A DNA stretch of 64,000 nt from an uncultured Duganella sp. GTDB taxonomy: Bacteria; Pseudomonadota; Gammaproteobacteria; Burkholderiales; Burkholderiaceae_D. Where the stretch lies: the NCBI GenBank assembly GCA_963511605.1, contig CAUPJZ010000029.1:10638-74637 (forward strand), in the 5' to 3' direction. A program made the position numbers and the translations under genes. The notes below the pieces were generated by a model that was not told the DNA's origin, searched no databases, and saw only the letters and a program-made list of their open reading frames with translations. Within the stretch, counting starts at the first letter, position 1; each line of letters opens with the position of its first letter. Positions 1 to 64,000 of the stretch are shown here, piece after piece.

Positions 1-962
1 TCTTCAATTCGACCGATATCAACGCCTCGCCGGCGATCTGGAAGTTCGAGGACGAGGGGCTGGAGGAATCGGTGCCGCTCAACCTGGTCAGCATTCCCGG
101 CGGCCCGGTGATCTCGGCGATCGGCGACTATGACGGCTTCCGCCACACCGATCCGACCAAATACTCGCCGATCCATACGCCGACCATGGGCACGACCTGG
201 GGGCTGGATTTCGCGGCGAAGAACCCGAACGTGGTGGCCCGCGCCGGCAGCGCGATCTACATCTCCAACGACATGGGGGTGAGCTGGAAGAAGACCGCGT
301 CCATGAACGGCACCAAGGGCCAGTTGGCGCTGAGCGCCGACGGCAAGGTGCTTGTGCATAGCCCGGAGAAATCGGACACCAGCTACGTCAGCACCAACGG
401 CGGCGACAGCTGGAGCCCGGTCAAAGGGCTGGGCGGCGCCCGTCCGGTGGCCGATCCGGTCGACGCGAACAAGTTTTACGCCATCGGCGGCGACCATGTG
501 CTGGTGAGCACCGATGGCGGCGCGAGTTTCGCCCCGGCCGGCGCGCTGGCGTCGGCCAAGCGCACGCGCGCGGTGCTGCGGGCGGCGCCGGGCCGCGAGG
601 GCGATATCTGGGTGCCGCAGTATGACGGCGGCCTGGCCCGTTCCACCGATTCCGGCAAGAGCTTCGGCAACCTGCCGGGTGTCGGCTACGCGGCTGCGGT
701 GGGCTTCGGCAAGGCCGCGCCGGGCGCGAATTACCCGACTGTCTACATCTGGGGCACCGTCGGCGGCGTGCGCGGCGTGTTCCGCTCCACCGACACCGGA
801 GCCACATGGCTGCGCATTAATGACGATGATCATCAATACGGCGGCCCGGGCGATGCTCAATTCGTTATCGGTGACATCAACACTTTTGGCATCGTTTTCA
901 TGAGTACGGCGGGCCGGGGCATTGTATTTGGGAAACCTACCCCTATGACAGGAGAAAAATAG
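1..962 (+). CDS. GH74 xyloglucanase-like glycoside hydrolase, C-terminal part (5' truncated by window)
   Basis: Frame open from base 3 (FNSTDINASPAIWKFEDEGLEESVP...). BNR/Asp-box repeats (SxDxGxSW/F), GLEE motif, C-terminal 'GVFRSTDTGATWLRINDDDHQYGG...GRGIVFG' typical of GH74. Confidence 0.85.
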   Translation, partial: FNSTDINASPAIWKFEDEGLEESVPLNLVSIPGGPVISAIGDYDGFRHTDPTKYSPIHTPTMGTTWGLDFAAKNPNVVARAGSAIYISNDMGVSWKKTASMNGTKGQLALSADGKVLVHSPEKSDTSYVSTNGGDSWSPVKGLGGARPVADPVDANKFYAIGGDHVLVSTDGGASFAPAGALASAKRTRAVLRAAPGREGDIWVPQYDGGLARSTDSGKSFGNLPGVGYAAAVGFGKAAPGANYPTVYIWGTVGGVRGVFRSTDTGATWLRINDDDHQYGGPGDAQFVIGDINTFGIVFMSTAGRGIVFGKPTPMTGEK

Positions 963-1094
963 CCGGATAGATGGTGACATTTACGGACGGGAACGTCTTT
1001 TTCATCTAAATCGTGACGGAATCATGCCACAATACAAATCGCATCCCCGAGAGGGTGCGATGAGACGTGCCGTTCCCGATTGAGGTAGTTGAAG

Positions 1095-2324
1095 ATGCAG
1101 ATGAAGTCCCACCGTATTGCGCTGTTATTTAACGCAAACAAGATTTTTGACCGCGAAGTCATCGCCGGTATTGCCGCGCATTTGAGCAGTACCCGCGCGT
1201 CCTGGGATCTGTTCCTGGAGGAAGACTTCCGCTTGCGCCTGCCGGGCATCGAACATTGGCAGGGCGACGGCATCATCGCCGACTTCGACGATCCGGCCGT
1301 GGCCGCCGCGCTGTCGCGCACCCGCATCCCGGTGGTGGCCGTGGGCGGCTCCTACGCCAGCGAAGCCAACTATCCGACCGGCGTGCCCTACGTCGCGACT
1401 GATAACTTCAAACTGATTAAACTTGCCCACGATCATCTAATCGAGGCCGGGCTACGCCATTTCGCCATGTTCAGTCTGCCCGAGGCGCAGGAAAACCGCT
1501 GGGCGCAGGAGCGCGAGACGGCGTTCCGCAAGCTGATGGTCGAGGACAAGATGGAGCCGCAGATCTATCGCGGCCTGGGTACCAGCGCCGCCTCGTGGGA
1601 CGAGGCGGTCGAACAGCAGATCAAATGGCTGCATAGCCTGCCCAAACCGGTCGGCATCATCGCCGTCACCGACGCCCGCGCGCGCCAGCTGCTACAGGCC
1701 TGCATCATGGCCAATATCGAGGTGCCGGAGCAGGTGGCGCTGATCGGCATCGACAACGATCCGCTGGCGCGCATGCTCACCCGCATACCCCTCAGTTCCG
1801 TCATCCAGGGCGCCCAGGAGATGGGCCGCACCGCCGCCCACCTGCTGGACCAGATGCTGCACGGCGTGCGCTTGCAGGGCACGCGCGTGATGGTGCCGCC
1901 GGTCGGCATCAACGTCCAGACCTCCACCCGCCATGAGGCGCCCAAGCATCCGCACGTGATGCGCGCACGCCATTTCATCCGCCAGTACGCCTGCCAGGGC
2001 ATCAAGACGCACCAGGTGGCCGAATATGTCGGCATTTCGCGCTCGTCGCTGGAGTCGTACTTCCGCCAGGAGCTCGATTGCAGCGTGCACGATGTGATCC
2101 TGCGCTTCAAACTGGACGCGGCCACCGAGCGCCTGGCGCGCGGCGACAGCAGCATCGCCGAGGTGGCGCTGACGTGCGGCTTCACTTCCGTCCAGTACAT
2201 GCACGCGGTGTTCAAGCGGGAGCTGGGCTGCACGCCGCGCGCCTACCAGGACCGCATGCTCAAATGTCCCGAGGCGGCTGCCGCGCCGGAGGGCGCTCAA
2301 CCCGCCTTGCGCAGCGTCGCCTGA
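1095..2324 (+). CDS. xylR: D-xylose-responsive transcriptional activator XylR (periplasmic-binding-protein-like N-domain plus AraC HTH)
   Basis: 'HRIALLFNANKIFDREVIAGI...WDLFLEEDFR...WQGDGIIADFDDP' closely matches E. coli XylR; C-terminal AraC helix-turn-helix; next to xylose genes. Confidence 0.93.
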   Translation: MQMKSHRIALLFNANKIFDREVIAGIAAHLSSTRASWDLFLEEDFRLRLPGIEHWQGDGIIADFDDPAVAAALSRTRIPVVAVGGSYASEANYPTGVPYVATDNFKLIKLAHDHLIEAGLRHFAMFSLPEAQENRWAQERETAFRKLMVEDKMEPQIYRGLGTSAASWDEAVEQQIKWLHSLPKPVGIIAVTDARARQLLQACIMANIEVPEQVALIGIDNDPLARMLTRIPLSSVIQGAQEMGRTAAHLLDQMLHGVRLQGTRVMVPPVGINVQTSTRHEAPKHPHVMRARHFIRQYACQGIKTHQVAEYVGISRSSLESYFRQELDCSVHDVILRFKLDAATERLARGDSSIAEVALTCGFTSVQYMHAVFKRELGCTPRAYQDRMLKCPEAAAAPEGAQPALRSVA

Positions 2325-2402
2325 ACCCGCGCCCAGCGGCGGATCGCGGATCGCGGTTCGGGTTTAACGTATTTGACCAAGATACGCTTAAATCATGACC
2401 GT

Positions 2403-2425
2403 GCTTGGTGGTTTTCGTAATTGCC
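2403..2425. promoter_or_regulatory. Candidate XylR operator, copy 1
   Basis: GCTTGGTGGTTTTCGTAATTGCC matches 10434-10456 at 20/23 positions; lies upstream of the xylX-xylB/xylD/xylFGH operon. Confidence 0.55.
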
Positions 2426-2488
2426 CCCACCCCTGAATAAGGTGAAAATCTCCCACGCAGTTTGCTAGCCTGCCTGGAGAGAGAGACC

Positions 2489-4444
2489 TTGGAAAATAAT
2501 ATAAATTCGATGCTGCCGGACGATGTGAGCCGCGCAGTGCTGGTGGGACGTGTATGGCGTGATGGCGTCATCAATGGTCCTTGTGTGGTCGCCGTACGCA
2601 ACGGCGAGGTGTTCGACATCACCGGCCACGCCCCGACCATGTCCGATTTGCTGGAGCGCGGCGACGCGCTGGAAGTGGCCCGTTCCGCTCCCGGCGAATC
2701 GCTCGGCCCGGTGCAGGCCTTGCTGGCGAATGCCATCGGCGGCGGCGCCGACGGCGGCATACCGCGCCTGCTGGCGCCATGCGACCTGCAGGCGATCAAG
2801 GCCTGCGGCGTGACCTTCGCGGTCAGCCTGCTGGAACGCGTGATCGAAGAGCAGGCCGCCGGCGATCCGTCGCGCGCCAACGCCCTGCGCGCCGAAATCC
2901 AGACCATCATCGGTTCCGACCTGTCGGCCATCCGTCCGGGCTCGCCGGAAGCGGCCAAGCTGAAGGCGGACCTGATCGCGCGCGGCCTGTGGTCGCCATA
3001 CATGGAAGTCGGTATCGGCCCGGACGCAGAGGTGTTCTCCAAGTCGCAGCCGATGTCCGCTGTCGGCGTGGGCGCCGACGTCGGCCTGCACCCCGATTCG
3101 AAGTGGAACAACCCGGAGCCGGAGATCGTCCTGGCGGTCAACAGCCAGGCCAAGGTGCTCGGCGCCACGCTGGGCAACGACGTCAACCTGCGCGACATCG
3201 AAGGCCGCAGCGCGCTGCTGCTGGGTAAAGCCAAGGACAACAACGGTTCGTGCTCGATCGGCCCGTTCATCCGCCTGTTCGACGAACACTTCACCATCGA
3301 CACCATCCGCAACGCGGAAGTGAGCATGCTGATCGAAGGCCAGGACGACGACTTCCGTCTGGCCGGCGCCAGCCGCATGCGCGAAATCAGCCGCGATCCG
3401 CTGGACCTGGTCAGCCAGGTGTGCGGCCGCCATCACCAGTACCCGGACGGCTTCATGCTGTTCCTCGGTACGATGTTCTCGCCGATCAAAGACCGCGACG
3501 CCGTCGGCGGCGGTTTCACCCACCATCTGGGCGACCGTGTCAGCATCTCGACGCCTTCGCTGGGCGCCCTGGTCAACCATGTGCAGCGCAGCGACCAGAT
3601 CGCACCGTGGACCTACGGCGTGCGCGCGCTGATGAACCGTGCCCGCGCTTCGGCTCCAGCGACCGCAAAACCGGCCGCGCAAACCAGGCCGGAACAGGCG
3701 ATCTATCCCAGCCTGGCCGGCAAGCGCGTGGTCGTCACCGGTGGCGGCAGCGGCATCGGCGCCGGCATCGTCGAGGCCTACGCGCGCCAGGGCGCCCGCG
3801 TGACCTTCCTCGACATCGCCGAAGCCGATTCGCGCGCGCTGGAGGCGACCTTGTCGACCCTGCCGGTGCCGCCGAAGTACCTGCACTGCGACCTGACCAA
3901 CCTCGACGTGCTGGCCAAGACGTTCGCCGACATCGGCACCGTCGATATCCTGATCAACAATGCCGCCAACGACGACCGCCACAACCTGGCCGACGTCACG
4001 CCGGCATACTGGGAAGGCCGCATGGCGGTCAACCTGCGCCATCAATATTTCTGCGCCAAGGCCGTGGCGCAGGGCATGCGCGAGCAGGGCGGCGGCGTGA
4101 TCCTGAACTTCGGTTCGATCTCGTGGCACCTGGCGCTGCCGGACCTGACCCTGTACATGATGGCCAAAGCCGCCATCGAGGGCATGACCCGTGGCCTTGC
4201 GCGCGATCTTGGACCTGATAATATCCGTGTCAATTGCATTATTCCTGGCGGCGTCCGTACGCCGCGCCAGGAAGCGCTGTGGCACACGCCGGACGAGGAA
4301 GCCCGCATCCTGGCCGGCCAGTGCCTGAAAAAGCGCGTGCAGGTGGACGACGTGGCGGCCATAACGCTGTTCCTTTCCTCGGACAGCGCCTCGGCGTGCT
4401 CCGGTCGTGAATACTTCGTCGATGCCGGCTGGTACGGCGCATAA
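2489..4444 (+). CDS. Fusion of FAA-hydrolase-family 2-keto-3-deoxy-D-xylonate dehydratase (XylX-like) and SDR D-xylose 1-dehydrogenase (Caulobacter XylB-like)
   Basis: N-domain 'AIKACGVTFAVSLLERVIEE...WNNPEPEIVL...GATLGNDVNLRDIEGRSALLLGKAKDNN'. C-domain 'AIYPSLAGKRVVVTGGGSGIG...NNAAND...YxxxK (YMMAK)'. No stop between them; A/P-rich linker. Start is TTG 2489 (after GGAGA) or ATG 2510. Confidence 0.85.
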   Translation: MENNINSMLPDDVSRAVLVGRVWRDGVINGPCVVAVRNGEVFDITGHAPTMSDLLERGDALEVARSAPGESLGPVQALLANAIGGGADGGIPRLLAPCDLQAIKACGVTFAVSLLERVIEEQAAGDPSRANALRAEIQTIIGSDLSAIRPGSPEAAKLKADLIARGLWSPYMEVGIGPDAEVFSKSQPMSAVGVGADVGLHPDSKWNNPEPEIVLAVNSQAKVLGATLGNDVNLRDIEGRSALLLGKAKDNNGSCSIGPFIRLFDEHFTIDTIRNAEVSMLIEGQDDDFRLAGASRMREISRDPLDLVSQVCGRHHQYPDGFMLFLGTMFSPIKDRDAVGGGFTHHLGDRVSISTPSLGALVNHVQRSDQIAPWTYGVRALMNRARASAPATAKPAAQTRPEQAIYPSLAGKRVVVTGGGSGIGAGIVEAYARQGARVTFLDIAEADSRALEATLSTLPVPPKYLHCDLTNLDVLAKTFADIGTVDILINNAANDDRHNLADVTPAYWEGRMAVNLRHQYFCAKAVAQGMREQGGGVILNFGSISWHLALPDLTLYMMAKAAIEGMTRGLARDLGPDNIRVNCIIPGGVRTPRQEALWHTPDEEARILAGQCLKKRVQVDDVAAITLFLSSDSASACSGREYFVDAGWYGA

Positions 4445-4468
4445 GAAGCACAGGGACGCTTAAAGAGA

Positions 4469-6259
4469 ATGAGCAATGACATGAACAACCAGCAGCCACG
4501 CCGCTACCGCTCGCAAGACTGGTTCGACAATCCAGACCATATCGACATGACCGCGCTCTATCTCGAGCGCTTCATGAACTACGGGATCACGCCGGAAGAG
4601 CTGCGCTCGGGCCGGCCGATCATCGGCATCGCGCAAAGCGGCAGCGACATCAGCCCGTGCAACCGCATACACCTGGAGCTGGCCAAGCGCGTGCGCGATG
4701 GCATTCGTGATGCGGGCGGTATCGCGATGGAATTCCCGCTGCATCCGATCTTCGAGAACTGCCGTCGTCCGACTGCGGCGATCGACCGCAACCTGGCCTA
4801 TATGGGCCTGGTCGAGATCCTGCACGGCTATCCGATCGACGCCGTGGTGCTGACCACCGGCTGCGACAAGACCACGCCGTCGCAGATCATGGCCGCATCG
4901 ACGGTGGATATCCCCGCCATCGTGCTGTCCGGCGGTCCGATGCTGGATGGCTGGTTCGAGGGTGAGCTGGCCGGTTCCGGCGCGGCGATCTGGAAGGGCC
5001 GCCGCCAGCTGGCCGCCGGCACCATCGACAACGAGAAGTTCCTGCAGATCGCCGCCGCTTCGGCGCCGTCGGCGGGACACTGCAACACCATGGGCACCGC
5101 GTCGACGATGAACGCCATCGCCGAAGCGCTGGGCATGTCGCTGACCGGCTGCTCGGCGATTCCCGCGCCATACCGCGAGCGTGGCCAGATGGCCTATGAA
5201 ACCGGCCGCCGCATCGTCGAGATGGCAAAGCTGGACATCAAGCCTTCTTCGATCCTGAACCGCGACGCCTTCCTGGACGCGATCGTGGTCAACGCCGCCA
5301 TCGGCGGCTCGACCAACGCGCAGCAGCACATCGTCGCGATGGCGCGCCACGCCGGCGTCGAGCTGCATTCGAGCGACTGGATGGAATACGGCCACAAGGT
5401 GCCGCTGCTGCTGAACATGCAGCCGGCCGGTAAATTCCTGGGCGAGCGTTTCCACCGCGCGGGCGGCGTGCCGGCCGTGATGTGGGAGCTGGAACAGCAG
5501 GGCATGTTGCGCTCGGAGCGCGCCACCGTCACCGGCCGCACCATGCGCGACAACCTGGCCGGCAAAGAGACGCAGGACCGCGAAGTGATCTTCCCGTTCA
5601 ACGCGCCGCTGAAAGAAGATGCGGGCTTCTTCGTCTTGAAAGGCAACCTGTTCGACTTCGCGATCATGAAGACCAGCGTGATTTCGCCGGCCTTCCGCGA
5701 GCGTTATCTGAGCAAGCTCGGACAGGAAAACGTGTTCGAGTCGCGCGCCGTGGTGTTCGACGGTTCGACCGACTATCACAACCGTATCAACGATCCGGCG
5801 CTGAACATCGACGAGGACTGCATCCTCGTGATTCGCGGCGCCGGCCCGGTGGGCTGGCCTGGTTCGGCCGAGGTGGTGAACATGCAGCCGCCCGATGCGC
5901 TGGTCAAGCGCGGTGTCAACTGGCTGCCGACCCTGGGCGACGGACGCCAGTCCGGCACCTCGGACAGCCCGTCGATCCTGAACGCGTCGCCGGAAAGCGC
6001 CGTCGGCGGCGGTCTGGCGTGGCTGCGCACCGGTGATATGATCCGCGTCGATCTGAACGCCGGCACTTGCGACGCGCTGGTGCCGCAGGCCGAGTGGGAA
6101 GAACGCAAGAAGGGCGCGCTGCCGGCCATTCCGGCCAGCCAGACGCCTTGGCAGGAGATTTACCGCAGCACCGTAGGCCAGATGGAAAGCGGCGCTTGCA
6201 TGGAACTGGCTGTACCATACCGGGGCGTGGCGGATAATCCGGCCCGGCATAATCATTAA
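4469..6259 (+). CDS. xylD: IlvD/Edd-family dehydratase, D-xylonate dehydratase (XylD)
   Basis: 'SDISPCNRIH', 'TGCDKTTP', 'GHCNTMGTASTMN', 'GDGRQSGTS' motifs; xylose operon context. Confidence 0.88.
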   Translation: MSNDMNNQQPRRYRSQDWFDNPDHIDMTALYLERFMNYGITPEELRSGRPIIGIAQSGSDISPCNRIHLELAKRVRDGIRDAGGIAMEFPLHPIFENCRRPTAAIDRNLAYMGLVEILHGYPIDAVVLTTGCDKTTPSQIMAASTVDIPAIVLSGGPMLDGWFEGELAGSGAAIWKGRRQLAAGTIDNEKFLQIAAASAPSAGHCNTMGTASTMNAIAEALGMSLTGCSAIPAPYRERGQMAYETGRRIVEMAKLDIKPSSILNRDAFLDAIVVNAAIGGSTNAQQHIVAMARHAGVELHSSDWMEYGHKVPLLLNMQPAGKFLGERFHRAGGVPAVMWELEQQGMLRSERATVTGRTMRDNLAGKETQDREVIFPFNAPLKEDAGFFVLKGNLFDFAIMKTSVISPAFRERYLSKLGQENVFESRAVVFDGSTDYHNRINDPALNIDEDCILVIRGAGPVGWPGSAEVVNMQPPDALVKRGVNWLPTLGDGRQSGTSDSPSILNASPESAVGGGLAWLRTGDMIRVDLNAGTCDALVPQAEWEERKKGALPAIPASQTPWQEIYRSTVGQMESGACMELAVPYRGVADNPARHNH

Positions 6260-6275
6260 AATAATTACAGAATAA

Positions 6276-6359
6276 CGTAGGGCGGATTAGCGCAGCGTAA
6301 TCGGCCAAGCGCCGTCAGCGGCTCATGGCCGATTACGGCTACGCCTAATCCGCCCTACG
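6276..6359. repeat. REPIN (inverted pair of GTAG-type REP elements)
   Basis: GTAGGGCGGATTA-GC-GCA-GC-GTAATCGGCC ... GGCCGATTAC-GGC-TAC-GCC-TAATCCGCCCTAC. Confidence 0.9.
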
Positions 6360-6441
6360 AAAATCGCGAAATCGTTAAAGTTAGTGGCATTAGTAGGGCC
6401 TGTGTCAGGCAAAACGGCATTCGAATCAGGAGACGAAACAA

Positions 6442-7449
6442 ATGAAGAAATTACTGAGTGCGGCCGCCATCGCGGTCATGATGGTGTGCGCCGGCGGTAA
6501 CGCCATGGCGGACGCCAAGAATCCTAAAATCGGCTTTTCCATCGACGACCTGCGCCTCGAGCGCTGGGCGCGCGATCGCGACTACTTCGTCGCCGCCGCT
6601 GAAAAGCAGGGCGCCAAAGTCTTCGTGCAGTCGGCCGACGCCAGCGAGCAGCGCCAGATCGCCCAGATCGAGAACCTGATTTCGCGCGGCGTCGACGTGC
6701 TGGTCATCGTTCCCTACAACGCCACGGTGCTGAACAACGCCGTCAAAGAGGCGAAGAAGGCCAAGATCAAGGTCGTCTCGTACGACCGCCTGATCCTCAA
6801 CGCCGACATCGATGCCTACATCTCCTTCGACAACAAGGCCGTGGGCGAAATGCAGGCGCAGGGCGTGGTGGCCGTCAAACCTAAGGGTAACTACTACCTG
6901 CTGGGCGGCGCGCCGACCGACAACAACGCCAAGATGCTGCGCGAAGGCCAGCTGAAGGTGCTGCAGCCGCTGATCGACAAGGGCGACATCAAAGTCGTCG
7001 GCAAGCAGTGGGTCAAGGACTGGAATCCAGCCGAGGCGATGTCCATCGTCGAAAACGCGCTGACCGCCAACGGCAACAAGCTCGATGCGGTGGTCGCCTC
7101 CAACGACGCCACCGCCGGCGGCGCGATCCAGGCGCTGGCTTCGCAAAAGCTGGACGGCAAAGTGGCCGTCTCCGGCCAGGACGCCGATCTGGCCGGCGTG
7201 CGCCGCGTCATCGCCGGCACCCAGACCATGACGGTCTACAAGCCGCTTAAGCTGATCGCCACCGAGGCGGCCAAGCTGTCGGTCCAGCTGGTGCGCGGCG
7301 AAAAGCCGGCCTTCAATTCGCAGTACCAGAACGGCTTCAAGCAAGTCGATACGCTGCTGCTGAAGCCGACCATGCTGACCAAGGCGAATATGGATGTCGT
7401 CGTGGCCGACGGCTTCTATACCAAGGCCCAACTCGCGGCAGCGAAGTAA
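6442..7449 (+). CDS. xylF: D-xylose ABC transporter periplasmic binding protein
   Basis: Signal peptide; 'KIGFSIDDLRLERWARDRDYF', 'VASNDATAGGAIQAL', 'SGQDADLAG'; RBS AGGAGA. Confidence 0.95.
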   Translation: MKKLLSAAAIAVMMVCAGGNAMADAKNPKIGFSIDDLRLERWARDRDYFVAAAEKQGAKVFVQSADASEQRQIAQIENLISRGVDVLVIVPYNATVLNNAVKEAKKAKIKVVSYDRLILNADIDAYISFDNKAVGEMQAQGVVAVKPKGNYYLLGGAPTDNNAKMLREGQLKVLQPLIDKGDIKVVGKQWVKDWNPAEAMSIVENALTANGNKLDAVVASNDATAGGAIQALASQKLDGKVAVSGQDADLAGVRRVIAGTQTMTVYKPLKLIATEAAKLSVQLVRGEKPAFNSQYQNGFKQVDTLLLKPTMLTKANMDVVVADGFYTKAQLAAAK

Positions 7450-7581
7450 TCGCCGCTTCATGAAGACCGGGGCGTCGTCCACGCCCCGCCGTGCGTTCGC
7501 ACTGTCTTTCGCCACGCCCCGTTCCGCTGATTGTGCAGCGGCGTGCGCGTGGCGAGTTCCACCACCTCTGCGAGAACCAGT

Positions 7582-9108
7582 ATGTCCGGCTATTTGCTAG
7601 AAATGAAGGGCATCGTCAAAAAATTTGGCGGTGTTCCGGCGCTCGACGGCATCGACCTGCAAGTGCGGGCCGGTGAGTGCATCGGCTTGTGCGGCGAGAA
7701 TGGCGCCGGCAAGTCGACCCTGATGAAAGTGCTGTCCGCCGTCTACCCGCACGGCACCTGGGACGGCGAGATTCTCTTCGACGGCAAGCCGCTGCGCGCG
7801 CAGTCGATCCGCGAAAGCGAGGCCGCCGGCGTCGTCATCATCCACCAGGAACTGATGCTGGTGCCGGAGCTGTCCGTGACCGAGAATCTGTTCCTCGGCA
7901 ATGAGATCACCTTGCCGGGCGGCCGCATGGATTATTCGGCCATGAACCAGCGCGCCGAGGCGCTGCTGAAAGAATTGAACCTGACCGACGTCAACGTGGT
8001 GCTGCCGGTGTCGAACTACGGCGGCGGCCACCAGCAGTTGATCGAGATCGCCAAGGCGCTGAACAAGAACGCGCGCCTGCTGATCCTGGACGAGCCGTCG
8101 TCGTCGCTGACGACCTCCGAGATCCAGGTGCTGCTCGATATCATCCGCGGCCTGAAGGCCAAGGGCGTGGCCTGTGTCTACATCTCGCACAAGCTCGACG
8201 AGGTCGAGGCGATCTGCGACACCATCGTCGTCATCCGCGACGGCCAGCACATCGCCACCACGCCAATGGACAAGATGGACGTCAAGCAGATCATCGCGCA
8301 GATGGTCGGCCGCGAAATGAACCAGCTGTATCCGACGCTGGAGCGCGCGCCGAGCGAGGAAATCGTGTTCGAGGCGCGCAACGTGATTTGCTACGACGTC
8401 GAGAAGCCGGAACGCAGGAAGGTCGACAACGTCTCCTTCGCGCTGCGCAAGGGCGAGATCCTCGGCATCGCAGGCCTGGTCGGCGCCGGCCGCACGGAGC
8501 TGGTGTCGGCGCTGTTCGGCGCCTATCCGGGCCGTTCGGAGGCCGAGGTATGGCTCAACGGCGCCAGGATCGATACCGGCACGCCGCTCAAGGCGATCCG
8601 CGCCGGCCTGGCGCTGGTGCCGGAGGACCGCAAGCAGCACGGCATCGTGCGCGACCTGGACGTCGGCCAGAACATCACCTTGTCGGTGCTGGGGCGCTTC
8701 TCGAAGTTCACCCGCATCGACCGCGAGGCGGAACTGAAGGTGGTCAGCGAGGAGATCGCGCGGCTGGCGCTGAAGACGGCCAGCCCGTTCCTGTCGATCA
8801 CGTCGCTCTCGGGCGGCAACCAGCAGAAGGCGGTGCTGTCGAAGATGCTGCTGACGCGCCCCAAGGTGCTGATCCTCGACGAGCCGACACGCGGCGTCGA
8901 CGTCGGCGCCAAGTTCGAGATCTACAAGTTGATGCTGGAACTGGCCAGCCAGGGCGTCTCCATCATCATGGTGTCCTCCGAACTGGCCGAAGTACTGGGC
9001 GTGTCCGACCGCGTGCTGGTCATGGGCGAGGGCAAGCTGCGCGGCGATTTCATCAACCAGAACCTGACCCAGGAAACGCTGCTGTCGGCGGCACTCGATC
9101 ATTCGTGA
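7582..9108 (+). CDS. xylG: D-xylose ABC transporter ATP-binding protein
   Basis: Walker A GENGAGKS, two NBD halves, [20 protein letters not shown]. Confidence 0.95.
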
Positions 9109-9127
9109 TGACTTATCTTTGAAATCC

Positions 9128-10270
9128 ATGAAAACCTTAAATCTCAAACAGCTCTTCACGCAGTACAAGATCCTGGCGCTGCTGATCGCCATCGCCATCA
9201 TCTGGGCCTTCTTCAGCTGGAAGACGGAGGGCGGCTTCATCTCGCCGCGCAACCTGTCCAACCTGATGCGCCAGATGGCCGTCACCGGCATCGTCGCCTG
9301 CGGCATGGCCTTCGTCATCATCGCCGGCGAGATCGACCTGTCGGTCGGCTCGCTGCTCGGCCTTCTGGGCGGGGTGGCGGCGGTGCTCGACGTCACCCAC
9401 CACATGCCGCTGCCGGCCACCATCGCGGTGGTGCTGGCCTGCGGCCTGGTGCTTGGCCTGTTCAACGGCTATCTGACGGCCTACAAGCACATACCGTCCT
9501 TCATCGTGGGCCTGGGCGGCATGCTGGCCTACCGCGGCATCGTGCTGGGCGTGACCGACGGCGTGACGGTGGCGCCGGTGTCCGAACCGCTGGTCAACCT
9601 GGGCCAGGGCTACCTGTCGCCGCAAATGGGCGTGGTGCTGGGCGTGGGCCTGTTCATCCTGGGCGCCGTGCTGACCTGGCGCCAGCGCGCCAGCCTGGCG
9701 CGCCACGGCCTGCCGGTGCCGCCGATGTGGCGTGACGGTTTGCGCCTTGCAGCAATTGGTGCGGTGCTTTTCGCTTTCGTGCGCACCCTGAACAGCTACG
9801 AGGGCATCCCGCTGCCGGTCTTGCTGCTGCTGGTTTTGCTCGGTGTGTTCAGCTATGTTGCGACGCAAACCGTGTTCGGTCGCCGCATCTACGCGGTGGG
9901 CAGCAACATGGAGGCGACGCGCCTGTCGGGCGTCAATGTGCAGGCCGTGAAGCTGTGGATCTTCGGGATCATGGGCCTGATGTGCGCACTGGCTGGCCTG
10001 ATCAACACGGCCCGTCTGGCGGCAGGTTCGCCGTCGGCCGGCACCTCGGGCGAACTCGATGCGATCGCGGCCTGCTTCATCGGCGGCACCTCGATGCGCG
10101 GCGGCTCGGGCACCGTGTACGGCGCCTTGATCGGCGCGCTGGTGATGGCCAGCCTGGATAACGGCATGTCGATGCTGGACGTCGACACCTACTGGCAGAT
10201 GATCGTCAAGGGCTGCATCCTGACGTTGGCGGTGTGGGTCGATGTGGCGACGCGCTCGGGCCGCCGTTGA
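9128..10270 (+). CDS. xylH: D-xylose ABC transporter permease
   Basis: Multiple TM helices; 'GEIDLSVGS', 'FGRRIYAVGSN', 'ELDAIAACFIGGTS'. Confidence 0.95.
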   Translation: MKTLNLKQLFTQYKILALLIAIAIIWAFFSWKTEGGFISPRNLSNLMRQMAVTGIVACGMAFVIIAGEIDLSVGSLLGLLGGVAAVLDVTHHMPLPATIAVVLACGLVLGLFNGYLTAYKHIPSFIVGLGGMLAYRGIVLGVTDGVTVAPVSEPLVNLGQGYLSPQMGVVLGVGLFILGAVLTWRQRASLARHGLPVPPMWRDGLRLAAIGAVLFAFVRTLNSYEGIPLPVLLLLVLLGVFSYVATQTVFGRRIYAVGSNMEATRLSGVNVQAVKLWIFGIMGLMCALAGLINTARLAAGSPSAGTSGELDAIAACFIGGTSMRGGSGTVYGALIGALVMASLDNGMSMLDVDTYWQMIVKGCILTLAVWVDVATRSGRR

Positions 10271-10308
10271 ATTTGAATAGCCAAGCTGAATAGCTGAGTC
10301 CGGTTTCA

Positions 10309-10346
10309 GCGACACGCGGCCCGCAACGACGGGCCGCGTTGTCGTT
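10309..10346 (+). terminator. GC-rich stem-loop after xylH (probable terminator)
   Basis: ACGCGGCCCG-caacga-CGGGCCGCGT inverted repeat, followed by tgtcgttt. Confidence 0.6.
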
Positions 10347-10433
10347 TACGGCCCAGTTTGTCTGCGGATTTGTACGAGGGTTCGTGTGCGGGATTGTGTG
10401 ATGCGCGCGACGCTTGCGGATTATCATTCCGCC

Positions 10434-10456
10434 GCTTGGTGAATTTCGCAATTGCC
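10434..10456. promoter_or_regulatory. Candidate XylR operator, copy 2
   Basis: GCTTGGTGAATTTCGCAATTGCC; near-identical to 2403-2425; upstream of the TonB receptor/GH operon. Confidence 0.55.
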
Positions 10457-10719
10457 ACACTTTTGCGTAACTTGCAAAATGTTTGCATATCATCGTGTGG
10501 CCTTGGCACCCCGCCAGTAAAGCCAGAACGAAAAAAAATATTAAAGAGCGAGACGTCCCAATGAAGATCAAACAACCGCGCCTTGTGGCGCCTGCGGGTG
10601 TCGTTCGTCCCGCGTTCGGAATCACCCACCCCAGGCTAGTCCCAAGTGCCGCTGAAAAGCACCAATAACAAATAGCCTAAGAGCTATGAAAAATTCGTAT
10701 ACCTTTTGGAGAGCGTAAC

Positions 10720-13700
10720 ATGAAACAGTTTAAAAAGACAGCGATCGCACTGGGCCTGGCCCAGATGGCGATGATGGCCAGCGGTGCTTCGCACGCGCAG
10801 ACCGCCCAGGCGCCGGCCGCACAATCCGACACCCCGGCGCCAGCCGCGGCCCCGGTGGCGGTGGTCATCACCGGCCAGCGCGCGGCGCTGCAGTCGGCCC
10901 AGAAAATCAAACAGAACGCCGACGAGGTGGTCGACTCGATCTCCGCCGACGATATCGGCAAGCTGCCGGACCGTTCGGTGACCGAGGTGCTGCAGCGCGT
11001 CTCGGGCGTGACCATCGACCGCGCCATGTCGCGCGCCGACCCGGATCACTTTTCGGTCGAAGGCTCCGGCGTGTCCGTGCGTGGCCTGAGCTACGTGCGT
11101 TCGGAACTCAATGGCCGCGATTCGTTCTCCGCCAACGGTGGCCGCTCGCTCAACTTCGAAGACGTGCCGCCAGAGCTGATGGCCGGCGTCGACATCTACA
11201 AGAACCCGTCGGCGGAACAGGTGGAGGGCGCCATCGGTGGCCTGATCAACCTGCGCACCGCGATGCCGTTCGATTACAAGGGCTTCAAGGCCTCCATCAG
11301 CGGCTCGGAGACCTACTCCGAACTGCGCAAGGGCAAAGCATCGCCATCGGGTTCGGGCATGGTCTCCAACCGCTGGAAAACCCCGTTCGGCGAGGTCGGC
11401 GCCCTGATCGACCTGGCCTACTCGGAATCGGCCACCCGCACCGACGCCATCCAGGTCGAGCCGTACTACCCGCGCAACGATATCGAACCGGGCCGCACCG
11501 TCTACGTGCCAAAGGGCGCGCAATGGCGTTCGCTGAACTTCGACCGCACCCGCGAAGGCGCATATGGCGCGTTGCAGTGGAAGCCGAACAGCCAGATCAC
11601 CACCGGCCTGACCTACTTCAAGTCGAAGTACAAGATGACCTGGGACGAGCAGGCGATCTTCGCCCAATCGAGCCCTTACAACATTCAGGTCGCGAACGGC
11701 AAGTACGCCGACAACGGCACCTTCATCAGCGGCACGCTGAGCGATCCGGCCGACGGCGGCATCAACTTCAACAACGACACCCGTACCGCGTGGCGCAAGT
11801 CCGACACCACCGACGTGTCGTGGAACATGCGCTGGCGCCCGAACGATCGCTGGACCATCACCACCGATCTGCAGCGCATCCGCGCCAACACCGAGAGCGT
11901 CGATTCGACCGTGGCCACCGGCCTGAGAATGCCGAAGGAACAGCTGGACCTGTCGGGCAGCCTGCCGAACATCATCTTCGACGCCGCCGACCGCGCCAAT
12001 CTGGCCAATCCGAACAACTACTACTGGGCGTTCACGATGGAGCACCTGGATCGCGCCAAGGCCGATTCGGACGCGGGCAAGATCGATCTGAAATACGACT
12101 TCGACCACCCGATCTTCCGCGACATCAAATTCGGTGCGCGCATGACCAACCGTGATTCGGTCACCGAGAACTCCAACCCAAGCTACAACTGGGCCGCAGT
12201 CACCCAGCCATGGCAGGGCGAGATCAGTGGTCTGGCCTACCTGGGCGACCCGCGTTTCTCGGGCAATACCTCGACCCACAGCTTCGATAACTTCTTCAAC
12301 GGTAAAATGAGCGTGCCGGCCGTGGTGTTCCCGAACTCCTCGCTGTCCCAGGGCTATCCATCGAGCTACGCCACGCTGCACTCCTACCACGATATCCTGT
12401 GCGCGGAGAAGAACGCCACCCTGGCCGCCGCCGGCCAGCCGACCAACACCTGCACGCCGTGGAAAGCGGCCACCTTCGGCGGCGACCCGGCCGGTCTCAA
12501 CTCGCAGAGCGAGAAGACCAAGGCGCTTTACACGCAAACCCGCTTCGGCTTCGACGACCTGAAATTCCCGATCGACGGTAACATCGGCCTGCGCTATGTG
12601 AAGACCGATGCCACCGCCAGCGGCTACACGGTGTTCAACTCGACCGCCCCAAGCAACCCGGCAATCCCGGTGTTCAACAGCTTCTCGCGTGCGGACACCT
12701 ACCAGAACTCGTACCACAACTGGCTGCCTAGCCTGAACCTGCGCATGAAGGCCAGCGACACGCTGCAGTTCCGCTTCGCCTACGCCGGCGCGATGTCGCG
12801 TCCGGACCCTTCGCAGCTGCAGGGCTACACCACCTTGAGCCAGAGCGCCGACGTCGCCGCCAACGGCACCGTCAACAGCATCACCTACTCCGGTGAAGCC
12901 AAGGGCAATCCGAACCTGCGTCCGATCACCGCCAAGCAGCTCGACCTGACCGCCGAGTGGTACTTCTCGCCGGTTGGTTCGTTCACGCTGGCCGTGTTCA
13001 ACAAGCGCCTGAAGGACGTCATCGTCAACCAGACCACCGCGTTCCAGCTGAACGATGTCACCGGACGGGGGTACAACTTCATCACCACGGCGCCGGTCAA
13101 CGGCGCCAAGGGCCGCGCGCGCGGTTTCGAGCTGGCTTACCAGCAGTACTTCGACAAGCTGCCTGGCGCCTGGTCGGGCCTGGGCCTGCAGGGTAACTTC
13201 ACCTTCGTCGACAGCGAGCGCACCTTGTACAACGGCGTGTTCCAGCAGTACTGCACCGGCAGCGGCGGTGGCGCGGCAAACCTGAACCTGAACCTGAACG
13301 GTTGCGACACCAACGGCACCACCTTCGGCAATCTGCCGCTGGAAAACCTGTCCCGTCGTTCGTACAACATCGCTCTGATGTACGACAAGGGTCCATGGTC
13401 GGCGCGCCTGGCCTACAACTGGCGTTCGAAGAGCCTGCAGGCGGTCAACGTGAACGGCACCCAGGGTACCGACGGCACGGACACCAATCCGGCCAGCGCC
13501 ACCTTCGGCCAGCGTAACGTCGCCTGGGGTCTGCCGACTTGGGCGGACGACTACGGCCAGGCCGATGCCTCCGTGTCGTACAAGATCAACGAGCGTATTC
13601 AGATCGGTCTGGAAGCCCAGAACATCACCGACTCCAAGTACAAGGTCCTGATGCAGCAAAACATCGGTATGATGGGCCGCGCATGGTTCTCGTCCGGTCC

Positions 13701-13737
13701 GCGCTACACCGCTCGCGTGAGCTACAACTTCGACTAA
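10720..13737 (+). CDS. TonB-dependent outer-membrane receptor (oligosaccharide-uptake type)
   Basis: Signal peptide, 'VVITGQRAAL...DSISADDIGKLPDRSVTEVLQRVSGV' plug, 'GNPNLRP', 'WSARLAYNWRS', aromatic C-terminal beta-strand (YNFD); RBS GGAG. Confidence 0.95.
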   Translation: MKQFKKTAIALGLAQMAMMASGASHAQTAQAPAAQSDTPAPAAAPVAVVITGQRAALQSAQKIKQNADEVVDSISADDIGKLPDRSVTEVLQRVSGVTIDRAMSRADPDHFSVEGSGVSVRGLSYVRSELNGRDSFSANGGRSLNFEDVPPELMAGVDIYKNPSAEQVEGAIGGLINLRTAMPFDYKGFKASISGSETYSELRKGKASPSGSGMVSNRWKTPFGEVGALIDLAYSESATRTDAIQVEPYYPRNDIEPGRTVYVPKGAQWRSLNFDRTREGAYGALQWKPNSQITTGLTYFKSKYKMTWDEQAIFAQSSPYNIQVANGKYADNGTFISGTLSDPADGGINFNNDTRTAWRKSDTTDVSWNMRWRPNDRWTITTDLQRIRANTESVDSTVATGLRMPKEQLDLSGSLPNIIFDAADRANLANPNNYYWAFTMEHLDRAKADSDAGKIDLKYDFDHPIFRDIKFGARMTNRDSVTENSNPSYNWAAVTQPWQGEISGLAYLGDPRFSGNTSTHSFDNFFNGKMSVPAVVFPNSSLSQGYPSSYATLHSYHDILCAEKNATLAAAGQPTNTCTPWKAATFGGDPAGLNSQSEKTKALYTQTRFGFDDLKFPIDGNIGLRYVKTDATASGYTVFNSTAPSNPAIPVFNSFSRADTYQNSYHNWLPSLNLRMKASDTLQFRFAYAGAMSRPDPSQLQGYTTLSQSADVAANGTVNSITYSGEAKGNPNLRPITAKQLDLTAEWYFSPVGSFTLAVFNKRLKDVIVNQTTAFQLNDVTGRGYNFITTAPVNGAKGRARGFELAYQQYFDKLPGAWSGLGLQGNFTFVDSERTLYNGVFQQYCTGSGGGAANLNLNLNGCDTNGTTFGNLPLENLSRRSYNIALMYDKGPWSARLAYNWRSKSLQAVNVNGTQGTDGTDTNPASATFGQRNVAWGLPTWADDYGQADASVSYKINERIQIGLEAQNITDSKYKVLMQQNIGMMGRAWFSSGPRYTARVSYNFD

Positions 13738-13751
13738 GGAAGCCAAACTGC

Positions 13752-15398
13752 ATGAAGATTACCGCCCGCCAGCTTGTGAGCTCTTTTGGTTTTGTTATGT
13801 TGGCCGCAGCTGGCGCGGCGGCCGCGCCCATCCCCGAACTGGTGCAAAAGGATGGCCGTCACGCCTTGATGGTGGACGGCGCGCCTTTTGTCATGTTCGG
13901 GGGGCAGGCGCAGAACTCGAGTAACTATCCGCTTGCACTGAACAAGGTGTGGGCGGCGATCAAGGACATGAACGCCAACACCCTCGAGATCCCGGTCGCA
14001 TGGGAACAGATCGAGCAGGTGGAAGGCAAGTTCGATTTCAGCTACGTCGACACCCTCGTGGCCGAGGCGCGCAAGAACAAGGTGCGCCTGGTGCTGCTGT
14101 GGTTCGGCACCTGGAAAAACACCGGCGCCAATTACGCGCCGGAGTGGGTCAAGTTCAATAACGCCCGCTTCCCGCGCATGCTGGACAAGGAAGGCAAGCC
14201 GATTTACTGCCTGTCGCCGCAAGGCGAGGAGACGCTCAAGGCCGACAAGAAGGCGTTTGTCGCGCTGATGACGCACATCAAAAAGATCGACGAGGCGCAC
14301 CGCACCGTCATCATGATGCAGGTCCAGAACGAAGTGGGCACCTACGGCTTCGCGCGCGACTACGGTCCGAAGGCCGAAGCGCAGTTCAACCAGCCGGTGC
14401 CCGAAGCGGTGTTGAAACGCAAAAAATCGCCGGTGGCGCTGGCCGCCAGCGGCACCTGGAAGCAGGTCTACGGCGACTACGCCGACGAGTACTTCCACGC
14501 GTATTCGATCGCCAGCTACATCGGCGACATCGCCAAGGCGGGCCGCGCGGTCTACAACCTGCCGATGTACGTCAACAACGCGGTGCGCGATCCGCTGGAA
14601 GCGCCGCTCAAACCGTGGAACAAGAACTTCGCAAGCGGCGGCCCGACCTTCGATGTGATCGACATCTACAAGGCGGCCGCGCCGGCGATCGATTTCGCCG
14701 CGCCCGACATCTACAACGGGGAGTCGAAGAAGTTCGCCGCCACGCTCGACAAGTTCCAGCGTCCGGACAACGCACTGGCCGTGCCGGAGATGAGCAACGC
14801 CGCCGAGTACGTGCGCTACGCCTATCTGGTGCTTGGCCGCGGCGCGATCAACTTCTCGCCGTTCGGCATCGACTACGCGGACTACAGCAATTTCCCGCTC
14901 GGTCACAAGGCCACCGACAAGACCATGGTTGAACCGTATGGCAAAATCTATTCGGCCTTCCGGCCGATGGAGCGCCAGTGGTCCAAGTGGGCCTTCGAGG
15001 GCCGCACCTACGGCGTGGCCGAGGGCGACGACCGCGCGCCGCAGACCATCGCGATGAAGGGTTGGAAGGGCACGATCTCGTTCCGCGAATGGCAGTTCGG
15101 CGAACGTGAGTATTTCAAGGAAGTGAAGGACCTGCCGGCCGGCACCGAGAAGCCCAACGGTGGCGTGGCGATCGCGCAGATCGCCGACAATGAGTTCATC
15201 ATCGTCGGCCAGCATGCGCGCGTGAAGATCGAGCACGCGGACGGCAAACCAACCATGTGGGCGCGCGTCGAGGAAGGGTATTATGATCCATCCGGTAAAT
15301 GGATCATGGAGCGCAACTGGAACGGCGACCAGACGGACTACGGCCTCAATCTGACCGGCAAGCCGGTGGTGTTGAAGGTCAAAGTCGGTACGTACTGA
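13752..15398 (+). CDS. GH35-type beta-galactosidase with C-terminal DUF5597-like domain
   Basis: Signal peptide; 'NANTLEIPVAWEQIE..EGKFDFS', 'LWFGTWKN', acid/base 'QVQNE', nucleophile 'AVPE', 'RVEEG...RNWNGDQT'. Confidence 0.85.
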   Translation: MKITARQLVSSFGFVMLAAAGAAAAPIPELVQKDGRHALMVDGAPFVMFGGQAQNSSNYPLALNKVWAAIKDMNANTLEIPVAWEQIEQVEGKFDFSYVDTLVAEARKNKVRLVLLWFGTWKNTGANYAPEWVKFNNARFPRMLDKEGKPIYCLSPQGEETLKADKKAFVALMTHIKKIDEAHRTVIMMQVQNEVGTYGFARDYGPKAEAQFNQPVPEAVLKRKKSPVALAASGTWKQVYGDYADEYFHAYSIASYIGDIAKAGRAVYNLPMYVNNAVRDPLEAPLKPWNKNFASGGPTFDVIDIYKAAAPAIDFAAPDIYNGESKKFAATLDKFQRPDNALAVPEMSNAAEYVRYAYLVLGRGAINFSPFGIDYADYSNFPLGHKATDKTMVEPYGKIYSAFRPMERQWSKWAFEGRTYGVAEGDDRAPQTIAMKGWKGTISFREWQFGEREYFKEVKDLPAGTEKPNGGVAIAQIADNEFIIVGQHARVKIEHADGKPTMWARVEEGYYDPSGKWIMERNWNGDQTDYGLNLTGKPVVLKVKVGTY

Positions 15399-15423
15399 GT
15401 AAAAAAAACAGGAGATAGAGAAC

Positions 15424-18300
15424 ATGCGATTCAAAGCGATAGTACCGGCGGCTTCGTGCCTGGCGGTGATGATGTCCGGCCAGGCCCTGGCCGGCACGTT
15501 TGAGAAAACCTCCACCGGCGTGGTGGTCAAGCCGGATTCGGGCGCCAAGGAAGTGCGCCTGGAAGTCATGAGCGACAACATCATCCACGTCGTCAAGACC
15601 GACAAGGAAGGCAAGGAGCTGACCCCATCGCTGATGACGGTGGCCGCACCTGTTAGCGGTATCTTCAGCGTTACCGCTTCGGGCAAGGACAAAGTCACGC
15701 TCAAGGCCAAGAAAATCTCGGTGGCGGTGTCGCTGGCGACCGGCCAGGTGCAGTTCTTCAACGCGGCCGGCAAGGCTTTCCTGAGCCAGGCCTCGGAAAG
15801 CATGTCGCCCGTCGATATCGGCGGCAAGCCGTTCATGGCGGTCAAGCAGGGCTTCAACCACGGCACCAAGGACGCGTACTACGGCTTGGGCCAGCACCAG
15901 AACGGCCAGATGAACCTGAACGGCGAAGACGTGCTGCTGATGCAGCACAATATGGTCATCGCGGTGCCGTTCGTCGTCTCGGACAAGAACTACGGCGTTT
16001 TGTGGGATAACAATTCGATCTCGCGCTTCGGCGACGCCAAGCCATACGGCTTCCTGAGCCGCGACCTGAAAGTGGCAGACGCCGAAGGCAAGGCCGGCGG
16101 CCTGACCGCGCGCTACTATGTCGACGGCAAACTGGTGCTGACGCGCCAGGAAAAAGACATCGATTACCAGTACCTGAAGGACGTGGCCGAGAACTGGCCG
16201 AAGGAACTGGGCGATCCCAAGAAGGCCAAAGGCGTCAAGGTGGTGTGGGAAGGGACGCTGACGTCCGACAAGGCCGGCGTGCACAAGATGCAGATGTATT
16301 CGTCGGACTACGCCAAGCTGACCATGGACGGCAAGGAAGTCATGGACGTGTGGCGCCAGAGCTGGAATCCGTGGTACCACAACTTCGAGCAGAAGTTCGA
16401 AGCGGGCAAGCCGGTCAAGCTGCACCTGGAATGGAAACCGTCGGGCGGCATGATCGCCATGACGCACAACGATCCGCTGCCGGCGCCTGAGCGCCATTCG
16501 CTGACCTTCTCGTCGGAAGTCGCGCAGAGCATCAACTACTACGTCGTCAACGGCGAGACCAGCATCGACAACGTCATCGCCGGCTACCGTCATCTGACGG
16601 GCCAGGCGCCGATGATGCCGAAGTGGTCCTACGGCCTGTGGCAGTCGCGCCAGCGTTACGAGACGCAGGAGCAGCTGCTCGGCGTGCTGAAGGAGTACCG
16701 CAAGCAGGGCTGGCCGGTCGACGCCATGGTGCAGGACTGGTTCTACTGGCCGCAGGACGGCTGGGGTTCGCACGATTTCGACAAGGCGCGCTTCCCCGAT
16801 CCTAAAGGCCTGGTGGACGAGGTCCACAAGAACAACGCCCGCATCATGATTTCGATCTGGGGCAAGTTCTACGACAACACCGCCAACTACAAGGAACTGG
16901 CGTCGAAGGGCTACATGTGGACCAAGAACGTCGAAAACGGCGATCTTGACTGGGTTGGCCCTGGCTACAAGAACAGCCACTACGATCCGTACACCAAGGG
17001 TGCGCGCGAGATGTACTATCGCCAGATGAAGTCCAAGCTGGTCGACCTGGGCTTCGACGCCTGGTGGATGGACAACACCGAGCCCGACGTGTTGTCGAAC
17101 ACCCGCCTGGAAGACTTCAAGAAACTGATCGGACCGACCGTCTACGGCGCCGGCGAGATCACCTTCAACCCGTATAGCCTGGTGCATACCGAGGGCTTCT
17201 ACCAGGGCCTGAAGAACGACCAGCCGGAGAAGCGCCAGTTCATCCTGTCGCGTTCCGGTTTCGCGGGCATCCAGCGTAACGCCACCGCCCTGTGGAGCGG
17301 CGATACCGTCGGCCGCTGGAACAATCTGTACGACCAGATCTCGGCCGGCGTGAACATCTCGATGTCGGGTATCCCGAACTGGACGCATGATATCGGCGGT
17401 TACGCGCAGGAAGAGCGCTTCCAGGACGGCGCCACCGGCACCGCGCAGGAGAATCGCGCGGTCGCGGCGGTCAAAGCCAAGCCGGAGGACATGAAGGAAT
17501 GGCGCGAACTGAATCTGCGCTGGTGGCAGTTCGGCGCGTTCTCGCCGCTGTTCCGCTCCCACGGCGAAGTGGTCAAGCGCGAAATCCATGAGATTTCGCC
17601 GGAAGGCTCGCCGATGCGCGACTCGATGGTCTGGTACGACAAACTGCGCTATCGCATGATGCCGTACATTTACTCGACCGCCGCGACCACCCACCACGAA
17701 TCGGGCACCATCATGCGCGGTCTGGTGATGGACTTCCCGAACGACGACGCTGTCAAGAACATCGCCGACCAGTACCTGTTCGGCCACAATCTGATGGTCG
17801 CTCCGGTGTACGTGTACGGTGCGCGCGAGCGTAGCGTCTACATGCCGAAGGGCGCGAACTGGTATGACTTCTACACCGGCGAAGTGCACAAGGGCGGCAC
17901 CCGCAAGTCGATCAACGCGCCTGAGACACGCATGCCGCTGCTGGTGAAGGCCGGCGCGATCCTGCCGATGGGTCCCGTGACGCAGTACGTCGACGAGAAA
18001 CCGGACGCGCCGATCACGCTGAACATCTACACCGGCGCGGACGGCAAATTCAGCCTGTACGAGGATGACGGCGTGTCGAATGCCTACATGCGCAACGAGT
18101 TCACGCGTATTCCGCTGAGCTACAACGACAAGACCGGCACCGTCACCATCGGCGAGCGCGTTGGCCAGTACAAGGGCATGGTCGCCAAGCGCGAGTTCAA
18201 GGTACGCTTCATCAAGCCTGGCGTTTCGAGCTCGGACAACTTCGACGCCGCCGACAAGACGGTCAGCTACGAAGGCAAGGCGGTCACCGTCAAGCGCTGA
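15424..18300 (+). CDS. GH31 alpha-xylosidase with PA14-like insert
   Basis: Signal peptide; 'MPKWSYGLWQSRQRY', 'QDWFYW', nucleophile 'WWMDNTEPD', 'WSGD', 'FSPLFRSHG', 'YEDDG'; an insert of about 140 aa resembling PA14. Confidence 0.9.
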   Translation: MRFKAIVPAASCLAVMMSGQALAGTFEKTSTGVVVKPDSGAKEVRLEVMSDNIIHVVKTDKEGKELTPSLMTVAAPVSGIFSVTASGKDKVTLKAKKISVAVSLATGQVQFFNAAGKAFLSQASESMSPVDIGGKPFMAVKQGFNHGTKDAYYGLGQHQNGQMNLNGEDVLLMQHNMVIAVPFVVSDKNYGVLWDNNSISRFGDAKPYGFLSRDLKVADAEGKAGGLTARYYVDGKLVLTRQEKDIDYQYLKDVAENWPKELGDPKKAKGVKVVWEGTLTSDKAGVHKMQMYSSDYAKLTMDGKEVMDVWRQSWNPWYHNFEQKFEAGKPVKLHLEWKPSGGMIAMTHNDPLPAPERHSLTFSSEVAQSINYYVVNGETSIDNVIAGYRHLTGQAPMMPKWSYGLWQSRQRYETQEQLLGVLKEYRKQGWPVDAMVQDWFYWPQDGWGSHDFDKARFPDPKGLVDEVHKNNARIMISIWGKFYDNTANYKELASKGYMWTKNVENGDLDWVGPGYKNSHYDPYTKGAREMYYRQMKSKLVDLGFDAWWMDNTEPDVLSNTRLEDFKKLIGPTVYGAGEITFNPYSLVHTEGFYQGLKNDQPEKRQFILSRSGFAGIQRNATALWSGDTVGRWNNLYDQISAGVNISMSGIPNWTHDIGGYAQEERFQDGATGTAQENRAVAAVKAKPEDMKEWRELNLRWWQFGAFSPLFRSHGEVVKREIHEISPEGSPMRDSMVWYDKLRYRMMPYIYSTAATTHHESGTIMRGLVMDFPNDDAVKNIADQYLFGHNLMVAPVYVYGARERSVYMPKGANWYDFYTGEVHKGGTRKSINAPETRMPLLVKAGAILPMGPVTQYVDEKPDAPITLNIYTGADGKFSLYEDDGVSNAYMRNEFTRIPLSYNDKTGTVTIGERVGQYKGMVAKREFKVRFIKPGVSSSDNFDAADKTVSYEGKAVTVKR

Positions 18301-18326
18301 TTCCGCACTGACGATGATTCCTCGAT

Positions 18327-18366
18327 GACGGCGGGGGCGGTGCATGCCGCCTCCGCCGTTTTTGTT
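18327..18366 (+). terminator. Intra-operon stem-loop with U-tract between GH31 and GH95
   Basis: GACGGCGGGGGCGG-tgcatg-CCGCCTCCGCCGTT-TTT. Confidence 0.6.
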
Positions 18367-18387
18367 CTGCTTCACGAGACAATGTTC

Positions 18388-20742
18388 ATGAAAATTTTGC
18401 TGCGCTCCACGCTCTTTCTTTCTTCGGTTTGCTGCTCCGCTTCCTTTGCGATCGCGGCGGCCCCGGACCTGACGCTGCGCTACAAACAGGCGGCGCCCGA
18501 TACGCCGCAAGGATGGGAGCGCGAAGCGCTGCCGATCGGTAACGGCCGAATCGGCGCGATGATCTTCGGCCAGCTGGCGCGCGAGCGTATCCAGTTCAAC
18601 GACATCACGCTGTGGACCGGCGACGACAAGGTGATGGGCTCCTACCAGCCGTTCGGCGACGTGTATGTGAACCTGCCGGGACACGACCAGTCCACCACCG
18701 ACTATTCGCGCCGGCTCGATATCGGCCAGAGCCTGCACAGCGTCAGCTACACGCACAAGGGCGTGAAGTTCAAGCGCGAAGCCTTCGCCAGCTATCCGGC
18801 GCAGGTGATCGCGGTGCGGCTGACCGCCGACAAGCGTGGCCAGTACACCGGCTCGATCGAACTGACCGACATGCACGAGGCGCAGATCAACGCGCTGGGC
18901 AACCGCATCGTCGCCACCGGTTCGCTGCGCGGCAAGGGCGACGCATCGTCGAACGCGATGGACTACGCCAGCCAGGTGCAGGTGCAAAACGAGGGCGGCG
19001 CCATCGCCATCGACGGCAATAAAATCACCTTCACCGGCTGCGACGCGGTGACCTTGATACTCGGCGCCGGCACCAGCTATGTGCTCGATGCGGAGAAGAA
19101 GTTCCAGGGCGAGCATCCGCTGGCGCGCGTGTCGGCCCAGGTGGGCGCCGCGACGCGTCCGTGGCCGGCGCTGCTGGCGGAACACCGCAAGGATTTCCAG
19201 GCCCAATTCAACCGCGTGAGCGTGGACTTCGGCGCGGCCACGGCGGCGCGGCGCGCGCTGCCGACCGACCAGCGCATCGAGACTTATACGACCGAGGGCG
19301 GGGACCCGGAGCTGGAGGCGCAGTTCTTCCAGTATGGCCGCTACCTGTTGATCTCCAGCTCGCGCGGTTCGCTGCCGGCCAATCTGCAAGGACTGTGGAA
19401 CAATAATCCGAACCCGCCGTGGAGATCGGACTACCACACCAACATCAACGTCCAGATGAACTACTGGCCGGCGGAACCGGCCAACCTGTCGGAACACGCG
19501 CTGCCTTTCCTGAACTTCGTGCAGGGCGTGGCGCCGGTGTATCGCCAGCTGATCGCCGAGACGGCGGCCAAGGCGATCGCCGATCCATCCTCCGTGGTGA
19601 TGGCCGCGCCGGACCTGAGCGGCCAGGCGGTGCAGAAGGAGGAAACCTTCGTCAGCGCCTCCGGCAAGCCGGTGCGCGGCTGGACCCTGCGCACCGAGTC
19701 CAATCCGTTCGGCGCCATGGGCTATATCTGGAACAAGACCGGCAACGCGTGGTATGCCCAACACTTCTGGGAACACTACGCCTACACGCAGGACAAGAAG
19801 TACTTGCGCGAGGTGGCGTATCCGGTGATGAGGGAGGCGGTCGCCTTCTGGCAGGACTATCTGAAGGTGCTGCCCGACGGCCGCCTGGTCGCGCCGCTGG
19901 GATGGTCGCCGGAGCACGGCCCGATCGAGGACGGCGTGACCTATGACCAGGCCATCATCTGGGACTTGTTCAACAATACCGTCGATGCGGCGGATGCCTT
20001 GGGCGATGTTCAGTTCCGTGACCAGATAGCGGGTCTGCGCGACAGGCTGGCCGCGCCGCGCGTGGGCAGCTGGGGCCAGCTGCTGGAGTGGATGGAGGAG
20101 AAGAAGAGCGATCCGGTGCTGGACAAACCGGGCGATACGCACCGCCACGTGTCGCATTTGTTCGGCGTCTTCCCGGGCCGTCAGATCTCGCCGACCAAGA
20201 CGCCTGAACTGGCCGCCGCCGCGCGCAAATCGCTGGAGAGCCGTGGCGACGCCGGCACCGGCTGGTCGATGGCGTGGAAGACGGCGTTCTGGGCACGCCT
20301 GCTGGACGGCGATCGCGCGTACAAGATGCTGCGCGGGCAGCTGGCGAAACCCGGCGCGCGCGCCGCGCAGCAGAGTGGCCAGGGCACGGAATCGAACAAC
20401 GCCGGCGGCACCTACGCCAATATGTTCGATGCGCACCCACCGTTCCAGATCGACGGTAACTTCGGCGCCACCGCCGCGATCTGCGAAATGCTGCTGCAGT
20501 CGCAGACGGGCGAGCTGCATTTGCTGCCGGCGCTGCCGTCGGCCTGGGCCACCGGCTCTGTCAAGGGCTTGCGCGCGCGCGGCGGCTACGAGGTCGATCT
20601 GGCATGGAAGAACGGCAAGCTGGCGTCGGCGACGATACGCCGCACGGCGGGCGAGGGCGCCGGCAAGGTACGCTACGGCGACAAGGTCATACCGCTCAAC
20701 CTCAAGGTCGGGGAGAGCAAACGTCTGGGAGAAAAACTATGA
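18388..20742 (+). CDS. GH95 alpha-1,2-L-fucosidase
   Basis: '[12 protein letters not shown]', '[13 protein letters not shown]...PANLQGLWN', '[13 protein letters not shown]', 'SPEHG', 'HRHVSHL', '[10 protein letters not shown]'. Start ATG 18382 or 18388. Confidence 0.92.
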
Positions 20743-23525
20743 TGCGACAGGTCCTTGGAACGCTGCTGCTGTTGCTGCTGGCATTGAGCGGACTGGCTTT
20801 TGCCGAAGGTACGCAAGTGAGGTATTTGAGCGGCACGGACAAGGACCACCGTGTCAATTGGGATTTCATGGTCAACGGCGGGCGCAATAGCGGCACGTGG
20901 AAGACCATACCGGTGCCGTCGAACTGGGAGATGGAGGGCTTCGGCACCTACCGCTACTTCGCCGACTGGGGAAAGGACCCCGCGCCGGATACCACCGGCA
21001 TGTACCGCTACAAGTTCGACGTGCCCGCCGACTGGCAGGGCAAGCAAATCGACATCGTGTTCGGCGCAGCGATGACCGATACGCTGGTGAAGATCAACGG
21101 ACAGCCGGCGGGCGCCGTCCACCAGGGCGGTTTCTATGAGTTCCGCTACGATATCTCCAGGTTGCTGAAACCTGGGCAGAGCAACCAGCTGGAGGTGACG
21201 GTCAATCGTTTCTCGGCCAACGAGTCGGTCAACCGCGCCGAGCGTAGCGGCGACTTCTGGCTGTTCAGCGGGATCTACCGGCCGGTGTGGCTGGAAGCCA
21301 AACCGCTGGACAATATCGACCGTATCAGCCTCGATGCGCGCCACAATGGTGACTTCAGCGCCGATGTTTTCCTCGCCGGCCGGCCGGACGGCAAGGTCGT
21401 CGCGCGCGTGACCACTTTGGATGGCAAGGCGCTGGGCAAGGAGATGACGGCACAAGTCGTCGACGGCAAGGCGCAGCTCAAGGGGAATGTCGCCAGGGTG
21501 AAGCCTTGGTCGGCGGAAAATCCACAGCGCTACAAAGTCAACTTCCAGCTGGTCAGCGGCAAGAAGGTGGTGCATGAAGTGAGCAAGACGATCGGCTTCC
21601 GCACCATCGAGCTGCGCCCGCGCGACGGCGTGTACGTCAATGGCTACAAGGTGCGCTTCAAGGGATCGAACCGGCACACGATCTGGCCGACCTCCGGCCG
21701 CGCCAGCAGCAAGGCGCTGAGCTACCAGGACGCGAAGCTGATGAAGGAAATGAATATGAACGCGGTGCGGATGTCCCACTATCCGCCCGACCCGCATTTC
21801 CTCGACGTGGCCGATGAAGTGGGACTGTACGTGATCGACGAGTTGACCGGCTGGCAGAAATTCTACGACACCGATGTTTCGACGCCACTGGTGAAGGAAC
21901 TGGTGACGCGCGATCAGCATCACCCTTCGATTGTCTTCTGGGCCAACGGTAACGAGGGCGGTTTCAATCACGATCTGGACAAGCTGTATCCGGAGTGGGA
22001 TACGCAAAAGCGTCCCGTCATCCATCCGTGGGCGAACTTCGGCGGCATCGATACCGCGCACTATCCGACCTACAACTGCTGCGCGGCGTCGCTGTTCCAT
22101 GGACGCGAGGTCTTCATGCCGACCGAGTTCCTGCATGGCCTGTACGACGGCGGCGCCGGCGCGAGCCTGGACGACTGGTGGAAGGACATGCTTTCCAATC
22201 CGCTCAGCGCCGGGGGCTTCCTTTGGGCGTTCGCAGATGAAGGTATTGTTCGCGACGATAAGAATGGCGCTATCGACGTCGCCGGCAATCTGGCGCCGGA
22301 CGGCATCGTCGGGCCGTATCGCGAGAAGGAGGGCAGCTTCTTCGCCGTCAAGAAGATCTGGACGCCGGTGTACCTGCCGTTGTCGGAAATGGCCTTCCTG
22401 CCGCCCACCTTCGACGGCAAGATCACGCTGGAGAACCGCTACGACATCAGCAATCTGAATCAGGTGAAGTTGAGCTGGCAGTTGGTGAAGTTCGGCAGCG
22501 AGGCGGGCCACAAGGTCGTTGCCAAAGGCAGCGCCAAGGCGCCGGATGTCGCCGCCGGCATGCGCTGCACCACCAGCATCGCCCTGCCGGCCGACTGGGC
22601 GCGGCAGGACGCGTTGTACTTCACGGCGACGGACCGCGATGGCCGCGAAATCTATACCTGGTCGTGGATGATCGCCAGCGCGCAGCAGGTGGCGCAGCGG
22701 ATGCAGCCGGCTGCCGCCGCGTCAGGTGCGGCCACGCTGACGGAAGCGGGCGACGGCTTCCAGTTGCAGGCCGGCGCGCTGAATGCCGTTATCGACAAGA
22801 GCACCGGCTATCTGCGCTCGCTGAAGAAAGGCGACACCGTGGTGCCGTTGACGAATGGCCCGCGTCTGGTGGCGGGGACGGCTACCTTGAAGAGCATCGC
22901 CGCACGCCGGGATGGCAACGATGTGGTGGTGCAGGCGGAATACACGGGGAACCTGCGCAAGGTGAACTGGCGTTTGAATGCGGCCGGCACGTTGAGCGTG
23001 CACTACGCGTACGGCATGGAGGGCGGCAAGCCCGCCGATGCATTGGGCGTGACCTTCGATTATCCGGATGCGCAAGTGCAGTCGATGCGCTGGCTGGGAC
23101 GCGGTCCTTATCGCGTGTGGAAGAACCGCACGCAGGGCGTGGAGTTCGACGTGTGGCAGAAGGATTACAACGACACCATCACCGGCCTGTCGTGGAATTA
23201 TCCGGAGTTTAAGGGCTTCCATGACAAGGTGTATTGGGCGGAGCTGGCGACGAGGAATCTGCCGATCAGGTTCGTCAACCATAGCGACGACATCGCCTTG
23301 CGGGTGTTCACGCCGAGGGAGGCCAGCGGCGAGGGCTTCGAGCCGAAGGCAACGCATATGGAGTTCCCGCCGGGGGATATCTCGTTCCTGAACGCGATTC
23401 TGCCGATCGGCACCAAGTTCCATCCGCCGCATGAACTGGGACCGTCGGCGCAGCGCGGCCGCACGCCCAACCTGGGGGCGTGGTTCGAGAATACGATCGA
23501 TATCGTGATCGGCGACCGAAAATGA
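20739..23525 (+). CDS. GH2 family glycoside hydrolase (beta-galactosidase-like)
   Basis: ATG overlaps the GH95 stop (ATGA); signal peptide; 'SGIYRPVWL', 'GFRTIE', 'NAVRMSHYP', 'WANGNEGG', '[12 protein letters not shown]'. Confidence 0.88.
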
Positions 23526-23537
23526 CAGCGGTCGGAC

Positions 23538-23635
23538 CACGTAGGGCGGATTAGCGAAGCGTAATCGGCCATCGGTGAGCCGCCAACGGCGCGCAGATGG
23601 CCGATTACGGCGTGCCGCCTAATCCGCCCTACGTG
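23538..23635. repeat. REPIN
   Basis: Inverted GTAG REP pair (GAA and GCA triloops) between convergent genes; its right end abuts the stop codon at 23636. Confidence 0.9.
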
Positions 23636-24505
23636 TCACAAGGTCTTTGAAAGCCACGCGGCAGTGATGTCGATCACCCGCCTGGCCGCCGGGCTGTTGG
23701 CCTCGAACACGTTGAACACGTGATCCGCTCCATCGATCATCTCCGCCTGCGCCGGTTTGCCCGGCGCGATCCGGATCAAGTCGAAATCCCTCTGCGGCAG
23801 ATAATCCTTGCTGCCCCGGACCGTCAAGAACGCGCCCCGGTATCCCGCCAGCGCCTTGTCCAGATCCACACCCTTGAAGCTCTCGTAGAACTCGCGCTTG
23901 GTGGTGATGGTCTTCCAGCCCGGTATCACCTCCGAGGCGACGCCATCCCGGACCGCCTTTTGCGGCGTCGGCTTCGACATGAAGTACTTATACAAATCGC
24001 CGCTGGGCGTCGACCACACCACCATGCTGCGGAACCATTCCGGGTGCTTGCTGCCCACCACCATCGCGGTGGCGCCGCCCAAACTCCACCCCAGCACCGC
24101 GCTGTGCGCGATCTTGACGCCGGCCTGCTTTTGCAGGAACGCATACGCCGCCTCGGTGTCCGCGACCCGCGTGTCGAGCGTCGAATCGATGTCGCTGCGC
24201 ATGCGGCCACCCTCGCCACGGAAGTTGATCCGCAACGAGGCGATCCCGATTTCCGCCAGCCGCGTGGACATGCGCTTGCTCAGGTCTCCGGCGCCATTCA
24301 GGTCGTCGGCGAAACCGTGCAGCATCAGCACCGTGCGGCCATCCCAGGCGCCATCGGGCGTGACCCATTCTCCGGTGACCTCCGGCGCCACCGTCACCGG
24401 CTTGACGGCGGCATGCGACAGGGCGGCAATGCCGCTAAACGCCAGTGCCAGCAGGCCGCGTTGAATGAGCGGGGACACACCGCGCGATGGGAGATTGGTT
24501 TGCAT
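23636..24505 (-). CDS. Secreted alpha/beta-fold hydrolase
   Basis: Signal peptide; 'LMLHGF', nucleophile elbow GWSLG, acid 'GSKD', His 'ADHVF'. Confidence 0.8.
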   Translation of the reverse strand: MQTNLPSRGVSPLIQRGLLALAFSGIAALSHAAVKPVTVAPEVTGEWVTPDGAWDGRTVLMLHGFADDLNGAGDLSKRMSTRLAEIGIASLRINFRGEGGRMRSDIDSTLDTRVADTEAAYAFLQKQAGVKIAHSAVLGWSLGGATAMVVGSKHPEWFRSMVVWSTPSGDLYKYFMSKPTPQKAVRDGVASEVIPGWKTITTKREFYESFKGVDLDKALAGYRGAFLTVRGSKDYLPQRDFDLIRIAPGKPAQAEMIDGADHVFNVFEANSPAARRVIDITAAWLSKTL

Positions 24506-24506
24506 G

Positions 24507-25286
24507 TCAGCCTTGGGTCAGGTCTTCGCCGCGCAGGAAGGCGGCAATGGTGGGGTTGATCGCGTCGCCGTGGGTGATCGGTCCCATATGGCCGCCGCGC
24601 GTCTGCAGCGCGCGTGCGTCGGGCAGCGCGGCCGCCAGTTGCGCGGCCAGCGATCGCGTCGAGGCGGGACTGTGCTGGCCGGACAGCACCAGCGCCGGCA
24701 TCGTCAGCACGGCCAGATCGGCCAGGGAGACCGGCTCGCCCAGCAGCGCCTGGAAGTCCAGCTTGACCTTTGCGATCTGCGCGATCATCTTGTCCTGGGC
24801 CGATGCCGGCGCGGCGTCGAACGCGCCCGGACGGTTCCAGTAGTCGATGAAGACGCGGGTGGCGTCGCGGTCGGAGGCGCATGCCATGATGCCGCCGACG
24901 ACGGTGACGATTTCCACCCGCGCGGCGTCCTGCTCCGGCAGCAGGTGGAAGGCGACCGGCTCGAACAATGCCAACGTGCGCACGCGCTGCGGCATGCGGC
25001 GCGCCAGGTGCAGCGCGGCGACGCCGCCGAACGAGTGGCCGACCAGGTGGAACCCTTCGGCCGGCGCCAGCCGGGCGGCGATGGCTTCGGCGAGGGCGTC
25101 CGCTTCGTGGGCCAGCGTATGGGTGTATGCTTCGCCCTGGCCGGCGCCCGGCGGATAGGGCGCGGCGCCGTAGCCGAGCAAATCGAGCGGGATGCAGCGG
25201 AAATCGGGCGTGAGCAGTTCGACAAGTGTCGCCCATTGGGCCTTGGAACTCATGGAGCTGTGCAGCAGGACGATGGCCGGTTTCAT
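24507..25286 (-). CDS. Alpha/beta-fold hydrolase
   Basis: 'VLLHSS', 'DLLGYG', GHSFG elbow, 'GGHMG'. Confidence 0.85.
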   Translation of the reverse strand: MKPAIVLLHSSMSSKAQWATLVELLTPDFRCIPLDLLGYGAAPYPPGAGQGEAYTHTLAHEADALAEAIAARLAPAEGFHLVGHSFGGVAALHLARRMPQRVRTLALFEPVAFHLLPEQDAARVEIVTVVGGIMACASDRDATRVFIDYWNRPGAFDAAPASAQDKMIAQIAKVKLDFQALLGEPVSLADLAVLTMPALVLSGQHSPASTRSLAAQLAAALPDARALQTRGGHMGPITHGDAINPTIAAFLRGEDLTQG

Positions 25287-25441
25287 AGAGGGCGGGAGAG
25301 CGAAACGAAGCGCCGATTATACCGGTTCGCCCCCTTTTCCTTGAGAAACCGGCGGCCCGCCCGCATTTGGTGTTTGCCACGGGCAAATGTATTTGTACGC
25401 TGGCGTACAGCAGAGAGTCAAGACGAGGGTAAAGTAGAGGG

Positions 25442-26329
25442 ATGGACAATTCAAAAAAAGTCGCCGGTCTGGCCGGCATCGTCAGCGTGCTGTGGATGGG
25501 GTTGACGGCGGCGGTCGCGGCCAACCAGAAACGCCTGCTGTTTAATCCTCTCGGCAGCCGCCGCGAGGTGCTCAAGCCTTACAGCACCGGCCACCGCACG
25601 CGCCCCGTCGTGATCCGCGCGAAGGATGGCACCCGTTTGTCGGGCTGGCTGATGACGCCCCTGGTGGCGGGACAGACGCCGGGCGTCGTCTATTTCGGCG
25701 GCCGCTCGGAGGAGGTGTCGTGGGTGGCGCGCGACGCGGGCAAGCTGTTTCCCGGCATGGCGGTGCTGGCGGTGAATTATCGCGGCTACGGCGATTCGCA
25801 CGGCGATCCGGCCGAGGCCCACTTCGTCGAGGACGGCCGCATGCTGTTCGACTGGCTCAGCGAGCGCCATCACGTCGATCCGGCGCGCATCGCCGTCGTC
25901 GGCCGCAGCCTCGGTTCCGGCGTGGCGGTGCAGGTGGCGATGGAGCGCGAGGCCAGCGCCATCGTGCTGATCACGCCATACGATTCGATCCTGGCGATCG
26001 CCAAGCGCAAATTCAGGACGCTGCCGGTGGAGTATGTGCTGCGGCATAAATTCGAGTCGGTCAAGTATGCGCACCAGCTCAAGGCGCCGACCTATGTGCT
26101 GCGGGCGGCGTTCGACGACGTGGTGCCGCATTCGCATACCGATCTGCTGGTGCAAAAACTCGGCACCCTGCACGCGGACGAAATCGTGCCCGATTCCGAC
26201 CACATGAACATCCCTTATCTGGAGTCCACGCAGCAGCGCATCGCCAGCTTCCTGGCAGGCCGCTTCAGCCAGCCTGCCCGGCGGCAGCAGGCCGACCCGT
26301 CACCCCAGCCGCCGGTCATGACAGGTTAG
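25442..26329 (+). CDS. Alpha/beta hydrolase (Bem46/YhfR-like), N-terminally anchored
   Basis: 'YFGGRSE', 'NYRGYGDS', GRSLG elbow, 'DDVVP', 'DHMN'. Confidence 0.85.
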   Translation: MDNSKKVAGLAGIVSVLWMGLTAAVAANQKRLLFNPLGSRREVLKPYSTGHRTRPVVIRAKDGTRLSGWLMTPLVAGQTPGVVYFGGRSEEVSWVARDAGKLFPGMAVLAVNYRGYGDSHGDPAEAHFVEDGRMLFDWLSERHHVDPARIAVVGRSLGSGVAVQVAMEREASAIVLITPYDSILAIAKRKFRTLPVEYVLRHKFESVKYAHQLKAPTYVLRAAFDDVVPHSHTDLLVQKLGTLHADEIVPDSDHMNIPYLESTQQRIASFLAGRFSQPARRQQADPSPQPPVMTG

Positions 26330-26459
26330 TTTCGTACCGACTTGTTGTCGGTAGGGACTGTTGTTTAAGAGTAACAATGTGACGTTTACGCCTTACTTTG
26401 GCGCTATCATTGGTTCCGTTTCTGCGCAATCGCAGTATTTCCCTCACAGGACGGACCAG

Positions 26460-28064
26460 ATGTTCCAACTACTAAACAACATTAGTGTTAAACGGCGTCT
26501 CGCCCTGGGCTTCGCCAGCATCCTGCTGCTGGCGCTGATCGCCATCGCGGTCAGCATCATCCGCCTCAATAGCGTGGCGGTCGCCACCCGCCACATGATC
26601 GACGAGCCGATGGCCACCGAGCGCTATCTGCAGGACTGGTACCGCTACATGTTCGCGGCGGTGCCGCGCACCACCGCCATCATTGTCAGCACCGACGCCA
26701 GCCTGGGCGACTATTTCGCCGCCGGCATCAAGGCCTCGTCGGACGCTTCCAGCGCGCTGCAAAAGCAGGTCGAGGCGCACATGGACAGCGACGCCGAGAA
26801 ATCCCTGTTCTCGGAGCTGGGCGCGCGGCGCAAGGCGTTCCTCGGTGCCCGCGACGCCGCCCTGGCCCTCAAGAAGGCCGGCAAGGTCGACGAGGCGCAA
26901 CAGCAAATGCGCGACGTCTACACACCGGCCAGCGTGACGTATCTGGCCACGGCCGAAGCGCTGTTGAAGGAACAGCGCCGCCAGATCGACGAGGCCACCG
27001 CGGAGATCGAGCAAATCAATGTCGCCAGCCGCAACCTGATGGTGGCGCTGGCGGTCGTGATCCTGCTGCTGGGCGGGACGCTGGCTTTCGCGCTGGGCCG
27101 TTCGATCGCGCAACCGCTGGAGCGCGCGGTGGCGCTGGCGCGCCGCGTGGCCGATGGCGACCTGACCTCGCGGGTGGAGAACCAGGCGCGTGACGAAACC
27201 GGCCAGCTGCTCGACGCGCTTGGCCAGATGAACGGCAGCCTGTCGCAGCTGGTCGGCGACGTGCGCCTGTCGACCGACACCATCACCGTGGCGGCGCAGG
27301 AGATCGCGGCCGGCAACGCCGATTTGTCGGCGCGCACCGAAGCGCAGGCCGGCGCGCTGGAGGAAACCGCCAGTTCGATGGAGGAGTTGACCAGCACCGT
27401 GCGGCAGAACGCCGACAGCGCGCGCCACGCCAACGATCTGGTGGTGGCCGCCAGCGGCATCGCCGTGCGCGGCGGCGACGTGGTCGGACAGGTGGTCGAG
27501 ACCATGGGTTCGATCAAGACCAGCTCCAGCAAGATCGTCGACATCATCGGCGTCATCGACGGCATCGCCTTCCAGACCAACATCCTGGCCCTTAACGCCG
27601 CCGTCGAGGCGGCGCGCGCCGGCGAGCAGGGGCGCGGCTTCGCGGTGGTGGCGTCCGAGGTGCGCAACCTGGCGCAGCGCTCGGCGTCGGCGGCCAAGGA
27701 GATCAAGGGATTGATCGACGATTCCGTCGGCAAGGTCGACGAGGGCGGCAGGCTGGTGGACCGTGCCGGCCAGACCATGAGCGAGGTGGTGGCCAGCGTG
27801 CAGAAAGTGGCCGAGATCATGGGCGAGATCACGCAGGCGAGCGAACAGCAAAGCTCGGGCATCGAGCAGGTCAACCGCGCGATCGGTCAGATGGACGAGA
27901 TGACGCAACAGAACGCGGCGCTGGTCGAGCAGGCCGCCGCCGCCGCCGCGAGCATGCGCGAGCAGGCGCAGGCCTTGCTGTCGCAGGTGGGGCGGTTCAC
28001 GGTGGAGGGTGGCGCCGGCGGCGCGGGCGCAGGCAAGCTGTCGACGCGGCTGAGACTGTCCTGA
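26460..28064 (+). CDS. Methyl-accepting chemotaxis protein (4HB sensor, HAMP, signalling domain)
   Basis: Two TMs, HAMP 'ADGDLT...DETGQLL', '[40 protein letters not shown]'. Confidence 0.95.
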
Positions 28065-28076
28065 TCCATATCCCCT

Positions 28077-28160
28077 TGGGGCGGATTAGCGCAGCGTAAT
28101 CCGCCAGGCTCCGTCGGCGGCTCGTGGCGGATTACGCGCTGCGCGCTAATCCGCCCTACG
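28077..28160. repeat. REPIN (left unit lacks intact GTAG)
   Basis: GGGCGGATTAGCGCAGCGTAATCCGCC ... GGCGGATTACGCGCTGCGCGCTAATCCGCCCTAC. Confidence 0.88.
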
Positions 28161-28201
28161 GGTTTTTGTTATTTGTTAGCCGGATCTCGTTGAGCCGGAT
28201 T

Positions 28202-29596
28202 TCAGGCTGGGTGGCGTTGCGCTGCCGCCGTGCCGCGCGCCGTCAGCTGCTTATGCACGCGCCGTAGTCCCATCCACACGGCCAGAATCACCACCGGCAC
28301 GGCCACGCCCTGCAGGATGTCCGGATTGACCGGCAGGCCGCCGGCCTTCATCGCCTTGCCGGCGTAGCCGATCAATCCCAGCGTGTAGTACGAAATCGCC
28401 ACCGCGGACAATCCCTCGACCGCCTGTTGCAGCCGCAGTTGCTGGGCCGCGCGCGCGTCCAGCGATTGCAGGATCTTGCGGTTCTGGCGTTCCTGTTCGA
28501 TGCCGACGCGGGTGCGCAGCAGGTCGTTGCTGCGGGCGATACGCTTGGCCAGCGCTTCCTGCCGCTGCGAGACCGAGGTGCAGGTGTGGATCGCCGGCGC
28601 CAGCCTGCGGCCCATGAATTCGGCCAGGGTCGGGATGCCGGTCATGCGCACTTCGCGCAGCTCGTGGATGCGCGCCTGCACCAGGCTGAAATACGCCTGC
28701 GACGCGGCGAAGCGGTAGCTGTTGTTGACCGACAGCTTCTCCAGCCGCGCGGCCAGGCTGGTGATACGGTGCAGCAGGTTCTGTTCCTCGTGCGCGTCCG
28801 GGCCGCGCGCGTCCAGCGACTGCGGCATGTCGGCCTGCACCAGGGTCGCGGTCAGGTCGGCCAGCTCGTTTTCGATGCCGTTCAACAGCGGCTGCGAGGC
28901 TTCGGCGTGCGGCAGGCCGAGGAGCGCCATCATGCGGTAGTTCTCGATCTCCAGCAGGCGCCCGACCAGGCGGCCGGCCTGGAATTCGCGCAGGCCCAGG
29001 TCGCGCACGATGAAGCGGCTGAAGCCATCGGGCTGGATCAGGAAGTCGGTCCAGACCTCGGCGCCGCTGCCCACGCTGCTGCCGACCATCGATTTACCTT
29101 GAAACAGCTCGGCGATGGCTTCCTCGTCGGCGCCGGCCGTGTCGCCCTTGCGCAGCACGACGTGCGAGGCGACGATGATTTTCCCGGCCAGCCCGGCCAG
29201 CCATTCCTGCGGCACGTGCTGCAGCGGCATGCGGTCGAACGCCTGGCGGAAGTCCAGTCCCGGCTCGCCGCGCTCGACGAAGGTGTAGGTGGCGAATTCG
29301 GTATGGCATTCCCACTTCAGGCGAAAACGCCCGAAGTCATGGAAGAAGTAGCGCGCCTGCGGATGCGGCCCGGCCACGCCGTAGTGGGTGCACAGCTGCT
29401 GCAAAATCTGGTGCTGCGTGCCGCGATGGTATTTTTGGGAGGGCTGATCCTGCTGCACGTAGAGCGCGAAATGGGTCAGGCTTTCCGGTGCCTGCAATTG
29501 CAGGAAGGGGCGTGAGTGGATCTCCGCCGACAGCGGCACCCGCATCGGGTGGTTCAATTTGGCGAAATCGGCGGTGGCGCGGTAAGCGAGGGACAT
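28202..29596 (-). CDS. DUF3422-family membrane-anchored protein
   Basis: 'EIHSRPF', 'WECHTEFATYTF', 'GRLVGRLLEIENYRMMALLGLP', 'QLRLQQAVEGLSAVAISYY'. Confidence 0.85.
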   Translation of the reverse strand: MSLAYRATADFAKLNHPMRVPLSAEIHSRPFLQLQAPESLTHFALYVQQDQPSQKYHRGTQHQILQQLCTHYGVAGPHPQARYFFHDFGRFRLKWECHTEFATYTFVERGEPGLDFRQAFDRMPLQHVPQEWLAGLAGKIIVASHVVLRKGDTAGADEEAIAELFQGKSMVGSSVGSGAEVWTDFLIQPDGFSRFIVRDLGLREFQAGRLVGRLLEIENYRMMALLGLPHAEASQPLLNGIENELADLTATLVQADMPQSLDARGPDAHEEQNLLHRITSLAARLEKLSVNNSYRFAASQAYFSLVQARIHELREVRMTGIPTLAEFMGRRLAPAIHTCTSVSQRQEALAKRIARSNDLLRTRVGIEQERQNRKILQSLDARAAQQLRLQQAVEGLSAVAISYYTLGLIGYAGKAMKAGGLPVNPDILQGVAVPVVILAVWMGLRRVHKQLTARGTAAAQRHPA

Positions 29597-29768
29597 GACC
29601 TTCTCCGGTGGAACGGTATTATTAGTTATAAAAAGCCGGATTGTTGCAGTGCAGTATAAGCCAGGCGCGGCGCGGCCACAACCGCGCAGTACGCATGGCG
29701 GTCATGCGTAACAGTGATGTTACCGGGGAAAACGCCGCCGGGTGATCACTTTTTTGAGGATTGCGATG

Positions 29769-30800
29769 CTAAGTCGGCGGCGCCTTGGCCGCCAGCGCGT
29801 TGGCCGTCGGCTCGCCGCGCATGAAGGCGGCCAGGTTGGCGAAGGTGACGGCGGCGATTTCGCGCATCGCTTCGATGGTGAAGAAGCCCTGGTGGCCGGT
29901 GACCAGCACATTCGGGAACGTCATCAGCCGCTGGAAGACGTCGTCGTCGATGATGTCGCTCGAATGGTCGTGGAAAAACAGGTCGCTTTCCTGCTCGTAG
30001 ACGTCGATCGCCAGCGCGCCCAAGTGCTTGGACTTGAGCGCGGCGATGACGGCCATCGTGTCGATCAGCGCGCCGCGCGAGGTGTTGACCAGCATCGCGC
30101 CGGGCTTCATCAGCGCCAGGCTGGCGGCGTTGATCATGTGGCGCGTGGCGTCCATCAGCGGGCAATGCAGGGAGACGATGTCCGATTGCGCCAGCAGCTG
30201 TTCCAGTGTGACGCGGGCGGCGATGGCGCCCAGTTGCAGCTGCAACTGCGGCGCCGGATCGCTGACCAGCACCGTGCAGCCGATGCCCTTGAAGATACGG
30301 GCGGCGGCGGTGCCGATCTGGCCGGCGCCGACGATGCCCACGGTCTTGCCGTGCAAGGTCATGCCGAGCAGGCCGTCGAGCGAGAAATTGCCCTCGCGGA
30401 CGCGCGCGTAGGCGCGGTGCGTGTGGCGGTTGAGCGTCATCACCAGCGCCAGCGCGTGTTCGGCCACCGCTTCCGGCGCGTAGGTGGGCACGCGCGCCAT
30501 GAACATGCCGAGCCGCTCGCCGGCTTGTATGTCGACGTTGTTGAAGCCGGCGCAGCGCAGCAGCACGGCGCGCACGCCCAGCGCGTGCAAGGCCTCCATT
30601 ACCTCCGCATCGAGGATATCGTTGACGAAGACGCAGACCACGGCGCAGCCGTGCGCCAGCGGCACCGTGTCGATGGTCAGGCGGTTGGCGAAGTAGACGG
30701 CGTCGATCGGCGACGCCGGCGTGGCTTCCACCGCTTCAAGCCGGGCTTCGTCGAGGAAGCGGCGGTCGTAGGGTTGGGCGCTGTAGACGGCGATTTTCAT
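29769..30800 (-). CDS. ldhA: D-lactate/2-hydroxyacid dehydrogenase
   Basis: 'LRCAGFNNVD', 'VAEHA', 'GIVGAGQIG', 'NTSRGALID', 'DVYEQE', 'TGHQGFFT'. ATG overlaps the DinB stop. Confidence 0.88.
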   Translation of the reverse strand: MKIAVYSAQPYDRRFLDEARLEAVEATPASPIDAVYFANRLTIDTVPLAHGCAVVCVFVNDILDAEVMEALHALGVRAVLLRCAGFNNVDIQAGERLGMFMARVPTYAPEAVAEHALALVMTLNRHTHRAYARVREGNFSLDGLLGMTLHGKTVGIVGAGQIGTAAARIFKGIGCTVLVSDPAPQLQLQLGAIAARVTLEQLLAQSDIVSLHCPLMDATRHMINAASLALMKPGAMLVNTSRGALIDTMAVIAALKSKHLGALAIDVYEQESDLFFHDHSSDIIDDDVFQRLMTFPNVLVTGHQGFFTIEAMREIAAVTFANLAAFMRGEPTANALAAKAPPT

Positions 30801-31345
30801 GAGCTTGTCGGTTCCAGGTCGGGTACCCACAGCAGCAGGTCGGTGACGCCGATGTCGACGCCCGCCTGGGTCAGCAAGGTGCTGGCCTGGCCCCTGTGGT
30901 GGGTCTGGTGATTGAAAAAGTGCGCCAGCACGCTGCCGAAGTGCTTGCGGTAGACGTCTCCCCTGGTGCTGCGGTATTCGAAGCCGTGCGCCAGGTCGGC
31001 GGCGGTGAGCTGCGGCACCCAGGCGCTGATGATGGCGTCCAGTTGTTCGCGGTGGCGGCGCAGGGTGGGCAGGTCGTCGCTGAAGCTGTGCGCCAGCCCG
31101 CCGGGTTGCGGCATCCCGCCCATCGCGGCCAGCGCCGGAAAATTGGCCGGGTGCGTGGCGAAGCGTTTGAGCCAGATGGTGTCGCCCGCCAGCAGGTGGT
31201 TCAAGGTGCCGGCGAGGGAACCGAAGAAGGCTTTGCGGTCCGCCGCCAGTTCGCCCGGCGGCAGTTTGGCCGCCGCAGCGTAAAGGTTGCGGTTCATGTC
31301 GGCGTTATACCTCGCCAGCAGGATGAAATGCTCGGGCGTGTCCAT
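30797..31345 (-). CDS. DinB-family protein
   Basis: 'LARYNADMN', 'FFGSLAGTLNHLL', 'HFFNHQTHHRGQ'. Confidence 0.9.
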   Translation of the reverse strand: MDTPEHFILLARYNADMNRNLYAAAAKLPPGELAADRKAFFGSLAGTLNHLLAGDTIWLKRFATHPANFPALAAMGGMPQPGGLAHSFSDDLPTLRRHREQLDAIISAWVPQLTAADLAHGFEYRSTRGDVYRKHFGSVLAHFFNHQTHHRGQASTLLTQAGVDIGVTDLLLWVPDLEPTSS

Positions 31346-31349
31346 TGGC

Positions 31350-32897
31350 TCAGTTGCCAGCTATCGCGTCGGGATTCGATTGCAGGAAGATGGCGTCGTT
31401 CACCTTCGCCAGCATCTGCGCGCGCTCGAAGTCGCCCATGGATTGGCGGCCATCTTGCGGGTCCAGCGTTGGCAGCAGGTCGCGAGTCATCGCCTTGCCG
31501 GACGGCGTGGTGTGGTCGTCTTTGAGCTTGCCGAACATGTATTCCAGCACCCGCGTCGAGCGGCTGGCCTGCATCTCCAATGACGCCTTTACCAGCTTGC
31601 CCTTGTCGTACTCGATGCTGGTGGTGCTGCTGGCCGATTCGTCGATCATCATGTATTTGTAGTTCTGCGATTGCGGCTCCAGGTCCAGCGCCAAGGTCGC
31701 GGTCGGGGAGACCGGCGCGTGGTAGCGCGCCTTCAGGTGCGACTGCTGTTGCTGCGAGAGCGCGAGGTCCATTTGCGAGCGGCCGGATATCTTGGTCTTT
31801 TGCGACAGCTCGTAGGCGAAGCTGTCCTTCTCTGTGGACTTGGCGGGATTGGACGCCACCTCGGTTTGCGTGACGGAGGCGGTGAAGTCGGCCAGGCCGG
31901 TGGTCGTGGCACGATCGCGGTCGGTGAGCAGCATGTCGCGCGGCGCCACCGGCGGCGTGCCGTAGTCGCTGTTCATATCGACCAGGGCGTCCTTGAACAT
32001 GGTGAGCATGGCGGCGTTGCCCTGGCCGCGCATGCCGGCCTGGTCGACCTGCTGCAGATAGCGGTTGAGCGCCTTGGCCTGCTGCTCCTTGTTGCCCCAA
32101 CTGGCGGGCTGGCTGAGGTCCACACCGATCCTGGCCACGCCATCCGGGCCGCTGAAACTGACCGTGCGCTTGCCGCTGTCGGCATGGAATTCGAGCCGCT
32201 GCGTTTCCTTGGGATTGAGCTTGATCTCGCCCTTCAGATCGACCGATGACAGGACCGCGCTGTCGAACTGCGTCAGGCCGGCCAGGTCCACGCGCGGCGG
32301 GTCTTCGGTCAGGCCGTCGACCGCTTTCTGGAAGGCTTCCGACAGCTTGCCCAGCGCCTTGCGTTCCACTTCGGTGAGCTTGCCGCTGCTTTTGGCCTCG
32401 ACCGCGATGCTGTTGTCGCCGGCGTCCAGCGACAGTTCGACCGTGACGCCGCTGCGGGTGGTGATCGTCAGGCCGATGCGGTTGTCGCCCATGCCGTGCT
32501 GCGATACCTGCGACGGCGATACCAGCATGTCGTAGGTATCAGCTTGCACGCCGGTCGGGGCTTGCTGGATCGATTGCGAGAAATCCTCGCCGTCGTAGGC
32601 CACCTGCTTCAGCAGCTCGCCGCCGAGGCCCTTGAGGCGTCCGGCCAGCGGCTGCTCGGCGAAATTCCGCGCCATCATCGTGCTGGAGGTGCTGCGGGTG
32701 CGGTTCTCCCAGACCACGGCCTTGGGCTGTGGGGCATCCTGGCCGCCGCTGAGCGACACCATGGTGGAAGAGCCGCCGCTAGGCGTACCGGAGGCCTGGC
32801 CGCTGGCGGTCGGGGATGTGGAGCGGGAGGTCGATGCGGTGACCCCGGCCGCCGCGTTAGCGGCCGTGTCCCGGTTGAATGGAGTGATGGTGGTCAT
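31350..32897 (-). CDS. Uncharacterised 515-aa protein with S/T/A-rich disordered N-terminus
   Basis: Long ORF with host-like codon usage; ATG 32897 preceded by TATAAT; no enzyme motif recognised. Confidence 0.8.
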   Translation of the reverse strand: MTTITPFNRDTAANAAAGVTASTSRSTSPTASGQASGTPSGGSSTMVSLSGGQDAPQPKAVVWENRTRSTSSTMMARNFAEQPLAGRLKGLGGELLKQVAYDGEDFSQSIQQAPTGVQADTYDMLVSPSQVSQHGMGDNRIGLTITTRSGVTVELSLDAGDNSIAVEAKSSGKLTEVERKALGKLSEAFQKAVDGLTEDPPRVDLAGLTQFDSAVLSSVDLKGEIKLNPKETQRLEFHADSGKRTVSFSGPDGVARIGVDLSQPASWGNKEQQAKALNRYLQQVDQAGMRGQGNAAMLTMFKDALVDMNSDYGTPPVAPRDMLLTDRDRATTTGLADFTASVTQTEVASNPAKSTEKDSFAYELSQKTKISGRSQMDLALSQQQQSHLKARYHAPVSPTATLALDLEPQSQNYKYMMIDESASSTTSIEYDKGKLVKASLEMQASRSTRVLEYMFGKLKDDHTTPSGKAMTRDLLPTLDPQDGRQSMGDFERAQMLAKVNDAIFLQSNPDAIAGN

Positions 32898-32946
32898 GAA
32901 CCCATTATAGAACGGTTCCCCGCCGTGGGGCACCGGGGGCTTGACA

Positions 32947-34221
32947 CTAGTGCAATCGCACCGGTGGCAGGATTTTCGCGCGCAGCCAGTCCACCAGCGT
33001 TTGCGCCGCCATGCGCACGCTGCCATGCAGCTGCAGCAGATGTTTTTGGTACATCAGCGCATACAGCAGGCTCGCGGCCGCGCCGCCGACGCGGATGCTC
33101 TTGCCGGTGAGGGCGCCCGTCAGGACACCCACCGCCGCCTGCGTGCCGAGCGAGACCAGCGAGCCGTAGTCGTGGTAGCGGAATTCCGGCCGTGGGCCGT
33201 CGTCGCGGCGCGACAGCAGCTCGGCCAGGAACATCGCCTGCTGGTGCGCGACCTGCGCGCGCGGCGGCGCGGCGCCCTTGATCGGGCAGACGTAGCTGGC
33301 GCAGTCGCCGAAGGCGTAGATACGGCTGTCGCAGGCGGCGCGCAGGCTGGAGTCGACCACGATCTGGCGGATGTGGTTGAGCGTCAGGCCGAGCGTGGCG
33401 CACAGTTCCGGCGCTTCGACGCCGGCGGCCCACAAGGTCAGGTCGGCGCGATGGGCGGCGCCGGTGGCGTCGATCACCGCGTTGTCGGTGACGTGGGCGA
33501 CGGCGGTCGCGGTGCGCACGTCGATGCCGAGCGAACGCAGATGGTTGGCGGCGCGCTGCGATTGGAGCGGGTGCAGGTGTGGCAGCAGGTTTTCGCCGCG
33601 CTCGATAACGGTGATGCGGATGTCGCGCTCCGGATCGAGCGTGTGAACGCGGTAGTCGGCCAGCGCGCGGGCGCTGTTGCTCAGTTCAGCCGCCAGCTCG
33701 ACGCCGGTGGCGCCGCCGCCGACGATGACGACGTTGAGTTGTTCCTTGCGCTCGCCGGCGCGGATGCAGCCATCGACGAAGCGGCGGCGGAAGGCTTCGG
33801 CGTCGGCCACGCTGTCGAGGGTCATCGCGTGGCGGGCGGCGCCGGGCACGCTGTAGAAGTTGGTGACCGCGCCGAGTGCCAGCACCAGTTTGTCGTAACC
33901 GATGGTGCGGCAGACGCCGTCGTCTTGCCGGCCGCCGCGCGGGGTGAGGGTGATGGTTTGGTGGGCACGGTCCACGCACAGCACTTCGCCTTGCAGGAAT
34001 TCGAAGTCGTGGTCCAGGGCTTGCGCGGTGAAGGCCAGTTCGGTGACCTGCGGATCGCATTTTCCGGAGGCGACGGTGTGCAGCAGCGGCTTCCAGAAGT
34101 GGCCCGGGGAGCGGTCCACCAGCAGGATGCGGGCGCGCTTGCCGGCGCCCAGTGTGTCTCCAAGACGGGTGGCGAGTTCCAGTCCGCCCGCACCTCCCCC
34201 TACGATGACGATCGTTTCCAT
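32947..34221 (-). CDS. ndh: Type II NADH:quinone oxidoreductase-like flavoprotein
   Basis: Two GxGxxG motifs ('IVGGGAGGLEL', 'IVGGGATGVEL'), 'YDKLVLALG', 'IYAFGDCA', 'PRAQVAHQQA'. Confidence 0.85.
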   Translation of the reverse strand: METIVIVGGGAGGLELATRLGDTLGAGKRARILLVDRSPGHFWKPLLHTVASGKCDPQVTELAFTAQALDHDFEFLQGEVLCVDRAHQTITLTPRGGRQDDGVCRTIGYDKLVLALGAVTNFYSVPGAARHAMTLDSVADAEAFRRRFVDGCIRAGERKEQLNVVIVGGGATGVELAAELSNSARALADYRVHTLDPERDIRITVIERGENLLPHLHPLQSQRAANHLRSLGIDVRTATAVAHVTDNAVIDATGAAHRADLTLWAAGVEAPELCATLGLTLNHIRQIVVDSSLRAACDSRIYAFGDCASYVCPIKGAAPPRAQVAHQQAMFLAELLSRRDDGPRPEFRYHDYGSLVSLGTQAAVGVLTGALTGKSIRVGGAAASLLYALMYQKHLLQLHGSVRMAAQTLVDWLRAKILPPVRLH

Positions 34222-34268
34222 TTTTTTTCTCCAGGTTGGTGAGTCGATTGGTGCTGGTGGCGGAGCTT

Positions 34269-34305
34269 GGCCGATTACGCGCTTTGCGCTAATCCGCCCT
34301 ACGTG
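34269..34305 (-). repeat. Single REP
   Basis: Reverse complement GTAGGGCGGATTA-GCGC-AAA-GCGC-GTAATCGGCC. Confidence 0.85.
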
Positions 34306-34332
34306 TTTCCGTAGTTGTTCCGCGTTTGCGTC

Positions 34333-35049
34333 CTAGGCGGCCAGGTTTTGGTGGTCCTGGTCTTGCTGCTGGTCGGGGGTGTAGGGACTGGAGCGCAGTT
34401 CGTTCAGCGCTTCGAAGGTGATGAATTGGCGGGGGCGGACCACGTCGGCGCCGTAGGGGGCCACCGATACCGTCCACAGGCCGGCTTCCTCGGCGGCGCG
34501 CAGGCTTGGGACGGCCGTGTCGATGGCGATGGCGTCGCCCGGCGCCACGCCCATCGCGTGCAGCGCCTTGGCGTAGGGGCCGGTGCCGGACGGGCCGTCG
34601 AAACCGGCGCCGCCGGTGACGACCGTGAACACGCTGTTGACGTTCGCGCCGAAGCTGTTGGCCAGCAGCGCCGAGGTGGCGGGCGCCGGCAGGTCGGTCA
34701 GGATGCAGATCTTGCAGCCGGCGGCGATGGCGTCGTCGATCAGCGTGAGGGCCGCCGGCAGCGCTGCCGGTGGCGAGTCCGCGATGGCCTGGTGGAACTG
34801 GCGGTGCTTGTCGGCGTACAGTTCGGCCGCGCGGCCCCGGTCTTTGCCGCGGCCGAACAGTTCGCGGGTGATGACGGTGCCGATGGCGCGGGCATAGCCG
34901 TGGGTGGCGGCGGCCGCGCGCAGGGCGGGCAAGGTCCAGCGTATCGACAGCCCGGCGTTGGCGAAGGCCGCGTTGCAGGCCGCCAGGTGCAGCGCTTCGG
35001 TGTCGAACAGTACGCCGTCGAGGCCGAGGAAGATCACGTCTATGCTCAT
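34333..35049 (-). CDS. CbbY-like HAD-superfamily protein with degenerate catalytic motifs
   Basis: 'LDGVLFDTEALHLAACNAAFANAGL...W' is CbbY-like, but motif I reads FLGLDG rather than FDxDG. Confidence 0.75.
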   Translation of the reverse strand: MSIDVIFLGLDGVLFDTEALHLAACNAAFANAGLSIRWTLPALRAAAATHGYARAIGTVITRELFGRGKDRGRAAELYADKHRQFHQAIADSPPAALPAALTLIDDAIAAGCKICILTDLPAPATSALLANSFGANVNSVFTVVTGGAGFDGPSGTGPYAKALHAMGVAPGDAIAIDTAVPSLRAAEEAGLWTVSVAPYGADVVRPRQFITFEALNELRSSPYTPDQQQDQDHQNLAA

Positions 35050-35150
35050 ATCGTTCCCTCAAAATTTGATCTATCGCATTGACGTAAATATAACGGTAGA
35101 ATCTACAAAAGAAAAATTAAAGATATTCGATAGTTGATAAGGGAGAGCTT

Positions 35151-36149
35151 ATGTATCACGCCAGTTTCCGCCAGCTGCAATCGCTGGTTTTGGTGGCCCG
35201 CCACGAGAGCGTGTCGCGCGCGGCCGAGGCGATGCACGTCACGCAGCCGGCCGTCTCGCTGCAACTGCGCACGCTGGAGGACATCGCCGGCATCGCGCTC
35301 ACGCGCAAAGTCGGGCGCAACATCCAGCTGACCGCCGCCGGCGAGGTAATGGCCACCTTCTCGGAGCGCATCCTGCGGCTGCTGGAGCAGGCCGGCGACG
35401 AGCTGGCGGCGCTGCAGGGCGTTACCAGCGGTACCTTGCGCATCGGCGCCGTCACCACCGCCGAGCATTTGCTGCCGCCGATGCTGGTGCCGTTTACGAT
35501 CAAGCGGCCGGACGTGCGCCTCAAGCTGCAGGTGGGGAACCGCTCGGAGATCGTCAACATGCTGGCGCGCCAGGAGATCGACCTGGCCATCATGGGCACG
35601 CCGCCGCGCGAGCTGCGCACCAACGCGGCCAAGTTCGCGCGGCATCCGATGGCGTTCGTCGCCAGTCCCACGCACCCGCTGATGAAGAAGAAAAAAATCA
35701 CGCTCAACGACGTCATGGCCGCCAACCTGATGGTGCGCGAGCGCGGCTCCGGTACCCGCACGGCTGTCGAGAAGCTGCTGCGCGAGGCCGGGCATCCGGC
35801 GGAATTCGGCTCCGAGGTGTCGAGCAACGAGGCGATCAAGCGCATGGTGTCGGCCGGGCTGGGACTGGGCTTCCTGTCGGTGCACGCCTGCGGACTGGAG
35901 TTCGAGGCCGGCCTGCTGGCGATCCTGCCGATGCAGGAAAATCCGGTGGAGGCAGACTGGCACATCATGCACCTGAGCGGCCAGCCGATCCCCAAAGTGG
36001 CCGCCTCGTTCCAGGATTTCGTCATCGAGAACGGCCAGGACCTGGTGCGGCGGGAGCTGGAGAGCTTCTACAAGCTGTTGGGCGGCCAGCGCAAGCCGGC
36101 GCGGGCGGCGGCAAAGACGGGGACGCCCAAGGTCGTATCGGCCAAGTGA
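35151..36149 (+). CDS. LysR-family regulator, CbbR-like
   Basis: 'HASFRQLQ...SVSRAAEAMHVTQPAVSLQL', 'DLAIMGTPP', 'REXGSGTR', 'SSNEAIKRMVSAGLGLGFLS'. Confidence 0.88.
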   Translation: MYHASFRQLQSLVLVARHESVSRAAEAMHVTQPAVSLQLRTLEDIAGIALTRKVGRNIQLTAAGEVMATFSERILRLLEQAGDELAALQGVTSGTLRIGAVTTAEHLLPPMLVPFTIKRPDVRLKLQVGNRSEIVNMLARQEIDLAIMGTPPRELRTNAAKFARHPMAFVASPTHPLMKKKKITLNDVMAANLMVRERGSGTRTAVEKLLREAGHPAEFGSEVSSNEAIKRMVSAGLGLGFLSVHACGLEFEAGLLAILPMQENPVEADWHIMHLSGQPIPKVAASFQDFVIENGQDLVRRELESFYKLLGGQRKPARAAAKTGTPKVVSAK

Positions 36150-36245
36150 CCAATACACGTGGGGGCATGGTTTGCATAAGTGTACTGGTACACGCCAGCA
36201 CAGTTGCGCCTACAATAGAGGCACCTCATCGCTCCTGGAAACGAT

Positions 36246-36845
36246 ATGTCGCCCGATTTGCTGCTGCCCCTGTGCACCTTTGCCGTCGTCAGTTCCATCA
36301 CCCCCGGACCGAACAACGCCATGATCATGGCCTCCGGGCTGAACTATGGCTTCGCGCGCTCGCTGCCGCATCTGTTCGGCATCTGCTGCGGCTTCGCCTT
36401 CATGATTTTTGCCACCGGACTTGGCCTGCATGCGGTGTTCGTGCGGTTTCCTATGCTGCAGTTGATACTCAAGTACGCCGGGGCCATCTACCTGCTGTGG
36501 CTGGCCTGGAAGCTGGCCCACGCGGCGCCGATGAACGCCGAGCAGGCGGCGCGGTCCAAGCCTATGGGGTTCATCGGCGCCGCCGCGTTCCAGTGGGTGA
36601 ATCCCAAGGCTTGGGTCATGGCCGTCGGCGCGCTGACCACCTACCTGCCGCAAGGTTTCGGCATCGGCGATGTGGCGCAGCTGGCCGGCGTGTTCGGCGT
36701 GATCGGCATCTTCTGCGTCGGCGCCTGGGCGATGTTCGGCGTGGCCATGCGCCGCCTGTTGCAGGATCCGCGCTCGGTGCGCGTCTTTAACGTCGTGATG
36801 GCGCTGCTGTTGGTGGCCACGCTGTATCCAATTCTCGTGGGCTGA
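36246..36845 (+). CDS. LysE-family translocator
   Basis: 'SITPGPNN', 'LKYAGAIYLLWLAWK', 'FQWVNPKAW'. Confidence 0.92.
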   Translation: MSPDLLLPLCTFAVVSSITPGPNNAMIMASGLNYGFARSLPHLFGICCGFAFMIFATGLGLHAVFVRFPMLQLILKYAGAIYLLWLAWKLAHAAPMNAEQAARSKPMGFIGAAAFQWVNPKAWVMAVGALTTYLPQGFGIGDVAQLAGVFGVIGIFCVGAWAMFGVAMRRLLQDPRSVRVFNVVMALLLVATLYPILVG

Positions 36846-36881
36846 TACCATGACGGCTTGATTTGATTTTGAGGAATGCCC

Positions 36882-37304
36882 ATGTATCGCCGTTTCGTTT
36901 CCTCCATTGTCCGCGCCGCCTTGCTGGCCGCCTCCGCGCTCGCCGCCCATGCCGGTGCCGCCACCTTGCCATCGAACCTGATGCTGCCCGACCCCGTGCT
37001 GGCCGCGCGCGGCGTGGCGGAGCGCTGGGTGTTCAGCGTCAAGCTGGAATCCATCGATCTGAAAGGGATCGAGCCTTGCCGACGGATATTGGCCGAGCGT
37101 GGTTATGCGCCCGTGCTGTCGAAGACGGCCAGTTCCACCATGCCCGATCTGCATTTCAAGATCGAGGGGACCAAGGAATATCCGCTGGCGAGCGAGGAGG
37201 CCGACGAGACGCTGTCGGCGGTGGTGCGGGCCGGGTGCACAGGCACGCTGGCCTGGACGGTGACGTCGAAGCCGGTGCCGGCCACGAGCGGCGCGGCGCG
37301 ATAG
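36882..37304 (+). CDS. Hypothetical secreted protein
   Basis: GAGGA RBS; Sec-type signal peptide (…AAHA-GA); no recognised domain. Confidence 0.65.
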   Translation: MYRRFVSSIVRAALLAASALAAHAGAATLPSNLMLPDPVLAARGVAERWVFSVKLESIDLKGIEPCRRILAERGYAPVLSKTASSTMPDLHFKIEGTKEYPLASEEADETLSAVVRAGCTGTLAWTVTSKPVPATSGAAR

Positions 37305-37329
37305 GCTGGCGTGGCAGTTAGTGCGGCAG

Positions 37330-38832
37330 TTAGTGCGGCAGTTTGAGGTGGTGCAAGGTGTCGCGGATCTGGTCCAGGTCGACCGGCTTCTGCGACTGCA
37401 ACGCCTGTAGATAGCCGCGCGCGTAGCCGATGGTGTCGGCCGCGTCGGGATGCTGCTCGGCCATTTCCTGCAGCAGCCGGTCGGCGATGATGAGGTCGTT
37501 GTGCTGGCCCAGCTCCGACTGGATCGCCGCCAGCGTCTTCAGATATTGGCGCGAGCCTTTCTGGCGGTACAGCGAGTGGAAAAATTCCAGCGCGTACCTG
37601 CCGCGCTTGGCGGCGATGCGGGTGCGGTGGATGGAGGCGGCGTCATCGTCGTCCATGCGGTTGGCGCGCTTGATCAACTGCTTGTGCAGGCGCTGCATCG
37701 TCGAGTGCACGAATTTCGGCAGCGGACTGTCGGGGACGTCCGTGGCGATGTGCTGCATCCACACGCCCATCGACAGCAACAGCTGCGTGTAGCGCGGCGA
37801 CAGCAGCGCCTGCGCCGCCGTTTTACGGTAGCCGCGCGCGGCGGCCAAGGCCAGCGCCTGCAGTTCCAGCAGGCCGTTCTTGCCGCCTGGATTGGACTGG
37901 ATGCGCGGCAAGGTCGACATCAGCAACACGTCGGCGTCGCGGGCGGCGCCCAGCTCCGTGCCCAGCCAGCCGATGTCGGCCGCCAGCATTTCCGGACAGG
38001 GTGCGACGGTGTTGAACAGTTTTAAGGCCGAACGCAGGCGGCGCAGGCCGACGCGCATCTGGTGCAAGGTCTCGGGATCGTCGCCATGGATGACGGCCTC
38101 CTCGTTGCGCTGGATGTGCTGCAGGCAGTTGTCGAGGATGGTCTTGAGCGCCTCGCCGACGGTGTTGTCCGAATCCAGGCTCAGGGCCTGGGCACGGTAG
38201 GGCGCGGTGCCGGTTTGACGGCACAGCAGGTAGCCCCGTTCGGCCTTGCTGATGTTGCTGAGCCGAAGGGGGATCTGCTTGTGCAGTTCCAGCGCGAAGG
38301 CGTACAGCGCGGCCGGTTCGCCTTCCTTGAGTTCCAGTTCGATCTCGTTGACGTCGATTTTGCGGCCGTGGCGTTCGATGTGGCCCTGATCGAGCACCAG
38401 CTCGATCGAATTGCCTTCGATTTCCAGATCCCAGGTGTGGCGCACGACCTCCACCACGAACAGCGGCTCCAGCCGCTCCTTCAGGTCCGGCAGGTCCAGC
38501 ATGTCCCGCCATTGCGGATCGTTGCCGATCAGCTTGCGCAGGCGGCCCAAGCGCGGCCACGCACGTTCCACCGGGCATTCCCACTCATTGCGGCTATGCA
38601 AGCCGCTTTGCACGCTGCCGCCGGCCTTCATCGTTTGTATCCACTCTTCGCCGACCTTGCGCACGCGCAAGCCGGCCCCGTGGTGCAGGAAATGCAGATC
38701 GGGCGTATCGAAGTAGCGCGCCGTCATCTGTTGCGCGCGCGCGGGACCGCCGGCGTGGGCGGCGATCAGCGGGTGGCCCATCAGCGCCGCATTGTCGGCG
38801 GGGGCGAGTAGTAGTTTGAGTTCGACTTCCAT
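37330..38832 (-). CDS. CYTH + CHAD domain protein
   Basis: 'MEVELKL', 'YFDTPD', 'EIELELKEG'; CHAD 'LHQMRVGLRRLRSAL', 'HRTRIAAKRGRYALEF', 'LGQHND'. Confidence 0.92.
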   Translation of the reverse strand: MEVELKLLLAPADNAALMGHPLIAAHAGGPARAQQMTARYFDTPDLHFLHHGAGLRVRKVGEEWIQTMKAGGSVQSGLHSRNEWECPVERAWPRLGRLRKLIGNDPQWRDMLDLPDLKERLEPLFVVEVVRHTWDLEIEGNSIELVLDQGHIERHGRKIDVNEIELELKEGEPAALYAFALELHKQIPLRLSNISKAERGYLLCRQTGTAPYRAQALSLDSDNTVGEALKTILDNCLQHIQRNEEAVIHGDDPETLHQMRVGLRRLRSALKLFNTVAPCPEMLAADIGWLGTELGAARDADVLLMSTLPRIQSNPGGKNGLLELQALALAAARGYRKTAAQALLSPRYTQLLLSMGVWMQHIATDVPDSPLPKFVHSTMQRLHKQLIKRANRMDDDDAASIHRTRIAAKRGRYALEFFHSLYRQKGSRQYLKTLAAIQSELGQHNDLIIADRLLQEMAEQHPDAADTIGYARGYLQALQSQKPVDLDQIRDTLHHLKLPH

Positions 38833-38900
38833 GGCGCCAGTGTAGATGAAAAATCCGGGCGGGCGGCGCACGCCTCTGCCGGGTTTGAGCGAGGTCGAGA

Positions 38901-39824
38901 CTACCGCGAAATAGGCGGATTCCGCAGAACTTGTGCCCAGGCCGGCGTGGCGGCCCGCCAGAAGGCTTCAATCGTGTCGGCCTGGAAATCCATGCCGAGG
39001 AAGCGCGCGGCCGGCAGCAGCGCCTGTTGCAGCAGCAGGTCCGGCGGCGCGCCGTTGTCGAAGGCCATGGCGCCGGTCTGCTTGGACAATTTCTCGCCCA
39101 GTTCGTTGACCACCACCGGGACGTGCAGGTAACGCGGCTGCGGCAGGCCGAGCGCCTGTTGCAGATGGATCTGGCGCGGGGTCGATTCCAGCAGGTCGGC
39201 GCCGCGCACGATGTCGGTCACGCCCTGGTCGCCGTCGTCGACCACCACCGCCAGTTGATAGGCCCAGAAGCCGTCGGCGCGCTTGATGACGAAGTCGCCA
39301 GCCTCGTCGGTCAGGTCCTGGCTGACGTGGCCGGCCCAGCGGTCGTCGAAGCCGATCACGCAATGCGGCGATTGCGGCACTTTGAGGCGCAGCGCGCGGG
39401 CGCCCTTGCCCGGCGCCAGGCCGTGGCGGCAGGTGCCGGGGTAGATCAGCGCCTGCGCCTGCCTGCCGGTCAGGCTCAATTGCGAATCGGCGATTTCCTT
39501 GCGGGAGCAGCCGCAGGGGTAGACGAGGTCGCCGAGCCGCGCCAACGCTTGTTCATACAGGCCGGTGCGGCGGCTTTGCCAGGTGGCCTCGCCGTCCCAG
39601 CGCATGCCGCAACGTTGCAGCGAGGCCAGGATGTGCTGGTCGGCGCCGGCGACGTTGCGGTCGCCGTCGACATCCTCGATACGCAGCAGCCACTGGCCGT
39701 GGTGCACCTTGGCGTCCAGGTAGCTGGCCATGGCCGCCACCAGCGAACCGATGTGCAGTGGGCCGGTGGGGGAGGGCGCGAAGCGGCCTATGTAGCTGTC
39801 AGCGGTGTTGATGCGATCGGTCAT
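38901..39824 (-). CDS. gluQ: Glutamyl-Q tRNA(Asp) synthetase
   Basis: 'GRFAPSPTGPLHIGSL', 'LRIEDVD', 'YPCGCSR', 'YQLAVVVDD', 'VRGADLL', 'KLSKQ'; no anticodon-binding domain. Confidence 0.93.
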   Translation of the reverse strand: MTDRINTADSYIGRFAPSPTGPLHIGSLVAAMASYLDAKVHHGQWLLRIEDVDGDRNVAGADQHILASLQRCGMRWDGEATWQSRRTGLYEQALARLGDLVYPCGCSRKEIADSQLSLTGRQAQALIYPGTCRHGLAPGKGARALRLKVPQSPHCVIGFDDRWAGHVSQDLTDEAGDFVIKRADGFWAYQLAVVVDDGDQGVTDIVRGADLLESTPRQIHLQQALGLPQPRYLHVPVVVNELGEKLSKQTGAMAFDNGAPPDLLLQQALLPAARFLGMDFQADTIEAFWRAATPAWAQVLRNPPISR

Positions 39825-39949
39825 GCCGCCATTTTAACGCGGCGGCCCATGCTGCGCTGCGCAATGGATGGCGTTCGGCGGCCCCGGCAAATGTCTTACA
39901 ATGTGCGCGCGCCAATTAGCGCACTCATCATCCACGCCTTCAGGACATC

Positions 39950-41581
39950 ATGCAAAAAATGACCCCATCCTTTATTGCCTCCGCCTTGGCCATCAGCCTG
40001 GCGCTGGCTTTCCCCGCACAAGCGGCCAGCGGCAAAACCGCTGCCGTGGTGCAGGAAGCTCCGCTGCGCGCGCACCTCGCGTTCCTGTCCAGCGATTTGC
40101 TGGAGGGCCGGGGCACCGGCCAGCGCGGCGCCGACCTGACCGTCTCCTATCTGGAAACGCAGTCGCTGGCGCTGGGCTTGAAACCCGGTAACGGCGACAG
40201 CTATCGCCAGGCGGTGCAGATCGCCGGCGTCAAAACGCTGCCGGCCGAGAGCACGCTGAAGCTGGAAGCGGGCGGCCGGGCGCTGCCGATCAGCTTTGGC
40301 AAGGACTGGGTGTTCGCGCCGGGCGACGCGGCCGCCGCGCACAGCTTCGACGCCGACCTGGTGTTCGTCGGCTACGGCATCACCGCGCAGGACGAGCAGT
40401 GGGACGATTTCAAGGGCGCCGACCTCAAAGGCAAGATCCTGGTCATGATGGTCAACGATCCGCAGCCGAGCGCCGGGCAGCCGAACCGCTTCAACGGCAA
40501 GGGACTGACGTACTACGGCCGTTGGACCTACAAGTTCGAGGAAGCCAAGCGCCGGGGCGCCGCCGGCGTGTTGCTGATCCATACGACGCCGAGCGCATCG
40601 TACGGCTGGAGCGTGATCCAGAACAGCTGGTCCGGTGTCGAGCGCTTCCAGCTGGCGGCCGGTACCCTGGGGACCGAGCTGCAGGGCTGGATGACGGACG
40701 ACACGGCGCGTACCTTGTTCAAGGCCGCCGGCCAGGATCTGGACGCGCTGCGCACCGCCGCCGAGGGCAAGGATTTCAAGCCGGTGCCGCTGGCCGCCAA
40801 ACTGAGCGGTGAAATGAAGGCTGCCGTGCGCAAGGTCGAGCAGTTCAACGTTGCCGCCGTGGTGCCGGGTACCGATCCGAAGCTGAAGGACGAAGTCGTC
40901 ATCTACAGCGCGCACTACGATCACCTGGGCAAGCAGGGCGATAGCGGAGACACGATCTTCAATGGCGCGGTCGACAACGCTTCGGGCACGGCCGGTTTGC
41001 TGGCGATGGCGCAACAGGCGGTGCGCGCGCCGGCCAGGCGCAGCCAGATGTTCCTGTGGGTCGCCGCGGAAGAGCAGGGGCTGCTGGGCAGCGCCGCGTA
41101 CGCGACGGCGCCGTTGTGGCCGCTGGCGAAGACGGCCGCCAACCTGAATCTGGACAGCCTGAATTTTGTCGGTGCCACGCGCGATATCGGCACCCAGGGC
41201 AGCGAGCGCACCGAACTGGGCAAGATGGCGGAGGCTGCCGCCAAGGCCATGGGCATGCATATCGCCAAGGCTGAACCGGATCTGGCCGGTGGCTATTTCC
41301 GCAGCGACCACTTCAGCTTCGCCAAGCAGGGTGTGCCGGCGTTTTCGATCGACGGCGGCCGCGAATACATCAAGGACCCGGCCGGTTCCAAGCTGAAGGC
41401 GGATGCGTATGGCAAGCGCTACCACCAGGTCAGCGACGAGTACGACGCCAGCTGGGATCTGTCGGGCATGGTGCAGATGGCGCAGTACACGCTGAACCTG
41501 GGCCGCATGATCGCCGACAGCCCGAAGCTGCCTGAATGGAAGGCCGGCGACGCGTTCGCCAAACCGCGCAACGTCAAGTAA
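39950..41581 (+). CDS. M28-family metallopeptidase with PA domain, secreted
   Basis: Signal peptide; 'SAHYDHLG', 'NGAVDNASG', 'AEEQGLLGS', 'FRSDHF', 'YHQVSD'. Confidence 0.92.
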   Translation: MQKMTPSFIASALAISLALAFPAQAASGKTAAVVQEAPLRAHLAFLSSDLLEGRGTGQRGADLTVSYLETQSLALGLKPGNGDSYRQAVQIAGVKTLPAESTLKLEAGGRALPISFGKDWVFAPGDAAAAHSFDADLVFVGYGITAQDEQWDDFKGADLKGKILVMMVNDPQPSAGQPNRFNGKGLTYYGRWTYKFEEAKRRGAAGVLLIHTTPSASYGWSVIQNSWSGVERFQLAAGTLGTELQGWMTDDTARTLFKAAGQDLDALRTAAEGKDFKPVPLAAKLSGEMKAAVRKVEQFNVAAVVPGTDPKLKDEVVIYSAHYDHLGKQGDSGDTIFNGAVDNASGTAGLLAMAQQAVRAPARRSQMFLWVAAEEQGLLGSAAYATAPLWPLAKTAANLNLDSLNFVGATRDIGTQGSERTELGKMAEAAAKAMGMHIAKAEPDLAGGYFRSDHFSFAKQGVPAFSIDGGREYIKDPAGSKLKADAYGKRYHQVSDEYDASWDLSGMVQMAQYTLNLGRMIADSPKLPEWKAGDAFAKPRNVK

Positions 41582-41598
41582 GCGCTGACGGTTTTGTG

Positions 41599-41625
41599 AA
41601 AGCAGCCCTCGTGGCTGCTTTTTTT
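41599..41625 (+). terminator. Rho-independent terminator
   Basis: AAAGCAGCC-ctcgt-GGCTGCTTTTTTT. Confidence 0.8.
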
Positions 41626-41704
41626 ATGGCTGCACTCAATAAAGTTATATCTCGGCGGTCATTATCAGTTTTACCATTGCCTCAATAAAAATATTGGAGA
41701 CTTC

Positions 41705-42598
41705 GTGAAAACCATTCTAGCCACCGTGCTGCTGGCAGCCGGCGCGTGCGCGAGCGCGCAAACTTTGCTGACGAAAAATTTCGCCGCCGATCCATCGCCG
41801 CACTTTTTCGCCGGACAGTACGTCGTCTACGCGACCGACGATCAGAACAACTCGGGCAAGTATTGGGACTCGACCGCATGGCGCGTGCTGACGTCGCCCG
41901 ATCTGAAGAACTGGAAGGATCACGGCCCGACTTTGCCCGCCAGTATTTTCAAGTGGGCCAGCGCGGATGCCAAGGCATGGGCGCCGGAGGCGGTAGAACA
42001 CGGCGGCAAATACTATTTCTTCGCGCCGGTGGGCGGCAAGCAAATCGGCGTGGCCGTCAGCGATAGCCCGATGGGGCCGTTCGTCGATCTGATCGGCAAG
42101 CCCCTGGTCGAAACGCCGCGCGACGCCAATGCCGGCGACGAGCCCATCGATCCGGCGGTATTTATCGACAAGGACAAGCGTATTTATTTGTACTTCGGCA
42201 CGCGGGTGCCGAAGGTGGTCGAGTTGTCCGCCGACCTCAAGAGCGCGGTGGGTGGCATCAAGAATGTGGTGGTGGACAAGTTCCCGGCCAAGACCGCGTA
42301 CGGCGAGGCGCCGTTCCTGCATCAGCACAAGGGCGTCTATTACTTCTCGTTCTCGACCGGCTGGCCGGGGCAGATCGTCTACGCGACCGGCAAATCGCCG
42401 CTGGGGCCGTTTGAGTATCGTGGCGTGCTGATCGACTTCCTGAAGATATCGACCAATCACCAGGCGATACTGGAGCATGGTGGCAAGACGCTGCTGTTCT
42501 ACCACGACAATGTGCTGCCCGGCGGCGGCGACCACCGCCGCTCGATCCTGATGCAGGAGATTGAATACAGCGCCGACGGCAAAATGCACCGTAAATAA
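41705..42598 (+). CDS. GH43-family glycoside hydrolase (xylosidase/arabinofuranosidase-like), secreted
   Basis: GTG start after GGAGA; signal peptide; 'ADPS', 'WAPE', 'IDPAVF', 'EAPFL', 'TNHQ'. Confidence 0.88.
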   Translation: MKTILATVLLAAGACASAQTLLTKNFAADPSPHFFAGQYVVYATDDQNNSGKYWDSTAWRVLTSPDLKNWKDHGPTLPASIFKWASADAKAWAPEAVEHGGKYYFFAPVGGKQIGVAVSDSPMGPFVDLIGKPLVETPRDANAGDEPIDPAVFIDKDKRIYLYFGTRVPKVVELSADLKSAVGGIKNVVVDKFPAKTAYGEAPFLHQHKGVYYFSFSTGWPGQIVYATGKSPLGPFEYRGVLIDFLKISTNHQAILEHGGKTLLFYHDNVLPGGGDHRRSILMQEIEYSADGKMHRK

Positions 42599-42626
42599 AG
42601 CCCGGAAACGTCGAATAACCTCGGAG

Positions 42627-42730
42627 ACACGTAGGGCGGATTAGGCGGAACGCCGTAATCGGCCGTCTCCGGGCCGTCGGCGGCTCATCGATGGCCGATT
42701 ACGCGCTGCGCGCTAATCCGCCCTACGTGT
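42627..42730. repeat. REPIN overlapping the MFS stop codon
   Basis: Inverted REP pair (GAA, GCA triloops); TAG of the minus-strand MFS gene (42713-42715) lies inside the right arm. Confidence 0.9.
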
Positions 42731-43948
42731 TTTCCCGGCGAATGACCTGACCCCGGGTTCGGTGGCGAAAACGCACAGCGCCGCCACCGGAAACACCAAT
42801 CCTGCCCACAACACGCCGCGCCATCCGTGCGCGGCGAACACCCAGCCGCCCAGCGACGAGCCGATCGCGCCTCCCATGAAGAACAACGCGATGTAGAGCC
42901 CGTTCAAACGTGCGCGTATCTCCGCCGGCAACGCGAATATCGCCCGCTGCCCCGTCACCAGGCTGGCCGAGACGCCCATGTCCAGCAGGATCGAGGTGAG
43001 CACCAGCACGCCGAGATCGACGATGCGGTTGGCGTGTATCGCCAGCGGCAGCAGGAACGCCACGGCCCCCAGCGAGAACGCGATCAGCGTGGTCGACAGG
43101 CTTTTGCCCTGGTCGGCACGTTTGCCGGCGATCGGCGAGGCGACCGCGCCGGCGACGCCGACCAGCGCGAAAATGGCGACACCGGTTTGGCTGAGGTGGA
43201 AGTACGGCCCCGTCAGCTCGAGCGAGACGCTGGTCCAGAACAGGCTGAAGGCGCCGAACATGCAGGCTTGGTAGGCGGCGCGCCGGCGCAGGATAGGGGT
43301 GGTCTTCAGCAGGTGCCACATCGAACCCAATAGTTCAAAGTAATGCAGGCCGGAGTTCGGATGGCGCTGCGGCAGCCGGGCGCGCAGCAGGAAGGCGAGG
43401 GCGGTGGTGGTGGCGGCGGAAATGACGAACACGGCATGCCAGTTCAAGGCGTCGGCGATCAGGCTGGCGACGGGACGGGCGAGCATGATGCCCATCATCA
43501 GGCCGCTCATGACCTTGCCGACCGTCTGGCCGCGTGTTTCGGGACGCGACATGTGGGCGGCGAACGGCACGACGATTTGCGCGGCGACGGTGCCGAGGCC
43601 GATGCAGAAGGCTGCCAGCAGGAACAGGTTGGGGTTGCTGGTGGCGGAGGCGGCCAGCAGGGCGAGCGCGCTGGTCAGCAAGGCGATGAAGATCAGGCGG
43701 CGGTTTTCCACCAGGTCGCCGAGCGGGGCGATGAACAGCAGTCCGGCGCAGTAGCCGACTTGCGTGAGCGTGACGATCAGGCCGGCGGCGCTTGGGTCGA
43801 GGCCGGTGGCGCGGCTGATCGGGCCGATCAGCGTTTGCGCGTAGTACAGGTTGGCGACGATCAGGCCGGTTGCCACGGCGAACAGCCAGACCATGCCGGG
43901 GGAAAGATCTTGCTGGGCGTGGGACTGGCTCACGTGATGCTCCTTCAT
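42713..43948 (-). CDS. MFS transporter (YnfM/DHA-like)
   Basis: 'ANLYYAQTL', 'APLGDLVENRR', 12-TM pattern, 'RARLNGLYIALFFMGGAIGS'. Confidence 0.9.
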   Translation of the reverse strand: MKEHHVSQSHAQQDLSPGMVWLFAVATGLIVANLYYAQTLIGPISRATGLDPSAAGLIVTLTQVGYCAGLLFIAPLGDLVENRRLIFIALLTSALALLAASATSNPNLFLLAAFCIGLGTVAAQIVVPFAAHMSRPETRGQTVGKVMSGLMMGIMLARPVASLIADALNWHAVFVISAATTTALAFLLRARLPQRHPNSGLHYFELLGSMWHLLKTTPILRRRAAYQACMFGAFSLFWTSVSLELTGPYFHLSQTGVAIFALVGVAGAVASPIAGKRADQGKSLSTTLIAFSLGAVAFLLPLAIHANRIVDLGVLVLTSILLDMGVSASLVTGQRAIFALPAEIRARLNGLYIALFFMGGAIGSSLGGWVFAAHGWRGVLWAGLVFPVAALCVFATEPGVRSFAGKTRRAD

Positions 43949-44022
43949 TTTGCAGGCGGCAATTCTACCGGCGATCGCAAAATGCTGCTGAGCAAGCTGA
44001 AATTGTCATGGAGACACGGACA

Positions 44023-44124
44023 CACGTAGGGCGGATTAGGCGGAACGCCGTAATCGGCCATCGATGTGCCGTCGACGGCTCATTGATGGCCGATTACGCG
44101 CTGCGCGCTAATCCGCCCTACGTG
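44023..44124. repeat. REPIN
   Basis: Same arms as 42627-42730 (GGCG-GAA-CGCC / GCGC-GCA-GCGC). Confidence 0.9.
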
Positions 44125-44157
44125 ATTCCTCGTGGAATCTACCGTCTATGGCCTGGC

Positions 44158-45165
44158 TTAAAGACCTGCCTCGGCACGCTTTAGCGACTGATGCACTTCG
44201 GCGGTGATTTCATACGAACGCAGACGATGCTCGTGCTCGAAGATCTGCGAGGTGATCATCAGCTCATCGGCGCCGGTGCGGTTGATGAACTCCTGCAATT
44301 GGCGGCCGACCGTCTCCGGCGCGCCGATCGCGCTGCACGACAGGACGGAGTCGAGCATCGCGCGCTCCGGCAGCCCCAGCGATTCCAGATAGCCTGGTTG
44401 CGGCGGCTGCAGCCGTGACGGCTTGCCGGTCCGCAGGTTGACAAAGGCTTGCTGCATCGAGGTGGCGCGCAGGCGAGCCTCCTCGTCCGTGTCGGCGGCG
44501 AAGACGTTAAAGCCCAGCATGACATAAGGCTTGGCCAGTTGCGCCGAGGGTTGGAAGTTGGCGCGGTACAAGGTCAACGCTTGCATCATCATCTGCGGCG
44601 CGAAGTGCGAGGCGAAGGCGAACGGCAAACCCATATGCGCGGCCAGCTGCGCGCCGAAGGTGCTGGAGCCCAGTATCCACAGCGGCACCTTGGCGCCTTT
44701 GCCGGGCACGGCCAGCACGCGCTGGCGCGGTGTGTCGGACATGTAATCTTGTAACTCCAGCACATCCTGAGGGAAGGCGTCGGCGTCCGTTTCCAGGGTG
44801 CGGCGCAGTGCGCGGGCCGTGGTCTGGTCGGAGCCGGGCGCGCGGCCCAGTCCGAGGTCGATGCGGCCCGGATACAGCGCTTCCAGGGTGCCGAACTGCT
44901 CGGCGATCACCAGCGGCGCGTGGTTGGGCAGCATGATGCCGCCGGCACCGACGCGGATGGTCGAGGTGCCCCCGGCCACATGGGCGATGACCACGGCGGT
45001 CGCGGCGCTGGCGATGCCCGGCATGCCGTGGTGTTCTGCCAGCCAGTAGCGCTGATAACCCCAGCGCTCCCCGTGTTGGGCGAGGTCGAGTGTGTTGCGG
45101 AACGATGCGGAAGCGTTGCTGCCTTCGGCGATCGGGGCGAGGTCGAGTATGGAAAATGGGATCAT
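44158..45165 (-). CDS. LLM-class flavin-dependent oxidoreductase (YhbW-like)
   Basis: '[14 protein letters not shown]', '[13 protein letters not shown]', '[12 protein letters not shown]', 'WILGSS', 'FAFASHF'. Confidence 0.92.
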
Positions 45166-45459
45166 GAATCACATATCGGGCCAACCGCACAGCTTTCAAT
45201 GAAGCCCTTGGCGCGGATGTGGGTTTAGTGAACCCATGTTAAAGCGCCAACGTCTTTATATTTTCACAGCTTTTTTATTATTTCACTGCTATCTAAGTGT
45301 GTTTAATTTGCCGACAGCCGTGCCAAATGTCACAAAAAGTTTTTCTTCAGCGCCTTCCTGATTTACTATAAGAAACAGCAAAGCGCCACGCCGAGCTGCT
45401 CCCACCCCTCTTAAATAATGTTATTTCGATGGCATCTCCTGCCATCGTCGGGAATTCGC

Positions 45460-46371
45460 ATGCCTAGGAAACTTGTCATCTTGTTTGCATTGTTACTCGG
45501 TTTTGTCAGCGAAGCGGTGTTCGCTGCGGGCGTGAGCGAGATGAGTGCGCAGCGTCGCGGCCAGCTATACCGGATTAGTCATGAAGGTAAAGTAAGTTAT
45601 TTGTATGGCACTATTCATGTCGGCAAGGACGGTTTTTACCCGCTCGATGAACAGGCGTCGCGTGCGCTGCTCGACTCGAATACTTTGGTGATCGAACTGG
45701 ATATTCGCCAGGATTTGCCGTTCCAGAAAGCACTGGCCCGCCATGGCCGCTATCCGGACGGCGATATGGTGCAGAACCATTTGAGCCCGGCCACGTTGAA
45801 CAAAATGGTCGCGGCGCTGGCCAAGGCCGGTTTGTCGCTGCAATCGGTGCAGCACTACAAGCCCTGGCTGATCGCCAATCTGCTGGTCGGTACGGAGTTG
45901 GACCTGCACGGATATCAGCGCAGCCAGGCGGTGGAATACGCGCTGCTGGCGGCCGCGCAGAAGCAGCAGAAGAACGTGCAGGAACTGGAAAGCGCGGAAT
46001 ATCAGTTGGGCTTGTTCGACATGCTGGACGCGCGCCAGCAAGAGCAATATTTGGTGGAAAGCCTGGCCGACTTGGCCAGCGGTTCGTCGTTGAAGAAGTC
46101 GCAGGCGTTGATCGACGCGTGGAGTTCGGCCGACGCGCCAGGCATCAAGGCGGCGTGGCACTCGGCCACCACCGGCGATTCCATTTCGGCCGGCTTCATG
46201 CAGCGTGTGCTGCTGGGCAAGCGGAATCCTGAGATGGCCGCCAATATCGAACGCATCATGCAGCAGGACAAAGTCGCCTTTGTCGGCGTTGGCCTGCTGC
46301 ATCTGGTGGGTGATGATGGCCTGCCGCAGTTGCTCAAGCGGCGCGGCTATCAGGTCGAACAGTTGTATTAA
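45460..46371 (+). CDS. TraB/GumN-family protein
   Basis: Signal peptide; 'YLYGTIHVG', 'LESAEYQL', 'RNPEMA', 'VGVGLLHLVG'. Confidence 0.88.
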   Translation: MPRKLVILFALLLGFVSEAVFAAGVSEMSAQRRGQLYRISHEGKVSYLYGTIHVGKDGFYPLDEQASRALLDSNTLVIELDIRQDLPFQKALARHGRYPDGDMVQNHLSPATLNKMVAALAKAGLSLQSVQHYKPWLIANLLVGTELDLHGYQRSQAVEYALLAAAQKQQKNVQELESAEYQLGLFDMLDARQQEQYLVESLADLASGSSLKKSQALIDAWSSADAPGIKAAWHSATTGDSISAGFMQRVLLGKRNPEMAANIERIMQQDKVAFVGVGLLHLVGDDGLPQLLKRRGYQVEQLY

Positions 46372-46898
46372 TAAGGCGTCAGGGTGCCGTTGTTGTAGCG
46401 GACCCGGTCACCTATTTTGTAGGCAGGCATGGAGTCGACCACCACGAGCTGGCTGCTGCCGTCGTCCATCCGCACGGTGACGCGATACACGCGGTCGGTC
46501 GGCGAACCGCCCAAGGTGCCGCCCGCCGCCGCCGCGCCCACCGCGCCCGCGCCCACATCCTGACGTTGCATCTGATCGATGGCTTGCACGGTTCCGTACG
46601 AGGTTTGCGCGGAGCTGGTGTGCCCGGCGCCCGCGGTGCCGCCCATCATACCCCCGCTACCCATCATGCCCCCGCTACCCATCATGGCGCCAGCGCTTCC
46701 AGTGCTTCCCGTACCGCTGCCGGTACTTCCCAAACTCCCCGTGCCGGTTCCAGCGGTGCTTGACGTTGCCGTGGTGCCCGGCGCCGTATAGCCGGTGTTG
46801 GCACTGGACGAGCTGTCGGACATCCCGTCCGAAGCGCATCCGGCCAACGCCGCCATGCATACAACTGCAACCCATTTATTTTGCTTGGTGATGTACAT
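46368..46898 (-). CDS. Lipoprotein with G/S/T- and Met-rich linker and SlyB-like C-terminal beta domain
   Basis: Lipobox LAGC; 'MMGSGGMMGSGGMMGG'; C-terminal 'YRVTVRMDDGS...YKIGDRVR'. Confidence 0.8.
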   Translation of the reverse strand: MYITKQNKWVAVVCMAALAGCASDGMSDSSSSANTGYTAPGTTATSSTAGTGTGSLGSTGSGTGSTGSAGAMMGSGGMMGSGGMMGGTAGAGHTSSAQTSYGTVQAIDQMQRQDVGAGAVGAAAAGGTLGGSPTDRVYRVTVRMDDGSSQLVVVDSMPAYKIGDRVRYNNGTLTPY

Positions 46899-46987
46899 TT
46901 TTGCCTCCCCATTGGTTAATCAAAGTGGCCAGCCACTTGGGTGAGAGAGGCGCGAGGGTTTTTTTGTTCCAGACTATCCCGCCACAA

Positions 46988-47029
46988 TTGATGTACATCA
47001 ATTGAAACATGCTACCTACAGACAATAAT
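46988..47029 (+). promoter_or_regulatory. FNR-type box plus -10 element (class II promoter)
   Basis: TTGAT-GTAC-ATCAA at 46988-47001, inside the 20-bp palindrome CAATTGATGTACATCAATTG; AATAAT at 47024-47029 places the box near -41.5. Confidence 0.75.
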
Positions 47030-47058
47030 TGTTCGGTATCACTTTAAAGGACATCGAT

Positions 47059-47316
47059 ATGTTGACACGCGTGACAGACACTATTATCGAAGAGTTAATC
47101 ACTCTAGCCTGTGGGGAAAAGCAGGATCCCCGCTGCAGGCATTTGCTTACTCATGCATTGCACGGGTTGGTACGCGTGGCCCAGGCCGAGCAGTTGCAGC
47201 AAATGCGTTTGGATGTGGAATCGGCGACCGGCGGCGGGAAAAGCTTTCCCGCAGATGTCAGTGCCGATCTTAAGTTTGCGGCTGGATACGGAAACGCGTC
47301 CACAAGGCCCACATGA
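47059..47316 (+). CDS. Small hypothetical protein
   Basis: AAGGA RBS before ATG 47059; predicted helical 'HLLTHALHGLVRVAQAEQL'; the 3' end overlaps the convergent VanZ-like gene. Confidence 0.6.
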   Translation: MLTRVTDTIIEELITLACGEKQDPRCRHLLTHALHGLVRVAQAEQLQQMRLDVESATGGGKSFPADVSADLKFAAGYGNASTRPT

Positions 47317-47662
47317 GCAGCGAAGTCAGGATGGCGGCGTTGCAGTCGACCAGCCAATCGGAAACGGCGCCGTGGCGGTAGGGCAGGAAGCTTTGCACCA
47401 ACTCGTCCACGGCACCCATGGCCGCGATGGTGAGAACGGCCTTGCCGGCCCGTCGTGCCGGGCTGCCCGTGCCGCCGGTAAAGATCAGGAAGGCCAGGCC
47501 CGCATAGGCGATCGAATGCAGGATGACGCCGGACGCGACCTCGCCGATATCCTGGCGGGCGCCGGGAATCGAGCCGAAAATCAGAATCAGCACATAGAGG
47601 AAGATGGCGGTTCGGTAGCGCAGTTTGGCGTGCGATGAAGTCAGAAGTAATTGCTTGATCAT
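47270..47662 (-). CDS. VanZ-like membrane protein
   Basis: 'LHSIAYAGL', 'GAVDELVQSFLPYRHGAVSDWLVD'. Confidence 0.85.
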   Translation of the reverse strand: MIKQLLLTSSHAKLRYRTAIFLYVLILIFGSIPGARQDIGEVASGVILHSIAYAGLAFLIFTGGTGSPARRAGKAVLTIAAMGAVDELVQSFLPYRHGAVSDWLVDCNAAILTSLLMWALWTRFRIQPQT

Positions 47663-47828
47663 AAACCAGACAATACCACGCACCGCGTGAAATGGGGAGT
47701 GGTGCACCAGGATCCCGGTGCACCTTTCTTCAGTCATGCCTATCGGTTGCATGTACTTAAGATGTAATCAGTATAGGGCGGCAATATGACGCGGCCATGA
47801 CAAAAAACAATACCAGCCAAAAAAGGGC

Positions 47829-47960
47829 AAAAAAAAGCCCGCTGGTTAAAGCGGGCTTAAAACTATTTTCTTGGAGGAGAATAGTGGAGACAGGTGTAAT
47901 TATGGGCCTGCATCAGATATGTGTCTAATTGTTGTTTCAGATACCAGACATCAGGCAGGC
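47829..47960 (-). ncRNA. Candidate sRNA with anti-SD (CUCC/CUCCUCC) seed and Rho-independent terminator
   Basis: Minus strand: ...CACCUGUCUCCACUAUUCUCCUCCAAGAAAAUAGUUUUAAGCCCGC-uuuaacca-GCGGGC-UUUUUUUU; AT-rich intergenic region; 5' pairing GCCUGC/GCAGGC. The 5' end is uncertain. Confidence 0.6.
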
Positions 47961-47984
47961 GTATAACTCTATCTTTAAGATGTT

Positions 47985-48746
47985 TTATTTGACGGGGACG
48001 GTGTAATTCAACGCCAGGCGGCCGCCGTCGACATACAGGGTTTGCCCGGTCATGTAGCTGGCGTCGTCGCTGGCGAGGAAGGCGGCGATCGACGCCACTT
48101 CCTCCGGCTCGCCGCAGCGGCCCATCGGCGTGCGTGACAAAATGGTGTTGCGCGCTTCCGGGCTCGACATGACCGCTTTCTTCGCCAGCTCCGTCAGGAT
48201 GGTGCCGGGACCGATGCCGTTGACGCGGATGCCATGCGGGATCAGGTTCAGCGACATCACCTTGGTCAACTGGTTGATCGCGCCCTTGGACACCACATAC
48301 GGCACCTGGTTCGGGATCGCCAGCTCGGCGTTGACGCTGGACATATTGATGATGCAGCCGCTTTGCTGCTTGACCATCTCGCGCGCCACCGCCTGGCCGC
48401 ACAGGAACATCGATTTCAGGTTGATGCGCATGACGCGGTCGAAATCATCCTCGGTGACGTCGAGGAAATCGGCGGCGTGGGTGACGCCGGCGTTGTTGAT
48501 CAGGATGTCGATACGGCCGAAGGCGGCCATGGTGGCGGCGACCAGCGCGTCGACATCGGCCTTCTGGCTGACGTCGGCGGCGAAGAAGCGGGCCTGTTCG
48601 CCCAACGCGGCGGCGGCCTGCTCGCCCTCCGGTTTGATATCGACCAGCATGACTTTCGCGCCTTCGGTGATCAGGCGTTGGGCGCACGCCAAGCCTATGC
48701 CTTGGGTAGCGCCGGTCACGATAGCGACTTTTTGGGATAATTTCAT
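47985..48746 (-). CDS. Short-chain dehydrogenase/reductase
   Basis: 'IVTGATQGIG', 'INNAG', 'PYVVSKGA', 'VNGIGPG', 'TPMGRCGEPEEVA'. Confidence 0.92.
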   Translation of the reverse strand: MKLSQKVAIVTGATQGIGLACAQRLITEGAKVMLVDIKPEGEQAAAALGEQARFFAADVSQKADVDALVAATMAAFGRIDILINNAGVTHAADFLDVTEDDFDRVMRINLKSMFLCGQAVAREMVKQQSGCIINMSSVNAELAIPNQVPYVVSKGAINQLTKVMSLNLIPHGIRVNGIGPGTILTELAKKAVMSSPEARNTILSRTPMGRCGEPEEVASIAAFLASDDASYMTGQTLYVDGGRLALNYTVPVK

Positions 48747-48845
48747 AGGAGTGCTTTCTGAGCGTTCTGGGATGGAGGCCAAATTTTAACAGCCCGGTGG
48801 CGGCGCGTTACAATAGAGGGTTTGCAACAGATTAAAAGGTGCGTC

Positions 48846-49667
48846 GTGAATTTCATCAACAAATTGTCTGCCGCGTGGACGGCCAACGACTCCCTGCTGT
48901 GCGTGGGCCTGGACCCGGACATGGCCAAGCTGCCGGCCCGGTTCCACAATGACCCGCAAGGTATTTATCATTTCTGCCGCGAGATCATCGACGCGACGGC
49001 CGACCTGGCGTGTTCGTTCAAGCCGCAGATCGCCTATTTTGCCGCCCTGGGCGCGGAAGACCAGCTGGAAAAGATCTGCGCCTATGCGCGCGAGAACTAT
49101 CCGCATATCCCGTTGATCCTGGACGCCAAGCGCGGCGACATCGGCGCCACCGCGCGCCAGTACGCGCGCGAGGCCTACGACCGCTATGGCGCCGACGCGG
49201 TCACGGTCAGCCCGTATATGGGTTACGATTCGGTGGAGCCGTATATGGAGTGGGCCGATCGCGGCATCATCGTGCTGTGCCGTACATCGAATGCGGGTGG
49301 TTCGGATTTGCAGTTCCTGAACGTCGACGGCAAGCCGCTGTATCAGCACGTCGCGCGCCTGGTGGCGGAGAAGTGGAACGCCAATGGCCAGTGCGCGCTG
49401 GTGGTGGGAGCGACCTTCCCGGAGGAACTGGCGCAGGTGAGGGCGATTGTTGGCGATATGCCATTGCTGGTGCCGGGCATCGGCGCGCAGGGCGGGGACA
49501 TCGCCGCGACCGTTAAATCGGGCAAGACGGCGGCCGGCGCCGGCATGATGATCAACTCGTCGCGCGCGATTTTGTATGCGGCGCCGCAGGCGGGCGAGGA
49601 TTTCGCGTCCGCGGCGCGCCGTGTGGCGCTGGAAACGCGTGACGCGATCAATTTGCATCGCGGTTGA
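48846..49667 (+). CDS. pyrF: Orotidine-5'-phosphate decarboxylase
   Basis: 'LCVGLDP', 'FKPQIAYF', 'LDAKRGDIG', 'CRTSN', '[10 protein letters not shown]', 'NSSRAI'; GTG start. Confidence 0.95.
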
Positions 49668-49697
49668 TTAGACCTCGGCGCGTGCATTTCGCGGGGA

Positions 49698-49795
49698 CAC
49701 GTAGGGCGGATTAGCGAAGCGTAATCGGCCATGCGTGCGCTGCCGGCGGCGCATAAATGGCCGATTACGGCGTTCCGCCTAATCCGCCCTACGTG
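49698..49795. repeat. REPIN
   Basis: Inverted REP pair (GAA/GAA triloops) between convergent genes. Confidence 0.9.
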
Positions 49796-49829
49796 ATTCC
49801 GCGTGGTTCCACGGTAACGGTTCCGATGG

Positions 49830-50432
49830 TTACGCGCGATTCGACGGATTCGCGTCCGTTTTGGGCAATGTTTCCGCCGGCTTCGCCAAGCGCGCGGCGA
49901 TGAAATCCTCGAACCCCTTCTGCACCAATTCGTAGGTCTTGTCGATATTGCTGGCGACCTCGCCACCCAACACTTTCAATCCCTCCAGTACATCGCGCGC
50001 CTCGCCGAAGCCCTGGTCGACACCTTTTTTCAAGGTATCGACGAACTTGTTGAGCAGCACCTCCTCATCCACACCCGGGTTCTGCTGCTTGAACGCATCG
50101 TAAAATGCCGTCGACAGCGATACAATGCGGCTCGCGGTGCCTTCCGGCGTATTGTCCTGGGACACGGCGTTCTGGATGGCGTTGTCGCCGAAGTCGTCCT
50201 TGAGCGCCTCGTTGATGCCGGTCAGCGCCGTTTTCAGCACGACCGACATCGGGTCGTTGGAGGATTTCAACGATACCGTCAAAGAAGCTTGTACGATGGA
50301 AGCGTTAAGTTGCGCCTTGGCCTTGGCGCCGACCGACATCGTGCTCTCGTCCTTGGCCTGGACGTCCTTCGCCTGGAGTGGTGCGGCCTTGGCGGCCGTG
50401 CTGCCTGCTGTAACTGAGACGGGAGTCGCCAT
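49830..50432 (-). CDS. DUF5610-like protein
   Basis: 'NTPEGTASRIVSLSTAFY...GVDQGFGEARDVLEGL...IDKTYELVQKGF'; low-complexity N-terminus. Confidence 0.75.
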   Translation of the reverse strand: MATPVSVTAGSTAAKAAPLQAKDVQAKDESTMSVGAKAKAQLNASIVQASLTVSLKSSNDPMSVVLKTALTGINEALKDDFGDNAIQNAVSQDNTPEGTASRIVSLSTAFYDAFKQQNPGVDEEVLLNKFVDTLKKGVDQGFGEARDVLEGLKVLGGEVASNIDKTYELVQKGFEDFIAARLAKPAETLPKTDANPSNRA

Positions 50433-50461
50433 GATGTTGCTCCGGTTGGAATATCCTTGAA

Positions 50462-50488
50462 TTATCGGCAGTTTTTAGAATAACTGTA
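50462..50488 (-). promoter_or_regulatory. Sigma-28 (FliA) promoter
   Basis: Minus strand TACAGTTA-N11-GCCGATAA versus consensus TAAAGTTT-N11-GCCGATAA; about 30 bp upstream of the DUF5610-like ATG. Confidence 0.75.
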
Positions 50489-50508
50489 GCCCCCCTGAAT
50501 GCGCCTCT

Positions 50509-51951
50509 ATGACCACACAGACTTTTCTCTGGCACGACTACGAAACCTTTGGCGCGCAGACGCGTCGCGATCGCCCGGCGCAATTCGCCGCGATCCGCAC
50601 CGACGCCGACCTCAACGAGATCGGCGACCCGATCATGTTGTATTGCAAGCCGGCCAATGACTTCTTGCCCGATCCGCAATCTTGCCTGATCACCGGCATC
50701 ACGCCGCAGCAGTGCCTGGAATGGGGCGTGCCGGAGCACAAGTTCGCCGCCACCATCGAGCAGGCGTTTTCCAAGCCGGGCACGATCGGCGTCGGCTACA
50801 ACACGATCCGCTTCGACGATGAAATCACCCGCTTCATGTTCTGGCGTAACCTGATCGATCCGTACGCGCGCGAATGGCAGAACCAGTGCGGCCGCTGGGA
50901 CCTGCTGGACGTGGTGCGGATGACGTATGCGCTGCGTCCGGAAGGCATCGAATGGCCGACGAAGGCCGACGGCAAGCCCAGCTTCCGGCTGGAAGACCTG
51001 GCCAAGGCCAACGGCCTGCTGCACGAGGCGGCGCACGACGCGCTGTCCGACGTGCGCGCCACCATCGCGCTGGCGCGCTTGATCAAGCAGAAACAGCCGA
51101 AACTGTTCGACTTCTGCTTCGCGCTGCACAAGAAGGACCGCGTGGCCGACGAGATCGGCATGCATCTGGCGCCGCAGCTGCGCGCGCCGTTCCTGCACGT
51201 GTCGGGCATGTTCCCTGCCGAACGCGGCTGTATCGCGCTGGTGTGGCCGCTGGCGACGCATCCGACCAACAAGAACGAAGTCATCGTCTGGGATTGCACC
51301 TACGATCCGACCGAGTTGTTCACGCTGGATGCCGATACGATACGCACCCGCATCTTCACGCGTGCCGACGCGCTGCCCGAGGGCATGACGCGGTTGCCGG
51401 TCAAGAGCATTCATCTGAACAAATCGCCGATGCTGGTGTCGAACCTGAAGACGCTGTCGCCGGCCATGGCGGCCCGGTGGGGTATCGACCTGGAGCAGGG
51501 CAAGGCGTTCGCCGCGCTGGCCGCAGCCGGGCGCAATATGGATATCGAGTGGGAACAGGTGTTTTATCGTCCGCCGGGCGCCGAGCTCGACGTCGACGAG
51601 GATTTGTATAACGGCTTCATTGGCAAGGAGGATAGACGTTTGCTGGAGTCCTTGCGCAAGGAGGCGCCCGCGAAATTGGCGGTGGCGTCGCCGTCGTTCG
51701 ACGATCCGCGCCTGGTGGAATTGCTGTTCCGCTACCGCGCGCGTAATTTCCCGGAGACCTTGTCCGAGCCGGAGATGGAGCATTGGGAACAGCATCGGGC
51801 GGCGCGGTTTTACGACGGGGCCGGCGGTGCGCGCAGCATCGATCAGTTCTTTGGCGAGATCGACCATTTGCAGCAGGACGCGGACGAGCGGGCCGAGCAG
51901 ATCCTGGCGGAGTTGTACGAGTACGTGGAGCTGATCGCTCCGGCGCAGTAG
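50509..51951 (+). CDS. sbcB: Exodeoxyribonuclease I
   Basis: 'WHDYETFG', 'QFAAIRTD', 'GYNTIRFDDE', 'AHDALSDVRATI', 'LFRYRARNFP'. Confidence 0.96.
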   Translation: MTTQTFLWHDYETFGAQTRRDRPAQFAAIRTDADLNEIGDPIMLYCKPANDFLPDPQSCLITGITPQQCLEWGVPEHKFAATIEQAFSKPGTIGVGYNTIRFDDEITRFMFWRNLIDPYAREWQNQCGRWDLLDVVRMTYALRPEGIEWPTKADGKPSFRLEDLAKANGLLHEAAHDALSDVRATIALARLIKQKQPKLFDFCFALHKKDRVADEIGMHLAPQLRAPFLHVSGMFPAERGCIALVWPLATHPTNKNEVIVWDCTYDPTELFTLDADTIRTRIFTRADALPEGMTRLPVKSIHLNKSPMLVSNLKTLSPAMAARWGIDLEQGKAFAALAAAGRNMDIEWEQVFYRPPGAELDVDEDLYNGFIGKEDRRLLESLRKEAPAKLAVASPSFDDPRLVELLFRYRARNFPETLSEPEMEHWEQHRAARFYDGAGGARSIDQFFGEIDHLQQDADERAEQILAELYEYVELIAPAQ

Positions 51952-51952
51952 A

Positions 51953-52933
51953 CTACGCCAGTTCTTCCTGCGCCACCTGATTGCGGCCCAGCTCCTTGGC
52001 GCGGTAGAGTGCGGCGTCGGCGGCGGCGATCAGGTCTTGTTCGTTCTGCTGGGGCTGCAATATCGCGACGCCGAAGGAGGCGGTGATGTGCGGCAGCGGC
52101 GCGCGCATGTCGCTGAACACCACCGCTTGCTGCATGCGCTCGCACAAGCGCTCGGCGACCGCCAGCGCCACCTTGCGCTGCGTGTCCGGCAGCAGCACCA
52201 TCATTTCCTCGCCGCCGTAGCGCACGGCGAAATCGGTCGGGCGCAGCGCGCCGCTGAGCACCTGCGCGGCCGAGCGCAAGGCCTGGTCGCCGGCCAGGTG
52301 GCCATGGCTGTCATTGAAACGTTTAAAGTGGTCCAGATCGATCATGATCAGCGCCAGCGGCGAATTCGAGCCGTGCGCGGTGGTGATCATCGTCGGCAGC
52401 AGGTCGTTGAGCCAGGCGCGGTTATACAGGCCCGTGAGGCCGTCGATCATCGACAGCTGACGGTAGAACTCGCCCAGTTTCTGGCGCCTGCGCAACTGCG
52501 CGTTGGCGGCGCGTATGCGGAACGACAACAGGCGCAGCAGATTGCGCGCCAGCACGTTCGATTCGTCGATCAATTGCCAGACGATCTCCGCTTCGATCAC
52601 CAGCACATCGCTTTCCTCCAGCGCGGTGATGCTCGACAGATTGGCTTCCTCGTCGAGCACCGATTGCTCGCCCACGCTTTCGCCGGGCAGGATCTTGCTG
52701 ACGGTGCCGTCGGCCATGCCGGTGCGGGTGTCGGTGGCAACCGACAGCGCGCCGCGCAGCACGATGTAGAGCCGCGCCTTGCTCGAGTCCGTGACCGCTT
52801 CGTCCGCTTCCAGCCGCATGATGGGGCAGTGCGCCAGCAGTTTGGCGATGGTGGCGTCATCATTCGCATTGCGCAGCAGCTGCAAGTCGCCGATCTGGTG
52901 GGGGGAGCTGCCGAAGGTGCTGATCTGTTTCAA
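51953..52933 (-). CDS. cNMP-binding domain + GGDEF diguanylate cyclase
   Basis: 'LYIVLRGAL...GESVGEQS'; 'DGLTGLYNR', 'DLDHFKRFNDSHGHLAGD', 'RYGGEEM'. Confidence 0.9.
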   Translation of the reverse strand: MKQISTFGSSPHQIGDLQLLRNANDDATIAKLLAHCPIMRLEADEAVTDSSKARLYIVLRGALSVATDTRTGMADGTVSKILPGESVGEQSVLDEEANLSSITALEESDVLVIEAEIVWQLIDESNVLARNLLRLLSFRIRAANAQLRRRQKLGEFYRQLSMIDGLTGLYNRAWLNDLLPTMITTAHGSNSPLALIMIDLDHFKRFNDSHGHLAGDQALRSAAQVLSGALRPTDFAVRYGGEEMMVLLPDTQRKVALAVAERLCERMQQAVVFSDMRAPLPHITASFGVAILQPQQNEQDLIAAADAALYRAKELGRNQVAQEELA

Positions 52934-53086
52934 GATAATCTTTCAGTAGCGCAGCGATTTATGCTGGCAGGCATTCTTATGATACTCAAACATCATACCC
53001 AAACGGGGGAGCCGGGTCACGTAGTTGTTGCGTGTTGTGGTGTGGAGTGCTTCAATATTGCCATTGCTATCAAGACGGAAAACCTC

Positions 53087-53869
53087 ATGACTTATATCGA
53101 TGCGCTTGGCACTGAGCACCCGGCGGACCCGAACGCGCGCATCGTCTCGCTGGTGCCGTCGATTACCGAGCTGTTGTGCGATCTCGGGTTGGCGCAGCAA
53201 CTGGTCGGACGTACCGGTTTTTGCATCCATCCCGCCGACGTTGTGCAAGCCATTCCCAAGGTGGGCGGCACCAAGGATGTCAACGTTGAAAAGATTCGCA
53301 AGCTGGCGCCGACGCATCTGGTGGTCAACATCGACGAGAACGAAAAGCCGACCGTCGAGGAGCTGGCCGAGTTCATTCCCAATATTGTCGTCACGCACCC
53401 GGTGCGGCCGCGCGATAACCTGGCGCTGGCGCGCTTGATGGGCGGGGTGTTCGGCAGGGATGAGGCGGCGGAGCGCTGGTGCGCCGCGTTCGAGGCGGAG
53501 TACGCGTTGTTGCAGGCGGCGCCGAAAGGGCCGCCGCAGACGATGTTGTACTGCATCTGGCAGGACCCGTGGATGACGATTTCGCGCGATACCTATATCG
53601 CGCGCATGCTGGAGGAGATCGGCTGGAGCGTGCCGGACCTGGGCGAGGTGCGGTATCCGCAATTCGCATGGTCTTCGGAGCTGGTGGCCGGCATCGATGG
53701 CGTGCTGCTGTCGAGCGAACCGTATCGATTCACGGAGGCTCATGCGTTTGCGCTGGAAAAGCAGCTGGGCAAGCCGGTGCTGCTGGTCGATGGGGAGATG
53801 ATGTCGTGGTATGGCAGCCGGTCGGTGCAGGGACTGCGGTATTTGCGCGAGCTCGCCACAGGCTTGTGA
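53087..53869 (+). CDS. Helical-backbone metal receptor (BtuF-like)
   Basis: 'RIVSLVPSITELL', 'VGRTGFCIHP', 'GGTKD', 'LLSSEPYRF', 'DGEMMSWYGSR'. Confidence 0.85.
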   Translation: MTYIDALGTEHPADPNARIVSLVPSITELLCDLGLAQQLVGRTGFCIHPADVVQAIPKVGGTKDVNVEKIRKLAPTHLVVNIDENEKPTVEELAEFIPNIVVTHPVRPRDNLALARLMGGVFGRDEAAERWCAAFEAEYALLQAAPKGPPQTMLYCIWQDPWMTISRDTYIARMLEEIGWSVPDLGEVRYPQFAWSSELVAGIDGVLLSSEPYRFTEAHAFALEKQLGKPVLLVDGEMMSWYGSRSVQGLRYLRELATGL

Positions 53870-53880
53870 AACCTTCTGAA

Positions 53881-53980
53881 ACACGTAGGGCGGATTAGCG
53901 GAGCGTAATCGGCCATGTTTGAGCCGCGGGCGGCATATGCATGGCCGATTACGGCGTTCCGCCTAATCCGCCCTACGTGT
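53881..53980. repeat. REPIN
   Basis: Inverted REP pair (GGA and GAA triloops). Confidence 0.9.
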
Positions 53981-54009
53981 ATCCGGGGTGGCGCACCGGC
54001 CCCGGATGA

Positions 54010-54381
54010 TTACTCGTCTTCGTCCGTATCCGCCGTGGCGGCGACCGGGTCGGCCGCGTGGCGCTTGTCCTTGTCGTGCAGGCGGCCCAGGGCGCTGTCG
54101 AGCGCGCGTTTGAGCTTGTCGGCGGCGCCGCCTATCGATTGGTGCAGGGTGGCCGCGTGATCGCTCACGGCGATCGGCTTGTATCCGGTAACCCGTGCTT
54201 CCATCAGGACGCGGTTGTCGCCATCCACTGATTTCTGACCCACGTTGTCGCTCAGGTGCACTTCCACACTGGTGATCTGCTCACCAAAGCGATGAAGCGC
54301 GTTGTTCACGACTGATTGCACATGCTCGTCCAGACCCGCGTTGCGATCGATGGTTTTGTCGGAATTAATATTGATCTGCAT
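54010..54381 (-). CDS. HPF/RaiA-family ribosome-associated protein
   Basis: 'MQININSD', 'LHRFGEQITSVEVHLSD', 'GAADKLKRALD'; AGGAG RBS. Confidence 0.85.
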   Translation of the reverse strand: MQININSDKTIDRNAGLDEHVQSVVNNALHRFGEQITSVEVHLSDNVGQKSVDGDNRVLMEARVTGYKPIAVSDHAATLHQSIGGAADKLKRALDSALGRLHDKDKRHAADPVAATADTDEDE

Positions 54382-54452
54382 ATGCTTTGCTCCTGTGTTG
54401 TTGAACTGCGAATCAATATTACTCCTTTTTGACTTAGGTTCTCGTTAAGTAG

Positions 54453-55109
54453 CTAACCGTTGATGAGAGAGGCTGCAATATTGATGGAAAGACCCAGAAT
54501 CGCCAGGTTGTAGAAGAAGCACAGCACCGACTGGCCCAGCACCACCTTGCGCATGCGCCGACAGCGCACGGTCACGTCCGAGGTCTGCACCGCCACCGAG
54601 ATCGTGAACGAGAAATACAGGAAGTCCCAGTAATTCGGCTTCAGGTGGCGGTCCGGAAAGCCCAGCGGCGGCTCGCCGCCGGCGTGGGTGTAGTACAGGT
54701 GCGCGTAGTGCGAGCAGAACATCACGCCCACCATGAACCACGAGCCCGTCAAGGTCAGCACCACGAAGCCGTAGTGCATCGCCAGATCGGCGCGCGGCGC
54801 GTCCTTGAGCGTAGTCATCTGCGAGACGATGGCGGCCAGGCTGATCATCACGGCGATCGACAAGGTCGCCAGGATCACCGGCCCCTTTTCGTCCTGGCGG
54901 CAGGCGGCGCGTTTGATGTCGTGCTGGTCGGCGCGCAGCATCATCCATCCCATCGTCGCCAGGTAGGTCCAGACCGTCACGTCCCACGCCGTCAGCACGC
55001 GGCTGAGCCAGCGCCAATGGCCGGGCAGCAGGGGCAGCACCACGGCCCCGATCACGATGGCCAGGGTCAGGTGCGGGCGGCTGTGGGCGATCTTGGGCAG
55101 GAATGTCAT
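54453..55109 (-). CDS. DUF1345-family membrane protein
   Basis: 'AWDV', 'HYAHLYY', 'LGFPD', 'PNYWDFLYFSFTISVAVQTSDV'. Confidence 0.9.
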   Translation of the reverse strand: MTFLPKIAHSRPHLTLAIVIGAVVLPLLPGHWRWLSRVLTAWDVTVWTYLATMGWMMLRADQHDIKRAACRQDEKGPVILATLSIAVMISLAAIVSQMTTLKDAPRADLAMHYGFVVLTLTGSWFMVGVMFCSHYAHLYYTHAGGEPPLGFPDRHLKPNYWDFLYFSFTISVAVQTSDVTVRCRRMRKVVLGQSVLCFFYNLAILGLSINIAASLING

Positions 55110-56356
55110 TTTTTATCCTCATGCGGGAAGCGGTCCATGCGCGACAGGACCGGGAACAGCCAGGCCCATAGTCCCGTCACGGCCAGGGTGGCGGCCCCGC
55201 CGAACAGGATGGCGCGTGTCAACCCCATCCAGCCGGCGGTGACGCCCGATTCGAACTCGCCCAGTTCGTTGGAGGCGCCGATGAACACCGAGTTGACGGC
55301 GCTGACCCTGCCGCGTATCGCGTCCGGCGTTTCGTATTGCACCAGCAGGTGGCGCACGTAGACGCTGATCATGTCGCCGGCGCCCATCAGGAACAGCGCC
55401 ACCAGCGCGACGATGAAGGTGGAGGTGGCGCCGAGCACCAAGGTGCCCATGCCGAACACCGCAACGCCGCCGAACATCCACAGGCCGACCCGGCGCGTGA
55501 TCGGGAAGAAGGCCAGCGCGATCGAGCACAGCGCGGCGCCGGCGCCGGGCGCGGTGCGCAGCATGCCGAGGCCGGTCGGGCCGACGTGCAGCACGTCGTG
55601 CGCCAGCGCGGGCAGCAGCGCGGTGGCGCCGCCGAACAGCACGGCGAACAGGTCGAGCGAGATCGCGCCCAGCACCACCGGGCGCGAGCGCACGAAGCGC
55701 AGGCCCTCGAGCACCGTGTGCCAGGTGGCCGGTTCGCGGTTGCTCGGCTGCTTGACCGACTTGACCATGCACATCATCACCACGGCGGCGACCAGCAGCG
55801 CCGAGGAAATGATATACACCGTTTTCGGCCCGGCCAGGTAGAACAGGCCGCCCAGGGTCGGCCCGAGGATGACGGCCACGTGGAAGCTCGACGAGCTCAG
55901 CGCGACGGCCTTGCTGAAGCTTTCCGGCGGCACCAGGTTGACCAGGATGGCCTGCGTGGCCGGCCCCATGAAGGCGCGCGCGCTGCCGAACAGCACCAGC
56001 ACGGCGAACACGGGCCACACGGTACTGAGGCCGGCCATCGTGAAGGCGAGCAGGGTGAGCCCGCACAGCAGCTGCGCGGCGAGCGCGATGGCGATCAGGT
56101 TGCGGCGGTCGTAGCGGTCGGCGGCGTGGCCGGCGATCAGGATCAGCAGCAGGAAGGGTGCGAACTGCGCCAGGCCGATCAGGCCGAGGTCGAACAGATT
56201 GTGCGTCATCGAATACACCTGCCAGCCGATGGCGACGTTTTGCATCTGGACGGCGAGGGTGGCGAGGGTGCGGGCGCTTAAGTACAGGGTGAAGTTGCGG
56301 TGACGCAGAACGCTGAAGCCATTGCCAGCGTTTGAAGAGGCGGAACTGTCGGACAT
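55106..56356 (-). CDS. MFS transporter (EntS/H+ antiporter-like)
   Basis: 'GHAADRYDRR', 'ISLDLFAVLFGGATALLP', 'RGRVSAVNSVFIGASNELGEFESG'. Confidence 0.92.
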   Translation of the reverse strand: MSDSSASSNAGNGFSVLRHRNFTLYLSARTLATLAVQMQNVAIGWQVYSMTHNLFDLGLIGLAQFAPFLLLILIAGHAADRYDRRNLIAIALAAQLLCGLTLLAFTMAGLSTVWPVFAVLVLFGSARAFMGPATQAILVNLVPPESFSKAVALSSSSFHVAVILGPTLGGLFYLAGPKTVYIISSALLVAAVVMMCMVKSVKQPSNREPATWHTVLEGLRFVRSRPVVLGAISLDLFAVLFGGATALLPALAHDVLHVGPTGLGMLRTAPGAGAALCSIALAFFPITRRVGLWMFGGVAVFGMGTLVLGATSTFIVALVALFLMGAGDMISVYVRHLLVQYETPDAIRGRVSAVNSVFIGASNELGEFESGVTAGWMGLTRAILFGGAATLAVTGLWAWLFPVLSRMDRFPHEDKK

Positions 56357-56419
56357 TGGGGCTTTCTGGGAGCGGGGTCCTGGGACTCCGCATCCCAGTC
56401 CGCTCCCGGTTGGATGCTG

Positions 56420-57448
56420 TTACGGTTTGTTGATGTCGGCTTCTGTTGTGAAGGCGTCGGCGTAGAATTCCTCCTCCGGCAAACGGCATTGCGCGACAAA
56501 GTCCTGCTTGGCCGAGTCGACCATCACCGGCGCGCCGCAGGCGTACACCTGGTGGCCCGACAGGTCGGGCAGGTCGGCCATGACGGCCGCGTGCACGTAG
56601 CCGGTGCGGCCGTTCCAGTTGTCCTCCGGCAGCGCGGCCGAGATCACCGGCACGTACTTGAAGTTGGGCAGGATCGCTTCCCACTGGCGGCACAGCGCGT
56701 CCATGTACAGGTCTTGCGGGCGGCGGCCGCCCCAGTACAGGGTCATCGGACGCTGCGAGTCCTGCGCCCGCAGGTGCTCGACGATGGCCTTGATCGGCGC
56801 GAAACCGGTGCCGGAGGCCAGCAGCACCATCGGCTTGTCGGTATCCTCGCGCACGAAGAAGGTGCCCATCGGGCCTTCGAAGCGCAGGATGTCGCGTTCC
56901 TTCATCGTCGTGAACACCTGGTCGGTGAACAGCCCGCCTGGCATGTGGCGGATGTGCAGCGTCAGCGGCTGGTCCTGGTCCGGCGGCGAGGCCAGGCTGT
57001 AGCTGCGGCGCTTGCCGTCGCGCAGCATGAATTCGATATACTGGCCGGCGCGGAATTTCAGTGTCTCGTTGGCCGGCAATTGCAAGGTCATCACGACCAC
57101 GTCCGGCGCCACTTTTTCCAGGGTTGCGACGCGCGATGGCATCTTGCGGATAGGATAGTCGTCGCTGCCGGCCACTTCGCGCGCTTCGATCACCAGATCC
57201 TCGTGCGCGGTGGCGCAGCAGAACAGCGAGTAGCCGGCCGCTTCGTCTTCCTTGCTCAGCGCGCGTTCCTGGTGGGCCTTGTGCGTCACCGAGCCGGACA
57301 AGACCTTGCCCCGGCAGGAACTGCAGGCGCCGTTCTTGCAGCCGTAAGGCAAGCCGACACCGGCGCGGATGGCCGCCGCCAGTACGGTTTCGTCTTCCTC
57401 GCAGCTGAATTGGTGGCCGCTAGGCTGTACAGTAATTTGAAACGTCAT
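56420..57448 (-). CDS. 2Fe-2S/FAD/NAD reductase (commonly annotated CDP-6-deoxy-delta-3,4-glucoseen reductase)
   Basis: 'PYGCKNGACSSC...C' ferredoxin motif, 'RRSYSLAS', 'SGTGFAP', 'LYWGGR', 'YACG'. Confidence 0.88.
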   Translation of the reverse strand: MTFQITVQPSGHQFSCEEDETVLAAAIRAGVGLPYGCKNGACSSCRGKVLSGSVTHKAHQERALSKEDEAAGYSLFCCATAHEDLVIEAREVAGSDDYPIRKMPSRVATLEKVAPDVVVMTLQLPANETLKFRAGQYIEFMLRDGKRRSYSLASPPDQDQPLTLHIRHMPGGLFTDQVFTTMKERDILRFEGPMGTFFVREDTDKPMVLLASGTGFAPIKAIVEHLRAQDSQRPMTLYWGGRRPQDLYMDALCRQWEAILPNFKYVPVISAALPEDNWNGRTGYVHAAVMADLPDLSGHQVYACGAPVMVDSAKQDFVAQCRLPEEEFYADAFTTEADINKP

Positions 57449-57460
57449 ACAATCCTTCAG

Positions 57461-58363
57461 ATGAAAAACATCAAGCTAATCAATAACCAACACCGTTCCC
57501 ACGCATTCAACCGGCCGCGTCTGCTGATCGTCGGCTGCGGCGATGTCGGCATGCGCCTGGTGCCGCTGCTGCGGCGCCACTTCCGCGTGTTCGCCACCAC
57601 CAGCCAGCCCGAGCGCCGCGCCGAGTTGCGCGCCTTGGGCGCCGTGCCGCTGGTGGCCGACCTCGACCATCCCGCCAGCTTGCGGCGCCTGGCCGGACTG
57701 GCCCGGTACGTGGTGCACCTGGCGCCGCCGCCGGCCGACGGCGCGCTGGACCGGCGCACGCGCAACCTGACCGCCATTTTACCCGAGCAAGGCCGCATGG
57801 TTTATGTCAGCACCACCGGGGTGTACGGCGATTGTGGCGGGGCGTTGTTCGACGAGAGCCGTCCGGTGGCGCCGCGCAACCCCCGGGCCACGCGCCGGGT
57901 CGACGCCGAGGCCGTGTTGCGGCGCTGGGCCGTGCGTGCCGGTTCCGACCTGTCCATACTGCGCGTGCCGGGGATTTATGGGGCCGAGCGCCTGCCGATC
58001 AAGCGCTTGCAACAGGGCACGCCGGCCTTGCTGGCCGCCGAGGACGTGTATACCAACCATATCCATGCCGACGACCTGGCCACGATCATCGTCAGCGCGC
58101 TGTTTGGCGGCTTGCCAAACCGAATCTACCACGCGGTCGATGACAGCGATATGAAGATGGCGGAGTATTTCGACGCGGTGGCGGACGCTTTCGGCATGCA
58201 ACGTCCGCCACGCTTGCCGCGTGCTGAATTGCAACAGGTGATCACGCCAGCGCTGTTGTCGTTCATGTCCGAATCGCGCAGACTGAGCAATGGACGCATC
58301 AAGCGGGAATTGGGCGTGCGGCTGCGGTATCCGACGGTGGCGGGGATGCTGGCGGCGATGTGA
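57461..58363 (+). CDS. NAD-dependent epimerase/dehydratase-family SDR (YeeZ-like)
   Basis: 'LIVGCGDVG', 'YVSTTGVYGD', 'LRVPGIYG', 'NHIHADDLA', 'YPT'. Confidence 0.88.
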   Translation: MKNIKLINNQHRSHAFNRPRLLIVGCGDVGMRLVPLLRRHFRVFATTSQPERRAELRALGAVPLVADLDHPASLRRLAGLARYVVHLAPPPADGALDRRTRNLTAILPEQGRMVYVSTTGVYGDCGGALFDESRPVAPRNPRATRRVDAEAVLRRWAVRAGSDLSILRVPGIYGAERLPIKRLQQGTPALLAAEDVYTNHIHADDLATIIVSALFGGLPNRIYHAVDDSDMKMAEYFDAVADAFGMQRPPRLPRAELQQVITPALLSFMSESRRLSNGRIKRELGVRLRYPTVAGMLAAM

Positions 58364-58421
58364 GGCCGGCGGGCGGCAAGGTGGAAAAGGCAGGGCCGCC
58401 CGGGTTGCGCTTGTTTTTTGC

Positions 58422-58673
58422 TTACTTCTTCTGCTGCACCTTGCGCAACTGCTGCTTGCGCTGGGTCTGATTGCGGTTCTGCTTCGCTTCGTAGAGCGCG
58501 GTGGCTTCTTTCTTTGCCTGTTCAACCGTGCGCATCTCTTCCTTGTCGTCGTGCGCGACAAAATAATCGGCGTCCTGGGCGTCGACCACCAGCTTGATCG
58601 CGGCCGCGTCGTCGAGGTCGTAGATCTCGTGCAGCAGGGTGGTTACCTCATCGAGGAATTCTTCGTAGGTCAT
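58422..58673 (-). CDS. Small acidic hypothetical protein
   Basis: ORF 'MTYEEFLDEVTTLLHEIYDL...' with host-like codon usage. Confidence 0.7.
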   Translation of the reverse strand: MTYEEFLDEVTTLLHEIYDLDDAAAIKLVVDAQDADYFVAHDDKEEMRTVEQAKKEATALYEAKQNRNQTQRKQQLRKVQQKK

Positions 58674-58887
58674 GGGCGCCTTAGTGTTGTTGGATTGCGG
58701 TTGTCGGTCCGGCCGGAGGCGGAAAAACGTCATTTTAAACGACCGGATCAAGTCGAGCGTTGCTAGTCGCACATAGCGGCGGTGCGGCGCTTGTAGTTGC
58801 CCCGCAAAAAGGTGTAAAAGATACGGAGACTTATACCAGTGCAAGCCCGATGTCAGCTTTCTGTGTCAAACTATTAAGATGACTTGC

Positions 58888-58928
58888 TTGACGCGCATCA
58901 AACAAAGCAGCGCTTGATGCGATATTGT
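58888..58928 (+). promoter_or_regulatory. FNR-type box plus -10 element
   Basis: TTGAC-GCGC-ATCAA at 58888-58901 (one mismatch); TATTGT at 58923-58928 gives class II spacing. Confidence 0.6.
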
Positions 58929-58953
58929 TGTTATCTCTAAGAGGAGCTCGCGT

Positions 58954-59199
58954 ATGCCAGCCACTTTGCATCCGACCAAAGAGCAGGTACGTGCTTATAT
59001 GCAACTGCGTGAGTGTGACCGCCGTCCACCACCGACGCCGGAAGAAATCCGTCGTCAGTTGGGCTGGCGCTGCGCGTCCAGCAGTGCGGGCTTCGGGTCC
59101 ACTGCGACGATCTTCCTCCCAAGCACCATTGCGCAATTGGCCACGCTGATGGCCGTCGAATGGTGTTTCCTCGCCTCCGGCCTTAGCCGCTCGAACTGA
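58954..59199 (+). CDS. Small hypothetical protein (PxKEQVRxYM...PPPxPEEIRRQLGW motif)
   Basis: AGAGGAG RBS; motif recalled from Oxalobacteraceae hypotheticals. Confidence 0.7.
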   Translation: MPATLHPTKEQVRAYMQLRECDRRPPPTPEEIRRQLGWRCASSSAGFGSTATIFLPSTIAQLATLMAVEWCFLASGLSRSN

Positions 59200-59468
59200 G
59201 TTGCTACAAAACTTTACAATGTTCTATACCATTTCTTGCAACAAATTTCTTACTAGCATAAGAAATAGGTGTAGAATCTATCAAAATCTCACACAAAAAC
59301 AGCTCGGGTTAGCCGTTCGTTAACAAAAACGTGTATTATCGCGGCTAGGCACTAAAAACCGGCATAAACGTTCGCGTTTTGTAGTGCTTCACTGGTAATT
59401 GAGCTAAAAATTTTATTTACCCATGTGTCGTTTTTTTGCGAAAGCGGCCACGAACCTACTTAAACATT

Positions 59469-59708
59469 ATGTCTATCAAAGAAATCACCGCATCCCCAAC
59501 CTACAATCCGAACCGCGTCCTCGACGCCATCATCGAAAAGCTGCAACTGAAAAACGATGCTGCGTTGTCGCGTGCCCTGGAAGTAGCCCCTCCAGTCATC
59601 AGCAAAATTCGCCACAATACCCTCCCGATTGGTGCAACCATCCTGATCCGTATGCACGAGATCAGCGATTTCAGCATCCGCGAGCTGCGCGAACTGATGG
59701 CGGCCTGA
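59469..59708 (+). CDS. Small Cro/XRE-like HTH protein
   Basis: 'NDAALSRALEVAPPVISKIRH' helix-turn-helix pattern; 79 aa. Confidence 0.8.
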   Translation: MSIKEITASPTYNPNRVLDAIIEKLQLKNDAALSRALEVAPPVISKIRHNTLPIGATILIRMHEISDFSIRELRELMAA

Positions 59709-59720
59709 TAGGCGACCAAC

Positions 59721-59767
59721 AAAAAAGACAACGGCGCGCACCTCTCGGTAACGCGCCGTTTTCTTTG
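59721..59767. terminator. Bidirectional Rho-independent terminator
   Basis: AAAAAAGAC-AACGGCGCG-loop-CGCGCCGTT-TTCTTT between convergent genes. Confidence 0.7.
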
Positions 59768-59807
59768 GTGGGTCCGGTTTTGGTCGGCCCGCCTGGGGTG
59801 GGTTCGC

Positions 59808-60008
59808 TTACGCTGACGTGCTGATCGTCGTGCCGATGCGCTGGCCGTTGGTGTTCACGGTGGGCGCGGGTGCCGCTTGCTGCGGCGGCGGTGCCGGCGG
59901 CGCCGCTTGCTCGGCAGGTTTGGGCGCGGCCTGCACCGGTTCGGCCTGGCGCGGTGGCGGCGTTGATTGGACTGCGGCGCTGTTTGAGGCGACTGAATTG
60001 ACGGCCAT
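59808..60008 (-). CDS. Small P/A/Q-rich protein with conserved-looking C-terminal 'VNTNGQRIGTTISTSA'
   Basis: GGGAG RBS; 66 aa. Confidence 0.7.
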   Translation of the reverse strand: MAVNSVASNSAAVQSTPPPRQAEPVQAAPKPAEQAAPPAPPPQQAAPAPTVNTNGQRIGTTISTSA

Positions 60009-60129
60009 GATGAGCTCCCAAGACGGTGGAGTTCAGAGTATGCCACTTATTTAATCATGCCGCCTGTCGGCGTTGCGTGTTTTGGGTGGCAACGCCGGCC
60101 ACAGCTTATGTTGTTGGCGGACCGGAGAT

Positions 60130-60162
60130 GGCGGATTACGCTTCGCTAATCCGCCCTACGTG
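60130..60162 (-). repeat. Single REP
   Basis: Reverse complement GTAGGGCGGATTA-GC-GAA-GC-GTAATCCGCC. Confidence 0.88.
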
Positions 60163-60258
60163 GTTTAGATGACAGCCCAGGCCGATGGCCGCCGGGTGCT
60201 TCCTAGCTCAGGGTGGGACGGCCGCTGAACAGGCCGGGCTGGTTCGGGACTTTGCCCG

Positions 60259-60987
60259 CTACTGCCTTCTCCGGGCTGCCGCAAAAAGCGACTTTTTCTT
60301 CGGGGAGCCGCAAAACGCGTTGGCTTGTTTCTCCGGTGAACCGCAAAATGCGTTGGCTTGCTTCTCAGGTGAGCCGCAGAAGGCGTTGGCTTGTTTTTCT
60401 GGCGAGCCACAAAACGCGTTGGCCTGTTTCTCGGGCGAGCCGCAGAAGGCGTTGGCCTGTTTCTCGGGCGAGCCGCAGAAGGCATTGGCCTGTTTCTCGG
60501 GTGAGCCGCAGAAGGCGTTGGCTTGCTTTTCGGGCGAGCCGCAGAAGGCGTTGGCCTGCATTTCCGGCGAGCCGCAGAAGGCGTTGGCTTGAGTGGCGCC
60601 TTCGAAGGCACGCTTGGCCGGACGCACATAGGCCTCGCCGAATTCCGCTTCGTACAGTTCCTTCATCCGCTGCCCGATGCGCGCCAGTGCCGCTTCGTCT
60701 TCCTCGCCGCGCATGCCGACGTACGGGAAGTGGTGCAGGAAGTAACCGAACACGGCCTCGCAATCGGCGGCGTACTTCATCGTATCGAGGATGTGGTAGT
60801 GCCAGAACGTGTCGACGTCGACCAGCGGCGAGGTCTGTTCGTGGGGGTATTTTTTCATGAGCGTCAGGAACCGGCGATATTCCAACTCGATAGCGTTAAC
60901 ATGTTCCAGCGACCAGCCTTCGCCGGACTCTTTATGCATCAGCTTGACCTTGATGGGGTCCAGATCCAGGGCGTTGATGACGTTCAT
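60259..60987 (-). CDS. DUF1399/glycine-rich-domain-protein-like (GRDP-like) domain fused to tandem Cys-containing peptide repeats
   Basis: AGAGGAG RBS 6 nt before ATG 60987; 'EYRRFL', 'VDTFWHYHILDT..Y..DC', 'FLHHFPY', then 9x QANAFCGSP(EK). The true end may be 60203 (see frameshift finding). Confidence 0.8.
   Translation of the reverse strand: MNVINALDLDPIKVKLMHKESGEGWSLEHVNAIELEYRRFLTLMKKYPHEQTSPLVDVDTFWHYHILDTMKYAADCEAVFGYFLHHFPYVGMRGEEDEAALARIGQRMKELYEAEFGEAYVRPAKRAFEGATQANAFCGSPEMQANAFCGSPEKQANAFCGSPEKQANAFCGSPEKQANAFCGSPEKQANAFCGSPEKQANAFCGSPEKQANAFCGSPEKQANAFCGSPKKKSLFAAARRRQ
60301..60591 (-). repeat. Coding tandem repeat, 9 x 33 bp
   Basis: Units at 60559-60591, 60526-60558 and so on down to 60301-60327 (last unit 27 bp); every unit differs at DNA level. 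Confidence 0.97.
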
Positions 60988-61065
60988 GGACATCTCCTCT
61001 AAATTGATACGGGTTAAGAAACATTGCGAGCAAATTGATTTTTGCCTAACTTTGCTTCTTAACAT

Positions 61066-61079
61066 TTGATATTTATCAA
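61066..61079. promoter_or_regulatory. Perfect FNR-type box upstream of the GRDP-like repeat gene
   Basis: TTGAT-ATTT-ATCAA; a minus-strand (A/C)AAAAT near 61038-61044 fits class II spacing. Confidence 0.75.
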
Positions 61080-61148
61080 TGTTACTGAGGAAATTCCTAC
61101 ACGCCGCTGACTTCTTCCTAGTCGAGGACAAGGCAAACCGGCAGGGGA

Positions 61149-63005
61149 TCAGGCGATAACGTTGGCGGTCAGATGGCCGGCGTCGTTGATATCGTTGATA
61201 TCGTCGTTGGAGGGCGGGGGGACGTGGTCGATCGGTACCGAGATGGCGACCGTGGTGCCGGCGTTGGGGCTGCCGATGATGGAGCAGACGCCTCCGAGCA
61301 AGCTGATGCGCTCCTCGATGCCGACCAGGCCGAACGAACCCACCTTGTTGCGATTGCTCGCCCGCATGCCGACACCGTTGTCGGTGATGGTCATGCTCAG
61401 CATGCCGCCGGCCTGCCGCAATTCCACCCGGACCATGCTGGCGTGGGCGTGCTGGACGATGTTGCTCAGCGATTCCTGCAGCACGCGGAAGAAGGCGGTG
61501 GCGCAATGGTCGTCGATGCGGATGTCGCGCTGGTGCTCGATCAGCTCGCACACCATGCCGGAGCGCTGGCGGAACTGGGCGATCTGCCATTCGACGGCGG
61601 CGTTCAGGCCCAGGTCCAGCACGTTCGGACGCAGGTCGTTGATGATGTGGCGCACGCTTTTGATGGTGCTGTCGATCTGGCTGAGCGTGCTTTTCGCGCG
61701 GGCGTGCAGGCGCGGATGCCGGTGGCGGGTACGGGTGGCCAGCATGTCCGCCTCGATGCGCAGCACCAGCAGGTTCTGGCCCAGGTCGTCATGGATTTCG
61801 CGGGCGATGCGCTTGCGTTCCTGCTCCTTGATCTGGTCGGCGTGCGCGGCCAGCCGGCGCAGCTTGTGGTGCGACTGCTGCAGCTTGGCCTGGCTGTCGC
61901 GCAATTCCTTGGTCATGACCTTGGCCATCTTGATCGCCCGCATGCGCGACGACGACAGTGTGTGGATCAGCAGGTAAAACAGCAGCGAGCCGATAAAACC
62001 GCTCAACATGGCCAGCCACGGCAGGAACAGGTCGAAACGGCTCGACCAGGCCGCCTTGGGCGCGCTGAAGTGGGCATGCCACTGGCGGCCGTTGAACATC
62101 AGCGGCAGCACCACGCCGAACTGGTCGGCCGGGCGCACGTTTTCGCCGCCGTTGACCTTGTTGTCGAATAACAAGGTGGGCGCCGACGTGGCCGAGGAAC
62201 GGTCGCCGCTCTCGCCGCCGTCGTACAGGCGCAGGCGCACGTCGCGCACCTGCATTTGGTCCATGGCCAGTTGCACCAGGCGCGGCACGCTGAAACCGAT
62301 GCCGACCGAACCCCGGTAGGCGGCGCGGCGCTCCTCGATGTTGGTCAGCGGCATATCCTTGCGGTACAGCGGCAGGCGGATCGCCATGCCGCCGCCCTGG
62401 CCGAAGCTGTCCATGTCGATCTGCTTGCCGGAGGTGCTGATCTCGCCGGTGTCGCGCGCGTTGGACAGGGCCTGCGCCACCGGCGGCTTGTGCGTGATGT
62501 CCAGGCCGACCCGCCAGCGGAACGCCGCGATCGGCTCGATCATCGTGATGACGGAATAGTCGGCGCGGCGGCCGGTCGGCTGGATGACGTAGTCGGGATA
62601 GCCGTCGGGGGTGCCGTCGCCGCTGCGCCGCGATACCTTTTCGAAATTCTCGCGCTGCGCTTCGGTGATGTACTCGGCGTAGTTGATGCTGACGAGCGCG
62701 GGAAACCGGGTCGACAGTTTCAGTCCGCGCACAAAGCGGTGGAAGTCTTCGCGTTCGACGTTGTCGCTGGCCTCGAAGTAGCTGGCCGTCGCGCGCAGCA
62801 CGTCGGCATAGGTGTCGATGCGGGAGCTGATGTGGTATTGCGCATTGCGCGCCTGGTGCATGAAGCGTTCGCCGGCGTCGTACTCGACCATCTTATAGGC
62901 GGCCACATAGCACAGCGCGCCCACGCCCAGGGACAGCATGATGCCCGCCCACCAGACGGATTTCGGCGGTGAAAACATTTGTCGCTGCGCGAGAAGTACC
63001 TCCAT
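61149..63005 (-). CDS. CHASE-domain sensor histidine kinase (HisKA_3/NarQ-UhpB type)
   Basis: TM-CHASE-TM; H-box 'ERKRIAREIHDDLGQ'; 'FFRVLQESLSNIVQHA', 'DNGVG', 'FGLVGIEER'. Start could be ATG 62978. Confidence 0.92.
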   Translation of the reverse strand: MEVLLAQRQMFSPPKSVWWAGIMLSLGVGALCYVAAYKMVEYDAGERFMHQARNAQYHISSRIDTYADVLRATASYFEASDNVEREDFHRFVRGLKLSTRFPALVSINYAEYITEAQRENFEKVSRRSGDGTPDGYPDYVIQPTGRRADYSVITMIEPIAAFRWRVGLDITHKPPVAQALSNARDTGEISTSGKQIDMDSFGQGGGMAIRLPLYRKDMPLTNIEERRAAYRGSVGIGFSVPRLVQLAMDQMQVRDVRLRLYDGGESGDRSSATSAPTLLFDNKVNGGENVRPADQFGVVLPLMFNGRQWHAHFSAPKAAWSSRFDLFLPWLAMLSGFIGSLLFYLLIHTLSSSRMRAIKMAKVMTKELRDSQAKLQQSHHKLRRLAAHADQIKEQERKRIAREIHDDLGQNLLVLRIEADMLATRTRHRHPRLHARAKSTLSQIDSTIKSVRHIINDLRPNVLDLGLNAAVEWQIAQFRQRSGMVCELIEHQRDIRIDDHCATAFFRVLQESLSNIVQHAHASMVRVELRQAGGMLSMTITDNGVGMRASNRNKVGSFGLVGIEERISLLGGVCSIIGSPNAGTTVAISVPIDHVPPPSNDDINDINDAGHLTANVIA

Positions 63006-63131
63006 TCCGATTGCCTTTCAAGCAGCTTCATCATTTCCACCGTCCTTGAATATAGAAAATATTGCTAATGCGCGTCAAGTAATTTTGAAAAAACCACCAT
63101 TTGTCCTGGACGTTTTATTCGCGCGGGGATG

Positions 63132-63168
63132 AAAAAAACCGGCGCCTCCTCGCGGAGGGCGCCGGTTT
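63132..63168 (-). terminator. Rho-independent terminator of glnS
   Basis: Minus strand AAACCGGCGCCCTCC-gcg-AGGAGGCGCCGG-TTTTTTT. Confidence 0.85.
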
Positions 63169-63185
63169 AAAGGGCTGACAGCGCC

Positions 63186-64000
63186 TTATTTGGCGACGAA
63201 GCTGTCTTTTAGCGTCACAATGCGGTTGAACACCGGTTTGCCGGCGCTCGAGTCGACACGGTCGGCGACAAAGTAGCCGTGCCGCTCGAACTGGAAGCGC
63301 TGGTCCGGCTGTGCGGCGCTCATGCCTGGTTCCAGGTAGGCGGTGACCACCTCCTTGGCGTTCGGATTGAGCAGCGACAGGAACTCCTTGCCGCCGGCGT
63401 CCGGCTGGGCGTCGGTGAACAGGCGGTCGAACAGGCGCACTTCGGCTTGCAGCGCGGTGGCGGCGGACACCCAGTGGATGTTGCCCTTGACCTTGTAGTT
63501 GTCCGAACCGGGCGTGCCCGATTTGGAGTCCGGGAAGTAATTGACATGGACAGCGACGACTTTGCCGTTTTCATCCTTGTCGAACCCGGTGCATTCGGTC
63601 ACGTAGCCGTGGCGCAGGCGCACGCGGCTGCCCGGCTTGTCGTCGATCGGCGGGAAGTAGCGGAAATAGCCCTTGCTCGGCACTTCCATGAAGTCCTCTT
63701 CCTCGATCCACAGCTCGCGCGTGATCGGGAAGGTGCGCACGCCCATTTCCGGGTGGTGCGGGTGGACCGGCGACGTGCATTCCTCGCTCTGGCCTTCGGG
63801 ATAATTGTCGATGATCAGCTTGAGCGGACGCAGCACGGCGGTGGCGCGCGGCGCTTTCGGATCGAGATCCTCGCGCAGGCAGCCTTCCAGCGTGCTCATG
63901 TCGATCCAGCCGTCGGACTTGGTCACGCCGATGCGCTCGCAGAACAGCTGGATCGCCTCCGGCGTGTAGCCGCGCCGGCGCAGGCCGACGATGGTTGGCA
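63186..64000 (-). CDS. glnS: Glutamine--tRNA ligase, C-terminal part (5' end outside window)
   Basis: 'RRRGYTPEAIQLFCERIGVTKSD', 'AVLRPLKL', 'VKGNIHWVS', 'AEVRLFDRLF', 'FQFERHGYF'. Confidence 0.95.
   Translation of the reverse strand, partial: PTIVGLRRRGYTPEAIQLFCERIGVTKSDGWIDMSTLEGCLREDLDPKAPRATAVLRPLKLIIDNYPEGQSEECTSPVHPHHPEMGVRTFPITRELWIEEEDFMEVPSKGYFRYFPPIDDKPGSRVRLRHGYVTECTGFDKDENGKVVAVHVNYFPDSKSGTPGSDNYKVKGNIHWVSAATALQAEVRLFDRLFTDAQPDAGGKEFLSLLNPNAKEVVTAYLEPGMSAAQPDQRFQFERHGYFVADRVDSSAGKPVFNRIVTLKDSFVAK

What the first reader, a model, noticed from the sequence alone, without database searches (positions are those of the whole stretch)
60259..60987. His-rich DUF1399/GRDP-like domain fused to nine selectively conserved QANAFCGSPEK cores: candidate self-processing multicore peptide or thiol/metal-handling system
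Seen: a domain of about 125 aa with clustered potential metal ligands (VDTFWHYHILD, DC, FLHHFPY), followed by nine 11-aa units with one Cys each. All nine units differ in DNA. Synonymous variation affects 10 of 11 codon positions (for example Pro CCG/CCT/CCA/CCC, Ser TCC/TCA/TCG, Ala GCC/GCA/GCG), yet among the eight full units there is only one amino-acid change (K to M). That pattern points to selection on the exact peptide rather than recent slippage. Known: enzyme-plus-repeated-core fusions occur in RiPP biosynthesis (BURP-domain cyclases, borosin methyltransferases), and Cys-repeat precursors are modified for metal binding by MNIO/DUF692 enzymes. I know of no established biochemical function for DUF1399. 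Inference: the N-domain may be a metalloenzyme acting on its own F-C-G cores (cleavage after Lys would expose an N-terminal Gln), or the tail may be a metal/redox sponge. No separate tailoring enzyme or transporter is adjacent.
Basis: partly seen in the sequence, partly recalled or inferred. Interest (0 to 1): 0.9.

Follow-up and report, generated by a model that had tools for sequence, protein, structure and literature searches.

The report
Repeat-tailed protein paired with CHASE sensor
This gene joins a conserved, His-rich helical domain of unknown function to nine copies of an 11-residue peptide; relatives always sit beside a membrane receptor with a CHASE sensor domain, so it may be the precursor of an undescribed bacterial signal.

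Summary
A minus-strand gene (60987-60259) encodes a 125-residue helical domain followed by nine QANAFCGSPEK units. The units differ almost only at synonymous sites (pS 0.66, pN 0.02).

The gene belongs to the unstudied family PF27765 (UCP032817-like, distantly GRDP/DUF1399). The domain has no match among solved structures. Of 358 relatives, 335 carry tails built on an invariant Ala-aromatic-Cys/Ser core, with the rest of each unit varying between species. Ser replaces Cys in 41%, which argues against a thiol or metal role.

New here: every repeat-bearing relative examined lies next to a CHASE-domain receptor. That covers 79 Oxalobacteraceae loci and 7 of 7 non-syntenic betaproteobacterial loci, in both gene orders. 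Three of the seven partners have a GGDEF-EAL output instead of a kinase. In Massilia tandem modules, the kinase core and the N-domain are homogenised, while the CHASE domain and the tail stay distinct.

An FNR-type box precedes the gene and 86 of 113 relatives. This strain also carries a real 1-base deletion that cuts off a tenth unit and the conserved C-terminal RPxL motif.

Best reading, at about 40%: a cytoplasmic multi-copy precursor of a peptide-derived signal sensed by the neighbouring CHASE receptor. The chemistry is unknown.

The parts
60592..60987 (-). N-terminal domain (residues 1-132; folded part 1-125). Six helices. Invariant residues include K13, K15, H18, G22, G24, W25, YRRFL, FWHYHILDT, D75, C76, FG.FLHH.PY.G.
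   Evidence: AlphaFold2 pLDDT is above 90 over most of residues 1-125. Invariant columns come from 81 relatives. Pfam GRDP-like hit at the cut-off. TM 0.73 to a giant-virus GRDP-like model.
60295..60591 (-). Nine tandem 33-bp units encoding QANAFCGSPE(K/M). The tail is predicted to be disordered.
   Evidence: TRF. Unit table with pS 0.66 and pN 0.02. pLDDT is below 50.
60301..60305 (-). Frameshift site. A C4 run on the minus strand, where relatives have C5. The deletion puts the last 32 ancestral codons out of frame.
   Evidence: 'Put in behind 60301: G' appears in runs X4 and X5 but not in the source-sample contigs X1 (121x) and X3. Comparison with L005 and L015.
60203..60300 (-). Ancestral C-terminus, now in the -1 frame: EEKV-AFCGSPEK (a tenth unit), then AVAGKVPNQPG-LFSGRPTLS*, which carries the family's C-terminal [FY]xxRPxL motif.
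   Evidence: ORF 60203..60346. C-termini of P0002, P0006 and L005. The RPx[LFM] motif is present in 193 of 358 relatives.
60259..60294 (-). Out-of-frame replacement end, (K)KKSLFAAARRRQ plus the stop, read in this strain.
   Evidence: Translation.
61066..61079 (.). FNR/CRP-family box TTGATATTTATCAA, centred about 85 nt upstream of the ATG. An AAAAAT hexamer lies about 30 nt downstream of the box centre.
   Evidence: Only 2 perfect boxes occur in 64 kb, against 0.04 expected. A box with 0 or 1 mismatch lies upstream of 86 of 113 related genes.
61149..63005 (-). Partner sensor kinase. The order is TM1, CHASE (residues 81-268, periplasmic by its flanking hydrophobic segments), TM2, HisKA_3, HATPase_c. 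There is no receiver domain.
   Evidence: Pfam. Adjacent in all 79 related genome loci where the flank is present, and in 7 of 7 distant loci.

Best explanation
The gene encodes a cytoplasmic protein of the UCP032817-like family. A constant, GRDP-like helical domain carries a disordered tail of nine 11-residue units; the ancestral count was ten.

I propose that the tail is a multi-copy precursor. It would be cut or chemically altered at the invariant Ala-aromatic-Cys/Ser site of each unit. The N-domain would act in cis as the maturation or docking module. The released variable part of each unit, as a peptide or a small molecule derived from it, would leave the cell and be sensed by the periplasmic CHASE domain of the receptor encoded next door.

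In Oxalobacteraceae the precursor gene is switched on by an FNR-type regulator, that is, when oxygen is low.

Shown: the architecture, the family-wide core motif, purifying selection on the units, the pairing with CHASE receptors, the mosaic of conserved and diverged segments, the conserved FNR box, and the frameshift in this strain.

Inferred: processing, export, binding to CHASE, and the chemistry at the Cys/Ser.

In this strain the lost C-terminal motif may weaken or abolish function.
For: (1) Units are under strong purifying selection (pS 0.66, pN 0.02).

(2) Of 358 relatives, 335 have at least 2 units. The consensus is A 94%; Y39/F28/W17/H15; C59/S41; G51/A28. The following positions vary between species but are uniform within a protein.

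(3) There is no signal peptide, and the tail is disordered.

(4) A CHASE protein is adjacent in 79 Oxalobacteraceae loci. It is also adjacent in 7 of 7 other betaproteobacterial loci with unrelated flanks and both gene orders. Three of those partners are CHASE-(PAS/GAF)-GGDEF-EAL rather than kinases, so the shared element is the CHASE sensor. One pair overlaps by 4 nt. The window's own genome has only 8 CHASE genes.

(5) In Massilia tandem modules the kinase cores are 89-100% identical (dS 0.11-0.25) and the N-domains of several module pairs are 97-99% identical (dS 0.03-0.18). The CHASE domains are 56-64% identical (dS 0.8-1.1) and the tails differ.

(6) At 95% or higher kinase identity, CHASE identity is 91% when the unit cores are identical, 70% with one difference and 60% with two. 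The aromatic residue needs 13 changes on the CHASE tree against 20 on the kinase tree.

(7) Transcripts of relatives about 94% identical cover the gene.
Against: No protease, exporter or tailoring enzyme is consistently adjacent. An MFS_3 transporter is nearby in only some loci.

The protein has no secretion signal.

The covariation of CHASE and tail could reflect shared ancient ancestry of each module. Gene conversion confined to the similar middle part would give the same picture, and conversion there never separates CHASE from tail in cis.

Over long distances, CHASE similarity follows phylogeny rather than tail type.

A single kinase is often followed by two genes with different tails.

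No ligand of a bacterial CHASE domain other than cytokinin is reported in the papers I could search.

Adjacency fits equally well if the receptor simply regulates this gene.
Confidence: 0.4

Rival explanations
1. The protein is a self-contained peptide natural-product precursor. The N-domain is an enzyme, possibly metal-dependent, that modifies or excises its own Ala-aromatic-Cys/Ser cores. The product would be an antibiotic, metallophore or cofactor-like compound. The CHASE system would only regulate or respond to production.
For: The domain-plus-multicore architecture, with an invariant three-residue core and a variable remainder. Invariant His, Asp and Cys residues in the domain. More distant relatives of the domain also end in Cys-rich tails, such as RCMRKNCKPQKCR, or TM segments followed by CGGCGGD. 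That suggests the domain generally works with a Cys-bearing C-terminal peptide.
Against: The fold has no match to any solved enzyme (TM at most 0.26) and no PDB sequence match. No transporter or immunity gene is consistently adjacent. This reading does not explain why the sensor domain, rather than the output domain, is the conserved neighbour. It also does not explain why identical N-domains serve different tails.
Confidence: 0.2
2. The protein is the regulated effector or a cytoplasmic modulator of the CHASE pathway, not its input. The receptor senses an outside compound. The tail, with its many nucleophilic Cys/Ser residues next to aromatic residues, binds or captures that compound or a downstream product inside the cell. 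Alternatively, the protein feeds back on signalling.
For: Conserved adjacency and possible co-transcription. The gene has its own FNR-type promoter, typical of a regulated target. The protein is cytoplasmic. Many C-termini end in ..LAA/..AA (129 of 358); from my own knowledge, that ending resembles tags that direct proteins to proteolysis.
Against: A GGDEF-EAL output does not directly control transcription, yet adjacency persists. The parts that stay distinct between paralogous modules are the periplasmic CHASE domain and the tail. A cytoplasmic protein cannot touch the CHASE domain.
Confidence: 0.2
3. The tail is a thiol-based metal or redox buffer, a ribosomal analogue of metallothionein or phytochelatin, induced under low oxygen.
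For: One Cys per unit and a His-rich domain. An FNR-type box.
Against: In 41% of repeat-bearing relatives the Cys is Ser, with the same flanking Ala-aromatic and Gly/Ala. Cys is isolated, with no CxxC or CC pairs. Selection acts on the whole 11-residue unit.
Confidence: 0.05
4. In this strain the gene is a decaying pseudogene, and the repeat array is selectively neutral low-complexity sequence.
For: A real 1-base deletion removes the conserved C-terminus.
Against: The remaining 229 codons that precede the deletion are intact, with pN/pS 0.03 between units. The family has thousands of intact members. Close relatives are transcribed. The slippery-looking G AAA AAG just after the deletion could even allow some -1 read-through, though this is untested.
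Confidence: 0.05

Closest known systems
Pfam PF27765 'UCP032817-like' (PIRSF032817) and PF07173 'GRDP-like' (DUF1399), the plant glycine-rich domain proteins GRDP1/2
   Same: The N-domain carries the family signature W-H-x-H-[IL]-L-D-T ... D-C ... F-L-H-H-x-P. Close homologs are annotated PF27765. PF07173 hits at its cut-off. The predicted fold matches giant-virus GRDP-like proteins at TM 0.73. Plant and many bacterial members also pair the domain with a Gly/Cys-rich low-complexity tail (the plant architecture is described in PMC4299439).
   Different: No biochemical function is known for any member, so membership explains nothing. The Ala-aromatic-Cys/Ser unit tail and the CHASE partner are specific to this betaproteobacterial branch. 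They are not mentioned in any paper found.
Peptide quorum-sensing cassettes with specificity groups (staphylococcal agrBDCA; Bacillus comQXPA)
   Same: A small variable precursor is encoded next to its membrane receptor. The sensor part of the receptor and the precursor are divergent, while the kinase core is conserved. From my own knowledge, the Cys of the agr peptide is replaced by Ser in some staphylococci.
   Different: There is no AgrB- or ComQ-like processing gene. The precursor is fused to a 125-residue folded domain and carries 2-19 copies. The receptor sensor is a periplasmic CHASE domain in a Gram-negative organism. Secretion is unproven.
Enzyme-fused multicore RiPP precursors (plant BURP-domain cyclases, fungal borosin methyltransferases) and tandem-core precursors such as ustiloxin UstA or yeast alpha-factor
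   Same: A folded domain and repeated cores sit in one polypeptide. Cores are identical within a protein and differ between species.
   Different: The domain is unrelated to BURP or to SAM methyltransferases (no Pfam hit). No modification has been demonstrated. There are no Kex2-type basic cleavage sites.
TIGR04222 'near_uncomplex' membrane proteins with Gly/Cys/Ser-rich C-termini
   Same: More distant relatives of the N-domain are fused to this membrane domain and end in CGGCGGD-type tails. One such paralog is in the window's own genome (G000:C30).
   Different: The window protein has no membrane segment, and its tail is a structured unit repeat rather than a Gly/Cys run.

Membership tests
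GRDP-like / DUF1399 (PF07173) | Match to the Pfam profile at or above the gathering score | tested here: met
   22.7 bits against a cut-off of 22.7, over residues 36-75 only. This is borderline. Relatives P0338 and P0357 score 26.8 and 20.5 bits.
GRDP-like / DUF1399 (PF07173) | Same fold as other annotated GRDP-like proteins | tested here: met
   Foldseek against BFVD: Harvfovirus 'Glycine-rich domain-containing protein-like', E 1.8e-5, TM 0.73, 28% identity. An Orpheovirus GRDP protein gives TM 0.58.
UCP032817-like (PF27765) | Profile match | tested here: inconclusive
   The model is absent from the local Pfam copy. All 120 best homologs, down to about 45% identity, carry the precomputed PF27765 annotation, including proteins 90-95% identical to the window's. 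Membership is therefore inferred, not scored directly.
Enzyme-fused RiPP precursors (BURP, borosin) | Fused domain belongs to the BURP or N-methyltransferase family | tested here: not met
   No such Pfam or NCBIfam hit. No PDB fold match.
Enzyme-fused RiPP precursors (BURP, borosin) | Repeated core peptides in the same polypeptide, conserved within and variable between species | tested here: met
Enzyme-fused RiPP precursors (BURP, borosin) | Autocatalytic modification of the cores | not testable with these tools
   Needs mass spectrometry of the expressed protein.
MNIO (DUF692)-modified Cys-repeat precursors | An adjacent DUF692 enzyme and its partner protein | tested here: not met
   Neither appears among the called neighbours in 11 annotated loci or in the window flanks.
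agr/com-type peptide signal cassettes | Precursor gene adjacent to its receptor gene | tested here: met
   79 loci plus 7 of 7 distant loci. That the neighbour is the precursor's receptor is the hypothesis, not a result.
agr/com-type peptide signal cassettes | Divergent precursor and sensor domain alongside a conserved kinase core | tested here: met
   Massilia paralogous modules.
agr/com-type peptide signal cassettes | A dedicated processing or export protein in the cassette | tested here: not met
   None is adjacent. An MFS_3 or MFS_1 gene is nearby in only some loci.
agr/com-type peptide signal cassettes | A secreted peptide that activates the receptor | not testable with these tools
   Needs a supernatant or synthetic-peptide assay.

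The most novel reading that the evidence does not exclude
The UCP032817-like repeat proteins and their neighbouring CHASE receptors form a previously unrecognised self-signalling system in Gram-negative bacteria. A cytoplasmic precursor fused to a domain would yield up to 19 copies per molecule of a peptide-derived signal. The invariant Ala-aromatic-Cys/Ser site would be the processing point, possibly through an N-to-S/O acyl shift, heterocyclisation or cyclisation. The variable residues would set receptor specificity. This would give 'pherotype'-like module families and the first native ligand class for bacterial CHASE domains. By extension, it would give a first biochemical role for the GRDP/DUF1399 domain found in plants, fungi and giant viruses.
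Probability: 0.3. Interest if true: 0.92.

Novelty: categorically new. Interest (0 to 1): 0.78.

Why it matters
CHASE domains are widespread bacterial sensors, but the only ligand named in the papers I could find is cytokinin. DUF1399/GRDP proteins influence plant stress and development with no known biochemistry.

A family with thousands of sequence clusters (5354 at 50% identity) ties the two together through a conserved gene pair, which gives both problems a direct experimental handle.

If the tail units are signals, this would be a new route to peptide signalling in Gram-negative soil and rhizosphere bacteria (Duganella, Massilia, Janthinobacterium). It would come with natural specificity variants. 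In this lineage it would also be linked to oxygen limitation.

If the domain instead modifies its own tail, it would be a new self-acting peptide-modifying fold.

Tried and rejected
1. Fold assignment. Foldseek of both models against the PDB gave nothing (best E 0.6-2.8, TM at most 0.26). A profile search of PDB sequences gave no hits. No enzyme class can be assigned.

2. NCBIfam gave no hit for the protein or its close relatives.

3. Literature searches for DUF1399, UCP032817, PF27765, PF07173, GRDP-like, and the annotation name combined with genus names returned only plant or unrelated papers. The Burkholderia 'BiofilmReg' operon paper concerns CHASE2 and is not relevant.

4. Sulfatase-type formylglycine motif. 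The family motif is [CS]-[GA]-x-[PA], not C/S-x-P-x-R. I rejected this by inspection.

5. Heme-regulatory Cys-Pro motif. Cys is never followed directly by Pro. Rejected.

6. Conserved basic cleavage sites between units are absent in most relatives.

7. I tested whether tail type predicts CHASE similarity across distant lineages. It does not. L124 (FCYAA) is closer to L126 (WCVVA), at 61%, than to L125 (FCYAA), at 45%.

8. The FNR box is not a general feature. It is absent upstream of the five distant betaproteobacterial genes.

9. Neighbours of three distant tail-less or Cys-tail homologs (a Na/H antiporter, PntB, a release factor, a PBP, OmpA) showed no shared partner and no CHASE.

10. AlphaFold2 did not dock any unit onto the domain with confidence.

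11. Programmed -1 frameshifting at G AAA AAG is conceivable but not conserved, because relatives are in frame. A plain mutation is simpler.

Full report
**What is there**

On the minus strand, an ATG at 60987 is preceded by GAGGAG with 6-nt spacing. It opens a 242-codon frame that ends at 60259.

Residues 1-125 are predicted with high confidence to form a compact bundle of six helices. pLDDT is above 90 over most of this part, and pTM is 0.80 for the domain alone. Everything after residue 125 is predicted to be disordered.

The tail consists of nine 33-bp units at 60295-60591 (TRF). Each encodes QANAFCGSPEK.

All nine units differ in DNA, and 10 of 11 codon positions carry synonymous variants. 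Units 1-8 differ by one residue only. Over all unit pairs, pS is 0.66 and pN is 0.02.

**A frameshift in this strain**

Close relatives (L005, L015, P0002, P0006) continue after the ninth unit. Their sequence reads ...SPEEKV-AFCGSPEK-AV.AK.PNQPG-LFS.RP.LS.

In the window the same sequence is present, but in the -1 frame, running to a stop at 60203. The cause is one missing base in a C5 run on the minus strand, at about 60301-60305.

Contigs assembled independently from the source sample's reads show the same deletion, at depths of 121x and 6x. Relatives in two other samples have the extra base. The deletion is therefore real in this strain and is not an assembly error.

It removes a tenth unit and the C-terminal [FY]xxRPxL motif, which 193 of 358 relatives carry.

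The deletion leaves CCG AAG AAA AAG. The heptamer G AAA AAG looks slippery for -1 shifting, which would restore the old frame. That is speculation, because relatives are simply in frame.

**The family**

Pfam gives only a borderline GRDP-like/DUF1399 hit. Homolog searches, however, return thousands of proteins annotated PF27765, 'UCP032817-like'.

An exhaustive search of 1.84 billion cluster representatives finds 5354 clusters at E below 1e-3 and 237 below 1e-30.

The domain has no detectable relative among solved structures, by sequence or by fold. It does superpose on predicted giant-virus GRDP-like proteins at TM 0.73. It is thus a genuine member of the GRDP superfamily, whose biochemistry is unknown.

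I found no paper on bacterial members.

**The tails of relatives**

Of 358 relatives with a tail, 335 have two or more units, with a median of 6 and up to 19 in genome loci.

The weighted consensus has Ala at 94%. Next comes an aromatic residue (Y 39, F 28, W 17, H 15%). Then comes Cys 59 or Ser 41%, and then Gly 51 or Ala 28%.

Examples include:
- AFCGSPEK, AFCASPxK, AYCASPR, AYCGAAVK
- AFCAGPHK, AWCGATT, AHCGSAVK
- AYSGVP, AWSGAPNK, AHSGSPG
- AFCIKA, AYCMKA, AWCTRT

Within a protein the units are nearly identical. Between species the residues after the Cys/Ser differ, as do unit length and copy number.

Very close strains, with N-domains 93-98% identical, differ in all units at once (FCGSP against FCGAP) and in copy number (9 to 14).

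The frequent Ser-for-Cys replacement in an otherwise unchanged context argues against a thiol, metal or redox role. It points instead to a reaction that either nucleophile can perform, or to a recognition site.

More distant relatives of the domain, in other Pseudomonadota, lack these units. They still end in short Cys-rich peptides such as RCMRKNCKPQKCR and KCRTKCKPVKCK. Others have membrane segments followed by Gly/Cys runs such as CGGCGGD, sometimes with TIGR04222. A Cys-bearing C-terminal peptide seems to be a general companion of this domain.

**The neighbour**

The gene directly upstream in the window (61149-63005) is a sensor kinase. Its CHASE domain lies between two hydrophobic segments and is followed by HisKA_3 and HATPase_c.

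In all 79 related genome loci where the flank is present, a homologous kinase precedes one or two family genes on the same strand. Several Massilia species have two or three tandem kinase-plus-repeat-protein modules.

Because those loci also share GlnRS synteny, I looked further away. Seven repeat-bearing members from other Betaproteobacteria, with unrelated flanking genes, are each next to a CHASE protein:
- Four are kinases. Two of these have the gene order reversed and are followed by a GerE-type response regulator.
- Three are CHASE-(PAS/GAF)-GGDEF-EAL proteins. One of these overlaps the repeat gene by 4 nt.

The window's genome has only eight CHASE genes, so chance adjacency is very unlikely. 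The output domain changes while CHASE stays, so the link appears to be with the extracytoplasmic sensor.

Three distant homologs without unit tails have no CHASE neighbour.

**A mosaic in paralogous modules**

Within one Massilia locus, the kinase cores are 89-100% identical, with dS of 0.11-0.25. In several module pairs the N-domains of the repeat proteins are 97-99% identical, with dS of 0.03-0.18. The CHASE domains are only 56-64% identical, with dS of 0.8-1.1, and the tails differ (YCAGP, YCASP, FCASP, FCAGP, WCAGP).

The middle of each module is thus homogenised by gene conversion, while the two ends stay distinct.

Across 80 modules, among pairs with at least 95% kinase identity:

| Unit-core match | Mean CHASE identity |
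|---|---|
| identical | 91% |
| 4 of 5 positions | 70% |
| 3 of 5 positions | 60% |

The aromatic residue needs 13 changes on the CHASE tree against 20 on the kinase tree.

This is the pattern seen in specificity groups of peptide signalling loci. It can also arise from shared old ancestry of each module. Across distant lineages CHASE similarity follows phylogeny, not tail type. I count it as suggestive only.

**Regulation and expression**

A perfect TTGAT-N4-ATCAA box lies about 85 nt upstream of the ATG. It is one of only two in the 64-kb window, against 0.04 expected.

Of 113 related Oxalobacteraceae genes, 43 have a perfect box and 43 a one-mismatch box within 330 nt upstream. The five distant betaproteobacterial genes have none.

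Control by an FNR/Anr/Dnr-type regulator is thus a conserved feature specific to this lineage. The inference that the gene responds to low oxygen rests on general knowledge of that regulator family.

RNA-seq contigs from relatives about 94% identical cover the gene. In one run a contig spans the kinase 3' end and the N-domain.

**Interpretation**

The shown facts fit best a cytoplasmic multi-copy precursor. The constant domain would handle the constant Ala-aromatic-Cys/Ser site. The variable remainder would be read by the variable CHASE sensor next door.

Identical N-domains serving different tails fit this division of labour. I put this reading at about 0.4.

The weak points are:
- There is no export or processing gene.
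- There is no secretion signal.
- Adjacency would look the same if the receptor merely regulated the gene.

Chemistry at the core cannot be decided from sequence. Possibilities include an acyl shift with cleavage, heterocyclisation, cyclisation, or simple proteolysis after the aromatic residue.

The metal or thiol sponge model is unlikely.

**Earlier notes of this scan**

Two notes on this genome gave leads that I checked and confirmed: the hidden tenth repeat and the FNR box.

A follow-up on another genome had reached the same CHASE-pairing idea. I treat that as a repeat of the idea, not as independent support.

**Verdict**

The gene is a frameshifted member of a large, catalogued but uncharacterised family. 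Its conserved partnership with CHASE receptors is not described in the literature I could search. I rate it as lying outside known kinds of system, with interest 0.78.

Noticed in passing
window 60057-60170: A REP-like palindromic element sits just downstream of the gene. Its core is GCGGATTACGCTTCGCTAATCCGC. Six copies with at most 3 mismatches occur in the window, against 0 expected. It attracts very high RNA contig depth from relatives (up to 1742), so depth there says nothing about this locus.
   Followed up: partly
window 46988-47001: This is the only other perfect TTGAT-N4-ATCAA box in the 64-kb window (TTGATGTACATCAA).
   Followed up: no
G000:C30:719-943 (L085/L113): The same genome holds a second, very distant GRDP-like paralog in a 246-aa open frame. 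It has an N-terminal membrane segment, a WHEMILST...LHHTP core, and a C-terminus ending in CGAACGGGCGGGCGD. It has no Pfam or NCBIfam hit.
   Followed up: partly
L012, L029, L036, L042, L061, L065 (Massilia and Telluria loci): Tandem kinase-plus-repeat-protein modules show gene conversion confined to the kinase core and the N-domain (dS 0.03-0.25). The CHASE domains keep dS of about 1. This is a clear example of mosaic concerted evolution.
   Followed up: yes
window 59808-60008 (-), 59436-59708 (+), 58954-59199 (+): Small ORFs of 66, 90 and 81 aa lie between the repeat gene and the epimerase gene. None has a Pfam hit. Genes of similar size hold the same position in relatives (79-84 aa, opposite strand). 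Their function is unknown.
   Followed up: partly
L128 (JGI metagenome contig), 1-10942: Here the CHASE-PAS-GAF-GGDEF-EAL plus repeat-protein pair sits among about 20 short unannotated genes. The region looks like a prophage or mobile region, which hints that the pair can move as a unit.
   Followed up: no
C-termini of relatives (P0009-P0121 and others): 129 of 358 relatives end in ..AA (ALAA, ATAA, QAA). From memory, this resembles the C-terminal end of the ssrA degradation tag. It could mean regulated proteolysis.
   Followed up: no
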